Assembly: GCA_036491195.1 (NCBI GenBank) | Contig: DASXCL010000055.1 | Coordinates: forward strand, 23,994 to 87,993 | Direction of reading: 5' to 3' | DNA length: 64,000 bases | Source: Candidatus Angelobacter sp. | Lineage (GTDB): Bacteria; Acidobacteriota; Terriglobia; Terriglobales; Acidobacteriaceae | Part shown: positions 1-64,000 of the stretch, piece after piece | How the letters are laid out: every line of letters starts with the position of its first letter | Position numbering within the stretch: the stretch's first letter is position 1 | Translations under genes and position numbers: made by a program | The notes under the pieces: model-generated | What the model was told of the DNA's origin: nothing | What the model saw: only the letters and a program-made list of their open reading frames with translations | The model's database searches: none

Positions 1-175
1 GACACGGAGAAAAGCAAGGCCGGCAGATCGGAAAAACCAAGAGCTCTGAAACGCGAGGAGCGGAGGAAGCGAGGAAGCGGAGAAGAGCAGGTGTGTGAGC
101 GAATCGAAGTATCAGCGCAATTTCGGCGATCTTTGGCAATATTGGCAGTTCTGGCAATTTGATTAAGGGGGTTAT

Positions 176-1393
176 ATGGATTTCATAGCGATATTAAGAA
201 TAGCGGTACGAGCTTTGACGAGAAACAAGATGCGTTCATTGCTCACGATGCTGGGCATTGTGATTGGCGTGGGAGCGGTGATCGCGACGGTGGGGCTGGG
301 GCAGGGCGCACAACAGCAGGTGCAGGACCAGATTGCGTCGATGGGGACCGATTTGTTGTATGTCAGCTCCGGCAGTGTAAATAAAGGCGGCATACGGCTG
401 GGTGGCGGTGCTACCAAGACCCTGGTGTATGACGATATGAAGGCGATTGAGCAGCAGATTTCAACTGTGGCGCAGGTTGCGCCGGGTGCAGGAGCGAGCG
501 TACAGGTTGTCGCCGACAATCAGAACTGGAGCACGCGCATTACCGGCACGGAGCCGCAATATTTTGACATCAGAAACTGGAACTTTGACCACGGCTCAAA
601 TTTCACGCAGGATGACGTGACCCGTGCGACCAATGTTGTCGTGCTGGGCGCAACGGTACAGCAGAACCTGTTTGGAAACGCCGATCCCACGGGGAAGACG
701 ATTCGCATCGGCAACCTGCCGTTTCAGGTCGTCGGAGTACTGCAGGCCAAGGGGCAATCCGGCATGGGACAGGACCAGGATGACGGCGTCTTTGTGCCTA
801 TCACCACGCTGCAGAAAAAGATTACGGGGCAAGACTGGCTGCAGTACATCATGGCGTCGGCCACGTCGCAGTCAGCCAGCTATGCGGCGCAAGGGCAGAT
901 TACTTCGTTATTGCGCGACCGGCATCGCATACGCGCAGGACAGGATGACGACTTTAGCGTGCGCAACCTGGCGGACGTCGCACAACTGGCGGACCAGTCT
1001 TCCAAAGTGATGACGCTGTTATTGGCCTCGATTGCCGGCGTGTCGCTGATTGTGGGAGGAATTGGAATCATGAATATCATGCTAGTTTCCGTGACCGAGA
1101 GAACGCGGGAAATTGGGATTAGGGTTGCGATTGGCGCCACGGAATCTGACGTGCTTCGCCAGTTCCTCAGTGAGTCGGTGGTGTTGAGCATGGCCGGAGG
1201 CATTCTCGGTATCTTGTTTGGTATTGCGTCTTCCATGACTATCACCAAGGTCCTGGGCTGGAGCATCTTGATTTCGCCCGTTGCGGTGGGAGCGGCGGTG
1301 GTGTTCTCGACTGCGGTGGGCATCTTCTTCGGATTTTACCCGGCCCGGAAGGCGGCCATGCTGGATCCGATAGAAGCTTTACGGTTTGAGTAG
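176..1393 (+). CDS. ABC transporter permease, MacB/FtsX family
   Basis: 405-aa ORF. N-terminal TM helix (LLTMLGIVIGVGAVIATVGLG), a ~230-aa periplasmic MacB_PCD-like region, and a C-terminal FtsX-type module with ERTREIGIRVAIGA and terminal DPIEALRFE. Purine-rich RBS (aaggggg) lies just upstream of the ATG. Confidence 0.85.
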   Translation: MDFIAILRIAVRALTRNKMRSLLTMLGIVIGVGAVIATVGLGQGAQQQVQDQIASMGTDLLYVSSGSVNKGGIRLGGGATKTLVYDDMKAIEQQISTVAQVAPGAGASVQVVADNQNWSTRITGTEPQYFDIRNWNFDHGSNFTQDDVTRATNVVVLGATVQQNLFGNADPTGKTIRIGNLPFQVVGVLQAKGQSGMGQDQDDGVFVPITTLQKKITGQDWLQYIMASATSQSASYAAQGQITSLLRDRHRIRAGQDDDFSVRNLADVAQLADQSSKVMTLLLASIAGVSLIVGGIGIMNIMLVSVTERTREIGIRVAIGATESDVLRQFLSESVVLSMAGGILGILFGIASSMTITKVLGWSILISPVAVGAAVVFSTAVGIFFGFYPARKAAMLDPIEALRFE

Positions 1394-1420
1394 GTCAACC
1401 CCCCTTACTCAATAACGAGT

Positions 1421-1455
1421 GGCCCGGTCTCTAGCAGAGCCGGGCCATTTTGTTT
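1421..1455 (+). terminator. Rho-independent terminator after the MacB-like gene
   Basis: GC-rich hairpin ggcccgg(t)ctc / gagccgggcc, followed by attttgttt, 28 nt after the stop codon. Confidence 0.6.
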
Positions 1456-1513
1456 GGGCGTGGATAGACGCGACCTCGGCGATCCCAGGTTGGGGGGAAG
1501 ATGCCGTTGATTG

Positions 1514-1786
1514 CTATGAGGGGTTCTCGAGAGCTTTTTCCGCGTGCATCGTCAAAGGCAGATCGAGTTTACGGGCCAGTCCGCTCAAGACCGCTTCCAG
1601 TGCGAGCACGTCTTCCATATCAGGTTCGGACTCGGCGGTTGCCGCCTGCATTGCCGCTACGGGATTTTCGATGAACAACAAAGCGTTCTCTTCGGATTGG
1701 CTGATCCAGACGTCCAACTCAGCATCGCACTGCATGAGCGCATGGAGAAGTCTCTCCGATCCACTCATGGGGGGAATTTGTGCCAC
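1514..1786 (-). CDS. hypothetical small acidic protein
   Basis: 90-aa ORF in an otherwise unassigned gap. Composition is plausible (acidic, helical-looking). I recognised no motif. Confidence 0.3.
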   Translation of the reverse strand: MAQIPPMSGSERLLHALMQCDAELDVWISQSEENALLFIENPVAAMQAATAESEPDMEDVLALEAVLSGLARKLDLPLTMHAEKALENPS

Positions 1787-2050
1787 AAAACACCTCTATC
1801 CGCTCTTGGATGCTTTAGACACGTGCAATCAGGCGTCGGGAACAGAAAAATTCCAGGATTTTCCAGGTTTCTTACAGAAAACTTGCTGCCTTACAAAACC
1901 ACACATTTCGTTACAGGGCTTTGGCAATCGTTACAAGGCTTTCAGAACCAACCTGTTAGAACGGGGTTTTTACAGACAGAACGAAGAAGCCTAAGACCTG
2001 AACCAGGGTGAAATGAAACAAGGCGGGCCTGGCTGAAATGGGAGGAAATT

Positions 2051-2371
2051 ATGAATCGTTTACGACTAATGTTGGTGGGTGCGGCACTTGTTACCGGAGG
2101 CTCGGCTTTGGCGTCAGCGCAAGTCATTCAACAGGATGTGGCCTACCACGATCGCGACCGCGACCGGGACCGCGATCGGGATCATGACAAGGACCGAGAT
2201 CGTGACCGCTATCGCAGGGACGACCGGGATCGCGACGACCGACGCTACGTTGACCGCGATGACCGCAGGTACGATCGCGGCCATTACGACCGCGGATATC
2301 ATGGCGGCTATCAACGGCGTTGGGACGGGCAGCGCTGGCTTTACTGGAATGGCCGCAATTGGGCTTACTAA
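2051..2371 (+). CDS. small secreted protein with Arg-Asp dipeptide repeats
   Basis: 106 aa. RBS gggagg sits 6-8 nt upstream. Sec-type signal peptide (MNRLRLMLVGAALVTGGSALASAQ). Mature part is dominated by DRDRDRDRDRDHDKDRDRDRYRRDDRDRDDRRY with a W/Y-rich C-terminus. A strong terminator follows. Confidence 0.6.
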   Translation: MNRLRLMLVGAALVTGGSALASAQVIQQDVAYHDRDRDRDRDRDHDKDRDRDRYRRDDRDRDDRRYVDRDDRRYDRGHYDRGYHGGYQRRWDGQRWLYWNGRNWAY

Positions 2372-2402
2372 CAATCGACGTTAGCTCTTTCTGAGAGCCA
2401 AA

Positions 2403-2442
2403 GGCGGAACGCGCACTAAAGGGCGTTCCGCCTTTTTGTTTT
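2403..2442 (+). terminator. Rho-independent terminator
   Basis: Perfect 9-bp stem ggcggaacg / cgttccgcc, followed by tttttgtttt. Confidence 0.7.
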
Positions 2443-2471
2443 CATTGAAGGGAAGGAAATCTTCCAGGTGC

Positions 2472-2786
2472 CTACTGATTCAAGTGAATATCTTCATGTT
2501 TCGCAGGCCGGAAGAGCCTAACTAAGTGATACGCACAATTGGGCCAGCAAAAGAAAGGCAGCCCGATCGCCGACAGCACAAGGCGAGTGGAAATATCTTC
2601 GGGTCGAAGCTGCCCTATCCATGCAAAACAGATGATGACAATAGTCCAGCGTACAGCTCGCATAGTGCCGTCAAGTTTTTCATCAAACTCACCTGCTCTG
2701 CGAATGGCCCAGCAAGGAAACCACAGAGCAAAAAGTTTGACAAAAACCGCCAAAGTGTTTTCAACCAACTGTTTCAAGTCCAACAA
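2472..2786 (-). CDS. small multi-pass membrane protein, candidate RHS-toxin immunity protein
   Basis: 104 aa with about 3 hydrophobic helices (AVFVKLFALWFPCWAI, WTIVIICFAWIGQL, LVLSAIGLPFFCWP). It starts 16 nt downstream of the RHS stop on the same strand and looks lower in GC than its neighbours. Confidence 0.5.
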   Translation of the reverse strand: MLDLKQLVENTLAVFVKLFALWFPCWAIRRAGEFDEKLDGTMRAVRWTIVIICFAWIGQLRPEDISTRLVLSAIGLPFFCWPNCAYHLVRLFRPAKHEDIHLNQ

Positions 2787-2801
2787 CTAGTATGATACCT
2801 C

Positions 2802-5800
2802 CTAAAGCGGGATGGAGCAGACCACAGCCGAAAAGCCAGATACTGAAAGATCGACTGGAAGCTTAATTACTTTTCCAAAAGCTTCCACTCCTTCTGTGGC
2901 GACGTTGGAGATGGAGCTCGCGATTGATCCGAACGGGAGATTAGTGATGGAGCTCTTGACTACCGTCAAAGAGAACGACGGTGCAGAAACAGTTGTTGCC
3001 GTAGTAGTGGTAATGGAGACATCCGGTATAACTGACGCAGCCGCTTGGGCTGCTTTTGGAGCTCCTCTCTCAATGGCCTGACTGGTTAAAAAAGATCCGA
3101 TTGCCCCCTCAAAGAAACCTATGCCCTCGGAAACGCTGTTGCTGAGGAAAGCATGGGCGACCAGTCCATTGCCCAGTTTCCCATGGCTCAAGCTCTGAAC
3201 GCCGCTTTGCAGGCTGAAGTCTTCGCCACCTTTCTTGACGCAATCAAAGAATTGCCTGGCTTTACCAGGTTTCTTTGGTCCGCGTCCGGGGGCTCCGCCG
3301 CCACCACCATCATCGCCACCAGAGATCGGCGCCGGCGGCCCGCCGCCAATTAAACCGGGAAAGTCAGGAGGCAGAATTTCCGTCACAACGGTATGACATA
3401 CGAAATTGCCATGTCCGTCATCACCACATACGGTCTCAAGTCCAAACGGATCTGAGCCATTTATAGGATCATCCAGGCTATAAGCCAGTCGGTTCCAGCT
3501 CTGCGGGTTTTCAAGAGATCCAATGAGAGGATCTGCCTGCATAAACCTGCCCGTTCTTAGGCTGTAGTAGCGAGAGTATGCGTAATCGGTGGTGCTTTCG
3601 GTTTCCTGCGTGTAAGTACTGAAATTATTTCGCGTAAAGAAACCGGAGCTGTACCAAAGTTCGCCGTAGGGATAGCCGCCGCGCTCGCCGGCCTGGTTGC
3701 CGCTTGCATCGGTAACTAATCTGACGGAGAGATTGTCAGGATGATAGAAGTCAAGCGTGCCGTTCCCGCCGATGGTGACCAGATATCTGCCGTCTTCCTG
3801 GAAAACATATTCCCGGCCGGGCGTCGGCGCCGCGCTGTTATTGAGATATTCCGCGATGATATGGCCCTGGGAAAAGATATAGTACGTAACAGTCCCGTCC
3901 GTTGCGATTTTTTTTGCCCGCAGCCCGTTCCCATCATAGGCAAAGCTAGACGTGCCATTTCCGGAGAAGTTCACCAGCCTGTCGTCCGCGTCATAAGCGT
4001 AGGAAAAGTTTATGATCGGCTCCAACGTGAGATTGCCATTGGCATCGTACGTATATCCGGTGATGTGGTTGGTTGCGGCATCCACCGGAGCGGACTGGGA
4101 TGGCGCACTGCCCGCCGTTACAGTCTGGTTTGTGCGGTTGGCATATCGGTCGTAGGCAAATGACAGCCCCCATTTAGCAAACGATGCCGAGCCACTGGTA
4201 ACCGCGGTTTGCAGCCTTCTCAGCGCGTCATAGGTGTAGGTCAATGAGCGTCCCGCCTGGACATTGTCGGTTGCCTGGGTCACCTCACCATTGTTTCCGC
4301 CATTTTGCGTATGGCCGTATCCAACGCTGAACAAGGTTTGCGCCGGATTGGAGTATGACATCGAGGTCAGTTGGAAATTGTGAGGATTGAAGCCGTAGGC
4401 AGCCGTTATATTGTTCCCATAAGTAAGCCCGGTCACTTTCAGAGCTGGATTATAAGCGTAATTGCTCGCGTATGTGGTGTTAACGCCACTCTTGGTTCCC
4501 GTTACCGACGCCGAGCGCCCGAATGAATCATGATTCTGGGTAATGATGCGCCCTGACGGGTAGGTGGTGGAGGCGATCTGATTACCAAGATCATATCCGT
4601 AGCCGATGTTGTAGGTCCGGGTTGAAATTACTCGTGCGATATTGGTGGTGCGGCCGAGCAAATCATAAGAGTAGGTTTCCGAACCTAATCCGTCGGTCAT
4701 CGTAAGCAGCCGCCCGTTGTTGAAGCTGGCCGGAGCGCTGCCATAAGCATAACTCACCGTGGGAGTGGCGGGAACGCCGGTAGCGCCGACGTTATAGCTG
4801 GCCTGGGTCAAGCGGTTCATCAAGTCATAACTGTAGGTTGTCACCACGCCTCGCGCATCGGTGCGCTGCGAGGGTAAGTTAAATTGATTGAAGACGTAAT
4901 TCACGGTCCCCGATTCAGGTGTCTGTACCTGGATCGGACGCCCGGCGTCATCGTAGACATAGCTTCGCGTCTGCGATCCCTGGCTGATCTGTTTCAATTC
5001 ATCGCGAACCGTGTAAGCATATGAGGTAACTTGTGTAAGAGCATTCCCATTGGTGACGTCCGGCTCCGTTACCGCTTGAATGCGTCCCAGACTGTCCAAT
5101 TGATACAAAATCTGCTTACCCGTTGCGTCGGTAATCGTAAGCATATTGCCGGAATACGCATATGAAGTAGCCGTATTGCTAGAGACGCCATCGGCAGGCT
5201 CGATGACAGTGGTGGTTCTTGAGTTAGCATCATAGTGCGTTTCAGTGAAATCGCTGGCGCTCCCAACATAAGGTTCGCTTACTTTGAAAATGTTGCCGAT
5301 GGGATCATAGATAGTGTCTACATTTGAAATGACCGTTGCGGCATTATTGGCAATCGTCTGGCGGACCTGACGTGCAAGGCCGTCAAAGTCTGTAATGTCG
5401 CGGCGGCGATCGGTGCCTTGGACAGGTGTTTCGGCGGTAACTGTTACATTCGTATCGTCATACGCGAAGGTAATATTTTGGTTGTCAGGCCGGGTGACCT
5501 GCGTAATCCGATTGAAAGGAACATCATAGGCGAATGTTGTCTTCTGGTTGTTCTCATCGGTGAGCGTGGTTATTGTTCCGGTGAACGCATTGTACGTGAA
5601 GAACTGGCTGGTGGAGGGGCCGGAGACCGGACCGCAAATGATAGCATCAGGAAAAGCAAACTGCGTAGTCGAGGAAAAAGAAAACCGCTGCAACTGACAG
5701 ACGTTGGAATCAGCCTGGATCAGGTTGCCCAGCGAATCATAAGACCGGTGTCTGACGATTGCGCCGCTGGGCACCGCTGCATTAGTGTAAGTGGTTATTG

Positions 5801-7397
5801 TAGTAGGGTTACCGCGGGACAAAAAGCTGCACCCATAGTTTGTATCGTCATGACCAGGTGGGGGTGAAGTAATACAGCTGTAATTGGCTGGTTCATCATA
5901 GGTAATGTCAGCCCGGGACTCGATCAGGCCCATAGGGCTTCCGTCATGTACCGTGATGTTAGTGGGGCGGTTGACTAGGCCAATCGGACTCATTGGGGGA
6001 AGATATCCGATGCTGGTGGATCGGATTGCGGATCCGGGAGTTCCTGTGCCCCAGTCAAACTCGCGCAAGCCGGTAAGGTTTCCGAAATTATCGAAATCAG
6101 TTTCCACCCGCGAAACCTTTGAGCCGACGGTGTTATTGGTCGCGGCTGGAGTATTGTTGGCTGCGTATGTAAGATCCAGTTGCTTCAGCAGGGTGCCCCC
6201 GGCCGCTCCCTGGTAGATCTTTTGCGAGGACAGCATGCCATTGGCGAATAAATACGTGGACTGGTTTGGAGCGGCATCATAAGGCTGTTGCGGGAAGGTC
6301 ACCGTAGTTGTACCGGCTCCATCCCTGGCGAAGATCCAGGTGCTGGTGTTCACGCCATCATTGAGCAGCCGGGTCAATGACATGTAACTGCCATCGCTGC
6401 AATTGATACCCTTATTCCCGGTAGTCGGGTAATCGTATTCATAGAAACCGCCTGTTGGCAATGTGACTCGTTGCAGGCGCAGGTTGCCAGATTCATAGGT
6501 AAATGTGTATGACCGTCCATTGGGGAGTTGAAGCTGGGTAGGGAGATTGACGGACGCCGTACCGGACGGTGGAAATTCCGGTACTCCGGGACAGCCGAAG
6601 CTGGTGCTGACGGGAAATGAGGTAAGTGTAAGTATGTATTGTTGGTATGTCCCGTTTTCATCAAGGACGGAATACGTTTTTTGCGAGAAGCCCCCAGAGA
6701 TTTTCAATACCAGATGACCCAGCGTGTCCGTATAGTCAGTTTCCGTGCACCCTGAGAATCCGCAACGTTGTGTTCTCGAAATGAAATTACCGTTGGCATC
6801 AGTCATGGAGAGCTGCGGACTTATGACCTTGGTTCCCGAAGGACTGAAAACGTTGGACAAATTGGATCCGCCCCCGGCTAGGACAATGGAATATCCGCTA
6901 TTATCGGTGGCCACTCCGGTCAAAACTCCGGTCTCCTGCCCAGTACAAGGGTCAATTTGCTCAAAGACACTGAAGGGATGTGGAGTTCCCGCCGGATCGA
7001 TATAGCGGTAATTGTTAAAAGTAGTTTCTCCGGTCTGTACGGACCCGCAGAAAACAGTCGTGAAAACCGTTTGGTTATCGATAAATCCGATCATGTTGTC
7101 CAGCCGCCAGCCCAAGCTTGTGGTAATCGGCTCAAGAAAAGTCCATCCGCTGGGTCCCGGCTGCCAGATGATTGAGTCATAGGTCAAAGCAATATTGAAG
7201 TCAAGTCCCCGCCCCTTGACGTGAGCGATGGGGATGGAAAAGTTGGTATTGAGTATTCCTCGGTTGATGCCATCAAACGTTCCATTTTCAAATGATCCGT
7301 AGGGAGGAAAACCAGTGATGGCTGGCGCTGTTTGAGCGGCGCTGATAACACAAGTAAGAAAGAAGAAGGGAAGGAGGAGACGAGCGGATCGTAGCAT
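2802..7397 (-). CDS. RHS/YD-repeat polymorphic toxin with Sec signal peptide and unassigned C-terminal toxin domain
   Basis: 1531 aa. Signal peptide MLRSARLLLPFFFLTCVISAAQT. Many YD/RHS repeats (YSYDLMNRLTQ, YSYDLLGRTT, YTYDALRRLQ, YTYDANGNLT, YAYDADDRLV, FAYDGNGLRAKK). RHS core end is RYYSLRTGRFMQADPL...NGSDPFGLE (DPFGLE encoded at 3435-3452), followed by a 210-aa variable tail. Confidence 0.9.
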   Translation of the reverse strand: MLRSARLLLPFFFLTCVISAAQTAPAITGFPPYGSFENGTFDGINRGILNTNFSIPIAHVKGRGLDFNIALTYDSIIWQPGPSGWTFLEPITTSLGWRLDNMIGFIDNQTVFTTVFCGSVQTGETTFNNYRYIDPAGTPHPFSVFEQIDPCTGQETGVLTGVATDNSGYSIVLAGGGSNLSNVFSPSGTKVISPQLSMTDANGNFISRTQRCGFSGCTETDYTDTLGHLVLKISGGFSQKTYSVLDENGTYQQYILTLTSFPVSTSFGCPGVPEFPPSGTASVNLPTQLQLPNGRSYTFTYESGNLRLQRVTLPTGGFYEYDYPTTGNKGINCSDGSYMSLTRLLNDGVNTSTWIFARDGAGTTTVTFPQQPYDAAPNQSTYLFANGMLSSQKIYQGAAGGTLLKQLDLTYAANNTPAATNNTVGSKVSRVETDFDNFGNLTGLREFDWGTGTPGSAIRSTSIGYLPPMSPIGLVNRPTNITVHDGSPMGLIESRADITYDEPANYSCITSPPPGHDDTNYGCSFLSRGNPTTITTYTNAAVPSGAIVRHRSYDSLGNLIQADSNVCQLQRFSFSSTTQFAFPDAIICGPVSGPSTSQFFTYNAFTGTITTLTDENNQKTTFAYDVPFNRITQVTRPDNQNITFAYDDTNVTVTAETPVQGTDRRRDITDFDGLARQVRQTIANNAATVISNVDTIYDPIGNIFKVSEPYVGSASDFTETHYDANSRTTTVIEPADGVSSNTATSYAYSGNMLTITDATGKQILYQLDSLGRIQAVTEPDVTNGNALTQVTSYAYTVRDELKQISQGSQTRSYVYDDAGRPIQVQTPESGTVNYVFNQFNLPSQRTDARGVVTTYSYDLMNRLTQASYNVGATGVPATPTVSYAYGSAPASFNNGRLLTMTDGLGSETYSYDLLGRTTNIARVISTRTYNIGYGYDLGNQIASTTYPSGRIITQNHDSFGRSASVTGTKSGVNTTYASNYAYNPALKVTGLTYGNNITAAYGFNPHNFQLTSMSYSNPAQTLFSVGYGHTQNGGNNGEVTQATDNVQAGRSLTYTYDALRRLQTAVTSGSASFAKWGLSFAYDRYANRTNQTVTAGSAPSQSAPVDAATNHITGYTYDANGNLTLEPIINFSYAYDADDRLVNFSGNGTSSFAYDGNGLRAKKIATDGTVTYYIFSQGHIIAEYLNNSAAPTPGREYVFQEDGRYLVTIGGNGTLDFYHPDNLSVRLVTDASGNQAGERGGYPYGELWYSSGFFTRNNFSTYTQETESTTDYAYSRYYSLRTGRFMQADPLIGSLENPQSWNRLAYSLDDPINGSDPFGLETVCGDDGHGNFVCHTVVTEILPPDFPGLIGGGPPAPISGGDDGGGGGAPGRGPKKPGKARQFFDCVKKGGEDFSLQSGVQSLSHGKLGNGLVAHAFLSNSVSEGIGFFEGAIGSFLTSQAIERGAPKAAQAAASVIPDVSITTTTATTVSAPSFSLTVVKSSITNLPFGSIASSISNVATEGVEAFGKVIKLPVDLSVSGFSAVVCSIPL

Positions 7398-7665
7398 TGG
7401 AAAGCTCCCGAGATTCGAAAATATGAAACGGGGCCCGGCAGAGCTCCTGGGCAGGAACTCTGATAGTTAGACTAAGAGTGATCGAGGCAAATGAGGGTTG
7501 CCCTTAGAAAATAAAAAGTTGTGGATAGTTCCAAAATGAGAATGCCGTTCAAAAGGGGTGGACAACAGGAAGGCACCTTGAAGCGGGATAGAATTTAGAT
7601 ACTATTAGAATGGAAATGAAATGCTTCTGGGATGAAATGATGAAGGCACGTAAATGGAGATCAAC

Positions 7666-7699
7666 AAAAAACCAGGAGCAGCATTCGTCTGCTCCTGGT
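7666..7699 (-). terminator. Rho-independent terminator of the repeat lipoprotein gene
   Basis: 11-bp perfect stem accaggagcag / ctgctcctggt (7671-7681 / 7689-7699). On the minus strand it is followed by tttttt, 13 nt after the stop at 7712. Confidence 0.75.
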
Positions 7700-7711
7700 T
7701 TCTCGCTCTAG

Positions 7712-9178
7712 TCACTGGTGGCGGATATCGCCGGCCGCAACCAGCCCTTTATCCAGTTCGACAAAGACTGCCCTGGTCCCGTTTACCAGATACACGGCCA
7801 GGTTTTGCGTTCCCAGTGACGTTTTCAGAGCCATCGTGGTGCGGCCGTTCGCCGCGGTTGAAAATGTCCCGGAGAGCGGTTGTCCAAAGGTGATACCGCC
7901 GGAGTTATTGAGGTCAATGATGCCGCTGACCTTGCTGACGCCATCAGCCGTGAATTCCGCAATTGAATCCAGCTCTGAGCTTGAGTGGGGGACCGAGGCG
8001 GTGAAGTTCAATCCATAAGTCCCCGATAGAGTTGCGTTGGAGAACGCCGTGGCCTGCTGCTGCAGTGCGGAGCCGCTCGTCACGAATTGGGCGTCGGTTT
8101 CGAGCACCAGCACGCCGCCGCTGGAAGGGTAGATGACAAAAGTGAACGCGCCGGCGGTTGTGTTCAGGGTCATCGTCGCGCGCCCGCTCGGGGCCATGGA
8201 ATAGGTCCCGGAAAATGTAGCGTTCGGGGTGGTCGCCCCTCCGTCATTAAAATCTTCCACGCCGCCGCTGATGTTGCCAGCGCCGTCTGAAGTCAGGACT
8301 CCGCCGGCGGCAAATGGGACGCCATTGAACACATCAGCCCCGGCGATGGTGAAAGCGAACGGTCCGGACACCGATGCGTTGGTGAACGGGCCAGTCTGGC
8401 GGAACGCTTCGCCGCCCAGGGCCGGCAGCGCCGTTGTTCCCACCAGCTTGATATGGTTCGCATCCACAACGTAGTATGCAAAACTTAGTGCGCCCTTTAC
8501 GGTGTTCAGGGTTGCTGTGCCGCGGCCTGTCGCAGCCACGGGGATGGAACCGCTCATGGGATCGCTGGTAACAATCACGCCGTTGTCGTTGGAGTCGTCA
8601 GTTCCCGTCGTCAGGGTGCCGGCATTGTCAGCCGTAAAGTTACCGGCGATCGCCAGAGGAAGCCCGGCGGAATCGATTCCTGAAACGCTGATGGCAAATG
8701 TCCCCGCCAGGGCAGCGTTGGAAAATGCGGAACTCGTCTGCTGGTCGATTGTTCCGCTGCCGGTGGCGCTGGCATCAAAACGCGTCACCAGCGCGTGTCC
8801 GCCGGAAACGATCACAAAATCCAGAGTGGTGTTTCCAGCAGTCGAATTCAAGGTTATCGAGCCTCGTCCATCCGCGAGGACCTTGTATGTGCCGCTAACG
8901 GCAACGCTAACCGGGGCGTTTAGCTGGCCGCTATTGATGTCCTGGTTACCGGAGGTGATATGGCCATTGCCATCGGCCTGAATGCTGCCGGCCACAGCCA
9001 GGAACCCGGCGCCGTCCGTCCCGGTATAGGAAAACGCAAACGCGCCGCTGAAGTTTGCGTTTGTAAACGTGCCTTGCGGCGTTGGGAAGCTCAGGTTATT
9101 CCCTCCACCGCAACCTGTAACGATTAAGACGACGATGATCGTGGCAATAAAGAGAGGAAAACGCTTGCTTGCCGGCAT
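7712..9178 (-). CDS. lipoprotein built of four tandem ~115-aa repeats, function unknown
   Basis: I trimmed the start to MPASKRF (ATG at 9178). Signal and lipobox IVVLIVTGC. Four-fold internal repeat anchored by FTNANFSGAFAFSYTG / FSNAALAGTFAISVSG / FTNASVSGPFAFTIAG / FSNATLSGTYGLNFTA, each followed by ADG.G.I..G..D.N and GTY....GR.T..L. Confidence 0.75.
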   Translation of the reverse strand: MPASKRFPLFIATIIVVLIVTGCGGGNNLSFPTPQGTFTNANFSGAFAFSYTGTDGAGFLAVAGSIQADGNGHITSGNQDINSGQLNAPVSVAVSGTYKVLADGRGSITLNSTAGNTTLDFVIVSGGHALVTRFDASATGSGTIDQQTSSAFSNAALAGTFAISVSGIDSAGLPLAIAGNFTADNAGTLTTGTDDSNDNGVIVTSDPMSGSIPVAATGRGTATLNTVKGALSFAYYVVDANHIKLVGTTALPALGGEAFRQTGPFTNASVSGPFAFTIAGADVFNGVPFAAGGVLTSDGAGNISGGVEDFNDGGATTPNATFSGTYSMAPSGRATMTLNTTAGAFTFVIYPSSGGVLVLETDAQFVTSGSALQQQATAFSNATLSGTYGLNFTASVPHSSSELDSIAEFTADGVSKVSGIIDLNNSGGITFGQPLSGTFSTAANGRTTMALKTSLGTQNLAVYLVNGTRAVFVELDKGLVAAGDIRHQ

Positions 9179-9498
9179 TTTTCTACCTCGCGCGTATCGA
9201 AGGATTACTACATTGAAAACAGTGGACCAGAAATCGCTCGGGTGGCTGAAAACTCCCAAACCGGGCCCGAAGACAGATGTAACACGGCATTGACCCGCTT
9301 GTTGCGCAAAAAGCAGGTGGTCTGCGGCTTACTTTGGTGGCTGATCATTTAAACTTTTGGATATTGGGGTATGTCGAGAGATGTGATGCTCACAAACGTA
9401 CGCCAGGCCATTGTCCAGCGGTAAAGTTTTGTTAAATGACTGGGCCATTTATAATATAAGGATAGTTGACCTCATAATATCCCTGGAGCTTTCCACCC

Positions 9499-11472
9499 AT
9501 GATTAAGTTTCTGCAGAGCGGCAACAAGGCCGCAAAATATATCCTCGCCGGATTCCTTTTGGTCCTGGCCGCCAGCATGGTGACCTACCTCATCCCCGGT
9601 TTCTCGGGTAATACGGACGCCACCGAGTCAGGCGTGGTAGCAACCGTTGGCGGGCATGAAATTCGCAGCGAGGAGGTCGCCAAGGTGGTGCAGGCGCAGG
9701 CGCACGGGAACCAGATTCCCGACTTCTATATGCCCATCATGCGGCAGCAGGCCATCAAGCAGCTGATTCAGCAGGCGGAAATCCTATATGAAGGTGAGCG
9801 TATGGGGCTGCGCGTTTCAGACCAGGAATTTCGTGACGAGCTGCAATATGGCCCTTCCAGGCAGACTTTTTTCCCGAGCGGAAAATGGATTGGCGCGGAT
9901 CAGTACAAGGCGTTGCTGAGTCAGAACAACTACACCGTGGAGAGCTTTGAGCGCGAGTTCAGGCTGGGGATGCTGCAGCAGAAGCTACTCAGTGTGATCG
10001 GGGCCAACGCGACCGTGCCCGACTCAGACGTGGAACAGGCCTACAAAGACCAGAACACCAAGGTGAAATTCCAGTATGCCGTTTTGAAGCTGGAAGACGT
10101 TGCCAAGACGATCAAGCCGACGGACACGGAACTGAAGGCATTTTATGAAGCCAATAAGGCGCGATACGCGAATTCGACCTCGGAGAAGCGCCAGATCAAG
10201 TACTTTGTCCTGAACGAAAAAAGCGTTGCCGACAAAGTGACGGTAGATCCGGCTGAAATCCAGCGCGCATACAGCGCGGGCCAGAATGCCTATCGCGTGC
10301 CCGAACGTGCCAAAGTTCGCCACATCCTTATTGAAACCCCCAAGCCTGGCCCGGACGGCAAGGTGGACCAGAAAGGCGTGGATGCAGCGCGCGCAAAAGC
10401 CCAGGACATTCTGAAACAGCTTAAGGCCGGCGGTGATTTTGCCCATCTGGCCAACAAATACAGTAACGATCCCGGCAATGAAGATCCTTCGACCCACGCC
10501 AAGAAGGGCGGCGAACTCGGCTGGATCGGGAAAGGTCAGACCGTCGCGGAATTTGAGAAGGTAGCTTTTTCCCAGAGCAAGGGCCAGATCAGTGATCCGG
10601 TCCAGACCCCATTTGGCTTCCACATCATTCAGACTGAAGAGAAGGAAGATGCCCATCTGACTCCGCTGGCCGAAGTGAAAGCGGGCATCGAGTCAGGCAT
10701 TAAGCAGGAAAAGATCAGGACTGAAATGAACAAAGCGTCCGCGGACGCCGAGGCAGTGGCGCAGAAACAGGGCCTGGAGAAGGCCGCGGCCAAGTATGGC
10801 GCGCAGGTCATCCAGAGCAACATGATTGGCCACAACGATGCTCTGCCGGGCATCGGTCCTCAACCTCCGTTGATGGACGCCATTTTTGCCGCGACCGACA
10901 AAGCCGGTCCGCAGGCCACACAGACACCACAGAGCACAGTGGTTTTTGAGGTAACCAAGATCGAGCCGGCGCGCACCCCTACTTTTGAAGAAATAAAGGA
11001 CCGCGTGGCGACGGAATTCAAGAACCAGCGCGCGGGCGACATCCTGCGGCGCAAGACACAGGAGATGGCGGACCGCGCCCATGCCGAGCATGATCTGGCG
11101 AAAGCAGCGAAAGAAGCCGGCGCTACGGTGAAGACCAGTGATCTGGTTGGCCGGTCGCAACAGGTGCCCGACATCGGATCCATGTCTGGACCGGCGGGCG
11201 CCGCTTTCAACCTGAAGCAGGGCGAGATAAGCGGCCCATTGAACATGGGAACCAGCCAGGCAGTCCTGCAAGTGGTGGAACGGCAAGAGCCTTCTCCTGC
11301 CGATCCGGCGTTTGCCAAACAGCGCGATCAACTGCGCGAAACCCTGACTTCACAAAAAAAGCAGGAAGTGCTGAACGTGTTCGTTAACGATCTGAGCACG
11401 CGCCTTGAAAAAGAGGGCAAGGTGAAGATCAACAAGACAGAAATGGATAGCCTTACCAAATCCCGCAGCTAA
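9499..11472 (+). CDS. ppiD: PpiD-like membrane-anchored periplasmic chaperone / parvulin-type peptidyl-prolyl isomerase
   Basis: 657 aa. N-terminal anchor AAKYILAGFLLVLAASMVTYLI, a SurA_N-like chaperone region, and a parvulin rotamase core (VRHILIETP...GGELGWIGKGQTVAEFEKVAF...QTPFGFHIIQ). Confidence 0.8.
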   Translation: MIKFLQSGNKAAKYILAGFLLVLAASMVTYLIPGFSGNTDATESGVVATVGGHEIRSEEVAKVVQAQAHGNQIPDFYMPIMRQQAIKQLIQQAEILYEGERMGLRVSDQEFRDELQYGPSRQTFFPSGKWIGADQYKALLSQNNYTVESFEREFRLGMLQQKLLSVIGANATVPDSDVEQAYKDQNTKVKFQYAVLKLEDVAKTIKPTDTELKAFYEANKARYANSTSEKRQIKYFVLNEKSVADKVTVDPAEIQRAYSAGQNAYRVPERAKVRHILIETPKPGPDGKVDQKGVDAARAKAQDILKQLKAGGDFAHLANKYSNDPGNEDPSTHAKKGGELGWIGKGQTVAEFEKVAFSQSKGQISDPVQTPFGFHIIQTEEKEDAHLTPLAEVKAGIESGIKQEKIRTEMNKASADAEAVAQKQGLEKAAAKYGAQVIQSNMIGHNDALPGIGPQPPLMDAIFAATDKAGPQATQTPQSTVVFEVTKIEPARTPTFEEIKDRVATEFKNQRAGDILRRKTQEMADRAHAEHDLAKAAKEAGATVKTSDLVGRSQQVPDIGSMSGPAGAAFNLKQGEISGPLNMGTSQAVLQVVERQEPSPADPAFAKQRDQLRETLTSQKKQEVLNVFVNDLSTRLEKEGKVKINKTEMDSLTKSRS

Positions 11473-11490
11473 GTCTGCATCATAGGAACT

Positions 11491-13038
11491 ATGCTGTCCC
11501 AGCGATCGGCCGGAATTCTGCTGCACCCAACCTCGCTGCCTTCGCTGGGCGGAATCGGCGACCTTGGTCCTGAAGCCTATGCCTTTGCGGATTTCCTCAT
11601 GCGCTCGGGCCTGGGTCTGTGGCAGGTCTTGCCACTGTCACCGCCAGGAATGGGCAACTCGCCCTATTCAGCCATCTCCGCGTTTGCCGGCAACCCTCTT
11701 CTTGTCAGCATGGAAAGACTGGCTGAGCGTGGCTGGCTGGAAAGAGAGCAGTTGAAGAAGCTGCCTCCGGCGCATTCCCGGATCAATTTCGACGAAGTGA
11801 AGGCCTCCAAGATGCCGCTGCTGCAGCGCGCAGCGCAGAAATTCCTGGATCTCGGCAATGGCGATGGAGGCCGTTTTGCCGAATTCAAGGGTGACCACGC
11901 ATGGTGGCTGGAAGATTTTGTGCTCTTTGACGTGATGCGCCAGGTACATAGCGGGGCCACGTGGAGTTCCTGGCCGGCGGAACTGGCGCGCCGGGAAGCT
12001 GAAGGTCTTCACCGGTTCGGATTGGACTACCAGCGCGAGCTGGAAGTCGAGCGTGTCATCCAATTCGCTTTTTTCGAGCAATGGCGGTCTCTTCACCAAT
12101 ATTGCGGCCAGCGCGAAATCCGGATTGTGGGCGACGTCGCCATCTTCGTGAACTATGACTCGGCCGACGTGTGGCGCAATCCCGATCTTTTTTTTCTTGA
12201 CGAGAAATTACAGCCGACGGTCGTGGCCGGAGTGCCGCCGGACGCTTTCAGCGTGACTGGCCAGCGCTGGGGCAATCCCTTATACCGTTGGGATGTATGC
12301 AGGTCCCGCGGATACGATTGGTGGATCCAGCGCATGAAGGGCGCGCTGGAGACCTGCGATATCCTGCGCCTTGATCATTTTCGCGGTTTTGAAAGCTACT
12401 GGGAAATCCCCGCAGAGGAGCCCACCGCAGTTCACGGCAAATGGGTGGCGGGCCCGCGTGACGATTTGTTCAACGCACTGCGCGCGAGCCTTGGCGATCT
12501 TCCCTTCATCGCCGAAGATCTCGGCTTGATTACCCAGGAAGTGCATGCCTTGCGCGAGAGGCTGGGCGTGCCGGGAATGAAAGTTCTGCAATTCGGGTTT
12601 GGCGATCCTGGAGCGCACATCTACCTGCCGCAGAACTTTGAGCCCAACTGCGTCGTCTATACCGGAACGCACGACAATGACACAACGGCCGGCTGGTGGA
12701 AATCTTCGGCCAGCAGGGACGAGCGGCGGTACGCGGCCACTTATTTTGGCGAACCGGCGGACGGAATGCACTGGGCCTTCATCCGGGCGGCACTTGGCTC
12801 CGTGGCCCGGCTGGCGATTGTGCCGTTGCAGGATTTTCTGGGCCTGGGCAGCGAAGCCCGCATGAACACGCCTTCTTTGATCGATGGCAACTGGGGTTGG
12901 CGCTTCGCCAAAAAGGCCCTCACCCCATCGCTTGCCGAAAAACTTGCCACGCTTTCTTCTATCAGCGACCGTAACCCGCAAACGTTACGTGCTGACCAGA
13001 AGGGCGACGGGGAAATGCGCGAAGACTTCGCGGCATAA
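11491..13038 (+). CDS. malQ: 4-alpha-glucanotransferase (amylomaltase, GH77)
   Basis: 515 aa. RSAGILLHPTSLPS...GIGDLG start, SPYSAISAFAGNPLL, LRLDHFRGF, FIAEDLG and YTGTHDNDT motifs, all typical of MalQ. Confidence 0.9.
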   Translation: MLSQRSAGILLHPTSLPSLGGIGDLGPEAYAFADFLMRSGLGLWQVLPLSPPGMGNSPYSAISAFAGNPLLVSMERLAERGWLEREQLKKLPPAHSRINFDEVKASKMPLLQRAAQKFLDLGNGDGGRFAEFKGDHAWWLEDFVLFDVMRQVHSGATWSSWPAELARREAEGLHRFGLDYQRELEVERVIQFAFFEQWRSLHQYCGQREIRIVGDVAIFVNYDSADVWRNPDLFFLDEKLQPTVVAGVPPDAFSVTGQRWGNPLYRWDVCRSRGYDWWIQRMKGALETCDILRLDHFRGFESYWEIPAEEPTAVHGKWVAGPRDDLFNALRASLGDLPFIAEDLGLITQEVHALRERLGVPGMKVLQFGFGDPGAHIYLPQNFEPNCVVYTGTHDNDTTAGWWKSSASRDERRYAATYFGEPADGMHWAFIRAALGSVARLAIVPLQDFLGLGSEARMNTPSLIDGNWGWRFAKKALTPSLAEKLATLSSISDRNPQTLRADQKGDGEMREDFAA

Positions 13039-15993
13039 CAGCGTCCGTTGCGCCGTGACCCTGATCTTCTCTCCGGTAAAAACGTTTTCCAGGAATTCCG
13101 CGCTGCGCGGGGGCGCCGGCAGTTCAGTGTTTTCCCACAGTTCGGCCAGCGGGGCGCGCATGGCGCCTCCGGCCAGGGTATAACTCAAACGGGGCACGGC
13201 GACGATTGCCACCTGGTTATTGTGCTCGCGGGCGAATGCCACCACATGCTGCTGCCTGGCGCCTGTGGCGTGCAGCGGCCGGTAACGGCCCGGATGAAAT
13301 AAGTTGCGCCGGTCACGCCGCAATCGCAGCACCTGCATGGTGGTCCAAAGCTTGATGCGTCCATCCTGGTAATTGCTCAGCAACTCCGCGCACAGGGCCG
13401 GCAGATCGCCTGATTCAGCTTTGTGGTCGAGTTCGGTGAGGAACTGCTCTCGCAAGCCATAGTCCACCGGCCGGCGGTTATCGGGGTCTACCAGGCTCAA
13501 GTCCCACAGCTCCGTGCCCTGATAAAGATCAGGGTTGCCGGGAGAGGTGAGCGTAAGCACGCGTTGCGCCAGGGAATTGATTGCTCCAAAGAACATTAAG
13601 GCCGGCATGAACGCGTGCATCTGCTCCAGAAAAGCATTCGGGCGAGTGGATGTTGCGGAAGTCAGGATTTTATCGACGAATTGCCGCAGGGCTTCCACAT
13701 AAGCCGGATCGTCGCTGATCCAGCTGAGATTGATCTTGGCCTCATGAACAGCCTTGGCCATGTATTGCTGGACCCTCTTCACGTAGTCTTCAGGCGCCCC
13801 GTCGGATCGGAAGTCGAACGGCCACGATCCCACCAGCGTCTGGTAGAGAAGGTACTCTTCGTTGGAATCCGGCACTCGCCGTCCGTCCGACAACATGCGC
13901 TTGCGCAGGCGGTTCGTCCTGCGCCATCGCAAGGCGTGTGCGGCCCAGGTCTTGGGCATTTCCGATAGCACGTCCAGCCGGGCCCGGACGTCTTCACTGC
14001 GCTTGGTGTCATGCGTTGAAGTGGCAAGCATGGAATAGGGCCAGCTCTCCGCGCGCTTCAGGTTGCCGGAATGAAATTCGTCGGGGGCAATACCGAATTG
14101 GCGCGGCGATCCGCCTACTTCATTTACGGCAATGAAGCGGTTATAGACGTAGCATGCGGTATCTTCCATGCCCTTGGCCATTACCGGCCCGGTGAGCTGC
14201 TGAAACTTCAGAGTGAAATGAAGCTTCCTGCGGTAGAGGTCTGACTGGTCTTCTGAGTCTTTGTGCCGCAGCAGCAGGATGTCGCGCAGAAAGTCAAAGC
14301 TCGCCGGGGCTTTGTCCGGATTGTGCCGTTTGGCCCGGGAAACGGCTTCGTGAATATAGGCGCGATCGCGGTCCGTCATTTCGCCGCGCTCGTCAATGTA
14401 GGTGCGATAGACGGGGAAGCACGCAATGGTTTCACGAATCACGTCGCGCAAGGACTTGCGGGTAAAGTCGCGAGCGTAACGGTCGGTTGCCGAGATGGCG
14501 TCCAGCATGTGGGCGAGCACATTGACCTCGCTGGCGAGAGAGGCGTGCATAATTAATTTTTTGCTGTTATAGATCACGCTTTCCACGTCCTGCGAAACGC
14601 CGGTAAAGCGGTGATAGAAATTGGTGAAGCTGCGCTCATTGCGCCGATCAATGAACAAGCCGTTGACCAGCGTGGTGAAGTCGTAGCCTGATGTCCCGTC
14701 CACCGGCCATTCGCGCGGCAATTCTTCCCCGGGCTCCAGGATTTTCTCCACCACGGTGTAGAGCAGTGCGCGCTGGTTCATCCAGTCGTGCTGCCCGAAA
14801 GCCTGTTGGAAATCCAGTTCAATCCCGTTTTCCGCCAGGGGAGGCCGTGCGGCGGCGCCGCCGCATTGGCTGGCCGCATAAAGCATTTGCAGGCGCACCA
14901 TGTATTGCCGCGGATTCAACAGGCCGTCACAGTGGTCCACGCGCAGGCCCTGTACCATGTCATCAGCCAGCAGGTGCCGCAAGAGCTGGTGCGTTGCGGC
15001 AAAGACCCGTGGATTTTCCATGCTCAGGCCGATCAGGTCGTTCACGTCAAAAAAGCGCCGATAATTGATTTCTTCGCCCGAGACACGCCAGTTCGCCAAC
15101 CGGTAAACCTGGTCTTCCAGCAGGCGGTGCAACGCGTCAAAGCTTCGTGGGACGCCTGCGTGCCCGTTCATCAGGCTGGCCGCTTTCGTCGCGCTTTGCC
15201 GCGACTCAGCAGACTTTTCCATCAACTCTTTCAGTGCGACCGTAAGTGAAGGAATGACGCGGCGGCGCTGGCGCACCAGGTCGCCGTCATTGGCGCTGTG
15301 TGGCGGCAGATTACGCAGCCCAGACAACAAGTTGCGCAGCTCCTGCGGCAGCTCATGCCCCAAGGGTTCAAAAATCATGGGAACGGTCTGGGGATCGAGC
15401 GGCAGCAGCTTGTCAAAATACTCAACGTGAAAGCCATTGTCGTCGTTCACCAGCTTGATGTGCCCTGCTTCCAACTCGGCGCCGTATTGATCGCCCAGGA
15501 TGGGCAGCAGGAGCTTGTTGTGCAGCTCGGGCTTGACCGGGTCCCAGTCCAGGTCAAAAAATTCAGCAAATTCCGATGCGCGACCGTTCGCCAGCACGTC
15601 CCACCACCACGGATTGCCTCCTGGGCCGATCCCCATATGGTTGGGCACGATATCCAGCACTTGCCCCATGCCGTAGTTTTTCAACTCGTGGACCAGCTCC
15701 TTCAGCTCTTCATAACTGCCGACTTCAGGATTTAGCTGGTTGTGGTCAGTGATGTCATACCCGTGCAAGCTGCCGGTGCGTGCCTTGAGGATGGGCGAGG
15801 AATAAATGTGCGAGATGCCCAGAGCGTGCAGATATCCCACGAGGCGTCGCGCATTTTCAAAGCGAAATCCGGCATTGAACTGCAAACGGTACGTGGACAG
15901 CGGCTTGGCGTGGCGCTTTTCTGACGCCAAACGGTCAAGGCACTCCGAAATACCGCTCGTCTCTGGCGTCAATACCGATGAATTGGCTCTCAT
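12985..15993 (-). CDS. treY: malto-oligosyltrehalose synthase (GH13)
   Basis: The ORF is open to 16146, but the conserved TreY N-terminus (STYRLQFNAGFRFENA...YLHALGISHIYSSPILKA) begins soon after the internal MRANSS (ATG 15993). LDIVPNHM and GLRVDHCDGL motifs are present. The 3' end overlaps convergent malQ by 54 nt. Confidence 0.88.
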   Translation of the reverse strand: MRANSSVLTPETSGISECLDRLASEKRHAKPLSTYRLQFNAGFRFENARRLVGYLHALGISHIYSSPILKARTGSLHGYDITDHNQLNPEVGSYEELKELVHELKNYGMGQVLDIVPNHMGIGPGGNPWWWDVLANGRASEFAEFFDLDWDPVKPELHNKLLLPILGDQYGAELEAGHIKLVNDDNGFHVEYFDKLLPLDPQTVPMIFEPLGHELPQELRNLLSGLRNLPPHSANDGDLVRQRRRVIPSLTVALKELMEKSAESRQSATKAASLMNGHAGVPRSFDALHRLLEDQVYRLANWRVSGEEINYRRFFDVNDLIGLSMENPRVFAATHQLLRHLLADDMVQGLRVDHCDGLLNPRQYMVRLQMLYAASQCGGAAARPPLAENGIELDFQQAFGQHDWMNQRALLYTVVEKILEPGEELPREWPVDGTSGYDFTTLVNGLFIDRRNERSFTNFYHRFTGVSQDVESVIYNSKKLIMHASLASEVNVLAHMLDAISATDRYARDFTRKSLRDVIRETIACFPVYRTYIDERGEMTDRDRAYIHEAVSRAKRHNPDKAPASFDFLRDILLLRHKDSEDQSDLYRRKLHFTLKFQQLTGPVMAKGMEDTACYVYNRFIAVNEVGGSPRQFGIAPDEFHSGNLKRAESWPYSMLATSTHDTKRSEDVRARLDVLSEMPKTWAAHALRWRRTNRLRKRMLSDGRRVPDSNEEYLLYQTLVGSWPFDFRSDGAPEDYVKRVQQYMAKAVHEAKINLSWISDDPAYVEALRQFVDKILTSATSTRPNAFLEQMHAFMPALMFFGAINSLAQRVLTLTSPGNPDLYQGTELWDLSLVDPDNRRPVDYGLREQFLTELDHKAESGDLPALCAELLSNYQDGRIKLWTTMQVLRLRRDRRNLFHPGRYRPLHATGARQQHVVAFAREHNNQVAIVAVPRLSYTLAGGAMRAPLAELWENTELPAPPRSAEFLENVFTGEKIRVTAQRTLLCREVFAHFPVALLVST

Positions 15994-16144
15994 GGGGCTT
16001 TTATCGATGGGACCTTTTTTTGAGGCAGAATGCTCCCAGCAACTTAGATGCAACAATCCGGAGACGTGGCGAACGATCCGGCTCTTTGCTAATTTGCCCG
16101 GAAGAGTCGAAAATGCTATTTGGAAAAAAGGAGCCGCCTCAAGC

Positions 16145-16327
16145 ATGCCAGCAACTGGTGAACTGATTCGAATGATGAATTATGTGGACGATATCGCCGC
16201 CACACTGCGCCGCATCGTTGTAGGAATTTCCACCATGACCCCGGAAGAACGCAAACGGCTGGCCGACTACATGCGCGCCTCAGACCCGAGCTTTATGAAG
16301 ACGCTGGAGAGCCTGGATAAAGGCTAG
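16145..16327 (+). CDS. hypothetical small protein
   Basis: 60-aa internal-ATG version (MPATGELIRMMNYVDD...) of ORF 15806-16327. It ends 4 nt before the next gene. No motif recognised. Confidence 0.3.
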   Translation: MPATGELIRMMNYVDDIAATLRRIVVGISTMTPEERKRLADYMRASDPSFMKTLESLDKG

Positions 16328-16331
16328 TTCC

Positions 16332-16898
16332 ATGGCCGAAATCCGGTCTATCGCGGTGATCGGCGCCGGAGCCATCGGCCGCGGAATCGCCATTGCCTCC
16401 GCACTGGGGGGATACCGCACCATCCTGGAAGACATTCTTCCCGCCAGCCTGCGCAGCGCTGCCGCGGAAATGAGCGAGCATCTTTCCCGCGCCGCCGATC
16501 TTGGCGTCATCAGTCAACCTGAAGCCGCAGGCGCGTTCAGCCGCCTGGAATTTGCGTCCACCGTGGAGCAAGCTGCCCGTCAGGCTGACCTGGTGATTGA
16601 GGCGGTCCCGGAAGAGATGGAATCCAAGATCGAAATTTTTACCCTGCTCGACAAGATCTGCAAACCGGCCACCATCCTGGCGTCAAACACTTCATCGCTG
16701 AGCGTGACGGAAATCGCTTCTGTGACGTATCGTGCGCAAAAGGTCCTGGGTATGCGCTTTGCCGCACCCGTTTCTGAGGCGGGACTGCTGGAGATCGTAC
16801 GCACGCGGCAGACTGACGATGAAACCGTTACGGCATGTGCCGATGTCGGGCGGCGCATGGGCAAGAATGTTGTAGTGATTCAAGACGGCGCCGATTAG
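16332..16898 (+). CDS. 3-hydroxyacyl-CoA dehydrogenase NAD-binding domain protein (N-terminal domain only)
   Basis: 188 aa. Rossmann motif IAVIGAGAIGRGIA. EAVPEEMESKIEIF, ILASNTSSLSV and GMRFAAP are typical of the 3HCDH_N domain. There is no room for the usual C-terminal domain before the convergent gene at 16920. Confidence 0.7.
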   Translation: MAEIRSIAVIGAGAIGRGIAIASALGGYRTILEDILPASLRSAAAEMSEHLSRAADLGVISQPEAAGAFSRLEFASTVEQAARQADLVIEAVPEEMESKIEIFTLLDKICKPATILASNTSSLSVTEIASVTYRAQKVLGMRFAAPVSEAGLLEIVRTRQTDDETVTACADVGRRMGKNVVVIQDGAD

Positions 16899-16919
16899 GC
16901 GGCGTGTCGAATCTACCGC

Positions 16920-17414
16920 CTATGTCTTGCGTCGCATCAAGCGGAGATCGGACAGATAGATATCAAGCGGGCTGAGCCCGGCAACCCCGTGATTTTCCGC
17001 GCTTTCGCTCGGGTCTGCCTCCAGCAATAATTCCTGGCGGTTGAGCTTTTCTGCCACGGCAGAGATCCGCCGCCGGAGATATTTCAGGTCACAAGGTTTC
17101 GTAAGGTAGTCATCCGCTCCGGCTTCATAGCCGGCCTGGATATCTTCCGGCTGCTCTCTTCCAGTAATCAGAATCACATACGCCGTTGAGTTTGTGACGC
17201 TCGTCCGCAGCCATTTGCAAATTTCCAGGCCGCTCATCTTCGGCATGTCCCAGTCGAGCAGGCAGACATCAATGCTGCGGGTCTGCAGCATTTCCAGGGC
17301 GCTTTCGCCATCCGGGGCCGAAACCAGGTGGTAACCCCATTGCACCACGGAACGTTCCAGCACCATGCGGGAGAGCAAATCATCTTCAGCTACGAGGATC
17401 GTGAGGGCTTGCAT
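16920..17414 (-). CDS. response regulator, receiver domain with short C-terminal tail
   Basis: 164 aa. ILVAEDD, LLDWDMPKMSG (phospho-acceptor Asp context) and DDYLTKP are classic CheY-like receiver motifs. Confidence 0.85.
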   Translation of the reverse strand: MQALTILVAEDDLLSRMVLERSVVQWGYHLVSAPDGESALEMLQTRSIDVCLLDWDMPKMSGLEICKWLRTSVTNSTAYVILITGREQPEDIQAGYEAGADDYLTKPCDLKYLRRRISAVAEKLNRQELLLEADPSESAENHGVAGLSPLDIYLSDLRLMRRKT

Positions 17415-17644
17415 ACTTGCAGTTGTTATCGACTGAATTCGCTTCTACTTTAGCAAACACGCAGAACGGAAACGATATTACGTAAGTTTCCCGATTCCCA
17501 AAATGGAACCATCAATTCACGCTGTTTTAGACTCACCCATCGCAAAGCCGACCTGGAACATCGATTTTTGCTCACCCGGCCCCAAAGGACGCAGAGCCGG
17601 CCTTTCGCCCAATGTCGTCCGAAAGCTGCTTGTTCTTCGCCCGA

Positions 17645-19090
17645 CTAATTTCCAGCCGGCTTGCTGCCCATCGCCGGCAGAGGCAGCCTGCCATCCGCGC
17701 CGCTGGTTAGCGCCACGAATGCCGGGTCCTTATAGAGCGACGCAAACACCGCATCCACGCGCGCTTCCATCATCTCTTTGCTGCGCACGGATTGATAGCG
17801 TTCATACTCAAAGAAGTGGCGTTTCAACAGTGAGAGCGCTTTGTCTTTTTGCCCCAGCTGCGCATAGATGGCGGCCAGATTGTAAGAAGCGCACAGGATC
17901 TTTTCATTATCTTTTGCGATCTTCAGCGCTTCGTCGCCATGTCCATTGCCGGCCATGAAAGCTGCGGCAAAGATCAGGTTGAAGGGTTCTTTCGGATCGA
18001 GCGCCAGCGCCTGCCGCGTGTATTGATCGGCCTTCGCCTTGTCACCTTCAGAATTCCAATAGACGGCCAGGTTGCGGTAGGCCAGCGCGAGCGGAAACTC
18101 CTGCGTGGAAGATTCCATCAGCCCCAGGCCTTTTTTGAAGTCGCCTTCATGGATTGTCATCTTGCCCAGTCCATGCAGCGCCACGGCGCGCGACAGTGGA
18201 TCAGCCGGCATCGCCAGGATCGCGTTGAAGGTTGTGCGCGCTTTGTCCCACTCGCCCGTGTGGTGGCGATACAGCTCGCCCAGGTAGCGTAGCGGCGTCG
18301 GATCGTTGGGATCAAGGTTGTGCGCGGCGGTGTAATACTTCTGCGCCAGCGTGTATTTGGCGTCGTTTTCCGCCATCAGGCCCATCGACATCGTTTTCTG
18401 GATCTTTGCGCTCACCACGGGATCAAAATTCGGGCCGTCGGGCATCGCGTCGGCGTTCAAGCCAGTTACGCCCAGTTTTTTCAGTTCTTTTACCGCGTCT
18501 TTGGCTTTGCCCGGGAACATGCATTTCTGCTCGGCCACCTGTTTCAGCTCGGCAATAGCGGTCTTGCTGTCGCCGGATTTGACTTTGGACTTGGCGTCCT
18601 CCATCTTCTCCTTCACCGCAGACTCGCGCTTCTTCATTTCGCTTTCCAGCAGCTTTTCCAGGTCACCGACTTTAAGCTTGCCGTTCTTGTTTTCAAGCTT
18701 ATCCACCACCGTGCCATCGGCCTGCACCAATACCGCCACGGGAAGCTTTCCGTCCGGGACATATTTCTGCCCCAGCGCGGTCTGTGCGTCCACAATGCCC
18801 ATAGTCACGCACTGTTGCGAATAAAGCTGCAGCGTGCGCGATTCACGCAGGCTTGAGCGCTCAACCTCGTCCTTGCCGGTGGGGAACCAGTAGACGGCCA
18901 GGCCTTCTTTCACCGGCGCCTGCGGCGTAATCAGCTTCCACGGCACCTGGTAGGTCTGTTGGCTCGATCCTCCACCCATTCCGCCCATGCCTCCGCCGCC
19001 GCCGCCACCGCAGGTGGCCCACACTTGCGGGACCAGTAACACATAGACCATCAGCAGACACACGACGCGTTGGAGAAGTGAAGTTTTCAT
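17645..19090 (-). CDS. secreted TPR-repeat protein with N-terminal thioredoxin-like region
   Basis: I trimmed the start to MKTSLLQRVV (ATG 19090). Signal peptide, then a Gly/Met-rich stretch CGGGGGGGMGGMGGG, then a ~130-aa region resembling a thioredoxin-like fold (LAVYWFP...LPVAVLVQADGTVV), then multiple TPR-like helices in the C-terminal half. Confidence 0.7.
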   Translation of the reverse strand: MKTSLLQRVVCLLMVYVLLVPQVWATCGGGGGGGMGGMGGGSSQQTYQVPWKLITPQAPVKEGLAVYWFPTGKDEVERSSLRESRTLQLYSQQCVTMGIVDAQTALGQKYVPDGKLPVAVLVQADGTVVDKLENKNGKLKVGDLEKLLESEMKKRESAVKEKMEDAKSKVKSGDSKTAIAELKQVAEQKCMFPGKAKDAVKELKKLGVTGLNADAMPDGPNFDPVVSAKIQKTMSMGLMAENDAKYTLAQKYYTAAHNLDPNDPTPLRYLGELYRHHTGEWDKARTTFNAILAMPADPLSRAVALHGLGKMTIHEGDFKKGLGLMESSTQEFPLALAYRNLAVYWNSEGDKAKADQYTRQALALDPKEPFNLIFAAAFMAGNGHGDEALKIAKDNEKILCASYNLAAIYAQLGQKDKALSLLKRHFFEYERYQSVRSKEMMEARVDAVFASLYKDPAFVALTSGADGRLPLPAMGSKPAGN

Positions 19091-19425
19091 GCGGCAAATT
19101 ATACAGCAGCACTGGACGATCTGAGCGTTTTGGGGCGATAGCACCTAGATGGTGTGAAAAAACGCTTGGATAGGCGAACATTAACATGGTAGCCTTCGAA
19201 GGCCGCTCTAAATCACTCCCTTGTTAAGTTTTGTCAGGTGTCCGATCCGTGCGGCTAAGGGCTACCAAAGGGAGAACTCCTACGTCAGGTTCTTTGCGTC
19301 CGCGTCACCATTTAAGCCGACAGTTGATCGCTGTCACTCCAGAGTACCAAATTAAAGCACCACTATTCAAAACCCAATCGTGCTCCTTTGGATCACGGCA
19401 GGGTATCCTTCGATGAGGATTAGGT

Positions 19426-20475
19426 ATGAGTTCATTTAGCTGGATTCACTTGTGCGATTTGCATTTTGGACTAACTGGCCAACGTCCTCTGTGGACGAAC
19501 GTCAGGAAAGTTTTATTTGATGATCTCAGAGCGCTGCATGAGCGGTCAGGGCCGTGGCATGCCGTACTGTTCACCGGCGATCTCGCTCAGTCCGGAAAGC
19601 CGGAAGAGTTCGCGGGACTAGATGAACAAGTCCTAGGCCCTCTCTGGGAAATGATGCGTGAACTCGGATCGGAGAATGTTGTTCTCGTGCCTGTTCCGGG
19701 CAATCATGATCTCATCCGACCTGACACCAAGAAGCCGAAAGCCGCTTTACGACAGCTTTTCCGGGAAGGAGGATTCCACGAGATTGAGGAAGAATTCTGG
19801 ACTGATCCAGCCTGCGAATATCGTGAGATCGTAACTACGGCATTTGCGAATTATGACCAATGGTACGAAAGATCGCCCTTTTGCAAAAAGCACGGGTTAC
19901 AACGCGGGATTCTTCCAGGCGATATCGCTCTCAGCTTAGAGATTCCAGATGCGGTTCCTAAGTCGTCGCCGAAAAAGATAGGAATAGTGGGGATGAATAC
20001 GACGTTTCTTCAGTTAGCTCAAGGCGACTATGTAGGACGCCTCGCTTGGGATCTAAGGCAGATTCATTCTGCCTGTGGTGATGACCTAGCCGAATGGGTT
20101 CAAGCGCACGATGCTTGCGTATTACTAACCCATCACGGCCCCGACTGGCTTGATTCGCGGTCGCGCAGCGATATTTACCCTGAAATAAATCCGGCCGGCA
20201 GGTTCGCGGTACATCTTTTTGGGCATATGCATGCCAATGTGATGAGATCGACGTCGGCTGGCGGCGGACCGGTACTGCGCTACTGGCAAGGCGCTTCGAT
20301 ATTCGGATTGGAAAAATTCGGTGAGCCCCCGTCCATCGATAGACGACACGGATATACGATCGGTCGCATAGAGAGTTTGGAGCGAGCGGACCAACTCTCC
20401 GCCAATGGCCCCGACTCGCTATCAAGGACGCTAATGGGTGGAGGTTCGAGCGCGACACAGAACACTGCGTCCTAG
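19426..20475 (+). CDS. calcineurin-like metallophosphoesterase (candidate effector of the downstream NACHT protein; possibly its frameshifted N-terminus)
   Basis: 349 aa. RBS gagga is 8 nt upstream. Full MPE motif set in order: IHLCDLHFG (DxH), FTGDLAQSG (GD), VPGNHD (GNHD), LLTHHGP (H), LFGHMH (GH.H). Lies in the lower-GC islet. Confidence 0.8.
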   Translation: MSSFSWIHLCDLHFGLTGQRPLWTNVRKVLFDDLRALHERSGPWHAVLFTGDLAQSGKPEEFAGLDEQVLGPLWEMMRELGSENVVLVPVPGNHDLIRPDTKKPKAALRQLFREGGFHEIEEEFWTDPACEYREIVTTAFANYDQWYERSPFCKKHGLQRGILPGDIALSLEIPDAVPKSSPKKIGIVGMNTTFLQLAQGDYVGRLAWDLRQIHSACGDDLAEWVQAHDACVLLTHHGPDWLDSRSRSDIYPEINPAGRFAVHLFGHMHANVMRSTSAGGGPVLRYWQGASIFGLEKFGEPPSIDRRHGYTIGRIESLERADQLSANGPDSLSRTLMGGGSSATQNTAS

Positions 20476-20510
20476 ACGAACGGGACGGAGGTACCTATCC
20501 CGAGCCTTTA

Positions 20511-22928
20511 TTGGTTGCGCCAGGTGGGCAAGTCCACAGCGAACCTTCATCGCACACAAGGGCTCGTCGATCGACTTCCAACCGAGAACATCTCGTCGGT
20601 TCAGATTTGCCGCACAAGTTCGGTTGGCCTCACACACAACCCGAGTTCACAAAATTCTGTGATGCAGTTTCAAGCGCCCACAACCACATAAGGTTTGTTG
20701 AGATCCCATTTCTTAAAGATATGTCGGATGTCGAGCTGGATAATCTCTATGTTGAACCGCGTTTTAGCGCACAAGAGATTCATCCCGACACCCCACTATT
20801 CCGCTGGCCTAGCTGCTTTCAGCCGATTGATGCGATTCGCCAGAGCTCTCGGCTCGTGCTGCTGGGGGACCCGGGGTCCGGGAAATCCACCTTAGTTAGT
20901 TGTCTTGCTTGGCAGTTGTGTCGTCAGCATCCGAATCTGAGCAGCCCATGGGCAAAACACTTCGGCGGCCTGCTGCCACTGCCAATGATTCTAAGAGAGT
21001 TGCATCTGAAAGCGGATCTAACGTGGGAAGGCCTATTAGATGCTTTTCTTGAGCATCGCATTGGACGACTTTTGGGGACGCGAAAACATATCGAGGCTTT
21101 ATTAAAAGAAGGAAGAGCAATCATCTTACTCGACGGATTAGATGAGGTCGGCAACCTCAGCATCCGGCGTAAACTGCGCGACGCAGTGCATGCAGGAATG
21201 AGTGCATATCCGCTAAGTAGCTGGCTTCTGACGTCGCGCGTCGTAGGATACGAGCAAGTCCCTTTTCACATCAAAATCGAAACCGTTTCGGCGCGTTCAA
21301 ACGCTAGCGCTGAAGTTGTAGGACATACAAATCGAACCAAGAAGCTTAGGACATCAATGGCCGGGCTAAATTATATGGCACCGTTCAATGATCAGCAGAT
21401 ACGCACATTTGCCGTTAACTGGTATACGCAACATGAAAAAGACGAGGGAATGGTCCAAACAAAAGCGCAGGATTTTATTAATGCAATACGGGAAAATGAA
21501 GGTACCCAGCGCCTTGGCAGGATTCCTTACTTGCTTACCTTGATGTCGCTAATACATCACAAGAATGCCACGCTGCCACATGGCCGAACTGAGCTCTATG
21601 AGAGAATTGCGACAGCATATCTAGAATCCATCGATCTACGACGGCAGCTGAATCAGCTACCATACTCACTTGCACAAAAGAAACGATGGCTAGCCGCTGT
21701 CGCATATCGTATGCAACTGCGTCGTTCGGTTAAGGGCACGCAATCCCCGCGAGGAGATATTCTGGTCGCCCGTTCCCAAGTTCAGCAGTGGCTTCGCGCT
21801 GCGATGTCTGACTCGGGCGCCAAAGACTCTCGGACTGAATCTGACGTCCTTCTTACCTATTTTGCCCAACGCAGCGGTCTACTTTTGCCGCGAGCAGAGG
21901 GTAAATTCGCTTTCATGCATTTGTCACTTCAGGAGTATTTTGCGGCTTGCTTTTTAGAGCCCCGCCTGACCGCATCAAGATTTGGCTCGGACAATAAAAG
22001 GCTTGAGCCCTCTAACGAACAATTGCGATCATGGGCAAATTCGGAGATATGGACTGAAACCTTCGTCCTCTTGTTTGAGTTGCTTTCCGAAAAGTCTGTG
22101 GACGAGACAGAGGCGCTCCTCGATTATCTTTTCAGCGGACGACTGAAACAAGACAAAACGGGAACAGCCCTAAGTGCAGCAGGTCTATTAGCGGAATTAG
22201 CCACCGATCCGTTCGTTTTGTTGAGCGCCGAAACCCGCAGGCTGATAAGGCAGCAATGTTGGCGCTGGGTTTTTTCGCAGCGTGAAGCATCACCTTCTAG
22301 GCGGTATTATAGCCCTAACTCTAATAAGGTTATTCGCACTTTGTTAAGGGAGCATGATGGGGATCTCCGAAAGAGTTGGTTAGCCTCGTCAATCGGCATG
22401 ACCGAGCTACGACGGTTGAAGCATCTGAACCTTAGCGGATGTTTGACGCTCGCCGACCTTGCTCCTCTTAGTAACCTTAGCAAGCTTAAGTCTCTTAACC
22501 TACAGGGATGTACATCTGTCACGAATCTACGACCCCTAAAGGGGTTAGGCAATCTTGAGGCTCTATTGTTGGATGGTTGCTCGAAAATAAATAATTTAGA
22601 ACCGCTGGGAGAAATGAACAAGTTAGAATTCCTCATTATTGGTGCACCTTGCAACTTTGCTCCCCTTGCTAACATGAAGTCTCTGAAATCCATCCACTTA
22701 CACTTTCAGGATGAAAAAGCTGAAGTTGACTTCTCGCCAATAGCGAACCTACCGCAGCTTACCCTTGTGTGTGTCCCCGGGCCGTTAAGGCTTGCGTCGA
22801 ACGGGCGGGAAATACTCCAGAGTGGGACTTCGCCTGGGGTTAGAAGATTGGTAAAACAGTTAGGACCGGAGGGATTATTGGGCGAACGTTATTACCGGGC
22901 GAAGCGTGCCCAACTACTCAAGCGATAA
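20511..22928 (+). CDS. NACHT-family STAND NTPase with C-terminal leucine-rich repeats (bacterial NLR-like)
   Basis: 805 aa from a TTG start; the frame is actually open from 20343. Walker A LLGDPGSGKST (~20866-20892), Walker B AIILLDGLDEV, LLTSR, FNDQQIRTFAVNWY and IPYLLTLMSLI all fit NACHT. The C-terminus (~22400-22760) has at least 5 tandem ~22-aa LRRs (LKHLNLSGCLTLADLAPLSNLS / KLKSLNLQGCTSVTNLRPLKGLG / NLEALLLDGCSKINNLEPLGEMN / KLEFLIIG...). Confidence 0.85.
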   Translation: MVAPGGQVHSEPSSHTRARRSTSNREHLVGSDLPHKFGWPHTQPEFTKFCDAVSSAHNHIRFVEIPFLKDMSDVELDNLYVEPRFSAQEIHPDTPLFRWPSCFQPIDAIRQSSRLVLLGDPGSGKSTLVSCLAWQLCRQHPNLSSPWAKHFGGLLPLPMILRELHLKADLTWEGLLDAFLEHRIGRLLGTRKHIEALLKEGRAIILLDGLDEVGNLSIRRKLRDAVHAGMSAYPLSSWLLTSRVVGYEQVPFHIKIETVSARSNASAEVVGHTNRTKKLRTSMAGLNYMAPFNDQQIRTFAVNWYTQHEKDEGMVQTKAQDFINAIRENEGTQRLGRIPYLLTLMSLIHHKNATLPHGRTELYERIATAYLESIDLRRQLNQLPYSLAQKKRWLAAVAYRMQLRRSVKGTQSPRGDILVARSQVQQWLRAAMSDSGAKDSRTESDVLLTYFAQRSGLLLPRAEGKFAFMHLSLQEYFAACFLEPRLTASRFGSDNKRLEPSNEQLRSWANSEIWTETFVLLFELLSEKSVDETEALLDYLFSGRLKQDKTGTALSAAGLLAELATDPFVLLSAETRRLIRQQCWRWVFSQREASPSRRYYSPNSNKVIRTLLREHDGDLRKSWLASSIGMTELRRLKHLNLSGCLTLADLAPLSNLSKLKSLNLQGCTSVTNLRPLKGLGNLEALLLDGCSKINNLEPLGEMNKLEFLIIGAPCNFAPLANMKSLKSIHLHFQDEKAEVDFSPIANLPQLTLVCVPGPLRLASNGREILQSGTSPGVRRLVKQLGPEGLLGERYYRAKRAQLLKR

Positions 22929-23024
22929 TAGCGAAATAGTCCAGCATTGCCGACTGTCCCAGCTGACACGAGAAAAGGGTTGATTCCCCTTGCAATAGCG
23001 AATAAAATACGACATAATGCAAAA

Positions 23025-23052
23025 GACTATTCGGCTAAGAGGCTGAATAGTC
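23025..23052 (+). terminator. hairpin downstream of the NACHT gene (possible terminator, no U-tract)
   Basis: gactattcggc-taagag-gctgaatagtc (one mismatch), 97 nt after the stop. No T-run follows. Confidence 0.3.
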
Positions 23053-23179
23053 CTGTCCGTCCAGGCGGAACGGCGAACGGTCTTTGAAAACTTAACGGCT
23101 AGCAACTGGCAACTGGCCGAAGCAGGGTATTTTGGTACGTGGTAGTTGGTATTTGGCAAGGATTGCGACCCTCTACCGA

Positions 23180-23261
23180 CTGGGATTGGGACTGGGACTA
23201 GGTCTGGGATTGGGTGACGCCTGGATCACCCAAGCGTCACGCCTGGATCACGCCTGGATCA
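23180..23261. repeat. short tandem repeats at the right edge of the low-GC islet
   Basis: Hexamer-like run ctgggattgggactgggactaggtctgggattggg (23180-23216), followed by three copies of cgcctggatca (23219, 23240, 23251). Confidence 0.7.
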
Positions 23262-23638
23262 CCCTTGGGTTGAATGGAACAAGTGCTTTGTTTGCAACAA
23301 AAGCGCAAAAATGGGGGGTGGGTAAGGAAGATCGGGTGATCCGCAAACCGATTTACTAGAGAGTAAATTTGGCGATCGGGCGAGCGAGAAAAAAGCAACG
23401 CGATTCGAGCTGGAGAAAACGAGAAAAAGGACGGTCGACAGCCTTTTGACTGTCTTATCGAATGGCAGTTTGGCCATTGTTTTCAACAAAAGCCTTACCC
23501 CCGGGTGGGGTAGGCCGAAAATGTTACTAGAAAGGCAACAAATCGATGTTAAAAAGCCGGGGGATTTTGGCCGCGGATTTGCGCGAATCAGCAATTCCCG
23601 GGATCGCCGAAATCGATATCGCCGAGAAACGGAAGTAC

Positions 23639-24022
23639 CTACATGCGTCTTGCCGGCGCCGGTCCCGGATCAAGGATCTCCGGCTCGGTCGTACGTTTGC
23701 GGTCGCGATCAATCATTTCCGGCTCGGGTGCGCTATTCAACTGGCGCGTGGCAAAGAACACTGCTGCGGTCCAGGTGGGGAAGAGGTCGAGTCCAGGGAC
23801 AAGCTCCGCGGCAAAGGTGGGCAGAAAGGCCCAGTGCCATCCCAGCAGCTTGATGAGGATTGCGCCGACGATTACGTCCAGCCCGGTATCCAGAGGCGAG
23901 AGGCCGCCTTCAGCAAACAGGGGCATGCCCACGATCTGGATGGCGTCGGCCAGGATAGCGACGAACCAAGCTTTGCGCTGCTCCGGCGATTTGATGGTCT
24001 TGAGAAAAGCGAAGTTAAACAT
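23639..24022 (-). CDS. small integral membrane protein, function unknown
   Basis: 127 aa with three convincing hydrophobic helices (WFVAILADAIQIVGMPLF, LDVIVGAILIKLLGWHWAFL, LFPTWTAAVFFA). Preferred over the overlapping plus-strand 213-aa ORF, which reads as low-quality sequence. Confidence 0.5.
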   Translation of the reverse strand: MFNFAFLKTIKSPEQRKAWFVAILADAIQIVGMPLFAEGGLSPLDTGLDVIVGAILIKLLGWHWAFLPTFAAELVPGLDLFPTWTAAVFFATRQLNSAPEPEMIDRDRKRTTEPEILDPGPAPARRM

Positions 24023-24239
24023 AAACCGTCTCTGCTAGCTAAAAGGATACACAGCCCTGGGCGCTTCAGAACGGGATTTTTGGCCCATGGCCTTTTGTTT
24101 TTTGCTTCGCGGCTGGCCTTGCAAAAAAATCTCACCACGGATGAACACGGACGAAGCGGATTTACCAATTCAAAATCGGCCTATTGAACTTTGTTGATCC
24201 GTGTAAATCAGTGTTATCAGTGTTATCTGTGGTAAGGTT

Positions 24240-25202
24240 TTATCCCGGTTGGATGCCCACAAGCGCCATCTGGCGTCCGGTTTTTCCGCTTTCCGCCCGA
24301 TGAGAGAAGAATTTCTGCGGCTGGCACACGGTACAGTCCTTGAGCGCAGTAATGTTGTTTTCGGGCACGCCTGCGGCCAGCAACTGGCGGCGATTGGCTT
24401 CTCGCAGGTCAAGATGCACCTTAATGCAAGGATCGCCATGGCCCGGCGCGCGCTGGTTCATGAACAGCATGGGATAGCGCTCCCGCACCGCGTCCGACTC
24501 CTGCACGCGGTGGAAAAGTTCAGCAGCATAGGGAAACTGCGTATGAAAAGCTTCTTCCACCTCTTCGCCAACTTCAAAAGAGCATTGCTGGATGCCGGGC
24601 CCGATCGCGGCATGAATATCTTCCGGACGCGAGCCGAATTCCAGCCGCATGATGCCAACGCCTTTTTCCACGATGCGCTTCACTGTCCCGCGCCATCCGG
24701 CATGGAACGCGCCCACGGCTTTCTTTCTTGTATCGACCAGCAGAATTGGAAAGCAGTCTGCGGTGAGGATGCCGAGCGCCACGCCGCGAAGATCGGTGAC
24801 CAGGCCGTCGCCAACAAGTGGGCCTTGTTTAAGCAAATCATGCTTAAGTAAATCCAGCTTGCGCGAGCGCACAACATGAATGATGTCGGAATGAATCTGC
24901 CGCACCGCTACCAGCGGCCACGGCTTGCCTTTGGTAGCAGCGCCGGCGGAAAGCAGCAGAGCTTCGCGGTTGCGTTCGACGCGGTCGCGAAGATCGTCTT
25001 TGGTAAAGCCCAGATTCAGCGTGTGGCCGCCGTAAGCTGTCGAGAGGCCGCGCGTCCGCATGCTGAATCCATGTACCAGCCACGGAATGCGGCTGAGATC
25101 GGCCGCGGTAAGCAGTTCCAGCCCGGCTGACGAAGTCGCTTTGGGTGATCCAGGCTTCGCTGATTGACGCTTAAGCGACCGACGTTGCGTGAGAGCTGCC
25201 AC
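24240..25202 (-). CDS. pgeF: peptidoglycan editing factor PgeF / YfiH (DUF152, laccase-domain) family
   Basis: WLVHGFSMR, RQIHSD, TADCFPILL, AFHAGWRGT and the C-terminal CTVC...FFSHRA are the family's hallmark motifs. The exact start is uncertain. Confidence 0.85.
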   Translation of the reverse strand: MAALTQRRSLKRQSAKPGSPKATSSAGLELLTAADLSRIPWLVHGFSMRTRGLSTAYGGHTLNLGFTKDDLRDRVERNREALLLSAGAATKGKPWPLVAVRQIHSDIIHVVRSRKLDLLKHDLLKQGPLVGDGLVTDLRGVALGILTADCFPILLVDTRKKAVGAFHAGWRGTVKRIVEKGVGIMRLEFGSRPEDIHAAIGPGIQQCSFEVGEEVEEAFHTQFPYAAELFHRVQESDAVRERYPMLFMNQRAPGHGDPCIKVHLDLREANRRQLLAAGVPENNITALKDCTVCQPQKFFSHRAESGKTGRQMALVGIQPG

Positions 25203-25329
25203 ACATCCATTCTAATCGGGAGCTTGCATAGGGACATGAATCGGAAAGGACGGCCGGCATGTCTTGGCGACGGCGACGCATTGCTCGCAAACAATCACAA
25301 GCGGTATCCTGCAAGTACAGCATTCGCCG

Positions 25330-26070
25330 ATGAAACATGATTCCCGCTTTCGCATAGCCACATACAACACTCACAAATGCCGCGGCATTGATGGGCGCAT
25401 ACGTCCGTCAAGAGTGGCTGAAGTGCTGAACGAACTTGAGGCCGATGTAATAGCTCTGCAGGAAGTTGTGAGCCTGAAGGGCGGACGCAAAGAGCAGAAC
25501 CAGGCGCAATTCCTGGCCGACGCCGCCGGCTATGAATACCGCATCGGTGAGACGCGCAAGCTGCGCGACGCAGTGTACGGCAACGTGGTGCTCAGCCGCT
25601 TTCCTGTTCGCGAAGTTCGCGTATATGACCTGACCGCCTCGCGCCGCGAGGCCCGTGGGTGCATCCGCTGCGACCTGGAAATTGCGCCGGGTAAAATCGT
25701 CCATGTATTCAATGTGCACCTGGGCACCGGATACCTTGAACGCCGCAAGCAGGCCCGGCTTTTGATGAGCCGCGAGGTGCTGCTTTCTCCGCAGCTGAAG
25801 CATCCGCGCCTGATTATCGGCGATTTCAACGAGTGGACGCGCGGCCTGGTCTCGAAAACAATGCAAAGTTCCTTTGAGAGCGTCGATATCCAGCTGCACC
25901 TTAACCGCAAGCGGACCTATCCGGGCGTGCTGCCCATCATGCATCTGGACCACATGTATTTTGACCGCGAGTTGGCGCTGGAAGAATTTTTGCTGCATCG
26001 GAGCCGCATGGCGCTGCTGGCTTCTGACCACCTGCCGCTGCTGGCGGAATTTCGTCTGGGCGGAAGGTAG
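25330..26070 (+). CDS. endonuclease/exonuclease/phosphatase (EEP) family protein
   Basis: I trimmed the start to MKHDSRFRIATYNTHKC. VIALQEV, FNVHLG, IGDFNEW and SDHLPL are classic EEP motifs. Confidence 0.8.
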   Translation: MKHDSRFRIATYNTHKCRGIDGRIRPSRVAEVLNELEADVIALQEVVSLKGGRKEQNQAQFLADAAGYEYRIGETRKLRDAVYGNVVLSRFPVREVRVYDLTASRREARGCIRCDLEIAPGKIVHVFNVHLGTGYLERRKQARLLMSREVLLSPQLKHPRLIIGDFNEWTRGLVSKTMQSSFESVDIQLHLNRKRTYPGVLPIMHLDHMYFDRELALEEFLLHRSRMALLASDHLPLLAEFRLGGR

Positions 26071-26148
26071 GTTTGCCGCTGACTTGCGCAGATTGCCGAG
26101 ATCAGAAACCACCTTACTGCGAAAGGTAATCTTGTTTTTGCCAACACC

Positions 26149-28191
26149 ATGTCGTTGTTCTTTATACGCTCCAACTCAATCTGCGCGGATCTGCGTATAT
26201 CTGCGGCGAAAGGGTTCTATGCTTACAATCTCTCTGTGGCCAAGCTGACTTTTGTCGTAGGAAAGGGTGGAGTAGGGAAGACGACCGTTTCCTGCGCGCT
26301 GGCCTTGCATCTTGCGGCGCGGCATCCCCGGCAATCGACGCTGCTCATGTCCACCGATCCGGCGCATTCGCTGGCCGACATGCTGGAGGTCAAAGACCAT
26401 GCGGGATCGCATCGGCTGGCTGGCGCAAAGGGCAAAGTTTCCGTCTGGCAGATTGATAGCGGCCGTGAATTCAACAAATTTCTTGAGGGCAATCGCGAAG
26501 GGATACTCAAGATTGTCGAAAATGGCACGTTCTTCAACCGTGAAGAAATCGCGCCGCTGCTTGATACCACGCTGCCGGGAATGTCCGAGGTTGCGGGTCT
26601 GCTGGCGCTGCGCGACATGCTGGAGAGCGGTGAGCACGATCACATCGTTGTGGATACCGCGCCGTTCGGCCATACGCTCCGCCTGTTCGAGTTGCCGGGA
26701 CACTTTCAGCGCTTCCTGAATTTTCTGGAAGTCGCTTCCAGCCGCGATAATCTGCTGGCGCAGCGCTTCGGCGGACGCAGGTCCAGTCCAGCACATGGCT
26801 TTCTGGAAAAATGGCAGGCCACGGTAAGGCAGGTGAAAGAAGCCTTCAGCGCGGAGCAGGCAGAAGTTCTGCTGGTGACTTCGCCCGAGACTTTTTCGTT
26901 GAACGAAGCAGTGCGCTGCGTTGATGCGCTGAAAGAATCTACTCCGGAGATGCGCCTGGGCGGAATCGTGCTGAATCGTGTCGTGCTCGATGAGAAAAAC
27001 TGCCCGCGCTGCCAGCAGCGCGCGCTCCAGGGGAAGCGCGCGGTTGAGTTTCTCAAGCGCAAATTTCCGCGAGTACCGCGGCTCATTGGCGTCGACCCCG
27101 GAAATCCGCTGCTGGGCGCTGCGCTGTTGCGCCGCTTTGGCGACACGGTCTTTGCCGGCGGTCGAGCCAACCTGGCGGCGCCCGCGCCCAAGCCGTCAAA
27201 ACAGAAATTGAAGTTCATCCGGACTAAATGGCCTGTGGCCGAAACGCGACTCTCATTTACGCTGGGCAAAGGCGGCGTCGGCAAAACCACGATCACGGCT
27301 GCGCTGGCCTTTCATTCCCGGTCTCTAAACAAAGATGTTCACATAACCGTATGTTCCACTGACCCAGCACCGTCGCTCGATGATATTTTCCAGAAAAAGA
27401 TCGGTGACCAGATGGTGCACGTCCTCAACGACTCCGGCCTTGGCGCGATGGAGATGGATGCGGTCTTTGAGTTTCGCCGCTGGGCGGCGCGCATCAAGCA
27501 ACAATTGTCCGCGGGCGCCAGCATGGAATCAGGCGGCTTGCATGTGGACCTCACGTTTGAGAAAGAAGTCTTCGCCGCATTGATGGACGTCGTGCCTCCC
27601 GGCGTGGACGAAGTTTTTGCCATCTTCCGCATCCTGGACCTGCTGGAAGCCAAACCGGGCAGCGTCTTGATTGATATGGCGCCCACGGGCCACGCACTGG
27701 AACTGTTGCGCATGCCAGAGCGAATTCTCTTGTGGTCACGCCTTTTATTGAAAAGCCTGGCTGCGCACCGTACACTAGCCCTCGCTCAGGATGTTGCGGT
27801 AGAACTGGCCAGACTGGGGCAGAGAATACGCAAACTGCTGGAAATGATGCGTGATCCGAAGCAGAGCAGGGCCTGGGCCGTGATGCTGCCGGAACCAGTG
27901 CCTGACCGGCAAACGCAACGGCTGCTGGCTGCGGTGAACGAAGTCGGCATCGCGGTGGATTCGCTTTTTGTGAACCGCGTGCTGCTGGAACCAGCGCCAT
28001 TGAAGGGAAAAACAGGCTGCATGCGCTGCCGGCGGGCGCAACAGTGGCAGATGGCCACCTTGCAGTTGTTGCGGCAGAAATATGGAGAGCATCGCTTGTA
28101 CCTGGCGCGGGAATTTCCCGCTGAGGTTGCGGGCGCGGCGAAATTGAAGAAATTTACCGGCGAGTTATGGCAAATTCAAACAGGAAAATAG
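26149..28191 (+). CDS. tandem-duplicated Get3/ArsA-family P-loop ATPase heading the gas-vesicle cluster
   Basis: Two homologous halves. Each has a GKGGVGKTT P-loop (aa ~39 and ~373), an STDPAHSL / STDPAPSL motif, a DTAPFGHTLRL / DMAPTGHALELL switch-II signature, and a CxxC (CPRC at 27001-27012; CMRC at 28018-28029) about 240-250 aa after its P-loop. The true start may be GTG 26236 (giving MAKLTFVVGKGG...). The 3' end overlaps the first gvpF/L gene by 25 nt. Confidence 0.85.
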   Translation: MSLFFIRSNSICADLRISAAKGFYAYNLSVAKLTFVVGKGGVGKTTVSCALALHLAARHPRQSTLLMSTDPAHSLADMLEVKDHAGSHRLAGAKGKVSVWQIDSGREFNKFLEGNREGILKIVENGTFFNREEIAPLLDTTLPGMSEVAGLLALRDMLESGEHDHIVVDTAPFGHTLRLFELPGHFQRFLNFLEVASSRDNLLAQRFGGRRSSPAHGFLEKWQATVRQVKEAFSAEQAEVLLVTSPETFSLNEAVRCVDALKESTPEMRLGGIVLNRVVLDEKNCPRCQQRALQGKRAVEFLKRKFPRVPRLIGVDPGNPLLGAALLRRFGDTVFAGGRANLAAPAPKPSKQKLKFIRTKWPVAETRLSFTLGKGGVGKTTITAALAFHSRSLNKDVHITVCSTDPAPSLDDIFQKKIGDQMVHVLNDSGLGAMEMDAVFEFRRWAARIKQQLSAGASMESGGLHVDLTFEKEVFAALMDVVPPGVDEVFAIFRILDLLEAKPGSVLIDMAPTGHALELLRMPERILLWSRLLLKSLAAHRTLALAQDVAVELARLGQRIRKLLEMMRDPKQSRAWAVMLPEPVPDRQTQRLLAAVNEVGIAVDSLFVNRVLLEPAPLKGKTGCMRCRRAQQWQMATLQLLRQKYGEHRLYLAREFPAEVAGAAKLKKFTGELWQIQTGK

Positions 28192-28943
28192 CCGCGAACG
28201 CTCTTTATCTTTACGGGATATCCCTGCGTCCTGAAGGGAAAGCGGGCAAGCCGGCCAAAAACCTGGGGAAGATCGGCAGCGCGGGAATTGACGGCGTGCA
28301 TGCGGTCCGGCCGCTGGGCTGCGGAGAATTTATCTGCTGGGTATGCGAGGTTGACCAGGTCAGCTTCGCGGCGGCCGTTGAAAGCAACATGGAAAATCTA
28401 GAGTGGCTGGCGCTGCATGGAGTACGCCACCAGCAGGTAGTAGGCGAAGTAGCCGAGCAAACCAGCATTGTGCCAGCCCGGTTTGGCACCGTCTTTTCCG
28501 GCGAGCCCGCCCTGGTGCAGGATGTCCAGGGCAGAAAGGCGGCGCTCAAAAAGGTTTTCGCCCGCGTGGCCGGCGGCGATGAATGGGGCGTAAAAGTATT
28601 TGCGGAGCGCCAGGCGCCGGTCGCGCTGCCGGAAGCGAGGTCGGGCAAAGAATATTTGCAGCAGAAAGCCGCGCGTCTGAAGAAACGCCCGGAACGTAAT
28701 GATCGGGAACTACAGGAACTGGCAACGGCGTTGGGAAAGATTGCGACGGATTCAGCGCCCAGCGGCAAGGTCAGCGGAGCGCAACCCAATCTGTTGTGGC
28801 AGGCGACGTTTCTGGTGCCCCGCGCCAAACGCAAGCAGTGGGACCAGGTCCTGAAGAATTTTGTGGAGAGGTGGGACGAGCAGCGGCGCATCGAAGTAAA
28901 TGGGCCGTGGCCGCCGTACTCGTTTGTCTCTGATGCCGACTGA
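28167..28943 (+). CDS. gas vesicle protein GvpF/GvpL family (paralogue 1)
   Basis: 258 aa. ALYLYGI start, HQQVVGEVAEQTSIVPARFGTVF, EWGVKVF, and C-terminal NGPWPPYSFV, all typical of GvpF/L. Confidence 0.85.
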   Translation: MANSNRKIAANALYLYGISLRPEGKAGKPAKNLGKIGSAGIDGVHAVRPLGCGEFICWVCEVDQVSFAAAVESNMENLEWLALHGVRHQQVVGEVAEQTSIVPARFGTVFSGEPALVQDVQGRKAALKKVFARVAGGDEWGVKVFAERQAPVALPEARSGKEYLQQKAARLKKRPERNDRELQELATALGKIATDSAPSGKVSGAQPNLLWQATFLVPRAKRKQWDQVLKNFVERWDEQRRIEVNGPWPPYSFVSDAD

Positions 28944-29157
28944 TTTCGAATCCGTGGAAGTCCTGGGAGGCGGAGAAGATGAAATTTCTCTGCTGGAAAT
29001 CCTGGACCATGTTCTGAATTCCGGGGTAGTGATCCACGGTTCGCTGGTGATCTCACTGGCCGGCGTGGATCTGGTGTATCTGGGGCTGAACGTGGTACTT
29101 ACCTCTGTGGAGACGGCGCTGAGCAATCTGCAGATCGAAGAGAAGCGGAAGAAGTGA
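28933..29157 (+). CDS. GvpA-family minor gas vesicle protein (GvpS/GvpM-like)
   Basis: 74 aa from the internal ATG 28933 (11-nt overlap with the upstream gene). ISLLEILDHVLNSGVVIHGSLVISLAGVDLVYLGLNVVLTSVETA matches the Gas_vesicle (GvpA/J/M/S) core pattern. Confidence 0.75.
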   Translation: MPTDFESVEVLGGGEDEISLLEILDHVLNSGVVIHGSLVISLAGVDLVYLGLNVVLTSVETALSNLQIEEKRKK

Positions 29158-29828
29158 GCCGCATTCTGGCATATTGCGCCTTTCGGCATGCTGCGGAACT
29201 CACTATGCCTTTGTTCGGCGTCAACGCCGCATCCGTGCAGGCGGCATCCTCAGGCCATCTGAGCCTGCTGTGGTCTGAGGTAGAGTGGCCGTTCGATCCG
29301 GAGCGAATGCAAAAAAGCGCTGTGGAGTTTCACGGGGTTGTGCACCAGGTCTTCCGCCAGGCTGCGGTCGTCCCTTTCCGGCTGCTTTCGGTATTCGACG
29401 ATCTGCAGGCATTGAAGGCATTTTTCGAGAAGAACCAGGCGCGTTTCCTGGAGGATCTGGAACGGTTAAACGCGGTTGTGCAGATGGAGTGTGTTGTGTA
29501 TCCGCTCCCAACTCGAGTGCAACCCGCCAAGAGCTCTGGCAGAGAATACCTCGAGCAGAAGGCTGTGGCGTTGCGCTCAGCAGAAGGTTTTGCGCAAGCC
29601 GTGCGAGCCGCGTTGACTCATTTGAGCAGGGAAGTGCGGGTGCGTGAAGCAAAGAATGGAACGCGTATCTTCGTATTGATTGACCGAGGCCGCGAGAGCG
29701 ATTTTCGCCAGGCGGTAAGCGCCGTGGCAATACCCGAACATCTATCGCGGCGCGTCAGCGGCCCCTGGCCCGCGGCGGAATTTCTGAGTGAGCAGGTCAA
29801 AATGCCGCAGACTGCCGGTGAAAAATGA
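29154..29828 (+). CDS. gas vesicle protein GvpF/GvpL family (paralogue 2)
   Basis: 224 aa with a GTG start in a GTGA overlap with the upstream stop. AVEFHGVVHQVFRQAAVVPFRLLSVF..., ...ECVVY..., EYLEQKA, and C-terminal SGPWPAAEF. Confidence 0.7.
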   Translation: MSRILAYCAFRHAAELTMPLFGVNAASVQAASSGHLSLLWSEVEWPFDPERMQKSAVEFHGVVHQVFRQAAVVPFRLLSVFDDLQALKAFFEKNQARFLEDLERLNAVVQMECVVYPLPTRVQPAKSSGREYLEQKAVALRSAEGFAQAVRAALTHLSREVRVREAKNGTRIFVLIDRGRESDFRQAVSAVAIPEHLSRRVSGPWPAAEFLSEQVKMPQTAGEK

Positions 29829-30184
29829 CGGACTTGCGGAAAATTACGCCCCAGGAGATCGCCGCGGCTGTCTCAGAGATGAACCGCGAACTCAAGGCCG
29901 TGGGCGAAGGCGCCATCGACCGGATTGACTGCTCGCCGGAGAACATTGAGCAGGGACTTGCGAGGCTGGTGCTCAGCCTGGTTGAGTTGCTGCGCCGTCT
30001 GCTGGAGCGGCAGGCGATCCGAAGGATGGAGGGCGGTTCTCTCGGGAATGCCAAAGTTGAGGAGATGGGCCAGGCTCTGATGCGTCTTGAAGCCAAGGTG
30101 AATGAACTGGCTGCGGCTTTTGGCCTGAAGCCGGAAGACCTCAACCTGGAACTTGGTCCATTGGGGAACCTGCTGGACAAGTAA
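29825..30184 (+). CDS. gvpK: gas vesicle protein GvpK
   Basis: 119 aa with an ATGA overlap with the upstream gene. GLARLVLSLVELLRRLLERQAIRRMEGGSL ... EDLNLELGPLGNLL matches the conserved GvpK core. Confidence 0.85.
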   Translation: MTDLRKITPQEIAAAVSEMNRELKAVGEGAIDRIDCSPENIEQGLARLVLSLVELLRRLLERQAIRRMEGGSLGNAKVEEMGQALMRLEAKVNELAAAFGLKPEDLNLELGPLGNLLDK

Positions 30185-30329
30185 TTCTCAACCGGTTTCC
30201 AGCCCAGGGGCAAGAACGATTTTTTCAGGCGAAGCGGCAACCTTTTTAAAACAGGTACGCATCATAGACGTACACGCTGGCTCCTCCCCCTTCCGGATTT
30301 TCATAAGCCAGCGAAAAAGTGGGCAAAAG

Positions 30330-30358
30330 TTGACAGTTTCAGATGGGCTGGTTAGGAT
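30330..30358 (+). promoter_or_regulatory. candidate sigma70-type internal promoter for gvpJ-gvpA
   Basis: TTGACA (30330-30335), 17-nt spacer, TAGGAT (30353-30358). It is located in the only sizeable gap (242 nt) of the cluster, about 70 nt upstream of the gvpJ ATG. Confidence 0.45.
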
Positions 30359-30426
30359 GCGATGACACGGGTCGTTTGCGGATATCCTAATCCCATGCGA
30401 TCTCCTCTGAATTTTCCCGAGATATT

Positions 30427-30747
30427 ATGCAAAGAGTTCCTTCGGTTTCCGGAACAGCCAACCTGCTCGATATTCTTGATCGAGTCCTCGATAAGGGACT
30501 CGTGATCGCGGGCGACATACGCGTTTCGCTGGCGAACGTGGAGTTGCTGACGATCCGCATACGCTTGCTTATCTGTTCTGTCGATAAGGCTGAAGCCATA
30601 GGTCTCAATTGGTGGAAGTACGACCCCAATCTCACCGCGCCAGCGTCTGAAAAAGTGGTACGGCGAGCCCAGTTGCCGGGGGCGCCGCCAGGGGCCAGTG
30701 TGCCGAGCCGCAGCAAGGCCGCTGTTCGTGCAAAACGCGTGAAGTGA
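30427..30747 (+). CDS. gvpJ: gas vesicle protein GvpJ
   Basis: 106 aa. [53 protein letters not shown] is a GvpJ-type Gas_vesicle domain with a C-terminal extension. Confidence 0.85.
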
Positions 30748-30778
30748 GCCGATCGATATTAATGAAGGAGGCCCTCGA

Positions 30779-31081
30779 ATGGCCGTTGAAAGAGTTTCCG
30801 GCGGATCAAGTTTAATCGATGTCCTGGATCGAGTACTCGACAAAGGCATCGTTATTGATGCCTGGGTCCGCATCTCGCTGGTCGGTATTGACTTGATCAC
30901 GGTTGAAGCGCGCGTTGTCGTCGCGTCGATTGATACCTATCTCAAGTATGCCGACGCTGTCGGTCTTACTGGCTTGGTCTCCCGCCCGACCCTGGGTGAA
31001 GGCGGCGCCGAAGGTGAAGAACAAGGAGAACTGGGTGAGGTCAGGCCACGTACACCACGTGCACCCCGCCGCCGGCGGTAA
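30779..31081 (+). CDS. gvpA: major gas vesicle structural protein GvpA, with charged C-terminal extension
   Basis: 100 aa. [55 protein letters not shown] is a near-consensus GvpA core, followed by about 35 extra residues ([28 protein letters not shown]). Confidence 0.9.
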
Positions 31082-31102
31082 GGCCTGGTCTTGGGGGCAC
31101 GC

Positions 31103-33220
31103 ATGGCTACGGCCCAAATCCGCTTTAACTCCGCGCGCATGAACGGGCGGCGGACAACGCAGCCCCGACGTCCTGCGGTGCTTCGCCTGTTTCAGGCTGA
31201 GCGCTCGGAGGAGATATTCCCGCTTTTGCTGGAAGAGATTGTCGCTCTCGGCCATCCCCGCGCCCTGGTAGTCGACGTGAACCTGGAGAGCGGCGAGGTG
31301 TCGCCGGCCGCGGCGCTGAAGTGGCCTCGAGCGCAGATGGATAAGTTCACCAGCGCGCTCTGGATGCAGGAGCACCCTCTTGTCAGTATCCTTCACGCCG
31401 CGCGGCCTGAAGTTCTCGGCAAGAGCACTCTGCATAACCGGCCAATCTACATTCATCCCATCCTTTACTCCAACCGCAATCTTTGCTGGGAAGCTGACCG
31501 TATCCGCACCTCCAGTTGCCTGGCGGTCCAGAATTTCCACCGGGAAAAGCGCGTCCGGCTGGAAGACCAGGTTTGCTCCACCTGTGAGATGCGGGCTTAC
31601 GCGGCCGCGGTCATCGTGGAATTGCCCAAGGGCTATACCGAACAGCGGGTCGCCGAACTGGGCGAGTTGATGGATCTCGCCAACCGGTATCTCTCGCGCT
31701 TATTCAAGGTTGAGCACTATTACAACCGCATGCGGGATATGGAAATCACCATCGCGCAAATGGGTACCGTGATGCAGAGCATGGCCGATCCGGTCATTCT
31801 CACTGACACCCAGCATCGCGTGATCATGCAGAATAAAGCGGCAGAGCGCTTCTTCCGCGTCCCCGACGAAATGACCGAAGGTCTGGTGCGCGCGGTTGAG
31901 TTCAATAATCTCCTTTTCTCCGCGGCACTCTCTTCCATGCTGGTTTCCGGCAGCGATTCCCACCGCGACCTCACGCTGGTGGACGCCATTGAAGGCGAAG
32001 AAATGCTTTTTGAAGCCGTCTCCGCCCCCACCTACGGGCCTGACGGCATCCAGCTGGGAACGGTCACCGTGATGCGTGACGTTACCGATCTCCGTCGCGC
32101 CGACCAGGAATTGCGCCTCAATTACGAAAGGCTGAGCGAAGCTGAAGAAGTAGTCCGCCAGGACCGCGACCGCCTCAACGTGATCATCGAAAACGTCGGC
32201 GATCCTATTGTGGTTTGTGACGGCAAGGCCAAGATCGTTCTGGTGGACCCGCTGGCCCAGGAATTATTCGGGGCCGAAGCCGACGTGGTGCGCGATACCA
32301 TCCAGTTCCAGAACCAAACCAAGCTCACTGCATTTATTGATGCTTTTACGGCCTCCTTTGCCGATCGCGAAACGGCGCCCTTGCGGTTGTTCAATCCCGC
32401 GCTGCGGCAGGAGATTGAATATGACGCGCGTTCCGGCAAAATCTTTGGTGAGCGCGGCCAGGTTTCCTATACCGTGACCGTGCTGCGCGACCTTACTGCC
32501 TTGCGCAGGGTGGAGCAGCTCAAGGTCGAGCGGCGCATGCTGGAAATCGAAAAATTCGCCGCCACTGGCAGATTGGCCGCCACCATTGCCCATGAGGTCA
32601 ATAACCCCATGGAGGCCATCAAGAACGCCATTTATCTGCTGGCCAGCGCGATCCCGGAAAATGCGTCGCCGGTCTACAACATTTTGAAGTCGGAAACCGA
32701 GCGGGTGGCGCGTATTGTCCGCCAGATGCTGGGACTTTACCGCAACACCGAACAGGTCAAGCCGGTCAACGTTAATACGATCATTGAGGACACGCTGCTG
32801 CTGCTCAACCGGCAGCTCCAGCGGGCGAACGTCGAAGTGCAGACCCAGTTGGAAGTGTTGCCCGATGCCGTAATTGCCGCCGACCAGATCCGCCAGGTGC
32901 TTTCCAACCTGGTGATTAATGCCCGCGACGCCATGCCCAACGGCGGCAAGCTCCGCATCCGCAGCCGCCACATTCCCGGATATGACGATCTGCATGGCTG
33001 GGTGCGGATTCTGATCGCCGATACCGGCTCCGGAATTCCGCCGGAAATGATCCGTACCATTTTTGAGCCCTTCGTCACCACCAAGGGTGAAAGAGGCACC
33101 GGCCTGGGCCTGTGGATCGTCAAGGGAATTATCCAGAACCATGCCGGCAAGCTCTCAGTCAAGAGCCGGGTGGGCCGGGGCACGACTTTCAAGATTGATT
33201 TGCCCGTCGTAAAATTGTGA
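31103..33220 (+). CDS. cytoplasmic sensor histidine kinase (N-terminal Cys-containing sensory domain, 2 PAS-like domains, HisKA, HATPase_c)
   Basis: ATG at 31103, 22 nt after the gvpA stop. No TM helices. PAS-like blocks (ADPVILTDTQHRVIMQNKAAERFF; GDPIVVCDGKAKIVLVDPLAQELF). H-box ATIAHEVNNPMEAI. N/G boxes NLVINARDAM, DTGSGIP, GTGLGLWIV. Confidence 0.85.
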   Translation: MATAQIRFNSARMNGRRTTQPRRPAVLRLFQAERSEEIFPLLLEEIVALGHPRALVVDVNLESGEVSPAAALKWPRAQMDKFTSALWMQEHPLVSILHAARPEVLGKSTLHNRPIYIHPILYSNRNLCWEADRIRTSSCLAVQNFHREKRVRLEDQVCSTCEMRAYAAAVIVELPKGYTEQRVAELGELMDLANRYLSRLFKVEHYYNRMRDMEITIAQMGTVMQSMADPVILTDTQHRVIMQNKAAERFFRVPDEMTEGLVRAVEFNNLLFSAALSSMLVSGSDSHRDLTLVDAIEGEEMLFEAVSAPTYGPDGIQLGTVTVMRDVTDLRRADQELRLNYERLSEAEEVVRQDRDRLNVIIENVGDPIVVCDGKAKIVLVDPLAQELFGAEADVVRDTIQFQNQTKLTAFIDAFTASFADRETAPLRLFNPALRQEIEYDARSGKIFGERGQVSYTVTVLRDLTALRRVEQLKVERRMLEIEKFAATGRLAATIAHEVNNPMEAIKNAIYLLASAIPENASPVYNILKSETERVARIVRQMLGLYRNTEQVKPVNVNTIIEDTLLLLNRQLQRANVEVQTQLEVLPDAVIAADQIRQVLSNLVINARDAMPNGGKLRIRSRHIPGYDDLHGWVRILIADTGSGIPPEMIRTIFEPFVTTKGERGTGLGLWIVKGIIQNHAGKLSVKSRVGRGTTFKIDLPVVKL

Positions 33221-33657
33221 GTGCCGACCGCAAATACCGCGTGCTGGTAGTGGACGACGAAGCTGCCGTCCTGCTTACTTACCGCCTCATCCTTGAACGG
33301 CAGGGCTATGAGGTGGTGGCATGCGGCACTTCGGTGCAGGCCATTGCGGCTGTGCAGAAAGAGCGGTTTGATGTTGTTCTATGCGACTATTCTCTGGAAG
33401 AGCAGCATACGGGGTTCGAAGTAATCTCAGCGGCTAGAAAGCTGGATCACGAGGTGCCGGCGGCCCTGCTTACGGGATACGCTACCAAGGAAACGGCCGA
33501 TGAAGCGGCCAGCCGGGGCATCGGCGTGATGTTCAAGCCGATCGAGATTGAAGAATTTTTGGCCACCACCTCCACTATGGTGAGGAGAGACAATGAGCCC
33601 AAGCAAGAAGGCGGGGAAAAAGACAACCACGCTCCGCAAAACGAACACCAAGGCTGA
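33217..33657 (+). CDS. stand-alone response regulator receiver protein
   Basis: 146 aa with a GTG start in a GTGA overlap with the kinase stop. VLVVDDE, VLCDYSL (acceptor Asp context) and MFKP are present. There is no output domain. Confidence 0.85.
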   Translation: MSADRKYRVLVVDDEAAVLLTYRLILERQGYEVVACGTSVQAIAAVQKERFDVVLCDYSLEEQHTGFEVISAARKLDHEVPAALLTGYATKETADEAASRGIGVMFKPIEIEEFLATTSTMVRRDNEPKQEGGEKDNHAPQNEHQG

Positions 33658-34495
33658 ACCGGCGACAGCGTTGCTGGACCTTGTGCCTCCGCCATCCGTC
33701 CAGAAGGCCGAGTCGCCCAGGAGCGGGCAGCAGCAGGAAGGCCGCTACGTCTACGGTGTGATCGAATCGCGCGCCCCGGTCGGCTTTGGACGCAGCAGTA
33801 TCGGCGGCGTCAATGAAGCCGTATACACCGTGCACTATGGCGATATCGCGGCCGTGGTCAGCCGCACTCCTGTTTTTATCTTTGATCCCACGCGCGACAA
33901 CGCCCTGGCCCATGAGCACGTCATCGAATCGGTGATGAAAAATTACACCATCATTCCCATGAGCTTTGGCACGGTTTTCCGCACGGACGACGATATCCGC
34001 GAAGTGCTCAAAAGCATTTACTCGTCGCTCAAAGACGTGCTCAAGCAGATGACCGGCAAGCTGGAGTTTGGCCTGAAAGTCACCTGGGACCGCGACCGCA
34101 TTATCGAAGAGTTACAGCGGGAGCATGATGAGATCCACCGCTTCCACCAGGAACTCACCCGCAAGCACTTGCAGTCGACGTATTTCGCCCGCATGCAGCT
34201 GGGCCGCATGATCGATAAAGCCCTGGCAGAACTTGCAGCCAATTACGTCCGTGAAATTTACGACGGCCTGCGCGCCGTCTGCGTGGCCTCCCGTGACAAC
34301 AAGCCCATCGGCGACAAGATGATCATGAACGCCGCCTTTTTGATTCAGAAAGCGCGCGAAGCCGAGTTTGACGCCGCCGTGAACCACGTCGCCCAGAAGT
34401 TCGGCGACCGGCTGAATTTCAAATATACCGGCCCATGGCCGCCGTACAATTTCGTGAACATCCGCCTGAAACTGGAGCGCGGCGGGCAGGGGTAA
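33593..34495 (+). CDS. gas vesicle protein GvpF/GvpL family (paralogue 3)
   Basis: 300 aa. RYVYGVIES, VHYGDIAAVVS, HEHVIESVMKNYTIIPMSFGTVF, LEFGLKVTWD, and C-terminal YTGPWPPYNFV. ATG 33593 overlaps the receiver gene by 65 nt; in-frame TTG 33671 or GTG 33683 would avoid the overlap. Confidence 0.85.
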   Translation: MSPSKKAGKKTTTLRKTNTKAEPATALLDLVPPPSVQKAESPRSGQQQEGRYVYGVIESRAPVGFGRSSIGGVNEAVYTVHYGDIAAVVSRTPVFIFDPTRDNALAHEHVIESVMKNYTIIPMSFGTVFRTDDDIREVLKSIYSSLKDVLKQMTGKLEFGLKVTWDRDRIIEELQREHDEIHRFHQELTRKHLQSTYFARMQLGRMIDKALAELAANYVREIYDGLRAVCVASRDNKPIGDKMIMNAAFLIQKAREAEFDAAVNHVAQKFGDRLNFKYTGPWPPYNFVNIRLKLERGGQG

Positions 34496-34720
34496 GAACT
34501 TACCACTGAGGGCACTGATCGGAGAAGGCAGAAAAAGCTTACTGCGGATTTTCGGATGATCGCGGATCAGAAGTTTTGCCGCGAATGAATGCAAAACGCG
34601 CGAATAAAGGAAAGCCTAAGCACCGCAGGCGCGAAACAAAGGTAGCCCAGCACGAGCGCTGGGTAAGCGAGATATGATTGGAAAGCCCCACAGGGCGACA
34701 CCACCTCCGGAGAAATATAA

Positions 34721-35062
34721 ATGCTTCTAATCGATGACCTGCTTTTCGCTCCCTTCTCCGGCTGGAATTTCATCATGCGCACCCTGCTCAAAGTAGCTGA
34801 AGAGCAGTGGACGGACGACGCCCCTCTCAAAGAAAAACTTCTCCATCTTCAGGTTGAACTTGAAGACGGTTCTATCACAGAAGAGCAATATCTTGAAGCC
34901 GAGGCTGCCGTCCTGCGTGAGATCCGCGAGGTGCAGCGCCGCAAGATCGAACTTGCCGGCGGCGATCCCGACCAGTTTGAAGGCGGAATCTCCAGTTCCT
35001 CCGTCCAGGAAGGGTCCAGCGCTTCCATCACCTGGGACCCCAACGAAAGCAACGAAGAATAA
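34721..35062 (+). CDS. gvpG: gas vesicle protein GvpG
   Basis: 113 aa. MLLIDDLLFAPFSG...LLKVAEEQ...LLHLQVELEDGSITEEQYLEAEAAVLREIREV matches the conserved GvpG pattern. Confidence 0.8.
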   Translation: MLLIDDLLFAPFSGWNFIMRTLLKVAEEQWTDDAPLKEKLLHLQVELEDGSITEEQYLEAEAAVLREIREVQRRKIELAGGDPDQFEGGISSSSVQEGSSASITWDPNESNEE

Positions 35063-35170
35063 GTCTTAAGCCAAAGACGCTGCTGTGCTCGTCACTGGCG
35101 TTGCGCTGCACATACGAGCCGCATGGGTTCATCCGACATCACTTTTCTGCAAGTCCACCAAAGAAAGCAC

Positions 35171-35202
35171 AAAAAGAAGGCCGGCATTTCTGCCAGCCTT
35201 CT
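35171..35202 (-). terminator. terminator between convergent gvpG and OMP genes
   Basis: Hairpin aaggccggca-tttc-tgccagcctt (one mismatch). On the minus strand it is followed by ctttttgtg, 18 nt after the OMP stop. Confidence 0.55.
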
Positions 35203-35219
35203 TGGTTGATGTTGCTGAG

Positions 35220-38249
<3,030 letters not shown>

Positions 38250-38821
38250 TCTTCTCTCTCCTTGGAAATAGGGGGATTTTTTGCACTTTCGCTTGAGTGC
38301 CATTTTCATTGACTGCCTTTAAAAGGTTTGCCTTACTTTACAAATCAGCACGACTGTTACCAAACTCACGAAGCCCTCCTCCGTTGTATTTTGGGAGCTC
38401 GAGAGACAGCTCGATAAGAGTGTGTTTATTGCAATTATTAGGCGTTGCTGGCTTGATCACGGCTTAATGTTGAGAACATGCGGCATGGACTTTCGTTATT
38501 AAGGCGTAAGCGGAAAAGGACGGGATCTGGATCGCAAAAACCAATGAACTTGGCCTTGCCGGTTATTGCACAACTATTAGTGCAATGCTTTGCCACTCCA
38601 TTCCATTTTCAGTAGAGATATATGATTTGTTGTGAAATGCTGTTTCTGCTCGAACCACTCGATCAAGGGGGCCTTAACTTCCTCCAGTTCGCAACTGATG
38701 GTTCTGGGAACGGAGCTAAGAGGGATTCAGAGGTGGTCTTCACTGGCATATCGGCTGGTTCAAGTTGTGAGAGCAAAATGGCTTAATTGAAGCCTCGCGT
38801 GCAACAAGGTATTATTTCGAT

Positions 38822-39970
38822 ATGGCCACAAGCGCTCCAACTCCAGCACGGCATGGGTTTCAGACCGACGACCAGACCCTTTTACCCATTGCCGCGAAAG
38901 TCTTTGCCCGCGAGCGCCTCACTTTTGACGATGCCGTCACGCTGTATCGCTCCCCGGACATCCTTGCTCTCGGCTGGCTGGCCAATCATGTGCGCGAACG
39001 CCTGCACGGGAACGTGGCCTATTTCAACGTTAACCGCCACATCAACCCGACGAACGTTTGTGTGGCGGCCTGTCGCCTATGCGCCTTTGGCCGCAAAAAA
39101 GACGCGCCTGGAGCCTATACTATGGCGCTGGAAGAGGCCTTCCAGACCGCCGCGTCGGGCTACTCTGAGGCAATTACCGAATTTCACATTGTCGGCGGCC
39201 TGCACCCTGACCTGCCCTTTCAGTACTATCTGGACCTGATCTCAGGATTGAAAGCCCGTTTCCCTCAGGTGCATCTGAAAGCCCTGACCATGGTGGAGAT
39301 CGCGTTTCTGGCCAAGCGTGGCAAGCTCACGATTGAAGAGACGTTGCGACAACTCAAGAATGCCGGGCTGGATTCACTGCCGGGCGGCGGCGCTGAGATT
39401 TTCAATGAGCGTGTGCGTCGCGTAATCTGCGACCACAAGATCGACGGCGACCAGTGGCTGGATACCGCTCGCACCGCGCACAAGATCGGCCTGAAGTCGA
39501 ATGCGACCATGCTTTATGGCCACATCGAGAACGAAGAAGACCGCGCCGACCATCTCATCCGCCTGCGCAAGCTTCAAGACGAAACTCACGGATTCCAGAC
39601 ATTCATTCCGCTGGCATTCCATCCCGCCAACACGCCTCTGCAACACCTGTTTGTGACCACCGGAATGCTGGATCTGAAGCAAATCGCCATCGGCCGCCTG
39701 GTGCTCGATAACTTCCCGCACATCAAGGCGTATTGGCAGATGCTCTCGCCCAAGATCGCGCAGATTTCACTGCGCTTCGGCGCCGATGATATCGACGGCA
39801 CTGTGATTGAAGAAAAGATTTATCACGACGCCGGCGCAACCACTCCGCAAGGCATGGTACGCAAGGAGCTTGAACGCCTGATCCGCGAAGCCGGCCGCGA
39901 ACCCGTCGAGCGAGACACGATGTATCGCCCGGTGACCCGGACGGAGACGTCGTTTACGATTTCGGTCTGA
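38822..39970 (+). CDS. mqnE: radical SAM menaquinone (futalosine pathway) enzyme, MqnE/MqnC family, most like aminofutalosine synthase
   Basis: 382 aa. YFNVNRHINPTNVCVAACRLCAF (CxxxCxxC radical SAM cluster), EFHIVGGLHPD, ATMLYGHIE. The MqnE versus MqnC assignment is from memory of family signatures only. Confidence 0.6.
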   Translation: MATSAPTPARHGFQTDDQTLLPIAAKVFARERLTFDDAVTLYRSPDILALGWLANHVRERLHGNVAYFNVNRHINPTNVCVAACRLCAFGRKKDAPGAYTMALEEAFQTAASGYSEAITEFHIVGGLHPDLPFQYYLDLISGLKARFPQVHLKALTMVEIAFLAKRGKLTIEETLRQLKNAGLDSLPGGGAEIFNERVRRVICDHKIDGDQWLDTARTAHKIGLKSNATMLYGHIENEEDRADHLIRLRKLQDETHGFQTFIPLAFHPANTPLQHLFVTTGMLDLKQIAIGRLVLDNFPHIKAYWQMLSPKIAQISLRFGADDIDGTVIEEKIYHDAGATTPQGMVRKELERLIREAGREPVERDTMYRPVTRTETSFTISV

Positions 39971-40053
39971 TTCAGATCATCGCTGTTCAGCTTTCGGAAT
40001 AATTCCTATTTGGGCCGCAGGCCTCTAGCTGGAATATGCTAGGATGCGCAACC

Positions 40054-40773
40054 ATGCCATTCACCTTCAACGGTATCGGAACTACCTTTTATGGCGCTCG
40101 GGATTTCGCGCTCGATGGGACCTATACCACAACCGAATGGTTCACCTTTGTCTATATTCCCGTCATCCCGCTGCGAAGCTTGCGCATTCGCGATGTAAAA
40201 GGAGGAAAGAATTTCGTGGTTTATGCCTCCCAGCAGTATGCCGTCTATAGCAAAGGCCGTCCAAACCTGAAGCAGGTGCTCTCCATCTATGGATGGTGTG
40301 CGGCGATTGTTGCCTGCATCTCCCTGGCGTCCGTGCCGGGCATCGGGAAAGTTCCCTTCCGGCCGCTGATCGCTGTTCTCGCCGTGGCTTTTCTTCCCTG
40401 GATCCTCAGAAGGCGCGCGCGGAGGCGTCTGCTGGCGCAAGTCCAAGCCGGTTTTCCGAATTTTCAGCCAGGGCCAGGCTCGACCGCCGGTTCCTCGAGT
40501 TTCCAGTCGCCGCCAGGCCCGGAAGCCTGGTCCTCGAATTTTAAGCCCGGCCCAAACTCGAAAGTCCGTTTCTCGGGTTTGGCCCCAGACTTGGAAGCCA
40601 CTTTATCGAGTTTTTTTCGGTCGGAGAAAGGTCAAGCCGCTCTGTCGGATTTGATGTCGAAGCCCGACTCGGAAGAGTTCAAGGTGCTGCTCCGGGCGCG
40701 TAATGAAGGCTGGGATTCTGAGCGCACGCAACGGGAAATGGCCAAGGTTGTGGCTCAAGGCAAGCCAAAGTAA
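40054..40773 (+). CDS. hypothetical membrane protein
   Basis: Start taken at MPFTFNGIGTTFYG. Two central TM helices. The C-terminal part has three (N)F(Q/K)PGP repeats. No family recognised. Confidence 0.5.
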   Translation: MPFTFNGIGTTFYGARDFALDGTYTTTEWFTFVYIPVIPLRSLRIRDVKGGKNFVVYASQQYAVYSKGRPNLKQVLSIYGWCAAIVACISLASVPGIGKVPFRPLIAVLAVAFLPWILRRRARRRLLAQVQAGFPNFQPGPGSTAGSSSFQSPPGPEAWSSNFKPGPNSKVRFSGLAPDLEATLSSFFRSEKGQAALSDLMSKPDSEEFKVLLRARNEGWDSERTQREMAKVVAQGKPK

Positions 40774-40779
40774 CAGGCC

Positions 40780-42090
40780 TTACTCCCCAAACACCCGCTT
40801 GAAGATCTTCCCTACATTCCTCAACTGCCGCTCAATCGAAAATGCTTGCTCAATCTGCTTCGCCGGCACCCGAGACGTAATTTCCTCGTCGTTCATTACC
40901 AGTTCGCGGAAGTCTAGGTCTTCCTTCCACGCGCGCATGGCATGTTTCTGCACCAGACGATAAGCGTCTTCGCGCGCCATGCCGTGCTCGGAAAGATCCA
41001 GCAGCAACTGCCCGCTGAAGACCAGCCCGCCGGTCGATTCCAGGTTTTTCAGCATGCGGTTGGGATAGACCATCAGCGTGTCGATCAAGTGGATGGTCTT
41101 GGTCAGCAGGTAGTCCACCAGGATCGTTGAATCCGGCAGGATCACGCGCTCCACCGACGAATGTGAGATATCGCGCTCATGCCACAGCGCCACGTTCTCA
41201 AATGCCGCCTGCGCATTGGCCCGCACCACGCGCGCCAGACCGCTGATCTGTTCGCAGGTGATGGGATTGCGCTTGTGCGGCATGGCCGACGAACCTTTTT
41301 GTTTCTCGCTGAAAAATTCTTCGGCCTCGCGGACTTCTGTCCGCTGCAGGTGGCGTATCTCCGTGGCGATCTTGTCCAGCGTGGACGCGATCGTCGCCAG
41401 CGTGGCCACATAGTAGGCATGGCGGTCGCGCTGGATGACTTGGGTAGAGATCGGCGCAGCTTTCAGCCCCAGGCGCTCACAAATCTTCTCCTCGAACTCT
41501 GGCTCCAGATGCGCAAATGTTCCTACCGCCCCGGAGAGCTTGCCGACGCGCATCTCTTCCGCCGTGCGCTGGAAGCGTTCGATATTCCGCACGGTCTCGG
41601 CGTACCAGTTGGCCAGTTTGAGTCCGAATGTTGTTGGCTCGGCGTGGATGCCATGGGTTCGGCCAATGGTCGGCGTGTGTTCAAACTCGTGGGCGCGGCG
41701 CGCGAGCACTGCTTTTAATTGCTCCAGATCGCCGGCGATGATCCGTGAAGCCTCTTTAATCTGAAGCGCCTGCGCCGTGTCCACCACGTCATTCGACGTA
41801 AGTCCGTAATGCAGCCAGCGCGCTTCCGGGCCAACTTTTTCCGCCACCGCAGTGGTAAAGGCAATCACGTCATGCCGAACCTCGGCTTCAATTTCATGGA
41901 TGCGTTTCAGGTCAAAGTCACCGCGCTCGGCAATGGCTCGCGCGGCGTTCTCGGGAACGATCCCCGCATCCGCCAGCGTCAGGCTGGCGGATGCCTCAAC
42001 CTTGAGCCAGCAGCGGAATTTGTTTTCATCACTCCAGATCCGGCCCATCTCCGGGCGCGTGTAGCGTGGAATCAAAGGGTTTCCTCTCAA
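40780..42090 (-). CDS. purB: adenylosuccinate lyase
   Basis: 436 aa. RYTRPEM..IWS start, LTSNDVVDT, GRTHGIHAEPTTFG, and GSSAMPHKRNP, the fumarate-lyase signature. Confidence 0.92.
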   Translation of the reverse strand: MRGNPLIPRYTRPEMGRIWSDENKFRCWLKVEASASLTLADAGIVPENAARAIAERGDFDLKRIHEIEAEVRHDVIAFTTAVAEKVGPEARWLHYGLTSNDVVDTAQALQIKEASRIIAGDLEQLKAVLARRAHEFEHTPTIGRTHGIHAEPTTFGLKLANWYAETVRNIERFQRTAEEMRVGKLSGAVGTFAHLEPEFEEKICERLGLKAAPISTQVIQRDRHAYYVATLATIASTLDKIATEIRHLQRTEVREAEEFFSEKQKGSSAMPHKRNPITCEQISGLARVVRANAQAAFENVALWHERDISHSSVERVILPDSTILVDYLLTKTIHLIDTLMVYPNRMLKNLESTGGLVFSGQLLLDLSEHGMAREDAYRLVQKHAMRAWKEDLDFRELVMNDEEITSRVPAKQIEQAFSIERQLRNVGKIFKRVFGE

Positions 42091-42278
42091 AAAGCAGCAT
42101 AAACCAGAGCCTCTCGATCATAAATGCTGCCACACTTTTTTCGCCAACTGCCTCTTGAGTGATTCTCCCGAACTCAAAGCTGGTCTACCCTTGAACTTGC
42201 GTAAGGAAAAGCTGCCTTTACAGATGGTTACCTTTGTTTACAATCAAAGAGAAAAAATCCAATCCGATGACACAAAAA

Positions 42279-42317
42279 GAGTCCCTTCACCGTGTTTGGT
42301 ATTCGATGAAGGGACTC
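42279..42317 (-). terminator. orphan terminator-like hairpin with U-tract upstream of purB
   Basis: 11-bp perfect stem gagtcccttca / tgaagggactc. On the minus strand it is followed by tttttgtg. No minus-strand gene lies upstream of it. Confidence 0.4.
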
Positions 42318-42366
42318 GGGCTCGAATCTAGCAGAATGTTGCTATTATGTCGCGAGACGATATAAA

Positions 42367-42864
42367 ATGTCAAAGAGAAAAGTCGTGCGTCCTCTGAGCG
42401 AACCGGAGTATCTGGCCCTGGGGGAATTCCGTTATCAATTGCGCCGGTTTCTGCGTCATATGGAAGAGGCCACCCGTCAACTGGGAATGAATCCTCAGCA
42501 GTATCAACTGGTTCTGGCGGTTAAGGGCCTACCTAAAAAAATCGTGCCCACCATCAGCCAGCTGGCGGAACGAATGCAGCTGAACCATAACAGCATGGTG
42601 GAGCTTGTGGACCGCTGTGTAGAGCAGGGCCTGCTGCGTCGCAACCGCGATGCCAGCGACCGTCGCCAGGTAACACTGTCGATCACCGCCGAGGGCGACG
42701 GTCTCTTGGGGAAACTCGGTGTCGCGGCCCGGCAGGAACTGCAGGAGGCCGGTCCCATGCTGGTAAGAGCAATCCTGCGGCTGACCGGAGATGGCCGTCC
42801 TGCAAAGGCGAAGGCTGGCGCGCCAAAAGCACATTCAGGAGGAACTAGGAAATCGGGACAATGA
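42367..42864 (+). CDS. MarR-family transcriptional regulator
   Basis: 165 aa. Winged-helix core (QYQLVLAV...TISQLAERMQLNHNSMVELVDRCVEQGLLRRNRDASDRRQVTLSITAEG). Confidence 0.85.
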   Translation: MSKRKVVRPLSEPEYLALGEFRYQLRRFLRHMEEATRQLGMNPQQYQLVLAVKGLPKKIVPTISQLAERMQLNHNSMVELVDRCVEQGLLRRNRDASDRRQVTLSITAEGDGLLGKLGVAARQELQEAGPMLVRAILRLTGDGRPAKAKAGAPKAHSGGTRKSGQ

Positions 42865-44747
42865 AAGAACAGACCCAGGCAGGGCCCGTCACCGCAAGCC
42901 ACCTTACAGCTCCAGCCGAAACTCTTGGAGACTTCACCACAACTTGGCGCGTATTGCCCATTTCGGGCCTCGCAGTCTTGATCGGCGTCTTATCCGCGTA
43001 TGTCGCCGTTGCTCTTCTAAAGCTGATTTCCTTTTTTACCAATGTTTTTTTCTTTCACCGCCTGAGCGCAGCCCCCGTCTCCCCGGGCGACGCTCACTTG
43101 GGGCTCTGGGTAATTGCTGTACCAGTGGTCGGCGGCCTGATCGTCGGCCTGATTGCCCGTTTTGGCTCGGACAAAATCCGCGGTCACGGTATCCCGGAAG
43201 CAATTGAGGCCATTCTTCAGCGAGGAGCCAGGGTCGAACCCAAACTTGCGATCTTGAAGCCGATTTCCGCCGCCATCGCTATCGGTTCCGGAGGTCCCTT
43301 CGGCGCTGAAGGGCCGATCATCATGACCGGTGGCGCTTTTGGCTCACTGATCTCGCAGTTCTTTCACCTCACCACGGCCGAACGAAAAACGCTGCTGGTG
43401 GCCGGGGCCGCGGCTGGCATGTCCGCCACCTTTGCCGCGCCATTTGCTTCTATCCTGCTGGCGGTGGAATTGCTGCTCTTTGAGTGGAAGCCGCGTAGCT
43501 TTATCCCCGTCGCTCTTGCCAGCGTGACCGCCGAGGCAGCGCGCGTGCATCTTCTTGGCGCTGGGCCGGTTTTTCCCGTGCCTTTGCATGTCGCTGTTTT
43601 CAGCCCGGCGGTCCTTCTCGGCTGCCTGCTCGCCGGGGTGCTCAGTGGAGGCCTCTCCGCCCTGTTGACACTTCTGGTTTACGCGGTGGAAGACGGCTTC
43701 GCTCATCTCAAGAAAATCCACTGGATGTGGTGGCCCGCAATTGGCAGCCTTGCTGTGGGAATTGGAGGCTTGGCCTTCCCGCGGGCACTGGGCGTCGGTT
43801 ATGACGTGATTCAGCAGCTTCTGCAAGGCGATGCCCCCGTCAAAGTGATTGTCGGCGTGCTGGTGGTCAAGTGCCTGATATGGAGCATTTCGCTGGGATC
43901 GGGTACGTCCGGCGGCGTGTTGGCGCCGTTGCTCATGATGGGTGGCGCCCTGGGCGCACTTGACGCGTTTTTCCTGCCTCATCAGGGGCTGGGGTTCTGG
44001 CCCTTGATCAGCATGGGCGCCATGTTGGCGGGAACCATGCGTTCGCCTCTCACCGGCGTGATTTTTGCCTTTGAACTCACGGGCGACTATCACTCCATTC
44101 TGCCGCTGCTCATCGCTTGCGTCAGCGCTCATTCTTTCACTGTGTTGACCATGGCCCGATCCATTCTCACGGAGAAGATCAGCCGGCGCGGCCATCATCT
44201 CTCGCGCGAATATGTCGTTGATCCGCTCGAAACGCTGGCGGTTGAAGACGTAATGCGAACCAGCATCACCGCATTTCCCGCCGAAACCACAATCGCCGAG
44301 ATGGAGACCGTGCTGGACCACAATGACAGTCCGCGAGGCCAGCGGGTATATCCGGTCATTGATGGCAGCCAGCGCCTGATTGGCGTGATCAAGCGGCGCG
44401 ATATCATGAAGGCCATTGCCAGCCAGCGCAACGGTGAACGCAAGAGTTGCCAGCTCTCGGATATTGTGACGAAAACGCCTGTTGTCGCATATCAGGACGA
44501 ACCTTTGCGTCTGGTGGTCAACCGCATGGCCACGACGGGGCTGACGGTTTTTCCTGTAGTGAAACGGGATGCTGCCAGGGAACTGGTGGGTTTGATTGCT
44601 TTGCCGGACCTGCTCAAGGCCAGGGAACTTTCAGTGGCAGAAGAACATCACCGCGAACGCGTGCTGCGGCTTCGCGTGCCACCGTCACTGCGCTGGCGCA
44701 TGCCCTGGGGCCGCCCTCAAGACGGAACGGGAACAAAAGAATCCTAA
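42861..44747 (+). CDS. ClC-family chloride channel / H+-Cl- antiporter with C-terminal CBS pair
   Basis: 628 aa. GSGIPE-like GHGIPEA, GGPFGAEGP, GVLAPLLMMG and about 10 TM helices, then two CBS-like modules. An ATGA start/stop overlap links it to the MarR gene. Confidence 0.88.
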   Translation: MKEQTQAGPVTASHLTAPAETLGDFTTTWRVLPISGLAVLIGVLSAYVAVALLKLISFFTNVFFFHRLSAAPVSPGDAHLGLWVIAVPVVGGLIVGLIARFGSDKIRGHGIPEAIEAILQRGARVEPKLAILKPISAAIAIGSGGPFGAEGPIIMTGGAFGSLISQFFHLTTAERKTLLVAGAAAGMSATFAAPFASILLAVELLLFEWKPRSFIPVALASVTAEAARVHLLGAGPVFPVPLHVAVFSPAVLLGCLLAGVLSGGLSALLTLLVYAVEDGFAHLKKIHWMWWPAIGSLAVGIGGLAFPRALGVGYDVIQQLLQGDAPVKVIVGVLVVKCLIWSISLGSGTSGGVLAPLLMMGGALGALDAFFLPHQGLGFWPLISMGAMLAGTMRSPLTGVIFAFELTGDYHSILPLLIACVSAHSFTVLTMARSILTEKISRRGHHLSREYVVDPLETLAVEDVMRTSITAFPAETTIAEMETVLDHNDSPRGQRVYPVIDGSQRLIGVIKRRDIMKAIASQRNGERKSCQLSDIVTKTPVVAYQDEPLRLVVNRMATTGLTVFPVVKRDAARELVGLIALPDLLKARELSVAEEHHRERVLRLRVPPSLRWRMPWGRPQDGTGTKES

Positions 44748-44844
44748 AACCCCGGTCTCCGGGACAAAGCAGCGCCTGGAGTCACACGCGGCGGCCTTTT
44801 CTCGCTCAGGTGGATGCGGGCCGCATCCACCTGAATTCTATCGC

Positions 44845-46467
44845 TCAGTTCGCCAGACCATAACCCAGCAAAAACTCCATCGTCCCCAATCCTTCGCAGG
44901 TCGAAGACGTAGAAGCAAAATGCGTGCTTGCGGCATAGCCGGTTGCGGTTGACTTGCATCGATAAACCGGCACTGTGTTTGGAGGTTGCGCATCATTGCC
45001 GTTATACAGCCAGCCGGCCGTCCGTAGCTTGTTATACCCCGCTCCCGTGCCGCTGCATTCGGTCGAATTGGCAAAGGTTAATGTGTGGTCAGGATTTGTA
45101 GTGGATGGCCATGTTTTGTTGACGCATTCCCAGATTTGGGTTGCGTCGCCGGTGGGCGGCACCGTCATGATGTACCCGCTGCGGGTCTCGTATGCGACGT
45201 TGGCGGTTTCGAAGTTGTAAGGGAAGGCCTCGGTGGAAGAGATTCGAAGCCCGATATCGGGATTACGCCAGCGGCTGATGGCCACGCCAACGTGCGGCGT
45301 CTGTGCTGAGGTCGCCACGCTGAAGTTCAAGTTCCGCATCACCAGAGTACGCCCGCTGTCCGGCGCAGGAGTGGGAGAATTAGCGGCTCCGCTGTCATTC
45401 TGGTTCGGAACATACGTGTAAGTCAGCAGGAAATAGCCGCTCGATCCCCAGGAATGGCTGCCATCGGTGGGACTGATGGCGGAGGAATAGACGACCAGAT
45501 CGCCATTGGTAGAGGCATGAGGGAACGTATGGTCATCCTCATACAGAATCGGCTCGGCCAGCGAACTGAAGCTGGTTGCGTTGGCGGAAAATGACATCAA
45601 CAGTCCGTGCGCCGAGGAGGTGATGTTGTCATTCATGAGCACAATGGTCTGGTTTCCGGTGCCAGGATCGGTGTAAAGCGATGAGGAATTGCCGAACGAT
45701 CCCAGCGGGCTATCGTCAGCGTTCCACGCCGCGCCCGGAGACCATGAACCGTTGTATTTGACCCAGTTGCTCTGCGTGAAATTGCTGGTATTGCTGGCCC
45801 GCGCCACTGATGTTTTGAAATCTGACGTTCGCCGGCAGTACAGGTAAATAAAGCCGAAGAACGGTACCGGACTACAATCGCCTTCGCCAAACTCTGTCCC
45901 GCTGGAGTCTCCATTGGGATTGGAGATGATCTGTCCCTGAAGCGACCAGTTCAGCCCGTCGGACGAGGTGAGCAGCGCCATGGATTTCGTAGTAGGAGGA
46001 TAGGTGCATTGTCGCTGCGATGGAAATGCTGAAGAAAATCCTTCAGCGTGCGCAAAGCCATAGTAGGTTGTCCCTGACAAATAGGTGCCTTGCAGCCACA
46101 GCCCGCAACTTCCGTATCCTGCAGTGGAATCGTAATGGTTGCTCGGATAGATCGTGGGACCAAATGATCCTGGTGCAGTGGATTCCATGCCGTACGGCTG
46201 TCCGCCCTTGGCGAAGCATGTGGATGCCACGGTGGTTGTCTTTGAACCATTTGCGGTGTACCCGTAAAAAATGCCGGGGGTAATTTCAATTTCGTTGAAG
46301 ATGTTGTCCTTACCGTCAAAGCAGTTGGAGGAACCCGGAGCTATCGGGTCGCGAATGCGGTCCGGCCGCTCCACCCGGACCTTGATATTGGCGATGTTAA
46401 TTGCAGACTGCGCCGATGCCGCAGCCACAAACAGAAGGAAGAAAAACCCTGCCGCCGTACGTTTCAT
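44845..46467 (-). CDS. secreted hypothetical protein
   Basis: I trimmed the start to MKRTAAGFFFLLFVAAASAQS (ATG 46467). Beta-rich, Ser/Thr/Gly/Asn-rich. The C-terminal ~60 aa (VPVYRCKST..GYAASTHFASTSSTCEGLG.MEFLLGY) resembles the YR...HF.T....E repeat seen in DUF5648-type domains (from memory). Confidence 0.6.
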   Translation of the reverse strand: MKRTAAGFFFLLFVAAASAQSAINIANIKVRVERPDRIRDPIAPGSSNCFDGKDNIFNEIEITPGIFYGYTANGSKTTTVASTCFAKGGQPYGMESTAPGSFGPTIYPSNHYDSTAGYGSCGLWLQGTYLSGTTYYGFAHAEGFSSAFPSQRQCTYPPTTKSMALLTSSDGLNWSLQGQIISNPNGDSSGTEFGEGDCSPVPFFGFIYLYCRRTSDFKTSVARASNTSNFTQSNWVKYNGSWSPGAAWNADDSPLGSFGNSSSLYTDPGTGNQTIVLMNDNITSSAHGLLMSFSANATSFSSLAEPILYEDDHTFPHASTNGDLVVYSSAISPTDGSHSWGSSGYFLLTYTYVPNQNDSGAANSPTPAPDSGRTLVMRNLNFSVATSAQTPHVGVAISRWRNPDIGLRISSTEAFPYNFETANVAYETRSGYIMTVPPTGDATQIWECVNKTWPSTTNPDHTLTFANSTECSGTGAGYNKLRTAGWLYNGNDAQPPNTVPVYRCKSTATGYAASTHFASTSSTCEGLGTMEFLLGYGLAN

Positions 46468-46657
46468 TGAAACCCCCGTGGGGAACAGGAGAATAGCAGC
46501 AGCTATGATGAGCGGCAGGTACTCGCAGGTTTGCACCAGTTCCAGAGCTGCTGTCGCTGTGGCTTTTGTATCGTGTATTCCGAAACCGGAAGTGTTTCAC
46601 GCCATGATTCTGGTTTGCGAAACTCTGCTTCAGAGAGACATGGAGTGTATTCCGATA

Positions 46658-46912
46658 TTATTCGTTTACGCCGAACAGCTCTGCCATTTCCTGGTATTTG
46701 AATCCTTCTCCGGGAATGTAGGGTTGCACCCATTCGCCGTTGATCACGAACTGCGGAATGGCCCGCTTGCCGGTGCGCTGGATCACTTCCTCGGCTGCGC
46801 CGGGAGTCTGTTCAATATCGATCTCATGGAATGAGATGTTGTTCTGTGTCAGCCAGCGCTTGGCGACATGGCAATCCCGGCACCACGGAGCGGTATAGAC
46901 GATAAGTTTCAT
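46658..46912 (-). CDS. glutaredoxin-like (NrdH/thioredoxin-fold) protein
   Basis: 84 aa. KLIVYTAPWCRDCHVAK CxxC active site, and a later RAIPQFVING (cis-Pro region). Confidence 0.8.
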   Translation of the reverse strand: MKLIVYTAPWCRDCHVAKRWLTQNNISFHEIDIEQTPGAAEEVIQRTGKRAIPQFVINGEWVQPYIPGEGFKYQEMAELFGVNE

Positions 46913-47000
46913 ATTGATTTACGTGAATATTAGATGTATCGGGCGTGGAAAAGATACAGTGATTCGGCCTGTAGAGCTGGCCTCCTGGGGATTGCCGATC

Positions 47001-47471
47001 TTAGGACAGTCTTGTCGTCTCCAGCTTTTCCCGCAACTTTTTCAGACATCGGACCACATTGTCGCGATTCTTGGCGGAGATCAACCAGCGTGGCAGGGAG
47101 GAAGATATGCTGCGGCTGGACATCGCAGGGATGCGTTGTTCCCGCAGTTCGGCCGAAATGTACTGCTCCATGAAATCCAGGTGCTCGCGGTTCAAAATCC
47201 ACAGCATGTTTTTGTGGCAGGGAATCCTGAGCCACAGCGGACCTTTGGTAAAAAAATGGAACCCGGCCGGCGCCATCCATTGGTGACCGCAATGCAGGCA
47301 GCTGCAATCACCCAGCCGCCAAACCAGGGCCTTTGGATTCGTTGGAAAGACAAAACCCAGCAACTGGGCGCATTTGCCGCATTTCTTGCATTCCACAAGG
47401 ACCGGATGCCGCGGTGGCATAAAACGATCAAGCCTGAAGTGTTCACGCACCTGTATGCGTTTTTTCGCCAT
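47001..47471 (-). CDS. hypothetical Cys/His-rich (zinc-ribbon-like) protein
   Basis: 156 aa. CKKCGKC ... CSCLHCGH cluster. No family recognised. Confidence 0.45.
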   Translation of the reverse strand: MAKKRIQVREHFRLDRFMPPRHPVLVECKKCGKCAQLLGFVFPTNPKALVWRLGDCSCLHCGHQWMAPAGFHFFTKGPLWLRIPCHKNMLWILNREHLDFMEQYISAELREQRIPAMSSRSISSSLPRWLISAKNRDNVVRCLKKLREKLETTRLS

Positions 47472-47557
47472 CTCGACTTATTTTATAAGACGAACCAATT
47501 TTGCTGAGTCGCCGGGTTCCCCGGCATGATCCAATCTTCGGAACCTGGAGGACAAGC

Positions 47558-48082
47558 ATGCGGGAAACCGTGCAGGAATACACCAAACGATTATTGAGTT
47601 ATGGCGACGGCAAAGACCCCTTGCGGCAACAGCAGGCCGCGCCCGCAAAGCTGGCTGCGCTGCTGAAAGGGAAGAACAGCAAGCAACTCACGCGCCGCCC
47701 GGCCCCGGATAAATGGTCTGTCGCGGAGATTTTGGCCCATCTGGCCGACGGCGAACTGGTCATCGCATGGCGCATCCGCCAGATACTGGCCAATAATGCC
47801 ATCCCTATTCAGGCCTACGATCAGGACCTGTGGGCAAAAACGTTTGATTATGCCCATCGCGATCCACGCAAATCGCTGGCCAATTTCCGCACACTGCGTG
47901 AGGCTAATCTCGCCTTGCTCAAATCCGTCCCCAGAAAGCTATGGGAGAATTACGGCGTCCACCAGGAACGCGGCAATGAGAGCGTGAGCCACGTGGTCCG
48001 TTTGATTGCGGGGCATGATTTTAACCATTTGCGGCAGGTGGAGAGAATTCTAAAGGGAAGCCGGGGAAAGAAGGTGGCGTGA
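47558..48082 (+). CDS. DinB-family (DinB_2) metal-dependent protein
   Basis: ATG 47558 with ggag RBS. WSVAEILAHLADGELV and IAGHDFNHLRQV histidine motifs are typical of the DinB superfamily. Confidence 0.75.
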   Translation: MRETVQEYTKRLLSYGDGKDPLRQQQAAPAKLAALLKGKNSKQLTRRPAPDKWSVAEILAHLADGELVIAWRIRQILANNAIPIQAYDQDLWAKTFDYAHRDPRKSLANFRTLREANLALLKSVPRKLWENYGVHQERGNESVSHVVRLIAGHDFNHLRQVERILKGSRGKKVA

Positions 48083-48139
48083 TCGCGCCGCCTGCCTGAA
48101 ATGCCAAAAGGGGCCGTCGTGGTGACGGCCCCTTGAATC

Positions 48140-49063
48140 TTATTTCTTTGGCGTCGGCGCGGGAGTGGGTGACGGTGCAGGAGTCGCTGCGGCCGCCGGA
48201 GTCTTTTCGGGAGCTGCCGCCGGAGCAGGTATTTTGTCGGGTGCAGGAGCCTTTTCCTTGATCGATACCAATTCCACTTCGAATATCAAAGTGGCATTCG
48301 GACCGATCGGCCCACCCGGGGTGCCGCGAGCCCCGTAGGCGAGGTCGGACGGGATGAAAAGCTGCCACTTTGAGCCCACGGGCATCAATTGCAGCGCCTC
48401 CGTCCAACCCTTGATAACACCGGTTACCGGGAAGGTTGCGGGCTCTCCGCGCTTGTATGAGCTGTCAAATTCGTTGCCATTGATCAGAGTGCCTTTGTAG
48501 TTGCAGACGACGCTGTCGGCCGCGGTGGGCTTTGGCCCGGCGCCTTCTTTGATAATCTTATATTCCAATCCACTGGGCAGCGTCACGATGCCTTCTTTGC
48601 CTTTGTTGGCGGCCAGGAACGCATCGCCTTCCTTCTTATTGGCTTCACCCTCTTGCGCCGCTTTGGCCTGCATCTTGGCCTGCATCTCTCCCTGGAGCTT
48701 CATCAGCGCGGCGCGAGCTTCGTCTTCAGTCAGCAGTGTCTTACCGCCGGCCAATGCGTCTTTCAATCCCTGGATGAGCGCAGCACTGTCCACGTCCACG
48801 CTCTGGCGGTGCAGGCCGCCGCCCAGGTTCATTCCGATCGCGTAACTTGCCTTTTCTTTAGTGGTGGTCAGCGTGGTGACACCCTGCTTGGTCGCTGTGC
48901 CGGTTTTCTTAGCAGCGGATGAGGTCGATTTGGCTGCAGGCGCAGCCGGCTTTTTTGCCGGCGGAGTCTGGCTTGGGGTCGCAGATGTCTGCGCTACTGC
49001 GTTCCCCAGCAGTATCGCCCCTGCGGCCAGGAAGGTTCGTGCAACGTTCAAAGGTTTTCTCAT
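48140..49063 (-). CDS. FKBP-type peptidyl-prolyl isomerase, FkpA/Mip-like, secreted
   Basis: I trimmed the start to MRKPLNVARTFLAAGAILLG (ATG 49063). FKBP_N-like region (KEKASYAIGMNLG...), FKBP_C core (YKGTLINGNEFDSSY..G.PATFPVTGVIKGWTEALQLMPVGSKWQLFIPSDLAYG), and a Pro/Ala-rich tail. Confidence 0.88.
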   Translation of the reverse strand: MRKPLNVARTFLAAGAILLGNAVAQTSATPSQTPPAKKPAAPAAKSTSSAAKKTGTATKQGVTTLTTTKEKASYAIGMNLGGGLHRQSVDVDSAALIQGLKDALAGGKTLLTEDEARAALMKLQGEMQAKMQAKAAQEGEANKKEGDAFLAANKGKEGIVTLPSGLEYKIIKEGAGPKPTAADSVVCNYKGTLINGNEFDSSYKRGEPATFPVTGVIKGWTEALQLMPVGSKWQLFIPSDLAYGARGTPGGPIGPNATLIFEVELVSIKEKAPAPDKIPAPAAAPEKTPAAAATPAPSPTPAPTPKK

Positions 49064-49145
49064 GGCTCTATTGTCACATTGGTCGAAAAATGGCGCAAAT
49101 CGTAGTGGCCAACCGCTTTGCAGTCGCCGGCATCCACCTTGAGTT

Positions 49146-49559
49146 ATGCGAGGTCCGCGAGATAAGACGCCAGATTTATTTGCCGTGACTGCCGCGTTCT
49201 GTCTGCTGCTTCTAGCGATTGCAGGCTGCTTTGTTTCCACTCGCAACGCTTTAGCACAAACTTCCTCGCCTACACCGACCCCGACCGTTTCACCGACCCC
49301 GGACTTTACCCCGACGCCCAGCCCCACTCCCACAGCGACTCCGGTGTCCCCGACGCTCATCAATCCGACCCCGACTCCAACTCCGAGTTCGACACCAACA
49401 CCCACACCAACTCCCACGCCAACGCCAGTGCCTTCGGCTGCGCAGCAATACCAGCTCTTACGCAAGCCCGGCGACTTCCAGATTGCTTCCGGTTTTCAGA
49501 ATTATTCCTTGTCCAATGTTCGATATCGGACAAGCTTTGTAAAATCACTCCGTTATTGA
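49146..49559 (+). CDS. small secreted protein with Pro-Thr repeat linker
   Basis: 137 aa. Signal-like N-terminus ([20 protein letters not shown]...ALAQ), a ~70-aa (S/T)P(T)P repeat, and a short C-terminal non-repeat region. Divergent from the FKBP gene. Confidence 0.4.
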
Positions 49560-49779
49560 GATCACAGTCTGATCGACTCGCTAACCTCCAGAGTCGAACT
49601 TGAGCAGTATGCTCACAGGAAAGTCGAGGCTAGGCATCCGCACCATAGAAACGCAGTCGTTAGAATGCCTTGTCCGGCTACATGGGCTGGCGGCACAGCG
49701 CTGAATCCCATTAAGAATGTGCGGCAGGATTGTGGCCACAATATAGTTGTAGAAATGTGCAGAGAAAGGAAAAAAGAAT

Positions 49780-50034
49780 ATGGCAACTCCGTCATTCAAA
49801 TCCACCATTCAACCTTTTTTTACTGCGTGTTATCGCTCCCATATGATTAACGCCATGGGCCTCGATCTTTGGGATGCCAGCCAGGTGCAGGATAGCTGGG
49901 ACGACATCAACTCCTCGGTCGCGTCCGGCTCCATGCCAAGGGCCGGATGTCCCGAAGGAGTCTGGGACCAAGCCACGCAAAAATTGTTTCTCTCAGATTT
50001 TCTCGCCTGGAAGAACGCCGGCTATCCTCCGTAA
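49780..50034 (+). CDS. hypothetical small protein
   Basis: 84 aa, upstream of and co-directional with the 560-aa secreted protein. No motif recognised with confidence. Confidence 0.35.
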   Translation: MATPSFKSTIQPFFTACYRSHMINAMGLDLWDASQVQDSWDDINSSVASGSMPRAGCPEGVWDQATQKLFLSDFLAWKNAGYPP

Positions 50035-50137
50035 AACGCCATTGGCGCACCGTTTGTTTCAGCGCTCTCGCTTCCTTCTGTTTTTAACGCCGCTTGTCTC
50101 AGCGTGGTCTTCACCACGCGCAAAGAAAAGGAGCACC

Positions 50138-51820
50138 ATGGCAAGAAATATGGTCCTGAGTTGTATACTCTCGCGGGTTGCCGGCCCAGCTGTGGCCGGC
50201 ATAATTCTGCTTGCTCTTTGTCCAACCGCCTGGGGGCAAATGCCGATCTGCCCCCCTCCGGCTCCCTCCATCTCTTCACCCGCTCTTCCCACAGACGCTC
50301 TGCCGTGCGCGAACAATGGCATTACACAGTTCGACGATTTCTCCTGGCGCAGTTTCATCGCGCTGATCTGGCCGGCCGCGAATGGCCAGCGCGGCGTCCC
50401 TGACGCTGCTCAAACCAATTTCCCGGTCAATGTGCCGCTGGTGTTCGAAACTTATAAGGCGGATTGGGAAAGTTTTCCGCCGACGACTTCCCCGAACCCT
50501 CCGCCTGCTCCGGCCCCATGGAAGAACTTTGCGGGAACCACCAATCCTTGCGGATCTTCAGTGAATGTCGGCTGGGGTGACCTGCTGCTTGCGTCCGATA
50601 CAAAATTCGGCAACCTGGGGCTTGCGGGCTTTGGCAATTTCTTCGTTGGACCGGTCATCTCCAGCGGATTTGCCCAGAGCACGGCGCAACAACACTACCT
50701 ACGTTACCAGGCTTCGTATAACGAGACAGAGTACAACCAGATCCTGAACAACCAGTGGTACCTACAGGCAAAGCTGGGAAACGTGACCTTCTGTTCCAAC
50801 GGAGCCACCGTGAGTGGCCAGCAATGTCCCGCAGAGAACAGCGTTGACCTGAAGTCCTCATGGATGGATATGGACGGTGTTCCCGCGAATCTTCAGTCCC
50901 GCTATTACACCAAACAAGCATGGGTTTTCGATCCAATCACCGACAAGTGCTCCCAGCGGACAATGGGTCTGGTGGGCTTGCACATTGTCTCCAAAACACC
51001 TTCCCGGCCGCAGTGGATTTGGTCCACCTTCGAGCAGATTGACAATGTTCCCGTTGTCGCTGGCGCCACGCCTACCAGCAATACCCAATTCAACCTGAAT
51101 GACGGCAATGCGAGCAATACGATGCCCAGCAGTGATCCCTACTGTGTGCCCGGCCAACCCGGAAACCAGAATGGATGTCCCGGCACTCCACCTCCGCCTG
51201 CGGTCATCCCCGCAGATGCTTCTCAGGCAAAGCGGTTCAACGTGACGCGCGTCCAACCAATTGGAATTGGTTACCCGCCTGGAAAACCTGACCAAACCAC
51301 TCCTGCAACCAATGCCGCTTACCAGGCATTGCTGGCCAAGGCGGCGCCAAACTCGCCCTGGCAGTATTACCAACTGGTAATGACGCAATGGCCTGTTCCG
51401 GGAAATACCCCGGCCAATCCGGGATTTACGAAATTCTCATTTCCCGGCACCATCAAAGGCCTCCTATGCCCCACAGGATGCAGCTTCGCGAACGTTACCA
51501 TGGAGACATTCGATCAAAACAGCGTTTCCAAAGGCTGCATGAACTGCCACAACTTCACCGCGCACCCCAACGGGCCCGGTTCGCCTGGAGACGATTTTCT
51601 CTGGTCGCTGGCGGTGAATGCTTATGCCCCGCCTGCTCCCGCCGGCCTCACGGCAGCTGCCAAAGCTCGCTCCAGGTTTGCGCCTTCAAGCGTTGCTGCC
51701 TTCAAGGGGCTGGCTGCATTGCAACACAGCGCGATTACCGAAAACAAGGTTCGCATGAAAAAGACGAAACCGGCGGCCAAGCCCAAAGCGAAGGCCCCGG
51801 CTAAACCAACGGACAAATAG
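50138..51820 (+). CDS. secreted hypothetical protein with single CxxCH motif and Lys/Ala/Pro-rich tail
   Basis: ATG 50138 preceded by aaaaggag. Signal peptide MARNMVLSCILSRVAGPAVAGIILLALCPTAWGQ. CMNCH at 51536-51550. C-terminal KKTKPAAKPKAKAPAKPTDK. Confidence 0.65.
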   Translation: MARNMVLSCILSRVAGPAVAGIILLALCPTAWGQMPICPPPAPSISSPALPTDALPCANNGITQFDDFSWRSFIALIWPAANGQRGVPDAAQTNFPVNVPLVFETYKADWESFPPTTSPNPPPAPAPWKNFAGTTNPCGSSVNVGWGDLLLASDTKFGNLGLAGFGNFFVGPVISSGFAQSTAQQHYLRYQASYNETEYNQILNNQWYLQAKLGNVTFCSNGATVSGQQCPAENSVDLKSSWMDMDGVPANLQSRYYTKQAWVFDPITDKCSQRTMGLVGLHIVSKTPSRPQWIWSTFEQIDNVPVVAGATPTSNTQFNLNDGNASNTMPSSDPYCVPGQPGNQNGCPGTPPPPAVIPADASQAKRFNVTRVQPIGIGYPPGKPDQTTPATNAAYQALLAKAAPNSPWQYYQLVMTQWPVPGNTPANPGFTKFSFPGTIKGLLCPTGCSFANVTMETFDQNSVSKGCMNCHNFTAHPNGPGSPGDDFLWSLAVNAYAPPAPAGLTAAAKARSRFAPSSVAAFKGLAALQHSAITENKVRMKKTKPAAKPKAKAPAKPTDK

Positions 51821-51881
51821 AAGAGAAGATTGGCCAGCGGCTCGACCGCCCCGGCTTACAGAAAGACTTCTCATTCCCAAC

Positions 51882-51918
51882 AAAAACCCCCGCCAGTTTT
51901 GCTGGCGGGGATTTTGTT
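51882..51918. terminator. bidirectional rho-independent terminator between convergent genes
   Basis: Stem ccccgccag / ctggcgggg with A-run upstream and T-run downstream (aaaaa-stem-attttgtt), so it works on both strands. Lies between the 50138-51820 (+) gene and clpC (-). Confidence 0.75.
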
Positions 51919-51935
51919 GAATCGCCGATTTGCGA

Positions 51936-54392
51936 TTAGTTGCTGTAGAGCAGGACACCATCGCTCTTTTCTGCGCCATCGCCAACCGGGCGATAGAACA
52001 GTTGATCGCCTTCCAGGTAAACCTCAATGAAGGCCGGACGCGTGGTGATGGTTCCCTGGATCAGCGCCTCAGATAGCGGGTCTTCAATATACCGCTGCAA
52101 GGCCCTGCGCAACGGACGCGCGCCGTAACTGCGGTCCACCAGCGTCTTATCCAGTATCCACCGCTTCGCTTCCTCGGTCACCGTGATCGTGATGTGGCGC
52201 TGCGCCAGGTTGCCGTTGAGCTGCTGCACCAGCAGTTCAAGGATCTGGATCAGGTCAGCATCGGTCAGGGCCTGGAAAATAATTACTTCATCCAGACGGT
52301 TCAGGAACTCAGGATTGAAAGTTTTCTTCACTTCCTGTCTTACCAGCTCCTCAACTTTATCGTGGACCGTTTCTTCCTTGTCGAGCGAGAAGCCGAGCCC
52401 TTTGCGCTTCATCAGGTGCCGCGCGCCGATGTTGGAGGTCATCACGATGATTACGTTCTTGAAATCCACCGTGTTGCCCAATCCGTCAGTGAGCTGTCCA
52501 TCTTCAAGGACTTGCAGCAGGATGTTGAAAACATCCGGATGCGCCTTCTCGATTTCGTCCAACAGCACAACAGAGTAAGGTGACCGCTTCACGCGTTCGG
52601 TCAACTGGCCGCCCTCTTCGTATCCTACGTATCCTGGAGGCGAGCCGATCAGCTTGCTGACTGAATGCTTCTCCATGAACTCGGACATATCGAAGCGGAT
52701 CAGAGATTTATCGCTGCCAAAGAGGAAGTGCGCCAGTGTGCGCGCGACTTCGGTTTTGCCCACGCCGGTCGGACCCAGGAACAGGAACGAACCGATGGGG
52801 CGGTGTGGAGATTTCAAGCCTGCACGTGAGCGGCGGATCGAACGGGCCAGGGCGCTGATGGCCTTGTCCTGTGAGATCACGCGCTTGTGCAGCTCTTCTT
52901 CCACACGCAGCAGTTTCTGTGTCTCTTCTTCCTTGATGGAGGTCACGGGCACGCCGGTCCAGCGGCTGACCACTTCCTCAATGTCCTCGCGGCCCACAAC
53001 TCCGGTGGAAGACTCATCCAGATGATATTTCTCGCGCAGGGCGCGCAGGTTCTCGCGCTCCTTGCGCTCTTCGTCGGAGTAGAAGCGCGCCTTTTCGAAC
53101 TCATGGTTCGCAATCGCGTTCTCCATCCGGTGAACAATAAACTTGATCCGCTTCTGGACTTCTGTGATCTCTTCTGGCAGCGATGTCTGGCGCAGTTTCA
53201 CGCGCGCGCCGGCTTCGTCCAGCAGGTCGATTGCCTTGTCCGGCAGGAAGCGGTCTGGAATGTACCGGTTTGAGTGGTACACCGCGAACTGGATCGCTTC
53301 GTCCGTATAGCTTACGGCGTGGAACTTCTCATAACGTTCTTTGATGCCGTAGATGATCTTGACCGCCTGATCTTCTCCTGGTGGCGGAACTTTCACGGCC
53401 TGGAATCGCCGTTCCAGCGAGCGGTCCTTCTCAATCGACTTGCGATATTCGCCCGGTGTGGTTGCGCCGATGCACTGAATTTCACCGCGTGAAAGCGCGG
53501 GCTTCAGAATGTTTGCGGCATCCAGCGAGCCTTCCGCCGAGCCGGCCCCGACCAGCGTGTGCAACTCATCGATAAAGATGATGCAGTTCTGGCTCTCCAT
53601 CAATTCCTTCATGATGGTCTTCAGGCGCTCTTCAAACTGTCCGCGATATTTGGTTCCGGCAACGATCAATGAAAGATCGAGCCCGAGGATTCTCTTGTCT
53701 GCCAGGAATGACGGCACGTCGCCATCGGCGATACGCTGGGCCAGACCTTCAACGATTGCGGTTTTGCCTACGCCTGGTTCGCCAATCAACACCGGATTGT
53801 TCTTGGTGCGGCGGCACAGAATCTGGATCACGCGCTCAACTTCGCCTTCACGGCCGACAAGCGGATCTAGCTGGCCATCCATGGCGGCCTGGGTCAGGTC
53901 GCGTGAGAATTCCGCCAGCAGAGAAGATTCGCGGTTAGAGCCGCGCTGGGGTTGGGCCTTTTCCTGCGTGCTCCGGGCCAGTTCTTCACGGATGGCGCTC
54001 AGGCGCAGTCCACGCTCGTGCAGAATTTCAGCGGCAAAGCACTTTTCTTCACGCAGCAATCCCAATAGCAAGTGCTCCGTGCCAATGTGCTTGTGGCTGA
54101 GGCGTTCCGCCTCTTCCGCCGCGTATGCCAATACCCGTTTGCATTCATTGCTTAAAGGCAGGTCCACGGAAGTGGAAACTTTCTCCCGAATCGTGGTGTG
54201 CCCTTCAATCTGCTTGCGGATAGATTCGACTGACGCGTGAGAGCGCAGAAAGCGGTTGGTCAACGCTTTGTCTTCGCGCAGCAAGCCCAGCAGCAGGTGC
54301 TCCGTCTCAATGTACGGAGAGCCGAACTGGCTGGCTTCGTATCTTGCAAAGAAGATTACGCGCCTGGCTTTCTCTGTATACCGCTCGAACAT
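51936..54392 (-). CDS. clpC: ATP-dependent Clp protease ATP-binding subunit ClpC
   Basis: 818 aa. Duplicated Clp_N ([20 protein letters not shown]...; ...[11 protein letters not shown]), two AAA+ modules (GEPGVGKTA; GPTGVGKTE), and a UVR-like middle segment ([16 protein letters not shown]). Confidence 0.92.
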
Positions 54393-54592
54393 ATTCCCCT
54401 CACCCAGATGCTCCCAGTCACCTCTGCCGGAAACATCTCTCTACTTTCTGGCTGCGTACTGCGCACCCACCAGAAAGAAGCCTTGCTGTCCTGCCAGCGC
54501 CCTCCGTCACGAGGGCTTCAGCTGCTGCGCCGGACAAACCGCCATCTGCCTTATTGGCAGAAAATCCCGGAAACTGTCCCTTCACCCTCCCG

Positions 54593-55336
54593 CTAATCCA
54601 GCGAATCGGGCGAAACCTCCTCGGCCAGGCCGTGATGCAACCGCAGCACGCGGTCGCAGCGACGGGCAAATTCAAGGTTATGGGTGACGATAAGGGAAGT
54701 GAGCCGGTACTCTCGATGAAGTCTTTGCACCAAGGCGAATACCATTTCTGCGGTCCGGTTATCCAGATCTCCTGTTGGCTCGTCCGCCATCAGGATTTCC
54801 GGTCCTGTCACCAACGCCCTGGCCAGGGCCACCCGCTGTTGCTCACCGCCGGAAAGCTCTCCTGCGCGATGATGACTACGGCTCTCCAATCCAACTTCCC
54901 GCAACCAGCCGCCGGCTTTCTCCATGGCCTGTCGGTACGCGGTTCCTTGCATTAAGAGCGGCATTGCAACATTCTCCTGCGCCGTAAATTCCGGCAGCAG
55001 GTAGTGAAACTGCCAGACAAAGCCGATAGCACGATTGCGAAAATCCGCTGCCGCATCGTCTGTAAGTTTCGCTACGGGAATCTGGGCGCAGTATACGTCA
55101 CCTGCGGAAGCACGATCAAGAGCACCGAGGATATGCAACAGGCTGCTTTTACCGGCGCCAGACTCGCCCACAATGGCAAGCATTTCCCCCTTCCTCACCT
55201 GGAAGGACAAGTTTTCAAAGAGCACTAAATCTGTCTGACCTGACTTATAAACCTTCTTAAGTCCACTCACGCGAACGACTTCGGGCTGCAAACCTGCTTG
55301 ATCTATTGGATGCACCGGCCAGCCCCAATGGTGCAA
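54593..55336 (-). CDS. lolD: lipoprotein-releasing ABC transporter ATP-binding protein LolD
   Basis: Walker [10 protein letters not shown], signature [15 protein letters not shown], Walker [13 protein letters not shown]. Sits adjacent to a LolC/E-type permease. The true start is probably downstream of 55336 (for example TTG 55291). Confidence 0.8.
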
Positions 55337-55539
55337 TCATCCAGATTCGCCTGCATTTTCAGTGCCTTTCCCGTCGTTCATACCGCTTACTTGTTAGAAC
55401 CCATGTAACGAAAGATAATCTCCAAAATTTTCAGCTCGAAACTTCTTGAGATTTCATTAAACTTCTTAATTCTTCCTGGCCCAAACTCCTAGTCTGTCAA
55501 CATCTTCCATCTCTTGCGACCATGAAGCAATTAGGTCTT

Positions 55540-56817
55540 TCACTCATAGCGTAACGCTTCCGCCGGCAAAACGCGCGCCGCCGACCAGGAGGGATACAGA
55601 GTGGCAACAAAAGAGATCAGCAGGGCTACTGCTGCGATCAGCACGCCATCGATCACCCGCGGCGCAAAAGGCAGGTAATCGATGGAATAGACCTCTGAAG
55701 ATAGCGCCACAAAATGGTATCTGGCCCCGGCAATAGCCACGCCGTAGCCCAGGATCAATCCAGCAACTGTTCCAATCACGCCAATCAGCACGCCCTGAAA
55801 CATGAAAATACCTCGGATCTGCCTGCGTTTGGCCCCCATCGAAATCAGCACGGCCACATCCTTGGTTTTCTCCATCACCATCATGATCAAGGAGATCAAA
55901 ATGTTCAAAGCCGCGACAAAAATGATCAACCCAATGGTCAGGAATGTCACAACCCGCTCCAAGCGCAACGCCTTGAACAGTGCCCGGTTTTCATCCATCC
56001 AGCTCTTGGCGACGAAGCCGGGTCCGGCTGCTTTCTCCAGAGCGTTTCCCACCTCTTCCGCTTTATACAGATCGTCAATCTTGAACTCTATGACGGATAT
56101 CACAGTGTCCGGCAGGCTGAAAAGCCGTTGCGCGTCAGAGAGGCGAATGAAGGCCCACGCACTGTCATAGTTATAGAAACCTGAGCGGAAAATACCGGTA
56201 ACTTTAAATTGCTGGTACTTAGGCATCATCCCAATAGGCGAGAGTTCGCCTTGCGGGCTGATGATCATGATGGTTGAGCCCACCGTCGCGCCAATGGTCT
56301 CAGCTAAGTCCTTTCCCAACACAATTGGTGGGATGGCCTTGCCAGCTTTGCAAGCCTCGTCCGTGTCCGCGCAGGGTTCTAACGCAGCCGCAGACCCCAG
56401 CTTTATGGATTTCAGTAGCTCGCTTACCCGATTTTCATATTCCGGGATCACACCTTTTACCAGCGCGCCGCTTGCCCTGGCCGCTCGTGTCGCCATCACC
56501 TGTCCGTACATCGCCGGAGCGACGCCCGTAACACGTGGCTGTTTAGCCAGCCGATCCATCAACGCTCGCCAGTCTTCAATGCCGTCATTCTGCACGCGAA
56601 CAAGATTGATGTGCGATTGCGACCCCAGTAACTGGTCCTGAAGGTCTTTTTGAAATCCAGCGTTGATGGAAAGCGCAATTACCAGCGAGGCCACGCCTGC
56701 CGTGACGCCGATGACCGAAATGACAGTGATCACGCCAATCACTGCCTGACGGCGTTTGGCCCGGAGATATCGCGCGGCAACAAAAAGCTCAAATCTCACG
56801 CTGCCCTCCCAGACCAT
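55540..56817 (-). CDS. lipoprotein-releasing system permease LolC/LolE family (FtsX/MacB-type)
   Basis: 425 aa. RFELFVAARYLRAKRRQ start, a periplasmic domain, and a C-terminal FtsX module (EKTKDVAVLISMGA). Confidence 0.82.
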   Translation of the reverse strand: MVWEGSVRFELFVAARYLRAKRRQAVIGVITVISVIGVTAGVASLVIALSINAGFQKDLQDQLLGSQSHINLVRVQNDGIEDWRALMDRLAKQPRVTGVAPAMYGQVMATRAARASGALVKGVIPEYENRVSELLKSIKLGSAAALEPCADTDEACKAGKAIPPIVLGKDLAETIGATVGSTIMIISPQGELSPIGMMPKYQQFKVTGIFRSGFYNYDSAWAFIRLSDAQRLFSLPDTVISVIEFKIDDLYKAEEVGNALEKAAGPGFVAKSWMDENRALFKALRLERVVTFLTIGLIIFVAALNILISLIMMVMEKTKDVAVLISMGAKRRQIRGIFMFQGVLIGVIGTVAGLILGYGVAIAGARYHFVALSSEVYSIDYLPFAPRVIDGVLIAAVALLISFVATLYPSWSAARVLPAEALRYE

Positions 56818-56827
56818 GTTCGGAGTC

Positions 56828-57424
56828 TCATGCGGAGATCCTCTGAAATGGCAAAGGAATTAAGGGCACGCGGGCCTTGTATTCGAGAAAGCGCTGCCCA
56901 AATCTTTTTTCCAATTCGTGTTCTTCAATCCAAACCATCAGTGGAAATGTTCCGAGCGCGCTGACGCCCAGCAGAACAAGCGTTACGACCAGCCCGCTAC
57001 CTACACTCCATCCGGCCAGATTCAACAGATGGGCGACATAAATAGGATGGCGCATGCGTGCGTGAAGTCCGGTAGTCACCAACTCCTGCGCGTGTTCCTG
57101 TGGACGCAGCTCGGCTTCACCGCTGAGCTTGTGCGTTCCAAAACCAGAGCGTATGCCGATGTATGTCCTGAGACCTAAAAACATCAGAAGCGCTGCGGGC
57201 GTCCACATCCACGGAGATGAATAAAGCCGTTCGGAATGCCATGGCCAGGTAGCCCAGGCCAGGGCAGCGATGATCGCCGCCCAGATCGGCAGCAACAGCA
57301 GATAAGGCGAACGGTGCATCCTGCGCCAGAAATCGGCAAACGGATGGATAGCAAACCAGAAAAGCGGAATGCTGCTGTAGAGCACACTCACCATCCATGG
57401 GATGTGCAGCAGCTTTGCCTCCAT
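56828..57424 (-). CDS. isoprenylcysteine carboxyl methyltransferase (ICMT)/phospholipid methyltransferase-family membrane protein
   Basis: I trimmed the start to MEAKLLHIPWMV (ATG 57424). Multi-TM. LVTTGLHARMRHPIYVAHLL and EEHELEKRFG are typical of the ICMT/PEMT family. Confidence 0.7.
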   Translation of the reverse strand: MEAKLLHIPWMVSVLYSSIPLFWFAIHPFADFWRRMHRSPYLLLLPIWAAIIAALAWATWPWHSERLYSSPWMWTPAALLMFLGLRTYIGIRSGFGTHKLSGEAELRPQEHAQELVTTGLHARMRHPIYVAHLLNLAGWSVGSGLVVTLVLLGVSALGTFPLMVWIEEHELEKRFGQRFLEYKARVPLIPLPFQRISA

Positions 57425-57448
57425 GACTGGATTGTAACAGTGATTAGA

Positions 57449-58273
57449 ATGGATATCGCAGTATCCGGAGAGATGCCGCTGCCAGTTCAGAGAAGGAATA
57501 AGAAAAAATCGGCGCTGCGAACCCGCAGTACAAAACCGCAAGTGCGACCGACCATCAAGCCGCTCGTCCGCTGCGTGATCTTTGATCTGGACGATACGCT
57601 TTATGACTGCTTTGGCCAGCGAGTACGCGTGACCCACCGCCATGCTGCTCAGGCCATGGTGGAAGCCGGCTTAAATGCGAACGTCGAAGCCGTCTATCGC
57701 GCCCGCATGCGAGCTTTCCGCCAGAGCCCCATGCTGCGCCATATCGATGCCGAGGTCTGTCGCCATTTCGGGGCCGAAAATCCTGAAGCTGTCAGCCACG
57801 TCGCGCGGGAGGCATATTTCAACTGTCCTGTCGGCCACCTCACGCTTTTTCCCGGTTCATTGCCGTTGTTGCGCTTTCTGAAAAATCGCGGCGTCCGGAA
57901 TTTCATCGTCAGTTTCGGAGAGCCCAAAACTCAACACGCCAAAGTAAAAGCTCTGGGCCTGGATCGCGAGCTGTCGGTCGAAAAGATTTATTACGCCGAC
58001 CGCAACAACGTGCTGACCAAAGAAGCAGCCTTCCGCAAAATCCAGAAAAAAACCGGACTGCTGCCGGATCGGATTCTGGTCGTCGGCGATCGCCCGGCAC
58101 GCGAGATCAGAGCGGGCAGGGAGCTGGGGATGCACACTGTCCGGCTGCGCCATGGCGAGTTCAAATCACAGCTACCCAGCGACCCGGAGGAAGAGCCTGA
58201 CTTTGTGATAAAAAATATTTCTGAGGTCAGAAAGCTGCCTTTTGTTTGGGGCGATTCGGACAACATTCGCTAG
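57449..58273 (+). CDS. HAD-superfamily hydrolase
   Basis: Motif I CVIFDLDDTLYDC and later VGDRPAREI (motif IV-like). Start is uncertain (ATG 57449 or 57473); the upstream part of the tracked ORF overlaps the divergent ICMT gene and was trimmed. Confidence 0.7.
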   Translation: MDIAVSGEMPLPVQRRNKKKSALRTRSTKPQVRPTIKPLVRCVIFDLDDTLYDCFGQRVRVTHRHAAQAMVEAGLNANVEAVYRARMRAFRQSPMLRHIDAEVCRHFGAENPEAVSHVAREAYFNCPVGHLTLFPGSLPLLRFLKNRGVRNFIVSFGEPKTQHAKVKALGLDRELSVEKIYYADRNNVLTKEAAFRKIQKKTGLLPDRILVVGDRPAREIRAGRELGMHTVRLRHGEFKSQLPSDPEEEPDFVIKNISEVRKLPFVWGDSDNIR

Positions 58274-58291
58274 CTGTATTGGTGCTGCCAA

Positions 58292-60109
58292 CTAACCTCC
58301 GGATGCCAGGGCCGGTTTCTTCTTTGCTTGTTCAATACACCAGGAGACGTGCTGCTCCAGCACCTCCAGCGGCATCGGGCCGCTATCCAGTATCCAGCCA
58401 TGAAACTGCCGGATATCAAATCTCTTTCCCAGCGCTTTTTGGGCTTTCGCTCGCAGCTCCAGAATCTTATTGCTGCCCAATTTGTACGCCAGGGCCTGGG
58501 CGGGAGTGCCCGTGGAGTATCGCGATAATTCAGTTTTGATCTGAGTCTCTGATTCCAACTCATGCTCGCGCATATACTCCGTTGCCTGCGCCAGGCTCCA
58601 GCCCATATAGTTCAGCCCAGTATCAACCACAAGGCGCACCGACTGGTGTACATTCTGCGCCAGCAGGGCATAGCGATCATAATCGTCGAGATAGGCTCCC
58701 ATTTCTAATCCCAATTGTGAGCTGTAGTCGGCCCAGCCCTCGCTATAGGCGGGAAAGGGAGCGTAGCGACGAAACGCGGGCAGGGCACGATTTTCCGCCG
58801 TGAGATTCAATTGGAAATGGTGGCCGGGAATCAGCTCGTGCAGGATCAGTGGTCCCGCCTTGAACATCGGCCTTTCATTCAACTGTGATCCGTTGTAGTA
58901 GTAAATGCCGAGCGGCTGTCCGGCAGAAGGCTCCACATAAACCCCGAACGTGTAAGCCCCTTCCAGTCCCGGCGCCAATCTTTGTATGGTGTAACCCGCC
59001 TTTGGTACATGCAGAAAATATGAGGCCACATGCGGTTCAACGCGTTGCACATAGGAGAGGAGCCGCTGCTGAACTTCCTCGGGCGATTTTGCGATAAAGC
59101 GCTGATCGGTTAGCAGGAAGCTGTGAAATTCTTTCAGCGTTCCCTTGAATCCAATCTTGTTTCGCAGCTCAGCCATGAGTGCTTCATCGTGCGCGACCGC
59201 ATGCAGGCCCAGTTGATGAATGGCCTCCGGAGACATATCCAGCGTGGTGTAAGCATGGACCATGAAACGGTAAAATTTTTGGCCTCCGGGATACTGCCCG
59301 AGCCCTACTCGCTTAGGCGCCTTCTTTGCATACTCACCGCCAACGTAACTGACCAGCGTCTGCAGTTCAGGATTGATTTCGGAATCAATCATGGTCCTGA
59401 CTTTTTCCTGGAAGGGCGCCACGAGCGCAGGCTCAATCGCCGACAGCCGCTGGGGCGCGACAAAGAAGGGACTCTTGTCCGGCTCCTGTATATAAGAAGA
59501 AAGGAATGCAATCGCGCCGGGAATACCGTCCTTCGGCACCACAATGCCGCGCTGCGCTTGTCCAACTGCCAGCGCTCGGTTCTGCGCGATAAAGGTTCTC
59601 AATTGCTGCAGGAGGCGCAGATATTCGTCAAGGTCCTCCTTGCCGTGAAATTGACGGCGCTCCAAAATTCTTTGCACCAGCGGCAAAGGCGACGCATGTG
59701 CGGTGATCTGAAAATCAAACCAATAGTACCGGTCAAATCCCTGTTCAAGCTCCGCCTGCCAGCGCAGAACTTTCGACGTGAGGAGATCGTCGTGGGACAA
59801 GCGGGCCTCGTTCACCGTACGCAACTCGTCCAGAATGTGCCTGGCAAATACGGCGTCAGAGCTCGATTTTTTCTTGGAAATATCCGGGAGATCGTTCAGG
59901 ACCACGCCAGACAGGAACCGCGCATAGAACGTATCTGTAAGCGGGTATTGCCAGTACTCCTCAACAATGCGCGCGAGCCGGGCCGAGTCTTGGGTGGACG
60001 CCGGATCGGTCACAGAAGGCTGAGTTTGCCCGCCTACGAGGCAGGGAAGGCACAAGCTGGAGACTAGCAAGATGAGAAAGCATCGGCGAGCGTGGGTCGT
60101 CAAAATCAT
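58292..60109 (-). CDS. DUF885-family secreted protein (metallopeptidase-like HExxxGHH motif)
   Basis: 605 aa with a signal peptide. HELIPGHHFQ and EGWADYS are typical of DUF885. Confidence 0.75.
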   Translation of the reverse strand: MILTTHARRCFLILLVSSLCLPCLVGGQTQPSVTDPASTQDSARLARIVEEYWQYPLTDTFYARFLSGVVLNDLPDISKKKSSSDAVFARHILDELRTVNEARLSHDDLLTSKVLRWQAELEQGFDRYYWFDFQITAHASPLPLVQRILERRQFHGKEDLDEYLRLLQQLRTFIAQNRALAVGQAQRGIVVPKDGIPGAIAFLSSYIQEPDKSPFFVAPQRLSAIEPALVAPFQEKVRTMIDSEINPELQTLVSYVGGEYAKKAPKRVGLGQYPGGQKFYRFMVHAYTTLDMSPEAIHQLGLHAVAHDEALMAELRNKIGFKGTLKEFHSFLLTDQRFIAKSPEEVQQRLLSYVQRVEPHVASYFLHVPKAGYTIQRLAPGLEGAYTFGVYVEPSAGQPLGIYYYNGSQLNERPMFKAGPLILHELIPGHHFQLNLTAENRALPAFRRYAPFPAYSEGWADYSSQLGLEMGAYLDDYDRYALLAQNVHQSVRLVVDTGLNYMGWSLAQATEYMREHELESETQIKTELSRYSTGTPAQALAYKLGSNKILELRAKAQKALGKRFDIRQFHGWILDSGPMPLEVLEQHVSWCIEQAKKKPALASGG

Positions 60110-60268
60110 TTGTCCGATGAGCTCCTGTCACAATCGATTATAAGAGCAGGTCCCAAATGCAGGGTTAGGTTGAAAGCGGGGCAAGGCATGACCTGGTTCC
60201 AGCCCGCCGCGCCTCAGCGCGGTCGCGTCTGCTCTTTGTTGTAGTTCAACGTGTCTCCGTGGCGAGAT

Positions 60269-62482
60269 TTACTTTGTCACAACCTTCGCCGTCGCCACGT
60301 TTTCCGCGCGGTCATAGACCCTCACCACCACTACATGTTCCGCTGCCAGAGCTGGCGCAGCAACCGGAGCAGGCTTGCCTTTCTTGCGCTTCTGGTTCAC
60401 AGGTTCTTCCGGCGCAACCGGTGCGTTGCTCAGCGGAACGCTGAAATCGTAGTTTTCGCTCTTCGCGTCAGAGAGCGCGCCCACCGGCTCAACATACTGC
60501 CAGTCGCCGGCGTCGATGGAGTACTCAGCGCGCTTGATCGGGGAGCTATCGTCGGCGGCATGGAAGGTGACGTGTAAATCCTGGCCTTCGACGCGAGCGG
60601 TCAGGTTCTCAATGCGCGGCGCCGTGTTGTCTACCTCAAAGCGCAGACTCTCTTTTTCGTCCGAGAGAACGTCTTCCGGGCTGTGTGATGGCGCGTCGCT
60701 GGCGACCACCTTCACGGTATAGCCGCCGTCGGGAAGCAGGCCGGATTCAAAGGAATAAAATTTGTCGGTCAGCCCGGACTTCAACAACTTCCATTCGCGT
60801 TCGTTATCGCCGCGATAGTAAACCGAGTACACCAGGTTATCGTCATTGTCGTCATGCGCTGCCCAGCGGACGGCGATTGAGCCTCGGTCCTTGTTGGCCG
60901 TTGGCGGGTTTTCCATGTGGCCATTGCCAAATTGCTGCGGCGGAGGTCCCAGGTTGACCGCGACGGTCTCAGGCCCTGACATCTTTGGCTGAGGCAGAAA
61001 GCGCGCACCCACCACCGCCACTACATCGTCCACCACTGGCGCAACGTTTTTGGAAAGATAATTGATCGCCACTTCATCAATCTGCGTCGGCGGATTCGCC
61101 GGCTTCAACACAGCGCGCCACTGGATAAATCTGGCGGCCGGAACGTCTGTCCGCGCATCTTTGGCCAGATCAATGCGGCCCCAGGGACTCCAATTGCGGT
61201 CAGGGTTATCGACGTTGCCGCTGCGGGCAAACAGTTCAAAGTTGCCGCGACCCCTGACCTCGGCGCGTCCCCATCGCGAGAATATTTGCGCATCCTTCAC
61301 GTCACTTTCAAACATGCCTTCCGGTTCAGTGCCGTTGCTCATTACAAATATCTTGCCCAGATTGCTGGTGGAACAATACAGACCGCCGTTCGGCGCTTTG
61401 CTGAATGCGCTTACCTGGTTGGCGGTGGCCCGCAGCAGGTCGGTATAGTCGCCGTTTTTCTCGATCGCGTAAATGCGGCCCTTGTTTCCCGTGCCGGCGA
61501 TCAGCCGTCCGGCTGAATCAAATGCCAGCGCGTAGACAATATCTTCGCGTGACGACCAGATCTTTTTTGGCGAACCGTCCGGCGCGATACTGTAAACGTC
61601 GGAGCCTGCCAGGCTAACATTGCCCACGAACGGAGCGCTTGCAGGCGGCGCTCCTGGCGCCGGTGCGGGAGCAGCCGGCGGGGCGGAAGGCAGAAATGCG
61701 GCGCGCTTTTCGCCCGTGCCCGCTGCGTAGATGTTTCCGGCGTTATCCACGGCCAGGGCGGTGATCTCCTTCTTCGGAGCGCTGTAAAGCACAAAACCCT
61801 CACCCGCGGGCGAGATGCGATATACCAGGCCGCTGCCGTCAGAACCGGCGATGAGATTGCCCTTGGGATCAAAAGCCAGCGCGCGCATGTGCGCTTCGTC
61901 TGACTTGAAGAAGACCGCGCCCTGCCCGTTCTTCTCCACACGATAGATTTCACCGTTGTCGCCGGTGGCGATATAGAGACGGCCTTGCGCGTCGAACGCC
62001 ATGTCCCAGATGTACTTGGTTTTGGGATCGAAGAAAGTTTCCGACGCAAACTCAGGCGCGGCGGCCGTCCCTCCCGGCTTGCGCGTGATTCGATAGACCT
62101 TGCCATCGGGCGAGGTAGCTGCATACACCGCGCCATCCTGTCCCAGGGAGATAGATTGCACCTGCAATTCCTTGGGTTCGAAAATCACGGTGGACTTGCC
62201 ATCCGGGGTGACGCGATACACTCTTCCGGGCGCACCCGTGGCGGCATAGACAACGCCGTCTTTATCCGCGGCAATACTCCAGATAAAAGTGGACGGGCTG
62301 GTATAGATGGCTTTAAACGCCGGCGCCAGTTCAATCTGTCCGGTGCTGCGGATGGCGATGCCACGCGCCGTGCCGCGCTCAAAGTCGTCGTAGCCGGTTT
62401 CTTTCCACTGGCGCGTGCCTTCAGCAACGGCCAGACTTACAAGAGCAAAGACAATGAATACAGGAAAAAGTTTTTTCATCAT
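60269..62482 (-). CDS. secreted beta-propeller repeat protein with C-terminal Ig-like domains
   Basis: 737 aa with a signal peptide. Repeated DG.VY.AT...G.vYRv..dG blades (about 7-8). The C-terminal part (YSVYYRGDNEREWKLL; AEYSIDAGDWQYVEP) resembles Y_Y_Y / Ig-like modules. Confidence 0.65.
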   Translation of the reverse strand: MMKKLFPVFIVFALVSLAVAEGTRQWKETGYDDFERGTARGIAIRSTGQIELAPAFKAIYTSPSTFIWSIAADKDGVVYAATGAPGRVYRVTPDGKSTVIFEPKELQVQSISLGQDGAVYAATSPDGKVYRITRKPGGTAAAPEFASETFFDPKTKYIWDMAFDAQGRLYIATGDNGEIYRVEKNGQGAVFFKSDEAHMRALAFDPKGNLIAGSDGSGLVYRISPAGEGFVLYSAPKKEITALAVDNAGNIYAAGTGEKRAAFLPSAPPAAPAPAPGAPPASAPFVGNVSLAGSDVYSIAPDGSPKKIWSSREDIVYALAFDSAGRLIAGTGNKGRIYAIEKNGDYTDLLRATANQVSAFSKAPNGGLYCSTSNLGKIFVMSNGTEPEGMFESDVKDAQIFSRWGRAEVRGRGNFELFARSGNVDNPDRNWSPWGRIDLAKDARTDVPAARFIQWRAVLKPANPPTQIDEVAINYLSKNVAPVVDDVVAVVGARFLPQPKMSGPETVAVNLGPPPQQFGNGHMENPPTANKDRGSIAVRWAAHDDNDDNLVYSVYYRGDNEREWKLLKSGLTDKFYSFESGLLPDGGYTVKVVASDAPSHSPEDVLSDEKESLRFEVDNTAPRIENLTARVEGQDLHVTFHAADDSSPIKRAEYSIDAGDWQYVEPVGALSDAKSENYDFSVPLSNAPVAPEEPVNQKRKKGKPAPVAAPALAAEHVVVVRVYDRAENVATAKVVTK

Positions 62483-62505
62483 TAATAAGGTTAACAGTTT
62501 CTAAA

Positions 62506-62803
62506 ATCCCGAGCGTAGCGAGGGATCGCTATCAGCTATCAAGATTTTCGGTGCAACACGTCCGGTTCTTATCGACTCTCCGTTCGCGTTCCTTCGCTTA
62601 TGCCGAGAAGCACCAGTTGGGCCGACTCACGGAACGCGATCCTGCTCGCAACGCAGATACAGCGGCGGAGGTATCCCAGCAGGAGATACCTCATCGATAC
62701 AAGATAACCAAAAACAAAAGACATTACGCTACACTCGGGATTCTCAAGTTTGCCGGTCTTTCACAGCTTTGTCCGAGTAGGGATCCCTCGCTACGCTCGG
62801 GAC
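62506..62803. repeat. inverted-repeat-bounded intergenic element (MITE/REP-like)
   Basis: atcccgagcgtagcgagggatc (62506-62527) and its reverse complement gatccctcgctacgctcggga(c) (62782-62803) match 21/22, 254 nt apart. A third degenerate copy cgctacactcgggat is at 62727-62741. An internal hairpin gaggtatc/gatacctc is at 62668-62692. Confidence 0.7.
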
Positions 62804-62832
62804 TTCGGAAAAAGCTGCGCTCGGATTTCAAG

Positions 62833-63999
62833 TTACTTTATGCTAACGCTGATGATCTGTGCGCCACTCACCACGTAGCCCACCGGCGTTGAAGCCTCAT
62901 TCACGGCCGACTCGTTAAAGACCACCATCTCCTGCGTGGCCCGCATGCCTTCCATCACGTTCATCACGGAGAGCGGTACCGCAGGCATTACTTTATCTTC
63001 CACAGTGGCCTGCGGATTGGCCTCCAGCAGAGAGACATAGAGATGATCGTTCAGGTGTTCTTTGTTCAATATTTCAATGGTCGAGTGCAGGTCCATCCGC
63101 CGGCCCATCGCGGGAGTAGAGTGCCGTGAGCGGTCCAGAGTTTCTGCGTCGCTAACCAGGATGCGAAGGGACCCTTTCGGAGCTGACGTAGGCACGCGCA
63201 CCGGAATCCGGCGCACGATGCGGTCGCCGCGATACGGGCGCAGAACGGCTTCAATCGTAATCTCATCGCCAGGACGCGCTTCTGTAACGTCAGTCCGCGC
63301 GCTTTCCAGTACTGCGGCACGGCGTTCGCGCTCCAGGTCAAATTCAAGCGTTACGCCGCCGACGGTCGGCGCTTCAAAGGGATTGTCATAAATGCGGCCA
63401 AAGTGGTCACCCAGCGACATTGCCACAGCGTATGCCGTCGGCGTGGCGTCCACGGGAGAGAACATATTGGTCATGCGCACATCGGGGAACCCGTTCACGT
63501 GGATTCGCCCGTTCATGCGGTAGGTGGTCTCTTCACCGTACTGGTTCATTCCCATCAATGCGTTGTAGACCGTGGTCATCATCATGACGGGGGTAAGCTT
63601 CGCGTTGTTCAGGACTTCATAGTGATACTCGCGCGGGCCGCTCGGCCCGTGGATGCTGAGCGTGACGGGAATCATTTTTGGTTCGCGATCAAACCGGCCG
63701 AGAATGCCCGTATGGCGGTCTTGGACAAAGGCGCCCACCGCCTCCGTAGTATTGATGATCTTAAAGGCGTTCAGGGGCGACGCCAGCGTGGCCACCACAT
63801 TGGCCTTGGTCATCGGCATATCGACCATGCCGTATTGCATCAGCGGGTGACCGCATGCCAGCAAGTGGTCTTTGTCCATGTAAGTGACGGTGCAGGTTGC
63901 GGCAACGTCCATGTCGCCGCGTACCAGGATCGCGCTCACGGCTGATCCGGGAACCAGCGGTTCGGGCTGCTTTTCTTTGCTGGCGGAGCCAACCCCCAT
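62833..63999 (-). CDS. SpoIVB/S55-like peptidase domain protein (N-terminus outside the window)
   Basis: The ORF runs off the window edge. ATCTVTYMDKDHLLACGHPL resembles the G-T-v-T...GH catalytic-His region of peptidase S55. Assignment is from memory of the motif only. Confidence 0.45.
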   Translation of the reverse strand: MGVGSASKEKQPEPLVPGSAVSAILVRGDMDVAATCTVTYMDKDHLLACGHPLMQYGMVDMPMTKANVVATLASPLNAFKIINTTEAVGAFVQDRHTGILGRFDREPKMIPVTLSIHGPSGPREYHYEVLNNAKLTPVMMMTTVYNALMGMNQYGEETTYRMNGRIHVNGFPDVRMTNMFSPVDATPTAYAVAMSLGDHFGRIYDNPFEAPTVGGVTLEFDLERERRAAVLESARTDVTEARPGDEITIEAVLRPYRGDRIVRRIPVRVPTSAPKGSLRILVSDAETLDRSRHSTPAMGRRMDLHSTIEILNKEHLNDHLYVSLLEANPQATVEDKVMPAVPLSVMNVMEGMRATQEMVVFNESAVNEASTPVGYVVSGAQIISVSIK

Positions 64000-64000
64000 C

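What the first reader, a model, noticed from the sequence alone, without database searches (positions are those of the whole stretch)
19426..22928. Metallophosphoesterase + NACHT + LRR module: a bacterial NLR-like candidate immune/conflict system in a low-GC islet
Seen in sequence:
- An ORF with the complete calcineurin-like metallophosphoesterase motif set (DLH, GD, GNHD, HH, GHMH).
- 35 nt later on the same strand, an ORF with textbook NACHT motifs (GDPGSGKST, ILLDGLDEV, LLTSR).
- A C-terminal array of ~22-aa leucine-rich repeats.

Established knowledge: STAND/NACHT NTPases with an N-terminal effector and a C-terminal repeat sensor are innate-immune switches in eukaryotes (NLRs) and in bacteria (Avs and bNACHT antiphage systems).

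What is unusual here:
- The canonical NACHT-LRR sensor combination, which to my knowledge is uncommon among bacterial NACHT proteins.
- A metallophosphoesterase as the putative effector. This fold covers Mre11-type nucleases and (cyclic) nucleotide phosphodiesterases, so the killing or abortive mechanism is not obvious.
- Location in a compositionally foreign islet between housekeeping genes.

I cannot tell from memory whether this exact architecture has been characterised experimentally.
Basis: partly seen in the sequence, partly recalled or inferred. Interest (0 to 1): 0.85.

Follow-up and report, generated by a model that had tools for sequence, protein, structure and literature searches.

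The report
Frameshift-broken phosphoesterase–NACHT–LRR defence gene
The two adjacent ORFs are one bacterial NLR-like immune-type gene (phosphoesterase effector, NACHT switch, leucine-rich-repeat sensor) split by a recent 2-base insertion; this gene type is already catalogued, and a relative with a similar design has been shown to protect against phage, so it is a new member of a known kind.

Summary
The sequence features are real: every metallophosphoesterase (MPE) motif, the NACHT Walker A/B and TSR motifs, six ~23-aa LRRs, and the lowest-GC 3.5 kb of the window. The locus is not a two-gene module. An extra "AG" at 20374-20375 (GAG to GAGAG) splits a single 1166-codon gene inside the MPE domain. 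At least 35 homologues (47-61% identity) are single fused proteins of about 1125-1220 aa. A sister allele (87% nt identity) reads straight through the site. dN/dS between the two alleles is 0.09, and the stretch left untranslated in the window has 13 synonymous and 0 non-synonymous changes.

The architecture is already listed in the bNACHT census of Kibby et al. [quoted passage not shown] An E. coli MPE+NACHT protein, DS-8, is a validated anti-phage system that needs both domains. The effector belongs to the "Calcineurin-CE" conflict-effector group, shown in PUA-Cal-HAD to hydrolyse dNDPs and NAD+. Its predicted fold is closer to nucleotide phosphodiesterases than to Mre11.

Likely function: a phage-triggered NACHT oligomer switches on nucleotide hydrolysis. 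This copy is probably dead.

One unexplained point: five of six independent disruptions in the family fall within codons 275-329.

The parts
19426..20373 (+). Codons 1-316 of the single gene: calcineurin-like metallophosphoesterase (Calcineurin-CE type) effector domain. Metal-binding motifs: D11/H13 (19456-19464), G51-D52 (19576-19581), GNHD 92-95 (19699-19710), H236 (20131-20133), GHMH 266-269 (20221-20232).
   Evidence: Pfam Metallophos 35.3 bits. All family-invariant residues are kept. AF2 model pLDDT 94. Foldseek matches YydB, Rv0805, Lmo2642 and SMPDL3A better than Mre11.
20374..20375 (+). Extra 'AG' (GAG to GAGAG; equivalently 20376-20377). This is a +2 frameshift at codon 316/317, inside the conserved C-terminal strands of the MPE domain.
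   Evidence: The window reads GGTCGCATAGAGAGTTTGG. Sister allele L089 reads GGTCGCATAGAGTTTGG. Removing the AG gives a gap-free 1166-aa protein that aligns end to end with fused homologues. The protein of the sister allele, P0121, reads GRIEFGASGPTLRQWPR exactly as predicted.
20374..20475 (+). Out-of-frame tail of ORF1 (33 codons plus a TAG stop). It is not family sequence.
   Evidence: Three-frame translation compared with homologues.
20376..20510 (+). Codons 317-361 in the shifted frame: the last MPE strands (LRQWPR...NGWRFERD) and the start of the linker. There is no ATG, GTG or TTG upstream in this frame, so this stretch is not translated in the window as it stands.
   Evidence: It matches the family consensus IRxWPRxAxxDxNGWRFxxD. 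Against L089, codons 317-362 have 13 synonymous and 0 non-synonymous differences.
20511..20834 (+). Variable low-complexity linker followed by the conserved pre-NACHT helical segment (WPH..YC..V..AH.HIRFVEIPFLKD.SDVE.D.LYVEPRF), codons 362-469.
   Evidence: ORF2 model residues 1-32 have pLDDT below 50, followed by an ordered helix and strands. Conservation is shown in alignments A1 and A3. Kibby Table S1 labels the equivalent segment NNH1.
20835..21947 (+). NACHT NTPase module, codons ~470-840. Walker A GDPGSGKS is at 20865-20888, Walker B DGLDE at 21132-21146 and sensor-1 TSR at 21231-21239.
   Evidence: Pfam NACHT 24.7 bits for the window; 34 of 37 orthologues match at E<=1e-3. Top Foldseek hits are NLRP3, NOD2, NLRC4, NLRP14 and NAIP5 at E 1e-13 to 1e-8. 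28% identity over 137 aa to bNACHT16, E = 5e-9.
21948..22382 (+). Helical spacer between NACHT and LRR, codons ~841-985.
   Evidence: All-helical in the AF2 model. dN/dS 0.084 against L089.
22383..22802 (+). Six leucine-rich repeats of ~20-25 aa (internalin/Roco-like, LxxLxLxxCxxLxDLxPL), codons ~986-1125. This is the putative sensor.
   Evidence: Pfam LRR_4 and LRR_R13L1 score above their cutoffs. PDB profile hits: internalin A at E = 3e-41 and Roco LRR at E = 6e-37. The model has six strands.
22803..22928 (+). Basic helical C-terminal tail and TAA stop.
19145..23638 (.). Low-GC islet (0.505): the gene plus its non-coding flanks. No tRNA, integrase or flanking direct repeats were found.
   Evidence: Composition. 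No tRNA in the window. No significant flanking repeats. No Rfam hit.

Best explanation
The interval holds ONE gene for a ~1166-aa bacterial NLR-related (bNACHT-type STAND) protein. Its parts, from N to C terminus, are:
- a calcineurin-like 'conflict effector' phosphoesterase;
- a short helical adaptor;
- a NACHT NTPase;
- a helical spacer;
- a six-repeat LRR sensor.

In this genome (a Candidatus Angelobacter MAG, Acidobacteriota) the gene has been split very recently by a 2-nt AG duplication at codon 316/317, so the copy in the window is most likely non-functional.

For intact family members the most likely mechanism is as follows (inferred from homologues, not shown here).
1. The protein rests as an autoinhibited monomer.
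2. A phage-derived or infection-derived ligand binds the LRR and helical region.
3. This allows nucleotide-dependent NACHT oligomerisation.
4. Oligomerisation clusters and activates the N-terminal phosphoesterase domains.
5. These hydrolyse nucleotide-type substrates (dNDP/dNTP-derived pools, NAD+ or a cyclic or linear nucleotide signal). The cell's growth or the phage's replication stops, giving an abortive-infection type outcome.

The gene travels as a stand-alone, horizontally mobile single-gene cassette with no partner gene.
For: Shown here:
- **Fused homologues.** At least 35 homologues of ~1125-1220 aa cover 91-100% of the repaired protein at 47-61% identity as single polypeptides.
- **Position of the frameshift.** It lies inside conserved MPE sequence, and a sister allele is intact at that site.
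- **Selection.** dN/dS is 0.088 (dS 0.58) against that allele. The segment untranslated in the window has 13 synonymous and 0 non-synonymous changes.
- **Catalytic residues.** All catalytic and Walker residues are retained.
- **MPE domain identity.** It scores above the Pfam cutoff. Its best NCBIfam and PADLOC matches are the anti-phage DS8 and DS9_1 models and PDC-S60.
- **MPE relatives.** Domains 42-57% identical to it sit on EAD8, bacterial Death-like domain, nSTAND5, NACHT+HEAT and TPR proteins.
- **MPE fold.** It is closest to YydB, Rv0805, Lmo2642 and SMPDL3A (E 7e-14 to 1e-8). Mre11 scores lower, E 2e-7 and TM 0.40.
- **NACHT-LRR fold.** The model is closest to NLRP3, NOD2 and NLRC4.
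- **Mobility.** Orthologues are solitary, in non-conserved contexts, and always lower in GC than their flanks.

From the literature:
- DS-8 (MPE+NACHT, E. coli) defends against phage and needs the MPE residues D52 and N84 and the Walker lysine K375.
- Calcineurin-CE in PUA-Cal-HAD converts dNDP to dNMP and cleaves NAD+ in vitro.
Against: - No experiment exists on this family, and the trigger and substrate are unknown.
- The window's NACHT Pfam score is just below the gathering cutoff.
- The DS-8 model matches only the MPE domain, at 36 bits against an equivalog cutoff of 790, so this is not a DS-8 orthologue.
- Neither the window nor five orthologue contexts sit in recognisable defence islands.
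- No copies were found on phage or IMG/VR contigs.
- PADLOC's second-best hit for the MPE domain is labelled 'endonuclease', and Mre11 is still a significant structural match, so a nuclease activity is not excluded.
- The frameshift could in principle be an error shared by assemblies of one read set.
Confidence: 0.72

Rival explanations
1. The locus is a genuine two-gene system: a free metallophosphoesterase plus a separate NACHT-LRR protein that regulates it in trans. This is how the first reader read it.
For: Two ORFs are called in the deposited annotation. A real two-gene arrangement, with a complete 361-aa MPE followed by a separate 760-aa ORF, exists on a Pseudomonas plasmid.
Against: The break lies inside the conserved MPE fold. 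ORF1 ends in 33 out-of-frame residues. 45 conserved codons lie between the break and the first possible start codon, yet they show 13 synonymous and 0 non-synonymous changes against a sister allele. The sister allele and at least 35 homologues are fused across this point.
Confidence: 0.04
2. The frameshift is a sequencing or assembly artefact, and the organism carries an intact, functional gene.
For: The source is a metagenome-assembled genome. The lesion is the only defect in 3.5 kb, and the gene otherwise looks fully constrained.
Against: The identical GAGAG is present in three assemblies made by different pipelines: the NCBI TPA MAG, a JGI contig and a Logan contig. A 2-nt insertion outside a homopolymer is not a typical short-read error. 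Five other family members carry unrelated single lesions (nonsense codons, an IS insertion, frameshifts), so real disruption is common in this family. I could not establish whether the three assemblies come from independent read sets.
Confidence: 0.12
3. The effector is a nuclease (Mre11/SbcD-like) that degrades phage or host DNA, rather than a small-nucleotide phosphodiesterase.
For: The MPE domain hits a PADLOC model labelled 'Effector / Endonuclease' at E = 7e-10. Mre11 structures are significant Foldseek matches, E 2e-7.
Against: Phosphodiesterases rank higher, at E 1e-9 to 1e-8 and TM 0.43-0.53: Rv0805, Lmo2642, SMPDL3A, ASMase and GpdQ. Mre11 has TM 0.38-0.43. The nearest characterised relatives act on nucleotides: Calcineurin-CE on dNDP and NAD+, and DS-8 is likened to SMPDL3A. 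No Mre11 capping or DNA-binding domain is present.
Confidence: 0.15
4. The family is not antiviral. It is a STAND-type signalling or programmed-cell-death module serving another conflict or a developmental role, for example kin conflict, anti-plasmid action or a stress response.
For: There is no defence-island context in six loci. Hosts are soil Acidobacteriota, Armatimonadota and similar groups, where such STAND expansions have been linked to multicellular or conflict lifestyles (paper list). MPE relatives are fused to Death-like and EAD adaptor domains.
Against: The only tested protein of comparable design (DS-8) and the only tested Calcineurin-CE system both protect against phage. Several tested bNACHT proteins defend against phage. 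Low GC, patchy phyletic spread and frequent disruption are typical of defence genes.
Confidence: 0.12

Closest known systems
bNACHT clade 4 proteins of Kibby et al. (Cell 2023; preprint 10.1101/2022.07.19.500537). [quoted passage not shown] Entotheonella), 'Calcineurin-conf+NACHT+ImmLRR' (Methylomonas WP_026602738.1) and bNACHT16 (NNH1+NACHT+Imm-LRR).
   Same: The domain order and almost the same domain coordinates: 14-308, 389-431, 469-858 and 1020-1061 there, against 1-345, ~410-469, 470-840 and 986-1125 here. The NACHT module aligns with bNACHT16 at 28% identity, E = 5e-9. The C-terminal sensor is an LRR.
   Different: The catalogued calcineurin-bearing members were never tested experimentally. 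bNACHT16 has no enzymatic effector. I did not place this protein in their tree. The window copy is frameshifted.
DS-8 (WP_032203427.1, E. coli; DefensePredictor, Science 2026, PMC13092281)
   Same: A single-protein system with an N-terminal metallophosphatase and a NACHT NTPase. The MPE domains are homologous: NCBIfam DS8 model E = 1.8e-9 over the whole MPE domain. Both domains are needed for phage defence. It was found outside defence islands.
   Different: The score is only 36 bits against an equivalog cutoff of 790. The NACHT and C-terminal parts do not match the DS-8 model. The paper excerpt read describes only metallophosphatase and NACHT domains for DS-8 and mentions no LRR. The phyla differ.
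Calcineurin-CE effector of PUA-Cal-HAD / DS-9 (bioRxiv 10.64898/2026.01.15.699771; family defined by Nicastro et al., NAR 2023)
   Same: The same effector-domain family by best-hit criteria: DS9_1 model E = 8e-9, and relatives of the window's MPE hit both DS8 and DS9_1. The metal-binding motifs are the same.
   Different: The sensor there is a PUA-like nucleotide-binding domain with a HAD partner and filament assembly. Here the sensor and switch is NACHT-LRR, and no HAD gene is adjacent. The substrate of the STAND-linked version is unknown.
Animal NLRs (NLRP3, NOD2, NLRC4/NAIP)
   Same: They are the best structural matches of the NACHT-LRR model, E 1e-13 to 1e-8 over 650-950 aligned columns. 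They share the tripartite effector-NACHT-LRR logic.
   Different: Sequence identity is 12-15%. Animal NLRs carry adaptor domains (PYD, CARD) rather than an enzyme. The LRR here is short, six repeats, and of the internalin/Roco type.
Avs (antiviral STAND) proteins
   Same: STAND NTPases with an N-terminal effector and a C-terminal sensor. Their mechanism of oligomerisation-induced effector activation is the model used here (own knowledge).
   Different: They belong to a different STAND clade, with TPR-like sensors and nuclease, SIR2 or other effectors. No Avs model hit was seen in PADLOC.

Membership tests
Calcineurin-like metallophosphoesterase superfamily (Pfam PF00149) | The five metal-binding motifs: DxH, GD, GNH(D/E), H, GHxH | tested here: met
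   D11/H13, G51-D52, G92-N-H-D95, H236 and G266-H-M-H269 are all invariant or nearly invariant (>=90%) across 37 and 74 aligned relatives.
Calcineurin-like metallophosphoesterase superfamily (Pfam PF00149) | Profile score above the curated cutoff, and the four-layer alpha/beta sandwich fold | tested here: met
   35.3 bits against a cutoff of 21.5. AF2 pLDDT 94. 124 PDB matches at E<=1e-3; the top 50 listed are all metallophosphoesterases.
Calcineurin-CE ('conflict effector') family (Nicastro et al. 2023) | Closest relatives are the effector domains of conflict or defence proteins, located in the effector position of multidomain sensors | tested here: met
   The best NCBIfam hits are the DS8 and DS9_1 anti-phage models, and the best PADLOC hit is PDC-S60. 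There are 926 cluster representatives at E<=1e-30, nearly all with the domain at the N-terminus of proteins of ~340-2400 aa. Relatives are fused to EAD8, bDLD1, nSTAND5, NACHT, HEAT and TPR domains.
Calcineurin-CE ('conflict effector') family (Nicastro et al. 2023) | Placement within the authors' family definition (their alignment or tree), and nucleotide-directed activity | not testable with these tools
   The defining paper is not held.
NACHT clade of STAND NTPases | Walker A GxxGxGK(S/T), Walker B hhhhDGhDE with the extra acidic residues, and sensor-1 (T/S)SR | tested here: met
   GDPGSGKS 480-487, ILLDGLDE 566-573 and TSR 602-604 are invariant in the family.
NACHT clade of STAND NTPases | Pfam PF05729 at the gathering threshold | tested here: inconclusive
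   The window scores 24.7 bits (23.7 when repaired) against a cutoff of 26.7. 34 of 37 orthologues match at E<=1e-3, best 1.2e-9.
NACHT clade of STAND NTPases | Structural similarity to solved NACHT proteins rather than NB-ARC or other STANDs | tested here: met
   The top 15 Foldseek hits are all animal NACHT NLRs, E 7e-13 to 9e-8. Plant NB-ARC NLRs start at E = 5e-6.
bNACHT clade 4 (Kibby et al.) | Phylogenetic placement of the NACHT module in clade 4 | not tested
   Only indirect evidence: an identical architecture string is listed in clade 4, and there is a pairwise match to bNACHT16, E = 5e-9. No tree was built.
DS-8 anti-phage protein (NCBIfam NF053861 equivalog) | Full-length match at or above 790 bits | tested here: not met
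   35.9 bits over the MPE domain only (profile positions 1-232 of 994). ORF2 gives no hit. The protein is related by effector domain and design, but it is not an orthologue.
NLR-type tripartite architecture (effector-NACHT-repeat sensor in one polypeptide) | All three modules in one open reading frame | tested here: not met
It is not met in the window as sequenced, because of the +2 frameshift at 20374-20375.
Leucine-rich repeat sensors | Tandem LxxLxLxxN/C repeats recognised by LRR profiles | tested here: met
   LRR_4 27.8 bits against 27, and LRR_R13L1 32.5 against 27. Internalin A at E = 3e-41 with the family profile. Six repeats in the model.
Anti-phage defence system | Protection against phage on expression, with dependence on catalytic residues | not testable with these tools
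   Shown only for DS-8 and PUA-Cal-HAD in the literature.
Anti-phage defence system | Enrichment next to known defence genes (typical of such systems, not defining) | tested here: not met
   Eight window neighbours gave no meaningful PADLOC hit. Five orthologue neighbourhoods are unrelated, mostly housekeeping-type or unannotated genes. The sample is too small for statistics.

The most novel reading that the evidence does not exclude
The disruptions of this family may not be random decay. Five of six independent single lesions fall within 55 codons (275-329), all just after the last catalytic motif of the effector domain, and all leave the NACHT-LRR reading frame intact. The five are a TAG, a TGA, two frameshifts and an ISL3 insertion, in lineages sharing 50-87% identity with the window. 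This could mean selection for a particular way of disarming a costly immune receptor. Possible forms are reversible on/off switching, retention of an effector-less NACHT-LRR as a decoy or regulator, or a split two-protein form.
Probability: 0.1. Interest if true: 0.6.

Novelty: new member of a known kind. Interest (0 to 1): 0.3.

Why it matters
The finding adds an acidobacterial subfamily to the bacterial NLR-related proteins. About 35-45 sequences are known, all of them from metagenomes or MAGs. The subfamily combines three things that have each been described separately:
- a canonical NACHT+LRR core whose predicted structure is closest to NLRP3, NOD2 and NLRC4;
- a Calcineurin-CE phosphoesterase effector;
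- stand-alone residence outside defence islands.

An intact orthologue would be a reasonable candidate for two open questions. One is what an LRR-type bacterial NLR senses. The other is which nucleotide the STAND-linked calcineurin effectors destroy, a question the DS-8 authors left open.

The window's own copy is a recently inactivated allele. Its main use is as a worked example of defence-gene turnover, and as a warning that '2-gene modules' in MAGs can be split single genes.

Tried and rejected
- **Programmed frameshifting.** The site (CGC AUA GAG AGU UUG) has no slippery heptamer, and the lesions in relatives differ in type and position. Rejected.
- **Mobile-element borders.** No tRNA in the 64 kb. 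No meaningful flanking direct or inverted repeats. No integrase next to the gene. No Rfam family in 18800-24300. Promoter and terminator scans were at background level.
- **Phage or virus carriage.** No tblastn hit of the MPE domain in 50,697 phage records. IMG/VR gave only distant NACHT relatives.
- **Sequence-only PDB search with the MPE domain.** Only marginal hits (E ~0.2) to GpdQ and Rv0805. The structure-based search was needed.
- **Metagenome DNA scan to enlarge the lesion survey.** The encoding-contig look-ups are exhausted, and P0036, P0038, P0045 and P0046 remain unchecked.
- **YydB literature search.** Searching for B. subtilis YydB/YydD, the best structural match, gave nothing useful. 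The ShfP calcineurin paper concerns an unrelated extracellular clade.
- **P0001 look-up.** The look-up of P0001's contig failed. The locus was recovered through ORF1 instead.

Full report
**1. The observation**

ORF1 (19426-20475, +, 349 aa) and ORF2 (20511-22928, +, TTG start, 805 aa) exist as described and lie 35 nt apart.

ORF1 contains the full calcineurin-like motif set. It matches Pfam Metallophos at 35.3 bits, against a cutoff of 21.5.

ORF2 contains GDPGSGKST, ILLDGLDEV and LLTSR. Its NACHT score of 24.7 bits is just under the 26.7-bit cutoff. Two LRR families pass their cutoffs.

The locus is the lowest-GC 3.5 kb of the window. Its GC is 0.507, against 0.562 for the rest. GC3 is 0.49-0.51, against 0.64-0.72 in seven neighbouring genes.

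The neighbours are:
- an alpha-amylase/TreY-like gene;
- a 3HCDH_N gene;
- a response regulator;
- a TPR protein;
- a YfiH-type Cu-oxidase_4 protein;
- an EEP phosphatase;
- an ArsA-type ATPase.

None of them has a meaningful PADLOC hit. The 64 kb contains no tRNA. I found no flanking repeats and no Rfam family.

**2. One gene, not two**

The reading frame of ORF2 is open well upstream of its first start codon. There it encodes LRQWPRLAIKDANGWRFERD, a sequence conserved in all relatives.

A search with a provisional fusion of the two frames returned at least 35 single proteins of ~1125-1220 aa. They cover 91-100% of the query at 47-61% identity, and most carry Metallophos, NACHT and LRR Pfam hits.

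Their sequences read ...HGYSAGRIEFSGKTATIRQWPR.... The window reads ...HGYTIGRIE in frame 0 and EFGASGPTLRQWPR in frame +2. Deleting one AG from ATAGAGAGTTTGG at 20368 gives a gap-free 1166-aa protein.

Direct confirmation comes from a sister allele found in the same 90% protein cluster: P0121 on contig L089, 87% nt identity, with a syntenic downstream flank. It has GGTCGCATAGAGTTTGG and reads GRIEFGASGPTLRQWPR.

The same GAGAG is present in the NCBI MAG, a JGI contig and a Logan contig. An assembler artefact is therefore unlikely. I cannot show that the three read sets are independent.

The source is a Candidatus Angelobacter sp. MAG.

**3. The lesion is recent**

Between the window allele and L089, dN/dS is 0.088 and dS is 0.58. 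For the NACHT module alone, dN/dS is 0.034.

Codons 317-362 cannot be translated in the window as it stands. They show 13 synonymous and 0 non-synonymous differences.

Every residue that is invariant in the family is retained in the window's copy. The gene therefore evolved as one constrained ORF until very recently. The window copy is best described as a fresh pseudogene or a segregating null allele.

**4. What the parts are**

*Effector domain.* The AF2 model of residues 1-316 is confident (pLDDT 94, pTM 0.92). Its Foldseek matches in the PDB rank as follows:

| Match | E-value | TM-score (query) |
|---|---|---|
| B. subtilis YydB integrative model | 7e-14 | 0.61 |
| Rv0805, Lmo2642, SMPDL3A/B, acid sphingomyelinase, GpdQ | 1e-9 to 2e-7 | 0.43-0.53 |
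| Mre11 | 2e-7 or weaker | 0.38-0.43 |

In NCBIfam the only hits are the anti-phage DS8 and DS9_1 models. In PADLOC the hits are PDC-S60 and an 'Effector/Endonuclease' model.

A full scan of 1.84 billion representatives found 926 relatives at E<=1e-30. Almost all carry this domain at the N-terminus of longer proteins of roughly 340-2400 aa.

Sampled relatives, 42-57% identical in the MPE domain, carry:
- EAD8;
- a bacterial Death-like domain;
- nSTAND5;
- NACHT+HEAT;
- TPR;
- PF24406.

. This is the mix-and-match pattern of a conflict-system effector. It corresponds to what the Aravind group calls Calcineurin-CE or 'Calcineurin-conf'.

*NACHT-LRR part.* The AF2 model of ORF2 has pLDDT 86. Its best PDB matches are NLRP3, NOD2, NLRC4, NLRP14 and NAIP5, at E 1e-13 to 1e-8. 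Plant NB-ARC NLRs lag behind at E 5e-6 or weaker.

34 of 37 orthologues hit Pfam NACHT. The N-terminal half of the NACHT module aligns with bNACHT16 at 28% identity, E = 5e-9.

The six LRRs are of the internalin/Roco type, E = 3e-41 with the family profile.

**5. Context and distribution**

Full-length orthologues among GTDB representative genomes were found in only four MAGs:
- one Acidobacteria bacterium;
- one Pyrinomonadaceae;
- one Blastocatellia;
- one Armatimonadota.

The nearest NACHT-LRR relatives there lack a detectable MPE domain.

Five orthologue neighbourhoods are unrelated to each other. The gene stands alone in each. In one it sits inside a pyrimidine-biosynthesis cluster, and in another just after mutL. 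No HAD or other conserved partner gene is present.

In all 12 loci for which I have DNA, the gene is 4-16 GC points below its flanks.

Six plasmids carry distant MPE relatives. No phage record does.

The picture is a horizontally moving single-gene cassette that is not tied to defence islands.

**6. Comparison with what is known**

Kibby et al. list the following in their Table S1, all in clade 4:
[quoted passage not shown] Entotheonella), with domain coordinates nearly identical to ours;
- 'Calcineurin-conf+NACHT+ImmLRR' (Methylomonas);
- the LRR-bearing bNACHT16.

They name calcineurin-like phosphoesterases among NACHT effectors.

DefensePredictor validated DS-8, an E. coli metallophosphatase+NACHT protein. 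The D52A, N84A and K375A mutations abolish defence. The authors likened its MPE to SMPDL3A.

The PUA-Cal-HAD study showed that Calcineurin-CE converts dNDP to dNMP and cleaves NAD+ in vitro. The outcome is dNTP collapse and abortive infection.

This protein is not a DS-8 orthologue. It scores 36 bits against a 790-bit cutoff, and only the MPE domain matches.

**7. Mechanism**

Shown here: the domain composition, intact catalytic and NTPase motifs, NLR-like and phosphodiesterase-like folds, single-gene organisation, and purifying selection.

Inferred by analogy with NLRs, Avs, bNACHT, DS-8 and PUA-Cal-HAD:
1. A ligand binds the LRR and helical region.
2. The NACHT module oligomerises.
3. The MPE domains are activated by proximity.
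4. Nucleotide-type substrates are hydrolysed.
5. Growth or replication arrests.

Both the trigger and the substrate are unknown.

**8. An unexplained pattern**

While tracing partial homologues I found five further disrupted family members. Each carries exactly one lesion.

| Locus | Lesion | Codon (repaired-window numbering) |
|---|---|---|
| window | +2 frameshift (AG) | 316/317 |
| L089 | TAG (TCG in the window) | 275 |
| L092 | frameshift in a G5C6 run | ~282 |
| L093 | ISL3 transposase end abutting the gene (PF01610, 28 bits) | ~320 |
| L176 | TGA replacing the invariant R329 | 329 |
| L174/L175 | frameshift, seen in two samples | ~638 |

Five of the six lesions lie in 55 of 1166 codons. 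All five fall just after the last catalytic motif.

Under a uniform model this has P ~1e-4. With the window excluded, P is 2e-3.

The test is post hoc, and ascertainment is incomplete. Four partial proteins could not be checked. I therefore report the pattern as unexplained, not as a finding.

**9. Verdict**

The locus is a single gene, recently frameshifted, of an architecture already catalogued. A protein of comparable design has been validated experimentally.

It is a new member of a known kind, of modest interest.

Noticed in passing
L089:519-521; L092:~3956-3963; L093:1-143; L176:1433-1435; L174:~5530-5572: Five other members of the same family are each disrupted by one independent lesion (TAG, frameshift in a G5C6 run, ISL3 insertion, TGA at the invariant Arg, frameshift). 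With the window's lesion, five of six fall within codons 275-329, just after the last catalytic motif of the MPE domain (P ~1e-4 under a uniform model, post hoc).
   Followed up: partly
L174:3135-3593 and L175:1339-1797: A small (152 aa) TIR_2-domain gene lies 33 nt upstream of the MPE-NACHT-LRR orthologue, on the same strand, in contigs from two samples. It may be a second effector or an independent defence gene.
   Followed up: no
L088:7986-11295 (Pseudomonas sp. HR96 plasmid NZ_CP139142.1): A genuine two-gene variant: a complete 361-aa MPE of this family, overlapped by a 760-aa ORF with no Pfam hit and no similarity to the window's NACHT-LRR. It sits next to a tyrosine recombinase and umuDC on a plasmid.
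   Followed up: partly
window 16332-16898 (+): This 3-hydroxyacyl-CoA dehydrogenase ORF has only the NAD-binding domain (188 aa, PF02737). A convergent response-regulator gene starts 22 nt after its stop, so the usual C-terminal domain is missing. It may be a truncated gene.
   Followed up: no
window 22929-23638: About 700 nt of apparently non-coding DNA lies downstream of the gene. It holds a degenerate hexanucleotide run (GGGATT/GGGACT..., ~23172-23210) and three copies of TGGATCACGCC-type 21-mers (23211-23264). It is partly conserved (81%) in the sister contig L089.
   Followed up: no
L084:8469-16833 (= L002, Pyrinomonadaceae MAG): The orthologue is inserted within a pyrimidine-biosynthesis cluster: pyrD and pyrF upstream, and pyrR-like, pyrB and pyrC-like genes downstream. 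This is a clear case of a lone defence-type gene dropped into a housekeeping operon region.
   Followed up: no
L001-L003, L015, L081, L085, L086, L089, L092, L094, L174, L176: In all 12 loci with DNA, the family gene has lower GC than its flanks, by 4-16 points. This holds even where the gene has clearly been resident for a long time (dS 0.58 between the window and L089 at a syntenic site).
   Followed up: yes
model of window 19426-20373: The best structural match of the MPE domain is the B. subtilis YydB subunit of a YydD-YydB integrative model (9a6c_B, E = 7e-14, TM 0.61). This hints that the uncharacterised yydB-yydD pair may be a related effector plus ATPase system.
   Followed up: no
window 17645-19144 (-): The upstream neighbour is a 499-aa TPR protein with a hydrophobic N-terminal segment followed by a Gly-rich run (CGGGGGGGMGGMGGG). 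Its function is unknown and it is not linked to the finding.
   Followed up: no

Follow-up and report, generated by a model that had tools for sequence, protein, structure and literature searches.

We conclude that positions 19426 to 22928 of the window, a 64,000-nt stretch of contig DASXCL010000055.1 from Candidatus Angelobacter sp., probably represent one gene for a bacterial NLR-like protein of ~1166 amino acids. A real duplication of the dinucleotide AG has apparently broken this gene, leaving a recent pseudogene or null allele. From N to C terminus, the protein would carry a calcineurin-like metallophosphoesterase effector, a central NACHT NTPase and leucine-rich repeats (LRRs). The locus is an ordinary, recently inactivated member of a known family and involves no new mechanism. 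Its features are as follows.

19426-20475, + strand: metallophosphoesterase ORF (P0001), 349 aa, stop TAG 20473-20475
19426-20373, + strand: metallophosphoesterase effector, residues 1-316 in the native frame; PF00149; metal-binding motifs all present
20343-22928, + strand: NACHT frame (P0002 frame), open from 20343 to its stop at 22926-22928; TAG 20340-20342 lies just upstream
20370-20375, + strand: site of the lesion, an (AG)3 run with AG in excess at 20374-20375; relatives read ATA GAG TTT in frame
20374-20475, + strand: out-of-frame tail of the 349-aa ORF, 33 residues (SLERADQLSANGPDS...TAS), stop TAG 20473-20475
20376-20507, + strand: last three or four effector beta-strands (FGASGPTLRQWPRLAIKDANGWRFERD...DGGT), now in the NACHT frame, without a start codon
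20508-20849, + strand: linker (disordered in the homologue model), then conserved pre-NACHT segment (HIRFVEIP...YVEPRF); holds the sole in-frame starts
20850-21260, + strand: NACHT NTPase core; Walker A GDPGSGKST, Walker B ILLDGLDE, TSR
22374-22640, + strand: leucine-rich repeats (sensor part); Pfam LRR_R13L1-DRL21 and LRR_4; ORF stop 22926-22928

The two reading frames

The NACHT frame is already open within the 3′ end of the phosphoesterase ORF, and no convincing start can be assigned to it. The initial annotation had described this frame as open across 20343-22928 and overlapping the phosphoesterase, which was confirmed on the sequence; re-translation also reproduced its two quoted peptide strings exactly. 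The in-frame starts are TTG 20511, TTG 20607 and ATG 20721. None of the three has a well-spaced Shine-Dalgarno sequence, and three gene callers selected three different starts. The first ATG had been placed near 20730, 45 codons before the Walker A motif; the codon count is correct, but the true position is 20721. It had also been noted that TTG 20511 lacks a well-spaced ribosome-binding site and that the nearest ggagg is about 20 nt upstream. We found this ggagg 19 nt upstream, at 20487-20491. Since it falls within the GAC GGA GGT ACC codons of the conserved D-G-G-T motif, it is coding sequence rather than a ribosome-binding site. The open stretch upstream of TTG 20511 did not arise by chance, because in the homologue alignment it encodes the near-invariant residues W, P, R, A, W, D, D, G and T. 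The proposal that this peptide is genuine protein is thus upheld, with 20376-20510 conserved in homologues.

Intact homologues encode a single protein

The earlier reading of the two frames as one effector-NACHT-LRR gene split by a frameshift, to be checked by asking whether homologues are single ORFs, is borne out by fused homologues that are colinear across both frames. In 35 close homologues, with 43-73% identity to the fused reference, a single ORF spans ~1125-1220 aa, a size that agrees with the continuous protein of about 1160 aa predicted earlier, and the four genome loci of this type all have uninterrupted frames. PF00149 is on record for nearly all of the 35, with NACHT or LRR families too in most. 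The W-P-R...G-W-R-F stretch is nearly invariant among them, in keeping with the earlier suggestion that it resembles the region following the catalytic core in long phosphoesterase-STAND fusion proteins.

Two relatives are especially informative. P0006 ("MAG: metallophosphoesterase [Acidobacteria bacterium]", 1180 aa, locus L015) is colinear throughout, with 65% identity in the effector and 59% in the NACHT-LRR part; it is one uninterrupted frame, whereas the window has an extra AG. P0123, from a JGI metagenome, belongs to the same gene lineage (~91% identity over 851 aa), lacks the AG insertion and reads through the junction in one frame. On the P0123 contig, an upstream ORF in the same frame ends at a stop ~20 codons before the called start; this in-frame stop suggests that P0123 has itself been broken, independently, by a nonsense codon. 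One metagenome scan for the DNA of this relative returned only 58% relatives.

Location and nature of the lesion

P0123 reads ...GYTIGRIEFGASGPTLRQWPR... in a single frame across the junction. By tblastn, 20308-20373 corresponds to its residues 1-22, and 20373-22925, read in the other frame, to residues 22-872, so that the uninterrupted P0123 junction (GRIEFGASGPTLRQWPR) places the frame change in the window at 20371-20375, the point that the initial annotation had proposed to find by this kind of search. P0123 has GRIE-FGASGPTLRQ; in the window GRIE ends at 20373 and FGASGP begins at 20376, leaving AG as surplus. The only dinucleotide repeat in the frame overlap is the (AG)3 run. Based on the in-frame reading of P0123 and the frame change located by tblastn, we infer that the lesion is an extra AG in this run. 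A single nucleotide missing at CTCTCCG (20395-20401) had been suggested previously. This site was ruled out: P0123 fixes the break at 20373/20376, ~25 nt upstream, and from 20394 the NACHT frame already encodes T-L-R-Q-W-P-R, the counterpart of T-I-R-Q-W-P-R in the homologues.

In the 33-residue tail of the 349-aa ORF, the conserved WPR/NGWRF/DGGT coding region is translated out of frame. Similar G-G-S-S tails are carried by other frameshifted homologues.

Could the two frames be rejoined during expression? A -1 shift anywhere in 20343-20472 would do so, and programmed -1 ribosomal frameshifting or transcriptional slippage might restore the full-length protein at some frequency. The overlap, however, contains no in-frame X XXY YYZ heptamer, and its longest homopolymer is C4; slippage over CTCTC (L-L), as once envisaged, therefore finds no slippery heptamer there, and relatives do without any shift. 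Neither P0123 nor any fused homologue examined shows one, so no conserved recoding signal exists, and broken copies elsewhere have mixed kinds of lesion. With neither a slippery heptamer nor a two-frame layout conserved in relatives, we rejected programmed frameshifting, which is extremely improbable here.

Alternatively, the extra AG could be a sequencing or consensus error in a gene that is intact in the organism. The genome is a draft (200 contigs, 5.97% contamination), and the three assemblies that contain the sequence could stem from one library. Nevertheless, NCBI, JGI and Logan all record the exact frameshifted 349-aa product, tail included; the contigs that carry it measure 112 kb, 54 kb and 5.2 kb, and over 9050 nt the JGI contig does not differ from the window. 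Although these assemblies may share reads, finding the same broken sequence in all three makes an assembler artefact unlikely. The site is moreover a dinucleotide triplet and not a homopolymer. We consider an error very unlikely, and a real AG duplication remains our preferred reading.

Consequences for the effector

The N-terminal module is clearly recognizable. It matches PF00149 with 35.3 bits (cut-off 21.5), residues 8-270 covering profile positions 5-190 of 191, and residues 1-314/318 of fused homologues align over 19426-20373/20388 by tblastn. The metal-binding motifs DLH, GD, GNHD, THHG (HH) and GHMH of P0001 all lie at invariant or near-invariant family columns. In order to place the break in the fold, we used an AF2 model built for residues 1-400 of the fused homologue P0006 (pLDDT 86.7). 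Its strands run at 306-316, 319-332, 335-340 and 357-360, the last three with pLDDT ~90, and residues 368-400 fall below 50. The break maps after residue 314 of the model, where the phosphoesterase fold makes a beta-hairpin turn. Structural alignments with the minimal phosphoesterases Rv0805, GpdQ, Mre11 and SbcD extend to model residues 328-336 and those with PAP/SMPDL3 to ~360, and in more than 100 homologues of other architectures the effector homology ends at about residues 352-366. The 349-aa ORF does not hold the complete beta-sandwich; its match ceases after residue 316, and the later strands are in the other frame.

The AG duplication (20374-20375) shifts the frame in the hairpin turn near the end of the effector fold. 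Translation from ATG 19426 is predicted to yield a 349-aa product with complete catalytic motifs, the last three or four strands missing and 33 nonsense residues in their place. The NACHT-LRR part would be left with neither a start codon nor a ribosome-binding site of its own. Judged from the structural model of the homologue, the product has probably lost its function, and the likeliest outcome would be a null allele, that is, a recently made pseudogene.

Among solved structures, the effector shares its fold with YydB of Bacillus subtilis (PDB 9a6c chain B; VIA Z 31.2, 314 residues aligned) and the calcineurin-like metallophosphoesterase fold with Rv0805, GpdQ, Mre11/SbcD and SMPDL3 (Z 16-21), but sequence identity to all of these is just 10-19%. 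Unlike YydB and the other solved enzymes, the module here belongs to a gene coding for a fusion with a STAND NTPase.

Age of the lesion and broken copies elsewhere

Neither half of the gene shows signs of decay. Of the 80 differences between the window and P0123, only two affect the 224 columns with at least 90% conservation, and the window departs from the consensus at 11 of 304 conserved columns, a number inside the range of intact homologues. With no relaxed selection or decay visible in either half, the lesion appears to be young. The same lack of decay in both halves is equally expected of a split that is still functional.

Broken copies are common in the family. In other copies the damage is of mixed kinds, with one frameshift located at a homopolymer run, one nonsense codon and one insertion of an IS element. 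We examined an unbiased, ORF-independent DNA-level sample of 80 loci, in which about one in ten species-representative loci of the effector family had an effector-only lesion. The effector lesions lay at about residues 28, 51-132, 114, 204-257, 242, 268 and 324. Many database fragments end at residues 270-334, from lists ranked by score and filtered by length. A clustering of breaks at the hairpin was ruled out as mostly ascertainment, one of the seven effector lesions among the 80 loci being in that zone. In the sister clade, P0170 and P0171 are 63% identical with saturated synonymous sites, and each retains an open 321-aa ORF ending 8-9 codons beyond the window's break, in the same hairpin region. 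That both ORFs are still open despite such divergence suggests that a truncated effector may be tolerated. L095 and L096, diverged sister-clade genes, have in common an in-frame TAG at the W of WPR. We also rejected the idea that the P0170/P0171 subclade shares a conserved stop or recoding site; this is not a clade-wide trait, most members (L097-L126) having intact ORFs of ~1040 codons.

These observations bear on functional gene fission, in which a truncated phosphoesterase and a re-initiated, effector-less NACHT-LRR protein would form a two-protein system, or the NACHT-LRR part alone would serve as a sensor or decoy. Re-initiation is conceivable, because the stop at 20473-20475 is only 36 nt before TTG 20511, and the undecayed halves, the P0170/P0171 ORFs and the fragments ending at residues 297-334 would all be consistent with fission. 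On the other hand, by structural alignment the break removes strands inside the phosphoesterase fold and adds 33 junk residues, the NACHT frame has no spaced ribosome-binding site and three disputed starts, the nearest relative, all four genome loci and the 35 close homologues are fused, and the effector lesions in the 80-locus sample are spread out rather than at the hairpin. We therefore regard fission as unlikely. Its narrower form, a young, tolerated fission into a free truncated phosphoesterase and a re-initiated effector-less NACHT-LRR protein, with recurring hairpin breaks, seems quite unlikely. Were it true, hairpin breaks would recur by uncoupling a costly effector from its sensor with both parts kept, and the TAG of L095/L096 would go back to an earlier event of this kind. 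As a recent pseudogene, the locus is one more dated case of a wider pattern, in which large effector-STAND immune genes frequently turn up in broken form.

Distribution, sensor module and known systems

The gene was not found among 36 same-genus and 24 same-order genomes, and its GC content is ~50% compared with ~57% in the flanks. It is most likely an accessory, sporadically distributed and horizontally acquired immune or conflict gene. Around it lie genes for a TPR protein and a response regulator, together with small ORFs and a gas-vesicle cluster, so no defence-island context is recognizable. PADLOC gave partial matches only: PDC-S60 (E 9.7e-12) in the effector and mad8 (E 5.5e-5) in the P-loop.

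Kibby et al. (bioRxiv 10.1101/2022.07.19.500537) list LRR sensors as well as calcineurin-like phosphoesterase effectors for bacterial NACHT proteins, and the layout here of effector, NACHT and C-terminal repeat sensor is that of bNACHT anti-phage proteins such as the LRR-bearing bNACHT16 (Kibby et al.). In contrast to these, the window copy is split by a frameshift, lies outside a recognizable defence island and has a NACHT score slightly under the Pfam cut-off. The homologues carry effector, NACHT and sensor on one polypeptide; the window carries them in two frames. Calcineurin-like phosphoesterase effectors also occur in other conflict systems, in which this module has been recombined with such partners as NB-ARC, TIR and caspase (Kaur et al., eLife 2021, PMC8195603); the clade of the window specifically combines it with NACHT and LRRs.

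Residues 170-306 of P0002 match Pfam NACHT (PF05729) with 24.4 bits (cut-off 26.7), and P0006 matches with 26.3 bits over positions 1-163 of 167. The profile is matched by 23 of 26 homologues (best E 2.4e-8), and the NACHT-clade motifs of P0002, Walker A GDPGSGKST and Walker B AIILLDGLDE, lie at invariant columns. A PDB sequence search with the family profile yielded no NACHT chains at E <= 0.001, only LRR proteins and one phosphoesterase. The repeats score 32.2 bits for LRR_R13L1-DRL21 and 27.6 bits for LRR_4 (cut-off 27 for both), and internalin A in the PDB is matched by the family profile with E 7.7e-38. The JGI name "internalin A" mirrors the leucine-rich repeats only; 19426-22928 should be annotated as one disrupted gene (pseudogene) instead of being divided into a "metallophosphoesterase" and an independent NACHT or "internalin" protein.

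Reading frames and homologues

Two open frames, confirmed from the ORF list and its translations, overlap by 133 nt at this locus:

Window 19426-20475, Metallophos ORF of 349 aa
Window 20343-22928, NACHT-LRR frame, open from right after a TAG (20340-20342) to its stop at 22926-22928

A Pfam search assigned the first to Metallophos and the second to LRR families, with NACHT just under the cut-off. As the initial annotation had noted, the second frame has no good start, and a well-spaced Shine-Dalgarno sequence is absent at all three available starts (TTG 20511, TTG 20607 and ATG 20721). The GGAGG reported upstream of TTG 20511 is present (20487-20491), but it forms part of the codons GAC GGA GGT ACC, which encode a conserved D-G-G-T motif. 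Three gene callers chose different starts (20511 in the ORF list, 20607 in NCBI/JGI and 20721 in Logan); products of 773 aa (NCBI/JGI) and 735 aa (Logan) are on record.

Searching with the open NACHT frame yielded 35 close homologues of ~1125-1220 aa, with PF00149 recorded in nearly all and NACHT or LRR families in most. Their alignment (A1) runs unbroken through ...DRRHGYSxGRIEFxxxxxTIRQWPRRAxKDxNGWRFERDxExCVLxExDGGT.... The window's phosphoesterase frame matches A1 through GRIE, and its NACHT frame matches from F-G-A-S-G-P-T-L-R-Q-W-P-R on; the W-P-R...G-W-x-F-x-x-D stretch, previously suspected to be genuine protein, is real and near-invariant in the homologues. Metallophos-NACHT-LRR loci in species-representative genomes are single unbroken frames in all four cases. 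Because the homologues are single ORFs, A1 is unbroken and the four genome loci are uninterrupted, sequence comparison identifies window 19426-22928 as one effector-NACHT-LRR gene divided by a frameshift, as had been proposed. Read across the break, its protein has 316 + 850 = 1166 residues, within the size range of the intact homologues.

NACHT proteins of bacteria that carry an effector at the N terminus and a repeat sensor at the C terminus act in anti-phage defence; Kibby et al. (10.1101/2022.07.19.500537) list LRR sensors as well as calcineurin-like phosphoesterase effectors for them. Conflict systems of other types also contain this kind of effector (Kaur et al., PMC8195603). By architecture and motifs the window gene belongs with the NACHT proteins, as a putative defence gene, and the window copy is broken. 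Overall, it is an unremarkable member of a known family that was probably frameshifted recently.

Nature of the lesion

The break was located using P0123, a ~91%-identical JGI metagenome relative found in the 90% cluster of the window NACHT protein, which reads in a single frame across the junction (LERFGDPPSIDRRHGYTIGRIEFGASGPTLRQWPRLAIKDANGWRFERD). In the tblastn check that had been recommended, the match to P0123 lay in the phosphoesterase frame for residues 1-22 (20308-20373) and in the NACHT frame for residues 22-872 (20373-22925), placing the shift at 20373. Since the last base of GRIE is 20373 and the first of FGASGP is 20376, the window has two extra bases relative to P0123, AG at 20374-20375, within ATAGAGAGTTT. 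The (AG)3 run is the sole dinucleotide repeat in the overlap. The initial annotation was therefore correct about a frameshift-split single gene but not about the site or type of lesion: it had assumed one missing nucleotide, and its site, CTCTCCG (20395-20401), lies ~25 nt too far downstream. By CTCTCCG the sequence already reads T-L-R-Q in the NACHT frame, in agreement with the family's T-I-R-Q.

The extra AG is unlikely to be a sequencing or assembly artefact, because three assemblies concur and the lesion does not lie in a homopolymer. The exact 349-aa product with its out-of-frame tail is recorded in NCBI, JGI/IMG and Logan, on contigs of unequal lengths: 112 kb (the contig that holds the window), 54 kb (JGI, with 9050 nt identical to the window) and 5.2 kb (Logan, from SRR11833745). 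On the other side, the three assemblies may share one library. Programmed frameshifting is a still weaker candidate. A -1 shift within the overlap would reunite the frames; however, the overlap contains no X XXY YYZ heptamer, its longest run is C4, and relatives read a single frame and need no shift. This makes recoding very unlikely and argues against the -1 slippage site once considered here.

Predicted effect on the effector

An AlphaFold2 model of residues 1-400 of P0006, an intact fused homologue of 1180 aa, (mean pLDDT 86.7) has a folded module up to residue ~360 and a disordered linker after it, with strands at 306-316, 319-332, 335-340 and 357-360. In structural alignments, the minimal phosphoesterases Rv0805, GpdQ, Mre11 and SbcD reach model residues 328-336, while purple acid phosphatases and SMPDL3 reach ~360. 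Among more than 100 effector homologues of other architectures, similarity to P0006 stops at ~352-366. The model, the structural alignments and these homologues put the natural end of the module near residue 360 instead of 316. The window break falls just past the position equivalent to residue 314, in a hairpin turn, and the 349-aa ORF lacks three or four strands and gains 33 nonsense residues, which would be expected to abolish activity. The closest structure to the model is 9a6c_B, the B. subtilis YydB chain of the YydD-YydB model (Z 31.2 over 314 aligned residues; about 21 for other phosphoesterases), which suggests that the modelled effector is specifically related to this little-studied pair.

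Conservation and genomic setting

Conservation classes were defined from the 35 intact homologues (conserved, >=90%). The window differs from P0123 at 80 positions, with 2 in 224 conserved, 13 in 301 intermediate and 60 in 315 variable columns. At 11 of 304 columns its residue differs from the 90% consensus, always conservatively, a rate inside the spread seen among intact homologues (0.3-13.5%). Decay was found in neither half by conserved-column comparison with P0123 and the intact homologues. The lesion may be recent, or both pieces may still be under selection; these data do not separate the two.

Searches of 36 same-genus and 24 same-order genomes did not recover the gene, and GC content is ~50% over 19000-23500 and ~57% in the flanks. 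It is an accessory gene, probably horizontally acquired. TGGATCAC(G)CC-type repeats flank the lower-GC stretch, at 19389-19402, 24 nt upstream of the gene's ATG, and as three tandem units at 23211-23264, ~280 nt past its stop; they may be remnants of an insertion event, or chance. No defence genes were found among the neighbours of the window gene. In contrast, at locus L011 a TIR_2-domain gene (567-1025) lies immediately upstream of a broken Metallophos-NACHT-LRR homologue, a conflict-system neighbourhood that the window locus does not have.

Disrupted relatives

Other copies in the family are also broken, several of them near the window's break. Locus L004 is frameshifted within a G6C5 run (4950-4966), near residue 280, and at L010:1433-1435 TGA replaces the R of WPR. 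At L005, positions 3-116 code for the C terminus of an ISL3-family transposase (PF01610, E 1.8e-6), which adjoins homologue residue ~313; here an IS insertion cuts the gene off at the effector hairpin position. The P0123 contig itself appears to contain an in-frame stop near residue 270. Many short database proteins stop at residues 297-334, some sharing the window's G-G-S-S out-of-frame tail, and other breaks lie away from the hairpin (L012, ~410; L011, ~643; L014, ~678).

Since these lists were score-ranked and length-filtered, 80 effector-module loci from species-representative genomes were sampled independently of ORFs. Roughly 1 in 10 carried a stop or frameshift inside the effector, at ~residues 28, 51-132, 114, 204-257, 242, 268 and 324. 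With these lesions scattered and a single one of the seven falling in the zone of the hairpin, clustering at the hairpin was rejected as mostly ascertainment. Across many phyla (L097-L175), the module leads ORFs of ~360, 450-740, 1020-1060, 1130-1310 and 1630 codons from the module start, and it looks like an effector cassette that recombines freely.

The sister-clade proteins P0170 and P0171 (loci L095 and L096) share 63% protein and 40% third-position identity, with synonymous sites saturated. Both stop at an in-frame TAG precisely at the W of WPR, and 19 of the 20 nt from the TAG onward are identical (L095:5464-5483, L096:4690-4709). At L095 no further stop interrupts the frame for another 386 codons, across a P-loop NTPase; at L096 the downstream region is degraded. 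The majority of their subclade in the 80-locus sample is intact. Two further effector fragments, P0150 and P0160, end in ...RKSTRLNSSH... and ...DRKSTL, tails that look like one small inserted element shared by both, or like an assembly artefact, and not like a frameshifted reading of the gene.

Follow-up and report, generated by a model that had tools for sequence, protein, structure and literature searches.

A gas-vesicle gene cluster with a Get3/ArsA-type ATPase and without nearby gvpN in a soil acidobacterium, Candidatus Angelobacter

Introduction

How could gas vesicles be made from a cluster that carries neither gvpN nor gvpC, and is such a cluster functional in a soil bacterium? These questions are raised by a locus in a soil MAG of Candidatus Angelobacter (Acidobacteriota, Terriglobia), which occupies 26.1-35.1 kb of the window, the 64-kb stretch of DNA analysed here. 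No report of gas vesicles in Acidobacteria was found in the searchable literature. The best overall explanation, which is held with moderate confidence and draws on sequence comparison, appears to be a real, functional, and self-contained gas-vesicle cluster in which a Get3/ArsA-type ATPase would take part in vesicle assembly.

Composition of the Cluster

The locus is comprised of eleven genes, which are co-directional, as the original prediction had stated, and all located on the forward (+) strand. They encode, in order, a tandem Get3/ArsA-type ATPase, GvpL/F, GvpS/M, GvpF/L, GvpK, GvpJ, GvpA, a histidine kinase, a response regulator, GvpF, and GvpG. Each of the Gvp family assignments made earlier is backed by a strong Pfam match, and eight matches of such strength packed into 9 kb exclude chance. 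The overlaps of 25, 11, 4, and 4 nt reported among the first five genes follow from the ORF coordinates. The genome had been regarded as probably acidobacterial and of soil type, and the acidobacterial origin was confirmed by the ATPase, which is 100% identical to a protein from a Candidatus Angelobacter MAG.

The first GvpL/F paralogue (28167-28943; Pfam GvpL_GvpF, 6e-39) is GvpL-like, with a weak NCBIfam GvpL match, and shows synteny with the Octadecabacter F-S-F-K module. It is followed by a small 74-aa GvpS/GvpM-type protein (28900/28933-29157; Pfam Gas_vesicle, 8e-15), the most hydrophobic protein of the cluster, and by a second GvpF/L paralogue (29154-29828; Pfam GvpL_GvpF, 8e-25), which evolves fastest in the cluster (51-74% identity to relatives, dN/dS 0.08-0.21). 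GvpK (29825-30184; Pfam GvpK, 1.4e-33) is 82-98% conserved across loci. GvpJ (30427-30747; Pfam Gas_vesicle, 1.9e-17) and GvpA (30779-31081; Pfam Gas_vesicle, 4e-17) come next. The subtypes proposed for the three GvpA-family proteins are upheld by their identities to Octadecabacter proteins (72% for GvpA, 65% for GvpJ, and 56% for the S/M-type protein, matched to GvpS), and GvpA also passes the NCBIfam GvpA cut-off (114.5 vs. 100).

Aligned end to end with the two solved shell proteins, GvpA matches 8gbs over residues 1-68 and 7r1c over residues 1-64. Residues 1-72 are identical in 17 of 19 full-length copies, the other two (L013 and L032) having one or two substitutions. The C-terminal tail of about 30 aa is lineage-specific, acidic and then basic, with a PRRRR end in most loci; its pattern is kept across loci, and this charged tail may make up for the absent GvpC. 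The canonical GvpF (33593-34495; Pfam GvpL_GvpF, 7e-76) shows 39% identity to Octadecabacter GvpF (E = 2e-51) and is ~99% conserved over residues 81-240. Its gene begins within the regulator gene (65-nt overlap) and is preceded by a ribosome-binding site, AGGAG, 5 nt 5′ of the ATG. GvpG (34721-35062; Pfam GvpG, 3e-13) closes the cluster in all complete loci.

Between gvpA and the canonical gvpF lies the two-component pair that had been recognized earlier, for which Pfam domains support a histidine kinase and a receiver-only regulator. The kinase (ORF 31091-33220, probable start ATG 31103) is a soluble protein with zero transmembrane segments and 78-94% identity to relatives, in which an N-terminal GAF-like domain precedes the Pfam domains PAS, PAS, HisKA, and HATPase. 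Matches of the N-terminus to GAF domains by AlphaFold and Foldseek are weak (TM-scores 0.45-0.6); four cysteines of this domain (C132, C143, C162, and C165) are invariant in 18 loci. The regulator (33217-33657; Pfam Response_reg only) is a single-domain, CheY-like protein without DNA-binding output, and its gene always follows the kinase gene. It is proposed that the kinase would sense a signal within the cell (perhaps redox, oxygen, or a metal) via the cysteine-rich GAF domain and would act through the CheY-like regulator by protein-protein contact. In Serratia, cluster-encoded regulators are thought to relay low oxygen (PMC11778176).

Promoters and Transcription Units

Two transcription units are likely in this cluster. 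The first consists of the ATPase gene, gvpL/F, gvpS, gvpF/L, and gvpK, is translationally coupled, and may be read from a leaderless transcript. A TACAAT hexamer on the + strand (26224-26229), located 6 nt 5′ of GTG 26236, is a probable -10 box, its promoter function being deduced from sequence. This form is shared by 20 of 26 loci, among them some whose upstream context differs, and is replaced by TAGAAT in one locus (L029) and TAAAAC in five. No Shine-Dalgarno sequence was found between TACAAT and the GTG, which points to a first transcript with little or no leader.

The second unit likely starts from a sigma-70-type promoter, TTGACA-17-TAGGAT, detected by sequence scan 5′ of gvpJ-gvpA (30330-30358, + strand), and includes gvpJ, gvpA, the kinase and regulator genes, and gvpF, with gvpG after a 226-nt spacer. 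Both hexamers are invariant in 12 loci, and the rest of the spacer is variable. A 13-bp GC-rich hairpin (35174-35203, no strand assigned), situated between gvpG and a convergent TonB-type receptor gene, is probably the terminator that ends the cluster. An inverted repeat 5′ of the ATPase gene (26072-26210, no strand assigned; arms 26072-26095 and 26177-26210) has arms that each consist of heptamer sub-repeats recurring every 10 nt; the inverted arrangement is retained in orthologous spacers, with other unit sequences in both arms. This repeat may represent a REP/MITE-like element or have a regulatory function.

The Get3/ArsA-Type ATPase and Its Possible Role

The ATPase gene named in the original prediction is present and can now be assigned to the Get3/ArsA family as a tandem (pseudo-dimeric) protein (ORF 26149-28191, + strand; two Pfam ArsA_ATPase domains, 4.6e-90), but ATG 26149 is probably not its start. 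Translation probably begins at GTG 26236 (651 aa), since NCBI calls the 651-aa form, the sequence 5′ of this codon varies among relatives and looks non-coding, and conservation is poor over residues 1-29. The protein passes the TIGR00345 model GET3_arsA_TRC40 (306 vs. 135 bits), and the top hit among PDB sequences is the tandem Chlamydomonas ARSA1 (5zme). Its AlphaFold model (pTM 0.82) matches the closed structures of both ArsA and Get3, between which Foldseek does not discriminate, and has the lowest confidence in the helical subdomains that would form the client groove. Both P-loops, both DTAP.GH motifs, and a CxxC motif per half are invariant in 27-29 loci, and the CxxC of each half aligns with that of Get3.

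The cluster encodes GvpA, two GvpA paralogues (J and S/M), three GvpF/L proteins, GvpK, and GvpG. In Serratia, A1, A2, A3, F1, F2, F3, G, and K are each required for any vesicle formation (PMC4982088). The ATPase gene, whose 25-nt overlap with gvpL/F occurs at the same position in every locus, is translationally coupled to the gvp genes, and the protein is probably the key to the missing GvpN. As we infer, it would act as a chaperone of hydrophobic Gvp subunits: the two halves, joined like those of Get3 by a zinc CxxC pair, would close in an ATP-driven manner, and the very hydrophobic GvpA-family subunits would be shielded and delivered. In this way the ATPase may supply, wholly or partly, the assembly/enlargement role of AAA+ GvpN in other clusters. 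ArsA homologues have been reported in gvp clusters of four phyla, with a proposed role in biogenesis (PMC2963123). Castillo and Saier (2010) described one together with gvp L/F, J, K, and M, without N, in Acidobacteria bacterium Ellin345 and proposed that the ATPase energises a biogenesis step (PMC2963123).

Absence of gvpN and Alternative Explanations

The predicted lack of gvpN, gvpC, and gvpO was borne out within the window. Pfam scans of about 48 ORFs of at least 113 aa, the longest at each position across the 64 kb, gave no match to GvpN, GvpC, GvpO, or Hsp20; tblastn of the window with Octadecabacter GvpN, GvpO, and Hsp20 returned zero matches, and the window contains no 99-nt tandem repeat. 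The sole AAA+ protein in the window is a ClpB/ClpC-type chaperone (51936-54392). The prediction had also considered a gvpN just outside the window; in 30 related genome loci, the ~10 kb on each side of the cluster contain no GvpN, GvpO, or Hsp20.

It is unlikely that the cluster is a conventional one, with gvpN and perhaps also a gene for a GvpC-like protein at another place in the genome and with the ATPase only auxiliary, as in cyanobacterial, Chlorobi/Bacteroidetes, and Geobacter clusters. In Bacteroidetes/Chlorobi and Geobacter, an arsA homologue does occur together with gvpN, and the cyanobacterial cluster was described as resembling those (PMC2963123). Such ATPases are thus not generally interchangeable with GvpN, and its substitution here is what we infer for this cluster. 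The sequence inspected, 64 kb here and ~10 kb on each side in relatives, would also accommodate a distant gvpN. However, gvpN sits inside the cluster in well-studied systems (PMC9501494), none of the 30 related loci has it nearby, the same eleven-gene unit moves between genomic contexts, and the 2010 account of the Ellin345 cluster is likewise without N (PMC2963123).

Small bicones are still made by gvpN mutants of Serratia and Halobacterium (PMC4982088), so a cell without GvpN may need no substitute for it at all. Slightly more doubtful, nevertheless, is the view that only small bicone-type or few vesicles are formed, with a non-flotation role in soil pores (for example, a change in cell volume or surface, survival of stress, or spread through water films) and an ATPase that does not replace GvpN. 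The soil habitat and the non-buoyancy roles proposed for actinomycetes and spore-formers agree with this view, whereas the strong purifying selection on the ATPase and its translational coupling to the gvp genes point to a part in assembly.

The proposal of a functional, self-contained cluster is supported by its conservation. All related loci that are long enough to include the eleven genes have them in an identical order, and at least 17 species-level relatives share it without gvpN, gvpO, or hsp20 within ~10 kb. This order persists even where ATPase identity falls to 56%, and it is found in three or more distinct flanking contexts. All eleven genes have dN/dS values of 0.01-0.26 at dS of ~0.5-2 (seven comparisons), and such purifying selection indicates a functional cluster. 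A cryptic or decaying relic that no longer yields any product is therefore very improbable: the N-less cluster of S. coelicolor was long held cryptic, and the ATPase match is split in L023 and L028, but both of these are MAGs in which the split may be an assembly error, and the catalytic motifs and promoter hexamers are invariant. It is scarcely credible that the ATPase is an ordinary arsenite-pump subunit merely lying beside the gvp genes, and this identity was rejected: sources annotate it as an 'arsenite-transporting ATPase' and its overall fold matches ArsA, but none of Cys113, Cys172, and Cys422, which bind arsenite in E. coli ArsA, is retained, the ArsA equivalog model was failed (150 vs. 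650 bits), Pfam scans of the 64-kb window gave no arsB, acr3, arsD, or arsR match, and the overlap with gvpL/F is kept in every locus.

Comparison with Known Systems

The layout is less new than the original prediction implied, the precedents being Ellin345 (2010) and the Streptomyces cluster without N and C. The Ellin345 cluster (Aba1) comes from the same phylum and has a two-domain ArsA homologue of ~634 aa, two copies of L/F, J, K, and M, with gvpN unlisted; it is known from a SEED context table only, so the likeness is one by description. GvpA, GvpG, a third F/L gene, the kinase-regulator pair, the CxxC motifs, the promoters, and the GvpA tail are not part of that account.

In Get3/TRC40 proteins, including Chlamydomonas ARSA1, the subfamily model, the tandem/pseudo-dimer build, the CxxC per half, and the closed-state fold are shared with the Angelobacter ATPase. 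On the other hand, no Get1/2-type receptor or tail-anchored client is evident here, and the proposed clients would be soluble, highly hydrophobic shell subunits.

Serratia sp. [quoted passage not shown] The best plasmid match, pOA238_160 of Octadecabacter arcticus 238, carries the F-S-F-K module in the same order (GvpK 41% identity, in addition to the values given above). It differs in having gvpN, gvpO, hsp20, and a fourth F/L gene and in lacking the Get3/ArsA ATPase, kinase, and regulator.

Actinomycete gvp clusters without N and C were already known (PMC9501494, PMC4982088). The Streptomyces coelicolor-type cluster (gvpOAFG-JLSK), also from a soil bacterium and without gvpN and gvpC, shares the L-S-K module, whereas it contains gvpO and has neither the Get3/ArsA ATPase nor an embedded two-component pair. 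The S. coelicolor GvpA is strongly divergent, while residues 1-68 of the Angelobacter GvpA are close to the cyanobacterial protein.

Gene Content and Organization of the gvp Cluster

The cluster occupies 26.1-35.1 kb of the window and, according to ORF calling and Pfam assignment, is comprised of eleven ORFs in succession on the plus strand. The first encodes an ATPase with two ArsA_ATPase domains (4.6e-90) and is followed by a gvpL/F gene at 28167 (GvpL_GvpF, PF06386, 6e-39), a Gas_vesicle gene at 28933 (PF00741, 8e-15), a second GvpL_GvpF gene at 29154 (PF06386, 8e-25), and gvpK at 29825 (PF05121, 1.4e-33). Two further Gas_vesicle genes at 30427 (PF00741, 1.9e-17) and 30779 (PF00741, 4.4e-17) precede a kinase gene at 31091-33220 (PAS-PAS-HisKA-HATPase) and a response regulator gene at 33217-33657 (receiver domain only), and a third GvpL_GvpF gene at 33593 (PF06386, 7e-76) and gvpG at 34721 (PF05120, 3e-13) complete the series. 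The eleven co-directional genes of the original prediction, with the Gvp families claimed for them, were all recovered by Pfam matches, including every Gvp assignment for which a profile check had been proposed (PF00741, PF06386, PF05121, and PF05120). The start/stop overlaps of 25, 11, 4, and 4 nt that join the first five genes likewise agree with the ORF coordinates. The three spacers of the cluster (about 160, 243, and 226 nt) are too short for any additional protein, and all cluster ORFs are assigned. An Rfam scan and a tRNA scan of the window gave no match.

The annotated gvp cluster of the gas-vacuolate Octadecabacter arcticus served as the reference for subtypes. The product of 30427 is GvpJ (65% identical to Octadecabacter GvpJ), that of 28933 is of the GvpS/M type (56% identical to Octadecabacter GvpS), and that of 33593 is a canonical GvpF (39% identical to Octadecabacter GvpF, E = 2e-51), while the stretch 28167-30184 forms the same F-S-F-K module as in Octadecabacter.

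With regard to the ATPase gene, which ends at 28191, translation had been assumed to begin at ATG 26149 (680 aa). GTG 26236 (651 aa) is the more likely start, because NCBI uses the 651-aa form (P0001, a protein handle), relatives show variable, repeat-rich sequence 5′ of 26236, and conservation is poor over residues 1-29 of the long ORF. This is the sole correction to the earlier observation.

Conservation and Host Range

Thirty related loci were obtained by scanning GTDB species, each represented by one genome, and 29 of them carry the label Angelobacter, Terriglobia, Terriglobales, or Acidobacteriaceae; Candidatus Angelobacter itself belongs to the class Terriglobia of the Acidobacteriota. 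The order ATPase-F-S-F-K-J-A-kinase-regulator-F-G is retained in all loci that are long enough, with ATPase identity as low as 56%. Flanking genes are conserved within the genus and differ in three loci (L027, L028, and L029), where the eleven genes are still together. In comparison with seven relatives (dS about 0.5-2), dN/dS is 0.01-0.26 for all eleven genes. The fixed gene order, the low dN/dS, and a near-invariant GvpA argue that the cluster is a functional unit under strong constraint and not a relic. When the homologue search was repeated from L029, the most divergent locus, it led back to the same acidobacterial clade and no outgroup context emerged. A protein of a Candidatus Angelobacter metagenome-assembled genome (MAG) matches the ATPase at 100% identity, and the exact protein also occurs on a JGI metagenome contig.

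Near-identical cluster proteins were also encountered under the names of other phyla on MAG contigs of 2-60 kb, namely in L026, a 6 kb contig of a Candidatus Limnocylindrales MAG and the sole exception among the 30 loci, and as the homologous proteins P0250 (Verrucomicrobiae), P0211 (Alphaproteobacteria), and P0222 (Actinomycetota). These labels most likely reflect mis-binning rather than horizontal transfer, and L026 is probably mis-binned. In two other loci (L023, 10001-11987, and L028, 10001-11957), the ATPase match falls into two pieces in different frames, a MAG frameshift or assembly error.

Search for GvpN, GvpC, GvpO, and Hsp20

Family scans with Pfam and NCBIfam, run over the 64-kb window on the longest ORF per position, detected no match to GvpN, GvpC, GvpO, or Hsp20/GvpH in the scanned ORFs. 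The GvpN, GvpO, and Hsp20 proteins of Octadecabacter, when used as tblastn queries, gave no hits in the window or in the 30 related loci (about 10 kb on each side). For GvpC, neither a Gas_vesicle_C match nor a 99-nt tandem repeat was found in the window. The proposal that gvpN, gvpC, and gvpO are missing from the window was therefore upheld by profile scans, by tblastn with GvpN and GvpO, and by the repeat scan for GvpC. The sole AAA+ protein in the window is a ClpB/ClpC-type chaperone (51936-54392). It is unlikely that gvpN is encoded elsewhere in the genome, outside the regions examined, and a divergent GvpC devoid of repeats may be present elsewhere in the genome.

The Tandem Get3/ArsA-Type ATPase

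The ATPase scores 306 bits on TIGR00345 (GET3/ArsA/TRC40 subfamily; cut-off 135) and fails TIGR04291, the equivalog model of the ArsA arsenical pump (149.7 bits vs. a cut-off of 650). It carries two P-loops (GKGGVGKTT at residues 38 and 373) and two switch motifs (DTAPFGHT at 169 and DMAPTGHA at 509). Both P-loops, both DTAP.GH motifs, and both CxxC motifs are invariant in 27-29 loci. The CxxC cysteines (C285/C288 and C624/C627), invariant in 28-29 loci, align with the CxxC of Get3 (7ru9), the zinc motif at the Get3 dimer interface, and are candidate zinc ligands here.

Among PDB sequences, Chlamydomonas ARSA1 (5zme), a tandem Get3-type factor, matches best. AlphaFold modelling of the ATPase (pTM 0.82) gave a structure that superposes on closed ArsA, and each half compared with closed Get3 gives target-normalised TM-scores of 0.75-0.86. 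Foldseek matches both ArsA and Get3, so that the fold does not discriminate between them and motif analysis is more informative. The helical subdomains, the candidate region for a client groove, have the lowest pLDDT of the model (54-70).

In Get3 dimers, the CxxC pairs clamp zinc; when ATP binds, the dimer closes, and tail-anchor helices are shielded in the hydrophobic groove so created. Few soluble proteins are as hydrophobic and as prone to aggregation as those of the GvpA family, and in the present cluster GvpS and GvpA are the most hydrophobic products. The ATPase might thus chaperone shell subunits or deliver them. A positioning role like that of ParA or MinD is less likely, since the protein passes the Get3/ArsA model and has helical subdomains that are absent from ParA and MinD. 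A role as subunit of an arsenical pump was rejected on the basis of the equivalog score, the absence of cysteines at the positions that align with the metalloid-binding Cys113, Cys172, and Cys422 of E. coli ArsA (1f48), and the lack of any arsB/acr3, arsD, or arsR in the ORF scan of the window.

The GvpA Shell Protein and Its Tail

The product of 30779 scores 114.5 on the NCBIfam model NF006874 (cut-off 100). Its residues 1-68 align with 8gbs and residues 1-64 with 7r1c, both of which are shell proteins solved by cryo-EM and are covered from end to end, and it is 72% identical to Octadecabacter GvpA over 64 aa. Of the 19 full-length copies, 17 agree at every position of residues 1-72, and those in L013 and L032 have one or two substitutions. 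This core is followed by a tail of about 30 aa (30980-31081, residues 68-100), in which a Glu/Gly-rich acidic stretch leads into an Arg/Pro segment with a terminal PRRRR (PRRRQ or PRQRR in two loci). The tail pattern is kept in all full-length copies, with a total GvpA length of 93-108 aa across loci, and no such tail occurs in the compared proteins of Anabaena, B. megaterium, and Octadecabacter. As a speculation, the tail might take over part of a GvpC-like stabilising or spacing role.

The Two-Component Pair and Predicted Transcription Signals

The kinase (HisKA and HATPase_c) and the receiver-domain protein that follows it form a two-component pair, which is present in every complete locus. 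Kinase identity among relatives is 78-94%, better conserved than the ATPase, and the two proteins are integral parts of the cluster. The regulator is CheY-like; as it consists of a receiver domain without an output domain, it must act by protein contact or via another factor. The kinase has no membrane segment. Its N-terminal 220 residues adopt a GAF-like fold in an AlphaFold model of moderate quality (pLDDT 66), with weak GAF matches, and no Pfam model recognises this domain in 31091-31780. Cys 132, 143, 162, and 165 of the 709-aa ORF (C-x10-C-x18-C-x2-C) are invariant and lie in a loop that is disordered in the model. A sensor role for this domain (metal, Fe-S, or redox) is possible. By analogy with the regulators of the Serratia cluster, the signal could, with low confidence, be redox, oxygen, or a metal; it was reported that the cluster-encoded regulators of Serratia are thought to relay low oxygen (PMC11778176).

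A scan revealed a promoter-like sequence, TTGACA-17-TAGGAT, on the plus strand at 30330-30358 in the gvpK-gvpJ spacer. Both hexamers are invariant in twelve loci and the spacer is otherwise variable, which is good comparative evidence for a predicted promoter of gvpJ-gvpA and the downstream genes. In the same spacer, CAGCCAACC and GCATC (30230-30270, about -80 to -110, 5′ of the promoter) are also conserved across loci and could be a regulator-binding site. At the head of the cluster, TACAAT lies 6 nt 5′ of GTG 26236 with no ribosome-binding site in between, suggesting that the first transcript is leaderless. The hexamer occurs at that position in 20 of 26 loci, the others having TAGAAT or TAAAAC. 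Good Shine-Dalgarno sequences precede gvpF (33593) and gvpG, and a 13-bp hairpin (35174-35203) closes the cluster.

Comparison with Known Clusters

GvpN is said to be present in all gvp clusters, and one review calls gvpA, C, and FGKLN universally conserved (PMC9501494). The table of the same review gives S. coelicolor as gvpOAFG-JLSK, so that soil clusters lacking N and C were already known (PMC9501494). The Angelobacter cluster resembles this actinomycete type in being devoid of both genes. However, the actinomycete type has gvpO, whereas the Angelobacter cluster, with no gvpO found in the window, carries a Get3/ArsA ATPase instead and for this reason falls outside that type.

In Serratia, gvpA1, A2, A3, F1, F2, F3, G, and K are each required for any vesicle, and gvpN and gvpV mutants still form small bicones (PMC4982088). 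The Angelobacter cluster contains exactly the eight gene types needed in Serratia. A 2010 study described ArsA homologues within the gvp clusters of four phyla (PMC2963123). For Acidobacteria bacterium Ellin345, arsA was listed with two L/F genes, J, K, and M, and N was not listed; for Bacteroidetes/Chlorobi, gvpN was listed beside arsA, and the Geobacter and cyanobacterial clusters were described as similar (PMC2963123). Since other phyla have an ArsA homologue alongside GvpN, a substitution of GvpN by the ATPase can only be inferred. The Angelobacter cluster is a further, better-resolved example of the variant glimpsed in 2010. Compared with every experimentally studied cluster, it differs in combining a lack of GvpN, GvpC, and GvpO with the presence of a Get3-type ATPase and of a kinase-regulator pair within the cluster. 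The GvpA tail is another trait that distinguishes it. In the literature searched, there was no report of gas vesicles in Acidobacteria, and nothing that links Get3 to gas vesicles or gas vesicles with Koribacter.

The observation of a compact gvp cluster without N, C, and O in an acidobacterial soil genome is confirmed, and its interpretation is supported with qualifications. A speculative joint reading, of rather low probability, is that in this abundant soil lineage a zinc-clamped tandem ATPase of the Get3/ArsA type would have replaced GvpN, an AAA+ protein, in the role of energy-consuming chaperone for assembly, delivering hydrophobic GvpA-family subunits to the growing shell, and that the cysteine-rich GAF-PAS kinase would switch vesicle production by sensing redox or oxygen in water-logged soil. 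If true, gas-vesicle growth would have a second ATPase solution of independent evolutionary origin, and the first gas vesicles of Acidobacteria would be known.

Gas-vesicle assembly, including the role of GvpN, is still little understood. A compact and strongly conserved system of eleven genes in about 9 kb, naturally without GvpN and GvpC in the cluster and with a different ATPase class, offers a natural test bed for ATPase function in vesicle growth and could show whether a Get3-type chaperone handles GvpA. Compact clusters are also of practical interest as acoustic reporter genes. In ecological terms, gas vesicles would be extended to a dominant soil phylum, which raises the question of the purpose of buoyancy organelles in soil pores. 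This value is tempered by the acidobacterial arsA-gvp association having been known since 2010 and by the functional steps proposed here all being inferred.

Neighbouring Genes and Repeat Elements

An Exo_endo_phos gene (25264-26070, plus strand) lies directly 5′ of the cluster and is co-directional with it. Its identity is 76-94% in 20 of the 30 loci (the remaining loci have too little upstream DNA or another context), and it is better conserved than the other cluster neighbours. It was considered as a twelfth member; it is absent beside the cluster in L027, L028, and L029 and is probably only a neighbour.

The spacer between this gene and the ATPase gene (26072-26210) contains an inverted repeat, each arm of which has about three heptamers (ATCTGCG) with a 10-nt period, the arms being about 95 nt apart. 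An inverted repeat is found at the same position in L004, L005, L008, L010-L013, and L021, where the layout is kept and the unit sequences have changed in both arms together, such as ATCAGTG/CACTGAT in L021 and TTGCGTCC/GGACGCAA in L010-L013. The element resembles REP/REPIN or MITE sequences; a structured regulatory site immediately 5′ of the first promoter of the cluster is another possibility. An intergenic element at 23178-23342 is built in a like manner, with 12-nt and 11-nt sub-repeats (GACTGGGATTGG, three copies, and ACGCCTGGATC, three to four copies) and an inverted partner about 90 nt away. Two such elements suggest a genome-wide family.

Elsewhere in the window, an RHS-repeat protein of 1531 aa is encoded at 2802-7397 (minus strand), adjoined at 2133-2253 by a tandem array of about 8 ACCGCGATCGGG-like units with a 12-nt period, and a NACHT/LRR protein of the STAND type is encoded at 20511-22928 (plus strand). 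The RHS and NACHT/LRR genes may have a toxin or defence function and have no bearing on the gvp cluster.

Follow-up and report, generated by a model that had tools for sequence, protein, structure and literature searches.

ATPases of the ArsA type have been seen beside gas-vesicle (gvp) genes before. In 2010, Castillo and Saier described two-domain ArsA homologues within gvp operons of four phyla, including one acidobacterium, noted that these gvp-linked proteins lack the Cys triad of ArsA and are not accompanied by arsR, and proposed that they energise gas-vesicle biogenesis (PMC2963123). Similarly, a study from 2017 found an ArsA that co-evolves with Gvp proteins in cyanobacteria (PMC5464585). 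The suggestion in the first-pass annotation of the present locus that no such gas-vesicle ATPase had been described is thus not supported. The text of the 2010 paper contains no occurrence of CxxC, zinc or a chaperone mechanism (PMC2963123). Our searches of the literature on gas vesicles together with Get3-type or tail-anchored targeting returned no earlier relevant chaperone proposal, literature searches on this ATPase family found no experimental work, and a systematic protein-interaction study of gas-vesicle assembly includes no such ATPase (PMC11445434). The association with gvp genes being known since 2010, what is new is the plausible interpretation of the protein as a putative Get3-type Zn clamp or chaperone. 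Our analysis also adds gvp-linked forms that are split or have a single domain, the loss of both CxxC motifs together and natural gas-vesicle clusters that have no ATPase.

Among the described systems, Clusters 4 and 6 of Castillo and Saier (e.g. Aba1 from Acidobacteria bacterium Ellin345) come closest. They comprise proteins of ~630-680 aa with two ArsA-type domains, without Cys triad or arsR, encoded in gvp operons with gvpF/L, J, K and M-type genes. The protein analysed here matches them in these respects and, like the Ellin345 example, is acidobacterial. Get3/TRC40 (MjGet3, 3ug6; MtTRC40, 3zq6; yeast Get3) shares the fold, the catalytic motifs and the alignment position of a CxxC motif, but is a homodimer of single-domain subunits rather than one fused chain, and the region of the TRC40 insert is short or polar in our protein. 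The clients of Get3 are membrane tail anchors, whereas those predicted here, by analogy, would be gas-vesicle shell proteins. Get3 has been described as an ATP-dependent holdase and targeting factor (PMC3613179; PMC10248533).

Two further relatives are single chains with a double domain. ArsA1 of Chlamydomonas reinhardtii (5zme) is the best PDB sequence match (E 2.6e-41), but its residues at the CxxC positions include no Cys, it is eukaryotic and it has no gvp context. It is chloroplast-associated and, reportedly (Lin et al. 2019, and so the PDB title), not an arsenite pump. ArsA itself (Escherichia coli, 1f48; L. ferriphilum, 9nbw) is likewise a two-domain pseudo-dimer and carries the signal motif DTAPTGHT; it lacks the Get3-type CxxC, whereas our protein lacks the metalloid Cys triad and an ars operon. 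Finally, GvpN, whose gene lies in gvp clusters, is an ATPase presumed to work on GvpA (PMC11445434), but has an unrelated AAA_5 fold (PF07728) in place of the SIMIBI fold assigned to our protein by Foldseek.

The gene lies in a stretch of 64 kb from Candidatus Angelobacter sp., a soil acidobacterium; this stretch is called the window below (Table 1). The open frame of 680 aa at 26149-28191 (+) is real, with ATG 26149 as the start of the maximal ORF. The true start is probably the GTG at 26236, which gives a CDS at 26236..28191 (+); it is favoured because the publicly annotated protein, 100% identical to ours, has 651 aa, and because homologues begin eight residues upstream of the P-loop (72 of ~100 close homologues). 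A promoter scan 5' of the gene gave no signal over background. The Pfam model ArsA_ATPase (PF02374) matches the protein twice (E 4.6e-90; 302 bits against a cutoff of 24.3), and the two halves are 27% identical (E 1e-22), bearing out the internal duplication that had been proposed for the 680-aa frame. P-loop, switch I, switch II and CxxC are all found in each half, as the first-pass annotation had them, and the CxxC motifs lie 247 (CPRC) and 251 (CMRC) residues past their P-loops, where ~240-250 had been estimated. In an alignment of 46 sequences at ~30% identity, the P-loop residues and most residues of switches I and II show either no variation or a conservation of at least 90%, and this in both halves; judged by these residues, both halves retain an intact nucleotide site.

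Table 1. Features of the ATPase gene and of the gas-vesicle cluster in the window
Feature	Position	Strand	Evidence
Fused two-domain Get3/ArsA-family ATPase ('ArsA2')	26236..28191	+	PF02374, public annotation, AF2 model
Deviant Walker A / P-loop GKGGVGKTT, N-terminal half	26260..26286	+	invariant, 46-sequence alignment
Switch I STDPAHSL, N-terminal half, includes conserved Asp	26350..26373	+	sequence, 46-sequence alignment
Switch II DTAPFGHTL, N-terminal half	26653..26679	+	sequence, 46-sequence alignment
CPRC, Get3-type CxxC, N-terminal half	27001..27012	+	N-terminus of predicted helix 257-276; aligns with CMRC
Deviant Walker A / P-loop GKGGVGKTT, C-terminal half	27265..27291	+	invariant, 46-sequence alignment
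Switch I STDPAPSL, C-terminal half	27355..27378	+	sequence, 46-sequence alignment
Switch II DMAPTGHAL, C-terminal half	27673..27699	+	sequence, 46-sequence alignment
CMRC, Get3-type CxxC, C-terminal half	28018..28029	+	N-terminus of predicted helix 596-615; aligns with archaeal Get3/TRC40 CxxC
gvpF/L copy 1, start overlapping ATPase gene by 25 nt	28167..28943	+	PF06386, E 6e-39
Small GvpA-family gene (GvpS/M-like)	28900..29157	+	PF00741, E 7.9e-15
gvpF/L copy 2	29154..29828	+	PF06386, E 7.8e-25
gvpK	29825..30184	+	PF05121, E 1.4e-33
gvpJ-like GvpA-family gene	30427..30747	+	PF00741, E 1.9e-17
gvpA, canonical core and Arg-rich C-terminal tail	30779..31081	+	PF00741, E 4.4e-17
PAS histidine kinase inside cluster	31091..33220	+	
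Receiver-only response regulator	33217..33657	+	
gvpL/F copy 3	33593..34495	+	PF06386, E 7.1e-76
gvpG	34721..35062	+	PF05120, E 3.2e-13

The genes downstream of the ATPase gene are gvp genes by Pfam and share its orientation. The last base of its stop codon TAG is 28191 and the ATG of gvpF/L stands at 28167, so that the 25-nt overlap described earlier is real; an identical one occurs in the related locus L001. Partner genes of the Get1/2 and Get4/5 kinds are absent among the Pfam-identified window genes around the cluster. Genes of the type of the third gvpL/F copy lie directly upstream of gvpG and the ATPase gene in other phyla.

Assignment to the ArsA/Get3 family, already made in the first-pass annotation, is confirmed by the double PF02374 match and by the model TIGR00345 (GET3_arsA_TRC40), on which the protein reaches 306 bits (cutoff 135). 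An AF2 model (pLDDT 89.8, pTM 0.92) confidently predicts a closed pseudo-dimer. Foldseek relates this model with probability 1.00 to ArsA, ArsA1 and Get3; Get3 chains cover half of the query (~305-330 aligned columns), with target-normalised TM scores mostly of 0.71-0.84 and of 0.64-0.69 for chains in the open state. The protein is a fused pseudo-dimer of the ArsA/Get3 family and, as set out below, not a true ArsA.

The distribution of the clade ties it strongly and specifically to gas vesicles, a linkage that the first-pass annotation had proposed to check. All 11 informative clade loci, which represent three or more phyla, are embedded in gvp clusters, compared with none of 75 other ArsA/Get3-family loci. 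These 11 consist of the five loci with the highest scores in a random sample of 80 P-loop loci, all within gvp clusters (the other 75: none) and hosted by Acidobacteriota (three classes), Chloroflexota and Rokubacteria; of four homologues selected solely by the length of available DNA (4/4 gvp-embedded); and of two CxxC-less homologues (2/2). P0143, on a contig of only 3.2 kb, was not counted for context. Approached from the other side, 18 of 24 gvpK-anchored metagenome loci carry the ATPase gene upstream on the same strand, either fused, split into two ORFs or as a single domain with one CxxC. Its usual place is between gvpG and gvpF/L. Its homologues number in the thousands and come from Acidobacteriota, Chloroflexota, Rokubacteria, Desulfobacterota and Poribacteria; outside gvp clusters the clade is practically absent. 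The surroundings of the gene in relatives are rich in chaperones: genes for an Hsp20 and a GvpL/F-DnaJ fusion (L082) and for Cdc48-like AAA+ proteins (L002, L082, L084, L085) occur near relatives of the ATPase. Two clusters of identical gene order have no ATPase (L129, L134), which indicates that it is dispensable in at least some lineages; from its distribution it looks accessory.

The CxxC motifs are where the likeness to Get3 is most specific. In the alignment of structural homologues, CMRC coincides exactly with CDFC of MjGet3 (3ug6) and CEFC of MtTRC40 (3zq6), the Methanocaldococcus jannaschii (M. jannaschii) and M. thermautotrophicus structures, and ArsA and ArsA1 have no Cys at the equivalent position. 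An alignment of one half with the other places CPRC on CMRC. Positional homology to the Zn-site CxxC of Get3, as first suggested for this pair, is supported by these sequence comparisons. Of 113 full-length clade representatives (at ~30% identity), 79 have both motifs in the same two places, 28 have neither and only six have one, a both-or-none association with an odds ratio of 276 (p 5e-20). By tree parsimony, the changes number 12 and 10 when the motifs are counted separately and 14 when counted jointly, which implies repeated co-loss. This pattern supports, at the level of sequence, the idea of a single paired site, in which the two motifs would act as one unit that is kept or lost as a whole. 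The prediction of a site at a dimer interface also fits the split form in the gvp cluster L160, whose two ORFs have one CxxC apiece, and the single-domain forms with one CxxC in the gvp clusters L141, L149, L152 and L167, which are presumably homodimeric. We infer a putative intramolecular Zn site from these two lines, homology and co-loss. About 25% of the clade representatives lack both motifs, yet they still reside in gvp clusters, so that the candidate Zn site is not essential to the gvp function.

Public annotations call the protein 'arsenite-transporting ATPase', and one rival explanation is that it is a true ArsA, which would serve an arsenite efflux pump as its catalytic subunit, be stimulated by arsenite and adjoin gvp genes by chance. 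The two-domain architecture agrees with this, as does the best whole-chain structural match, the closed ArsA 9nbw (TM 0.71/0.80). However, an alignment to 1f48 puts Leu and Ser at the positions of C113 and C172 and, by eye, Gly at that of C422; the metalloid-binding Cys triad, named in the first-pass annotation as a feature that would speak for ArsA, is absent, as it likewise is from the gvp-linked Clusters 4 and 6 (PMC2963123). The ArsA equivalog model TIGR04291 yields 150 bits against a cutoff of 650. No ars genes (Pfam families of arsR/D/B/acr3/C) occur between 17.6 and 40 kb of the window. For comparison we used ten two-domain loci that resemble canonical ArsA in grouping and in score; of the genes beside them, which are themselves unnamed, none matches the window except generic ABC, histidine-kinase and response-regulator proteins. 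The earlier remark that no ars genes are nearby is upheld by both comparisons. A search of a plasmid collection returned canonical ArsA only, at ~25% identity. A neighbour-joining tree (100 bootstraps) with N- and C-terminal halves as separate tips recovers the N-terminal halves of canonical-type ArsA as monophyletic at 100%, and the C-terminal halves likewise. The gvp-linked halves, ours among them, group with each other and away from these, with a bootstrap support of only ~20%; the topology suggests that the gvp-linked fusion may have arisen by independent duplication. Missing Cys triad, failed equivalog model and lack of nearby ars genes effectively refute canonical ArsA, and we regard this explanation as exceedingly improbable.

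Other roles within gas-vesicle biology have to be weighed as well. The protein might stand in for the AAA+ ATPase GvpN and power the elongation of bicones to mature vesicles, an idea already raised in the first-pass annotation. A GvpN-type Walker-A ORF is indeed absent from the entire 64 kb, and the related loci L001, L004, L012 and L083, from Acidobacteriota and Rokubacteria, have no GvpN up to 10 kb on either side, but gvpN could sit elsewhere in the genome. An anticorrelation, sought in 11 full-flank loci and 10 others, did not appear: the full-flank loci have both genes in three cases, the ArsA-type gene alone in six, GvpN alone in none and neither in two, and eight loci combine GvpN (AAA_5) with an ArsA-type gene in the same cluster (L002, L082, L084, L085, L087, L141, L152, L167). 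By distribution the two are not interchangeable. Our protein has no AAA_5 match, and the folds differ (SIMIBI versus AAA+). Substitution for GvpN is not supported, and we consider it improbable. SIMIBI relatives position other bacterial organelles, and models of the ParA, MinD and CbiA types match the P-loop region weakly and partially, so that an ATPase that spaces or distributes gas vesicles rather than building them is conceivable. The full-length match nevertheless goes to Get3/ArsA, a covalently fused dimer could not use the ATP-dependent monomer-dimer switch of ParA, and the close, often overlapping arrangement with gvpG and gvpF/L indicates assembly partners; we consider a positioning role decidedly improbable. 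By analogy, the conserved CxxC pair could instead be a thiol or Zn switch of a redox- or metal-sensing regulator that gates gas-vesicle production as conditions turn oxidative. The CxxC of Get3 has been implicated in an oxidation-regulated chaperone mode (PMC10248533), and histidine kinase and response regulator genes sit within these gvp clusters. Members without CxxC keep the same gvp context, however, and the strict conservation of both ATPase sites suggests mechanical work rather than sensing alone, which makes a sensor improbable.

We favour instead a dedicated accessory ATPase of gas-vesicle biogenesis, a covalently fused Get3-like dimer of the SIMIBI family, a reading that we think has an even chance of being right. 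The four cysteines would form one intramolecular tetrathiolate Zn site that, as in Get3, serves the pseudo-dimer as its hinge. Upon ATP binding, the two helical subdomains might close on a hydrophobic stretch of a client Gvp protein, in GvpA/J/S the α1-β1-β2 region or in GvpG the hydrophobic helix at the N-terminus, and the clamp would keep this client soluble. Hydrolysis would then hand it to the nucleation or growth machinery of GvpF/L, GvpG and GvpK. Such an ATPase would raise the efficiency or fidelity of assembly without being indispensable. The wider proposal, that Zn-hinged clamps of the Get3 type, whether fused, split or homodimeric, were recruited to non-membrane clients, delivering the hydrophobic face of GvpA-family proteins or GvpG to the growing gas-protein interface, is more tentative, and we would sooner doubt it than accept it.

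GvpA/J/S are hydrophobic and thought to require chaperoning; the field already gives the chaperoning of GvpA to GvpF/GvpG, which counts against the ATPase as a chaperone (PMC11445434). The composition of its helical subdomain does not discriminate a hydrophobic client groove: the hydrophobic fraction is 0.43-0.48 with 3-4% Met, slightly different from canonical ArsA (0.40-0.42; 1-3%), and the archaeal Get3-like subdomain has more Met (6%) but a lower hydrophobic fraction (0.39). By alignment gaps, the C-terminal half is ~16 residues shorter than MjGet3 at the TRC40 insert, and the equivalent segment of the N-terminal half is polar.

How GvpA-family proteins, hydrophobic in the extreme, stay soluble and enter a growing gas vesicle is a standing question in the field (PMC11445434). 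If the ATPase is a Get3-like chaperone, it would offer a testable handle on the chaperoning step, and with it the heterologous expression of gas vesicles for acoustic reporter genes could be improved. Under the wider proposal, a Get3-like 'guided entry' would act on a protein-shelled organelle, with the first bacterial Get3 homologue to have a defined client set. The Get3/ArsA field would gain a bacterial clade whose genomic setting points plainly to its clients and in which fused, split and single-domain variants occur naturally.

The fused ATPase that opens the gvp cluster of the window (ArsA2) belongs to the ArsA/Get3 family, with both active sites intact. All the motifs named in the first-pass annotation were recovered in place, within a maximal ORF of 680 aa (see table). 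The proposed internal duplication is equally clear: Pfam ArsA_ATPase matches twice (E 4.6e-90), and the halves are 27% identical (E 1e-22), with CPRC of the N-terminal half aligned opposite CMRC of the C-terminal half. The overlap described earlier was confirmed as well, the ATPase stop codon ending 25 nt within the first gvpF/L ORF (ATG at 28167). Since the identical protein is publicly annotated, in Candidatus Angelobacter sp. (Acidobacteriota), with 651 aa and 72 of about 100 close homologues start 8 residues ahead of the P-loop, the coding sequence probably begins at GTG 26236. In that case codons 1-29 of the maximal ORF (26149-26235) are probably untranslated; a TACAAT hexamer lies just 5' of this GTG.

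Coordinates of features in the window and in related loci from other genomes and metagenomes
Feature	Locus	Position	Strand	Basis
Metallophosphoesterase and NACHT-type STAND NTPase	window	19426-22928		
ATPase, maximal ORF	window	26149-28191	+	
TACAAT hexamer	window	26224-26229		
P-loops	window	26260-26286 and 27265-27291	+	sequence motif
STDPA(H/P)SL	window	26350-26373 and 27355-27378	+	sequence motif
D(T/M)AP(F/T)GH(T/A)L	window	26653-26679 and 27673-27699	+	sequence motif
CPRC, N-terminal half	window	27001-27012	+	sequence motif
CMRC, C-terminal half	window	28018-28029	+	sequence motif
70-aa ORF	window	30153-30365		
gvpK-gvpJ gap	window	30185-30426		
Sigma-70-like site	window	30330-30358		
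GvpA	window	30779-31081		
Histidine kinase and response regulator	window	31091-33657		
Histidine kinase and response regulator	L082	16098-18462		
Histidine kinase and response regulator	L083	18567-22052		
Histidine kinase and response regulator	L084	3614-5496		
Histidine kinase and response regulator	L085	4068-5976		
Hsp20 and Cdc48-like double AAA+	L082	3281-3811, 6653-8878		
GvpL/F-J-domain fusion	L082	8881-9981		
TIR-domain gene and two unknown genes	L083	12937-15943		
Split ATPase	L160	1641-3553		
Single-domain ATPase	L141	3012-3956		
Single-domain ATPase	L149	2109-3092		
Single-domain ATPase	L152	3007-3957		
Single-domain ATPase	L167	2740-3693		

Downstream of the ATPase, on the same strand, follow gvpF/L, a small GvpS/M-like gene, gvpF/L, gvpK, a gvpJ-like gene and gvpA, and beyond these a PAS histidine kinase, a receiver-only response regulator, gvpL/F and gvpG. 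Window GvpA has a canonical core and then a C-terminal tail of ~30 residues, first acidic and then Arg-rich, which is unusual in a major shell protein. The 242-nt gap between gvpK and gvpJ contains the region's best sigma-70-like site (TTGACA-N17-TAGGAT). A 70-aa ORF there has no counterpart in the related Angelobacter locus L001, where the flanking genes are 86-89% identical; the gap probably is non-coding and holds an internal promoter for gvpJ-gvpA. Histidine kinase/response regulator pairs recur in ArsA2-type clusters of other phyla (L082-L085), suggesting that a conserved sensory module controls the production of gas vesicles. Upstream of the ATPase, a metallophosphoesterase gene precedes one for an 805-aa STAND NTPase of the NACHT type that ends in LRRs; the two may act together in defence or signalling. 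An EEP-family nuclease/phosphatase and a Cu-oxidase_4 (PF02578) protein are also encoded upstream.

The genomic context of this kind of ATPase is essentially only that of gas vesicles. A P-loop-pattern genome scan sampled 80 ArsA/Get3-family loci quasi-randomly. The five top-scoring (L001 Angelobacter, L002 Anaerolineales, L003 Thermoanaerobaculia, L004 Rokubacteria and L012 Vicinamibacterales) all carry gvp genes on the same strand, in the common order ...gvpF/L - ATPase - gvpF/L - small gvpA-like - gvpF/L - gvpK, versus none of the remaining 75. By hand calculation, the chance of this coincidence is 1/C(80,5), or ~4e-8. Homologues picked on length of available sequence alone were gvp-embedded in 4/4 cases (L082-L085), the ATPase usually starting 3-8 nt past gvpG and being followed by gvpF/L or a gvpA-like gene plus gvpK, and so were both CxxC-less members examined (L086, L087). 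Of the metagenome loci anchored on gvpK, 24 had 5 kb or more of upstream sequence; 18 of these have a same-strand upstream ArsA-family gene and six do not. In these samples the link to gvp genes, which the first-pass annotation had proposed checking, is borne out. L129 and L134, both among the six loci that lack the gene, are natural ATPase-less variants with the identical order gvpF/L-gvpG-(gap)-gvpF/L-gvpS-...-gvpK-gvpJ-gvpA; because they keep it without the ATPase, the gene looks accessory. In these loci gvpG and gvpF/L are ~130-145 nt apart at the ATPase site (L129 7133-10847, L134 7153-10898).

The first-pass annotation implied that such an ATPase had no earlier description as a gas-vesicle assembly factor, and this does not hold. 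Castillo & Saier 2010 reported that gvp operons from Bacteroidetes/Chlorobi, Cyanobacteria, a delta-proteobacterium and Acidobacteria encode ArsA homologues with two domains; the acidobacterial case is Aba1 of strain Ellin345, which is accompanied by J, K, M and two copies of L/F (PMC2963123). They noted the absence of the Cys triad and of arsR, and put forward a role for the ATPase in energising a step of biogenesis other than the one served by GvpN (PMC2963123). A second study found an ArsA that groups with eight Gvp proteins in a co-evolving cluster of cyanobacteria (PMC5464585). The window protein belongs to a published, experimentally uncharacterised kind. CxxC, zinc and Get3-like chaperoning are absent from both papers, and a full-text literature search for 'gas vesicle' with Get3 or 'tail-anchored' returned no proposal of a Get3-like chaperone. 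In the current assembly model GvpF and GvpG chaperone GvpA, and GvpN acts in elongation (PMC11445434).

The identity of an arsenite pump subunit was rejected. The broad model GET3_arsA_TRC40 is the only NCBIfam model passed (306 bits, cutoff 135): the ArsA equivalog scores 150 bits versus a cutoff of 650, and alignment to E. coli ArsA (1f48) places Leu and Ser at C113 and C172 and, read by eye, Gly at C422, so that the metalloid-binding triad is absent. Consistent with the earlier remark on the neighbourhood, no ars genes occur from 17.6 to 40 kb of the window. Ten two-domain loci were taken as canonical ArsA by grouping and score; their flanking ORFs, of unconfirmed ars identity, match nothing in the window beyond generic ABC/two-component hits. 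The second suggestion was that the ATPase substitutes for GvpN. GvpN is absent within 10 kb of the ATPase in the window, L001, L004, L012 and L083; the window has no GvpN-type Walker-A ORF anywhere in its 64 kb. AAA_5 GvpN nevertheless accompanies the ArsA-type gene in eight loci (L002, L082, L084, L085, L087, L141, L152, L167), and some loci have neither. With no anticorrelation among the compared loci, the substitution is not supported, and GvpN may be encoded elsewhere in this genome.

Structurally, an AF2 model (46-sequence alignment; pLDDT 89.8, pTM 0.92) has the ArsA/Get3 fold. Its best whole-chain match is closed ArsA 9nbw (TM 0.71/0.80). Each Get3 chain spans one half of the query, at a target-normalised TM that is mostly 0.71-0.84 and, for open-state chains, 0.64-0.69. 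By sequence, the best PDB match is Chlamydomonas ArsA1 (5zme), likewise a fused Get3-type protein, followed by E. coli ArsA and Get3/TRC40. CMRC aligns column-for-column with CDFC of M. jannaschii Get3 and CEFC of M. thermautotrophicus TRC40, whereas cysteine is missing at this position from both ArsA1 and ArsA; together with the CPRC-CMRC alignment and the co-loss described below, this upholds the Get3-type assignment of the pair. Get3 binds a Zn ion through its CxxC at the dimer interface (PMC10248533), and in the model CPRC and CMRC sit at the N-termini of equivalent helices (257-276, 596-615). A halves tree groups gvp-linked N- and C-terminal halves together, separate from those of canonical-type ArsA, and hints, at a bootstrap of ~20%, at a fusion independent of that of ArsA.

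An exhaustive profile-free homologue search (469 representative clusters, E < 1e-30) allowed the pair to be followed across the clade. Among 113 full-length two-domain representatives at ~30% identity, 79 have both CxxC motifs, 28 neither and six one (odds ratio 276, p 5e-20). On the NJ tree the N-terminal motif changes 12 times and the C-terminal one 10 times, but jointly only 14 changes are needed, so the two were co-lost several times, as would be expected of one shared four-Cys site. In the gvp cluster of L160 the ATPase is split into two adjacent overlapping ORFs with one CxxC each, and four further clusters encode single-domain ATPases (314-327-codon open frames, one CxxC). These forms mirror heterodimeric and homodimeric Get3-like arrangements. 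The single-domain genes adjoin a Cdc48-like AAA+ gene, and three of these clusters (L141, L152, L167) encode GvpN as well; Cdc48-like genes occur again in L002, L084 and L085. The L082 cluster has one too, along with Hsp20 and, directly 5' of the ATPase, a fusion of GvpL/F with a DnaJ J-domain. In the middle of the Pyrinomonadaceae cluster L083, gvpF/L and the small gvpA-like gene are separated by an opposite-strand insertion of three genes, one with a TIR domain and two unknown.

Several points weaken a holdase role: a helical subdomain composition hardly distinct from that of ArsA, a TRC40-insert region that is short in the C-terminal half and polar in the N-terminal half, loss of the CxxC pair in a quarter of the clade, and the ATPase-less clusters. 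Of the first-pass interpretation, the gvp linkage and the Get3-like Zn clamp, with Zn binding as a prediction, stand; novelty and GvpN replacement do not. The best-supported reading is that the window ATPase acts as a Get3-like, ATP-driven holdase or hand-off factor. It would hold or pass on hydrophobic Gvp segments, its putative clients, in a putative groove; an intramolecular Zn(Cys)4 site would serve as its hinge, and GvpG and GvpF/L, encoded by conserved neighbouring genes, would be its likely partners.
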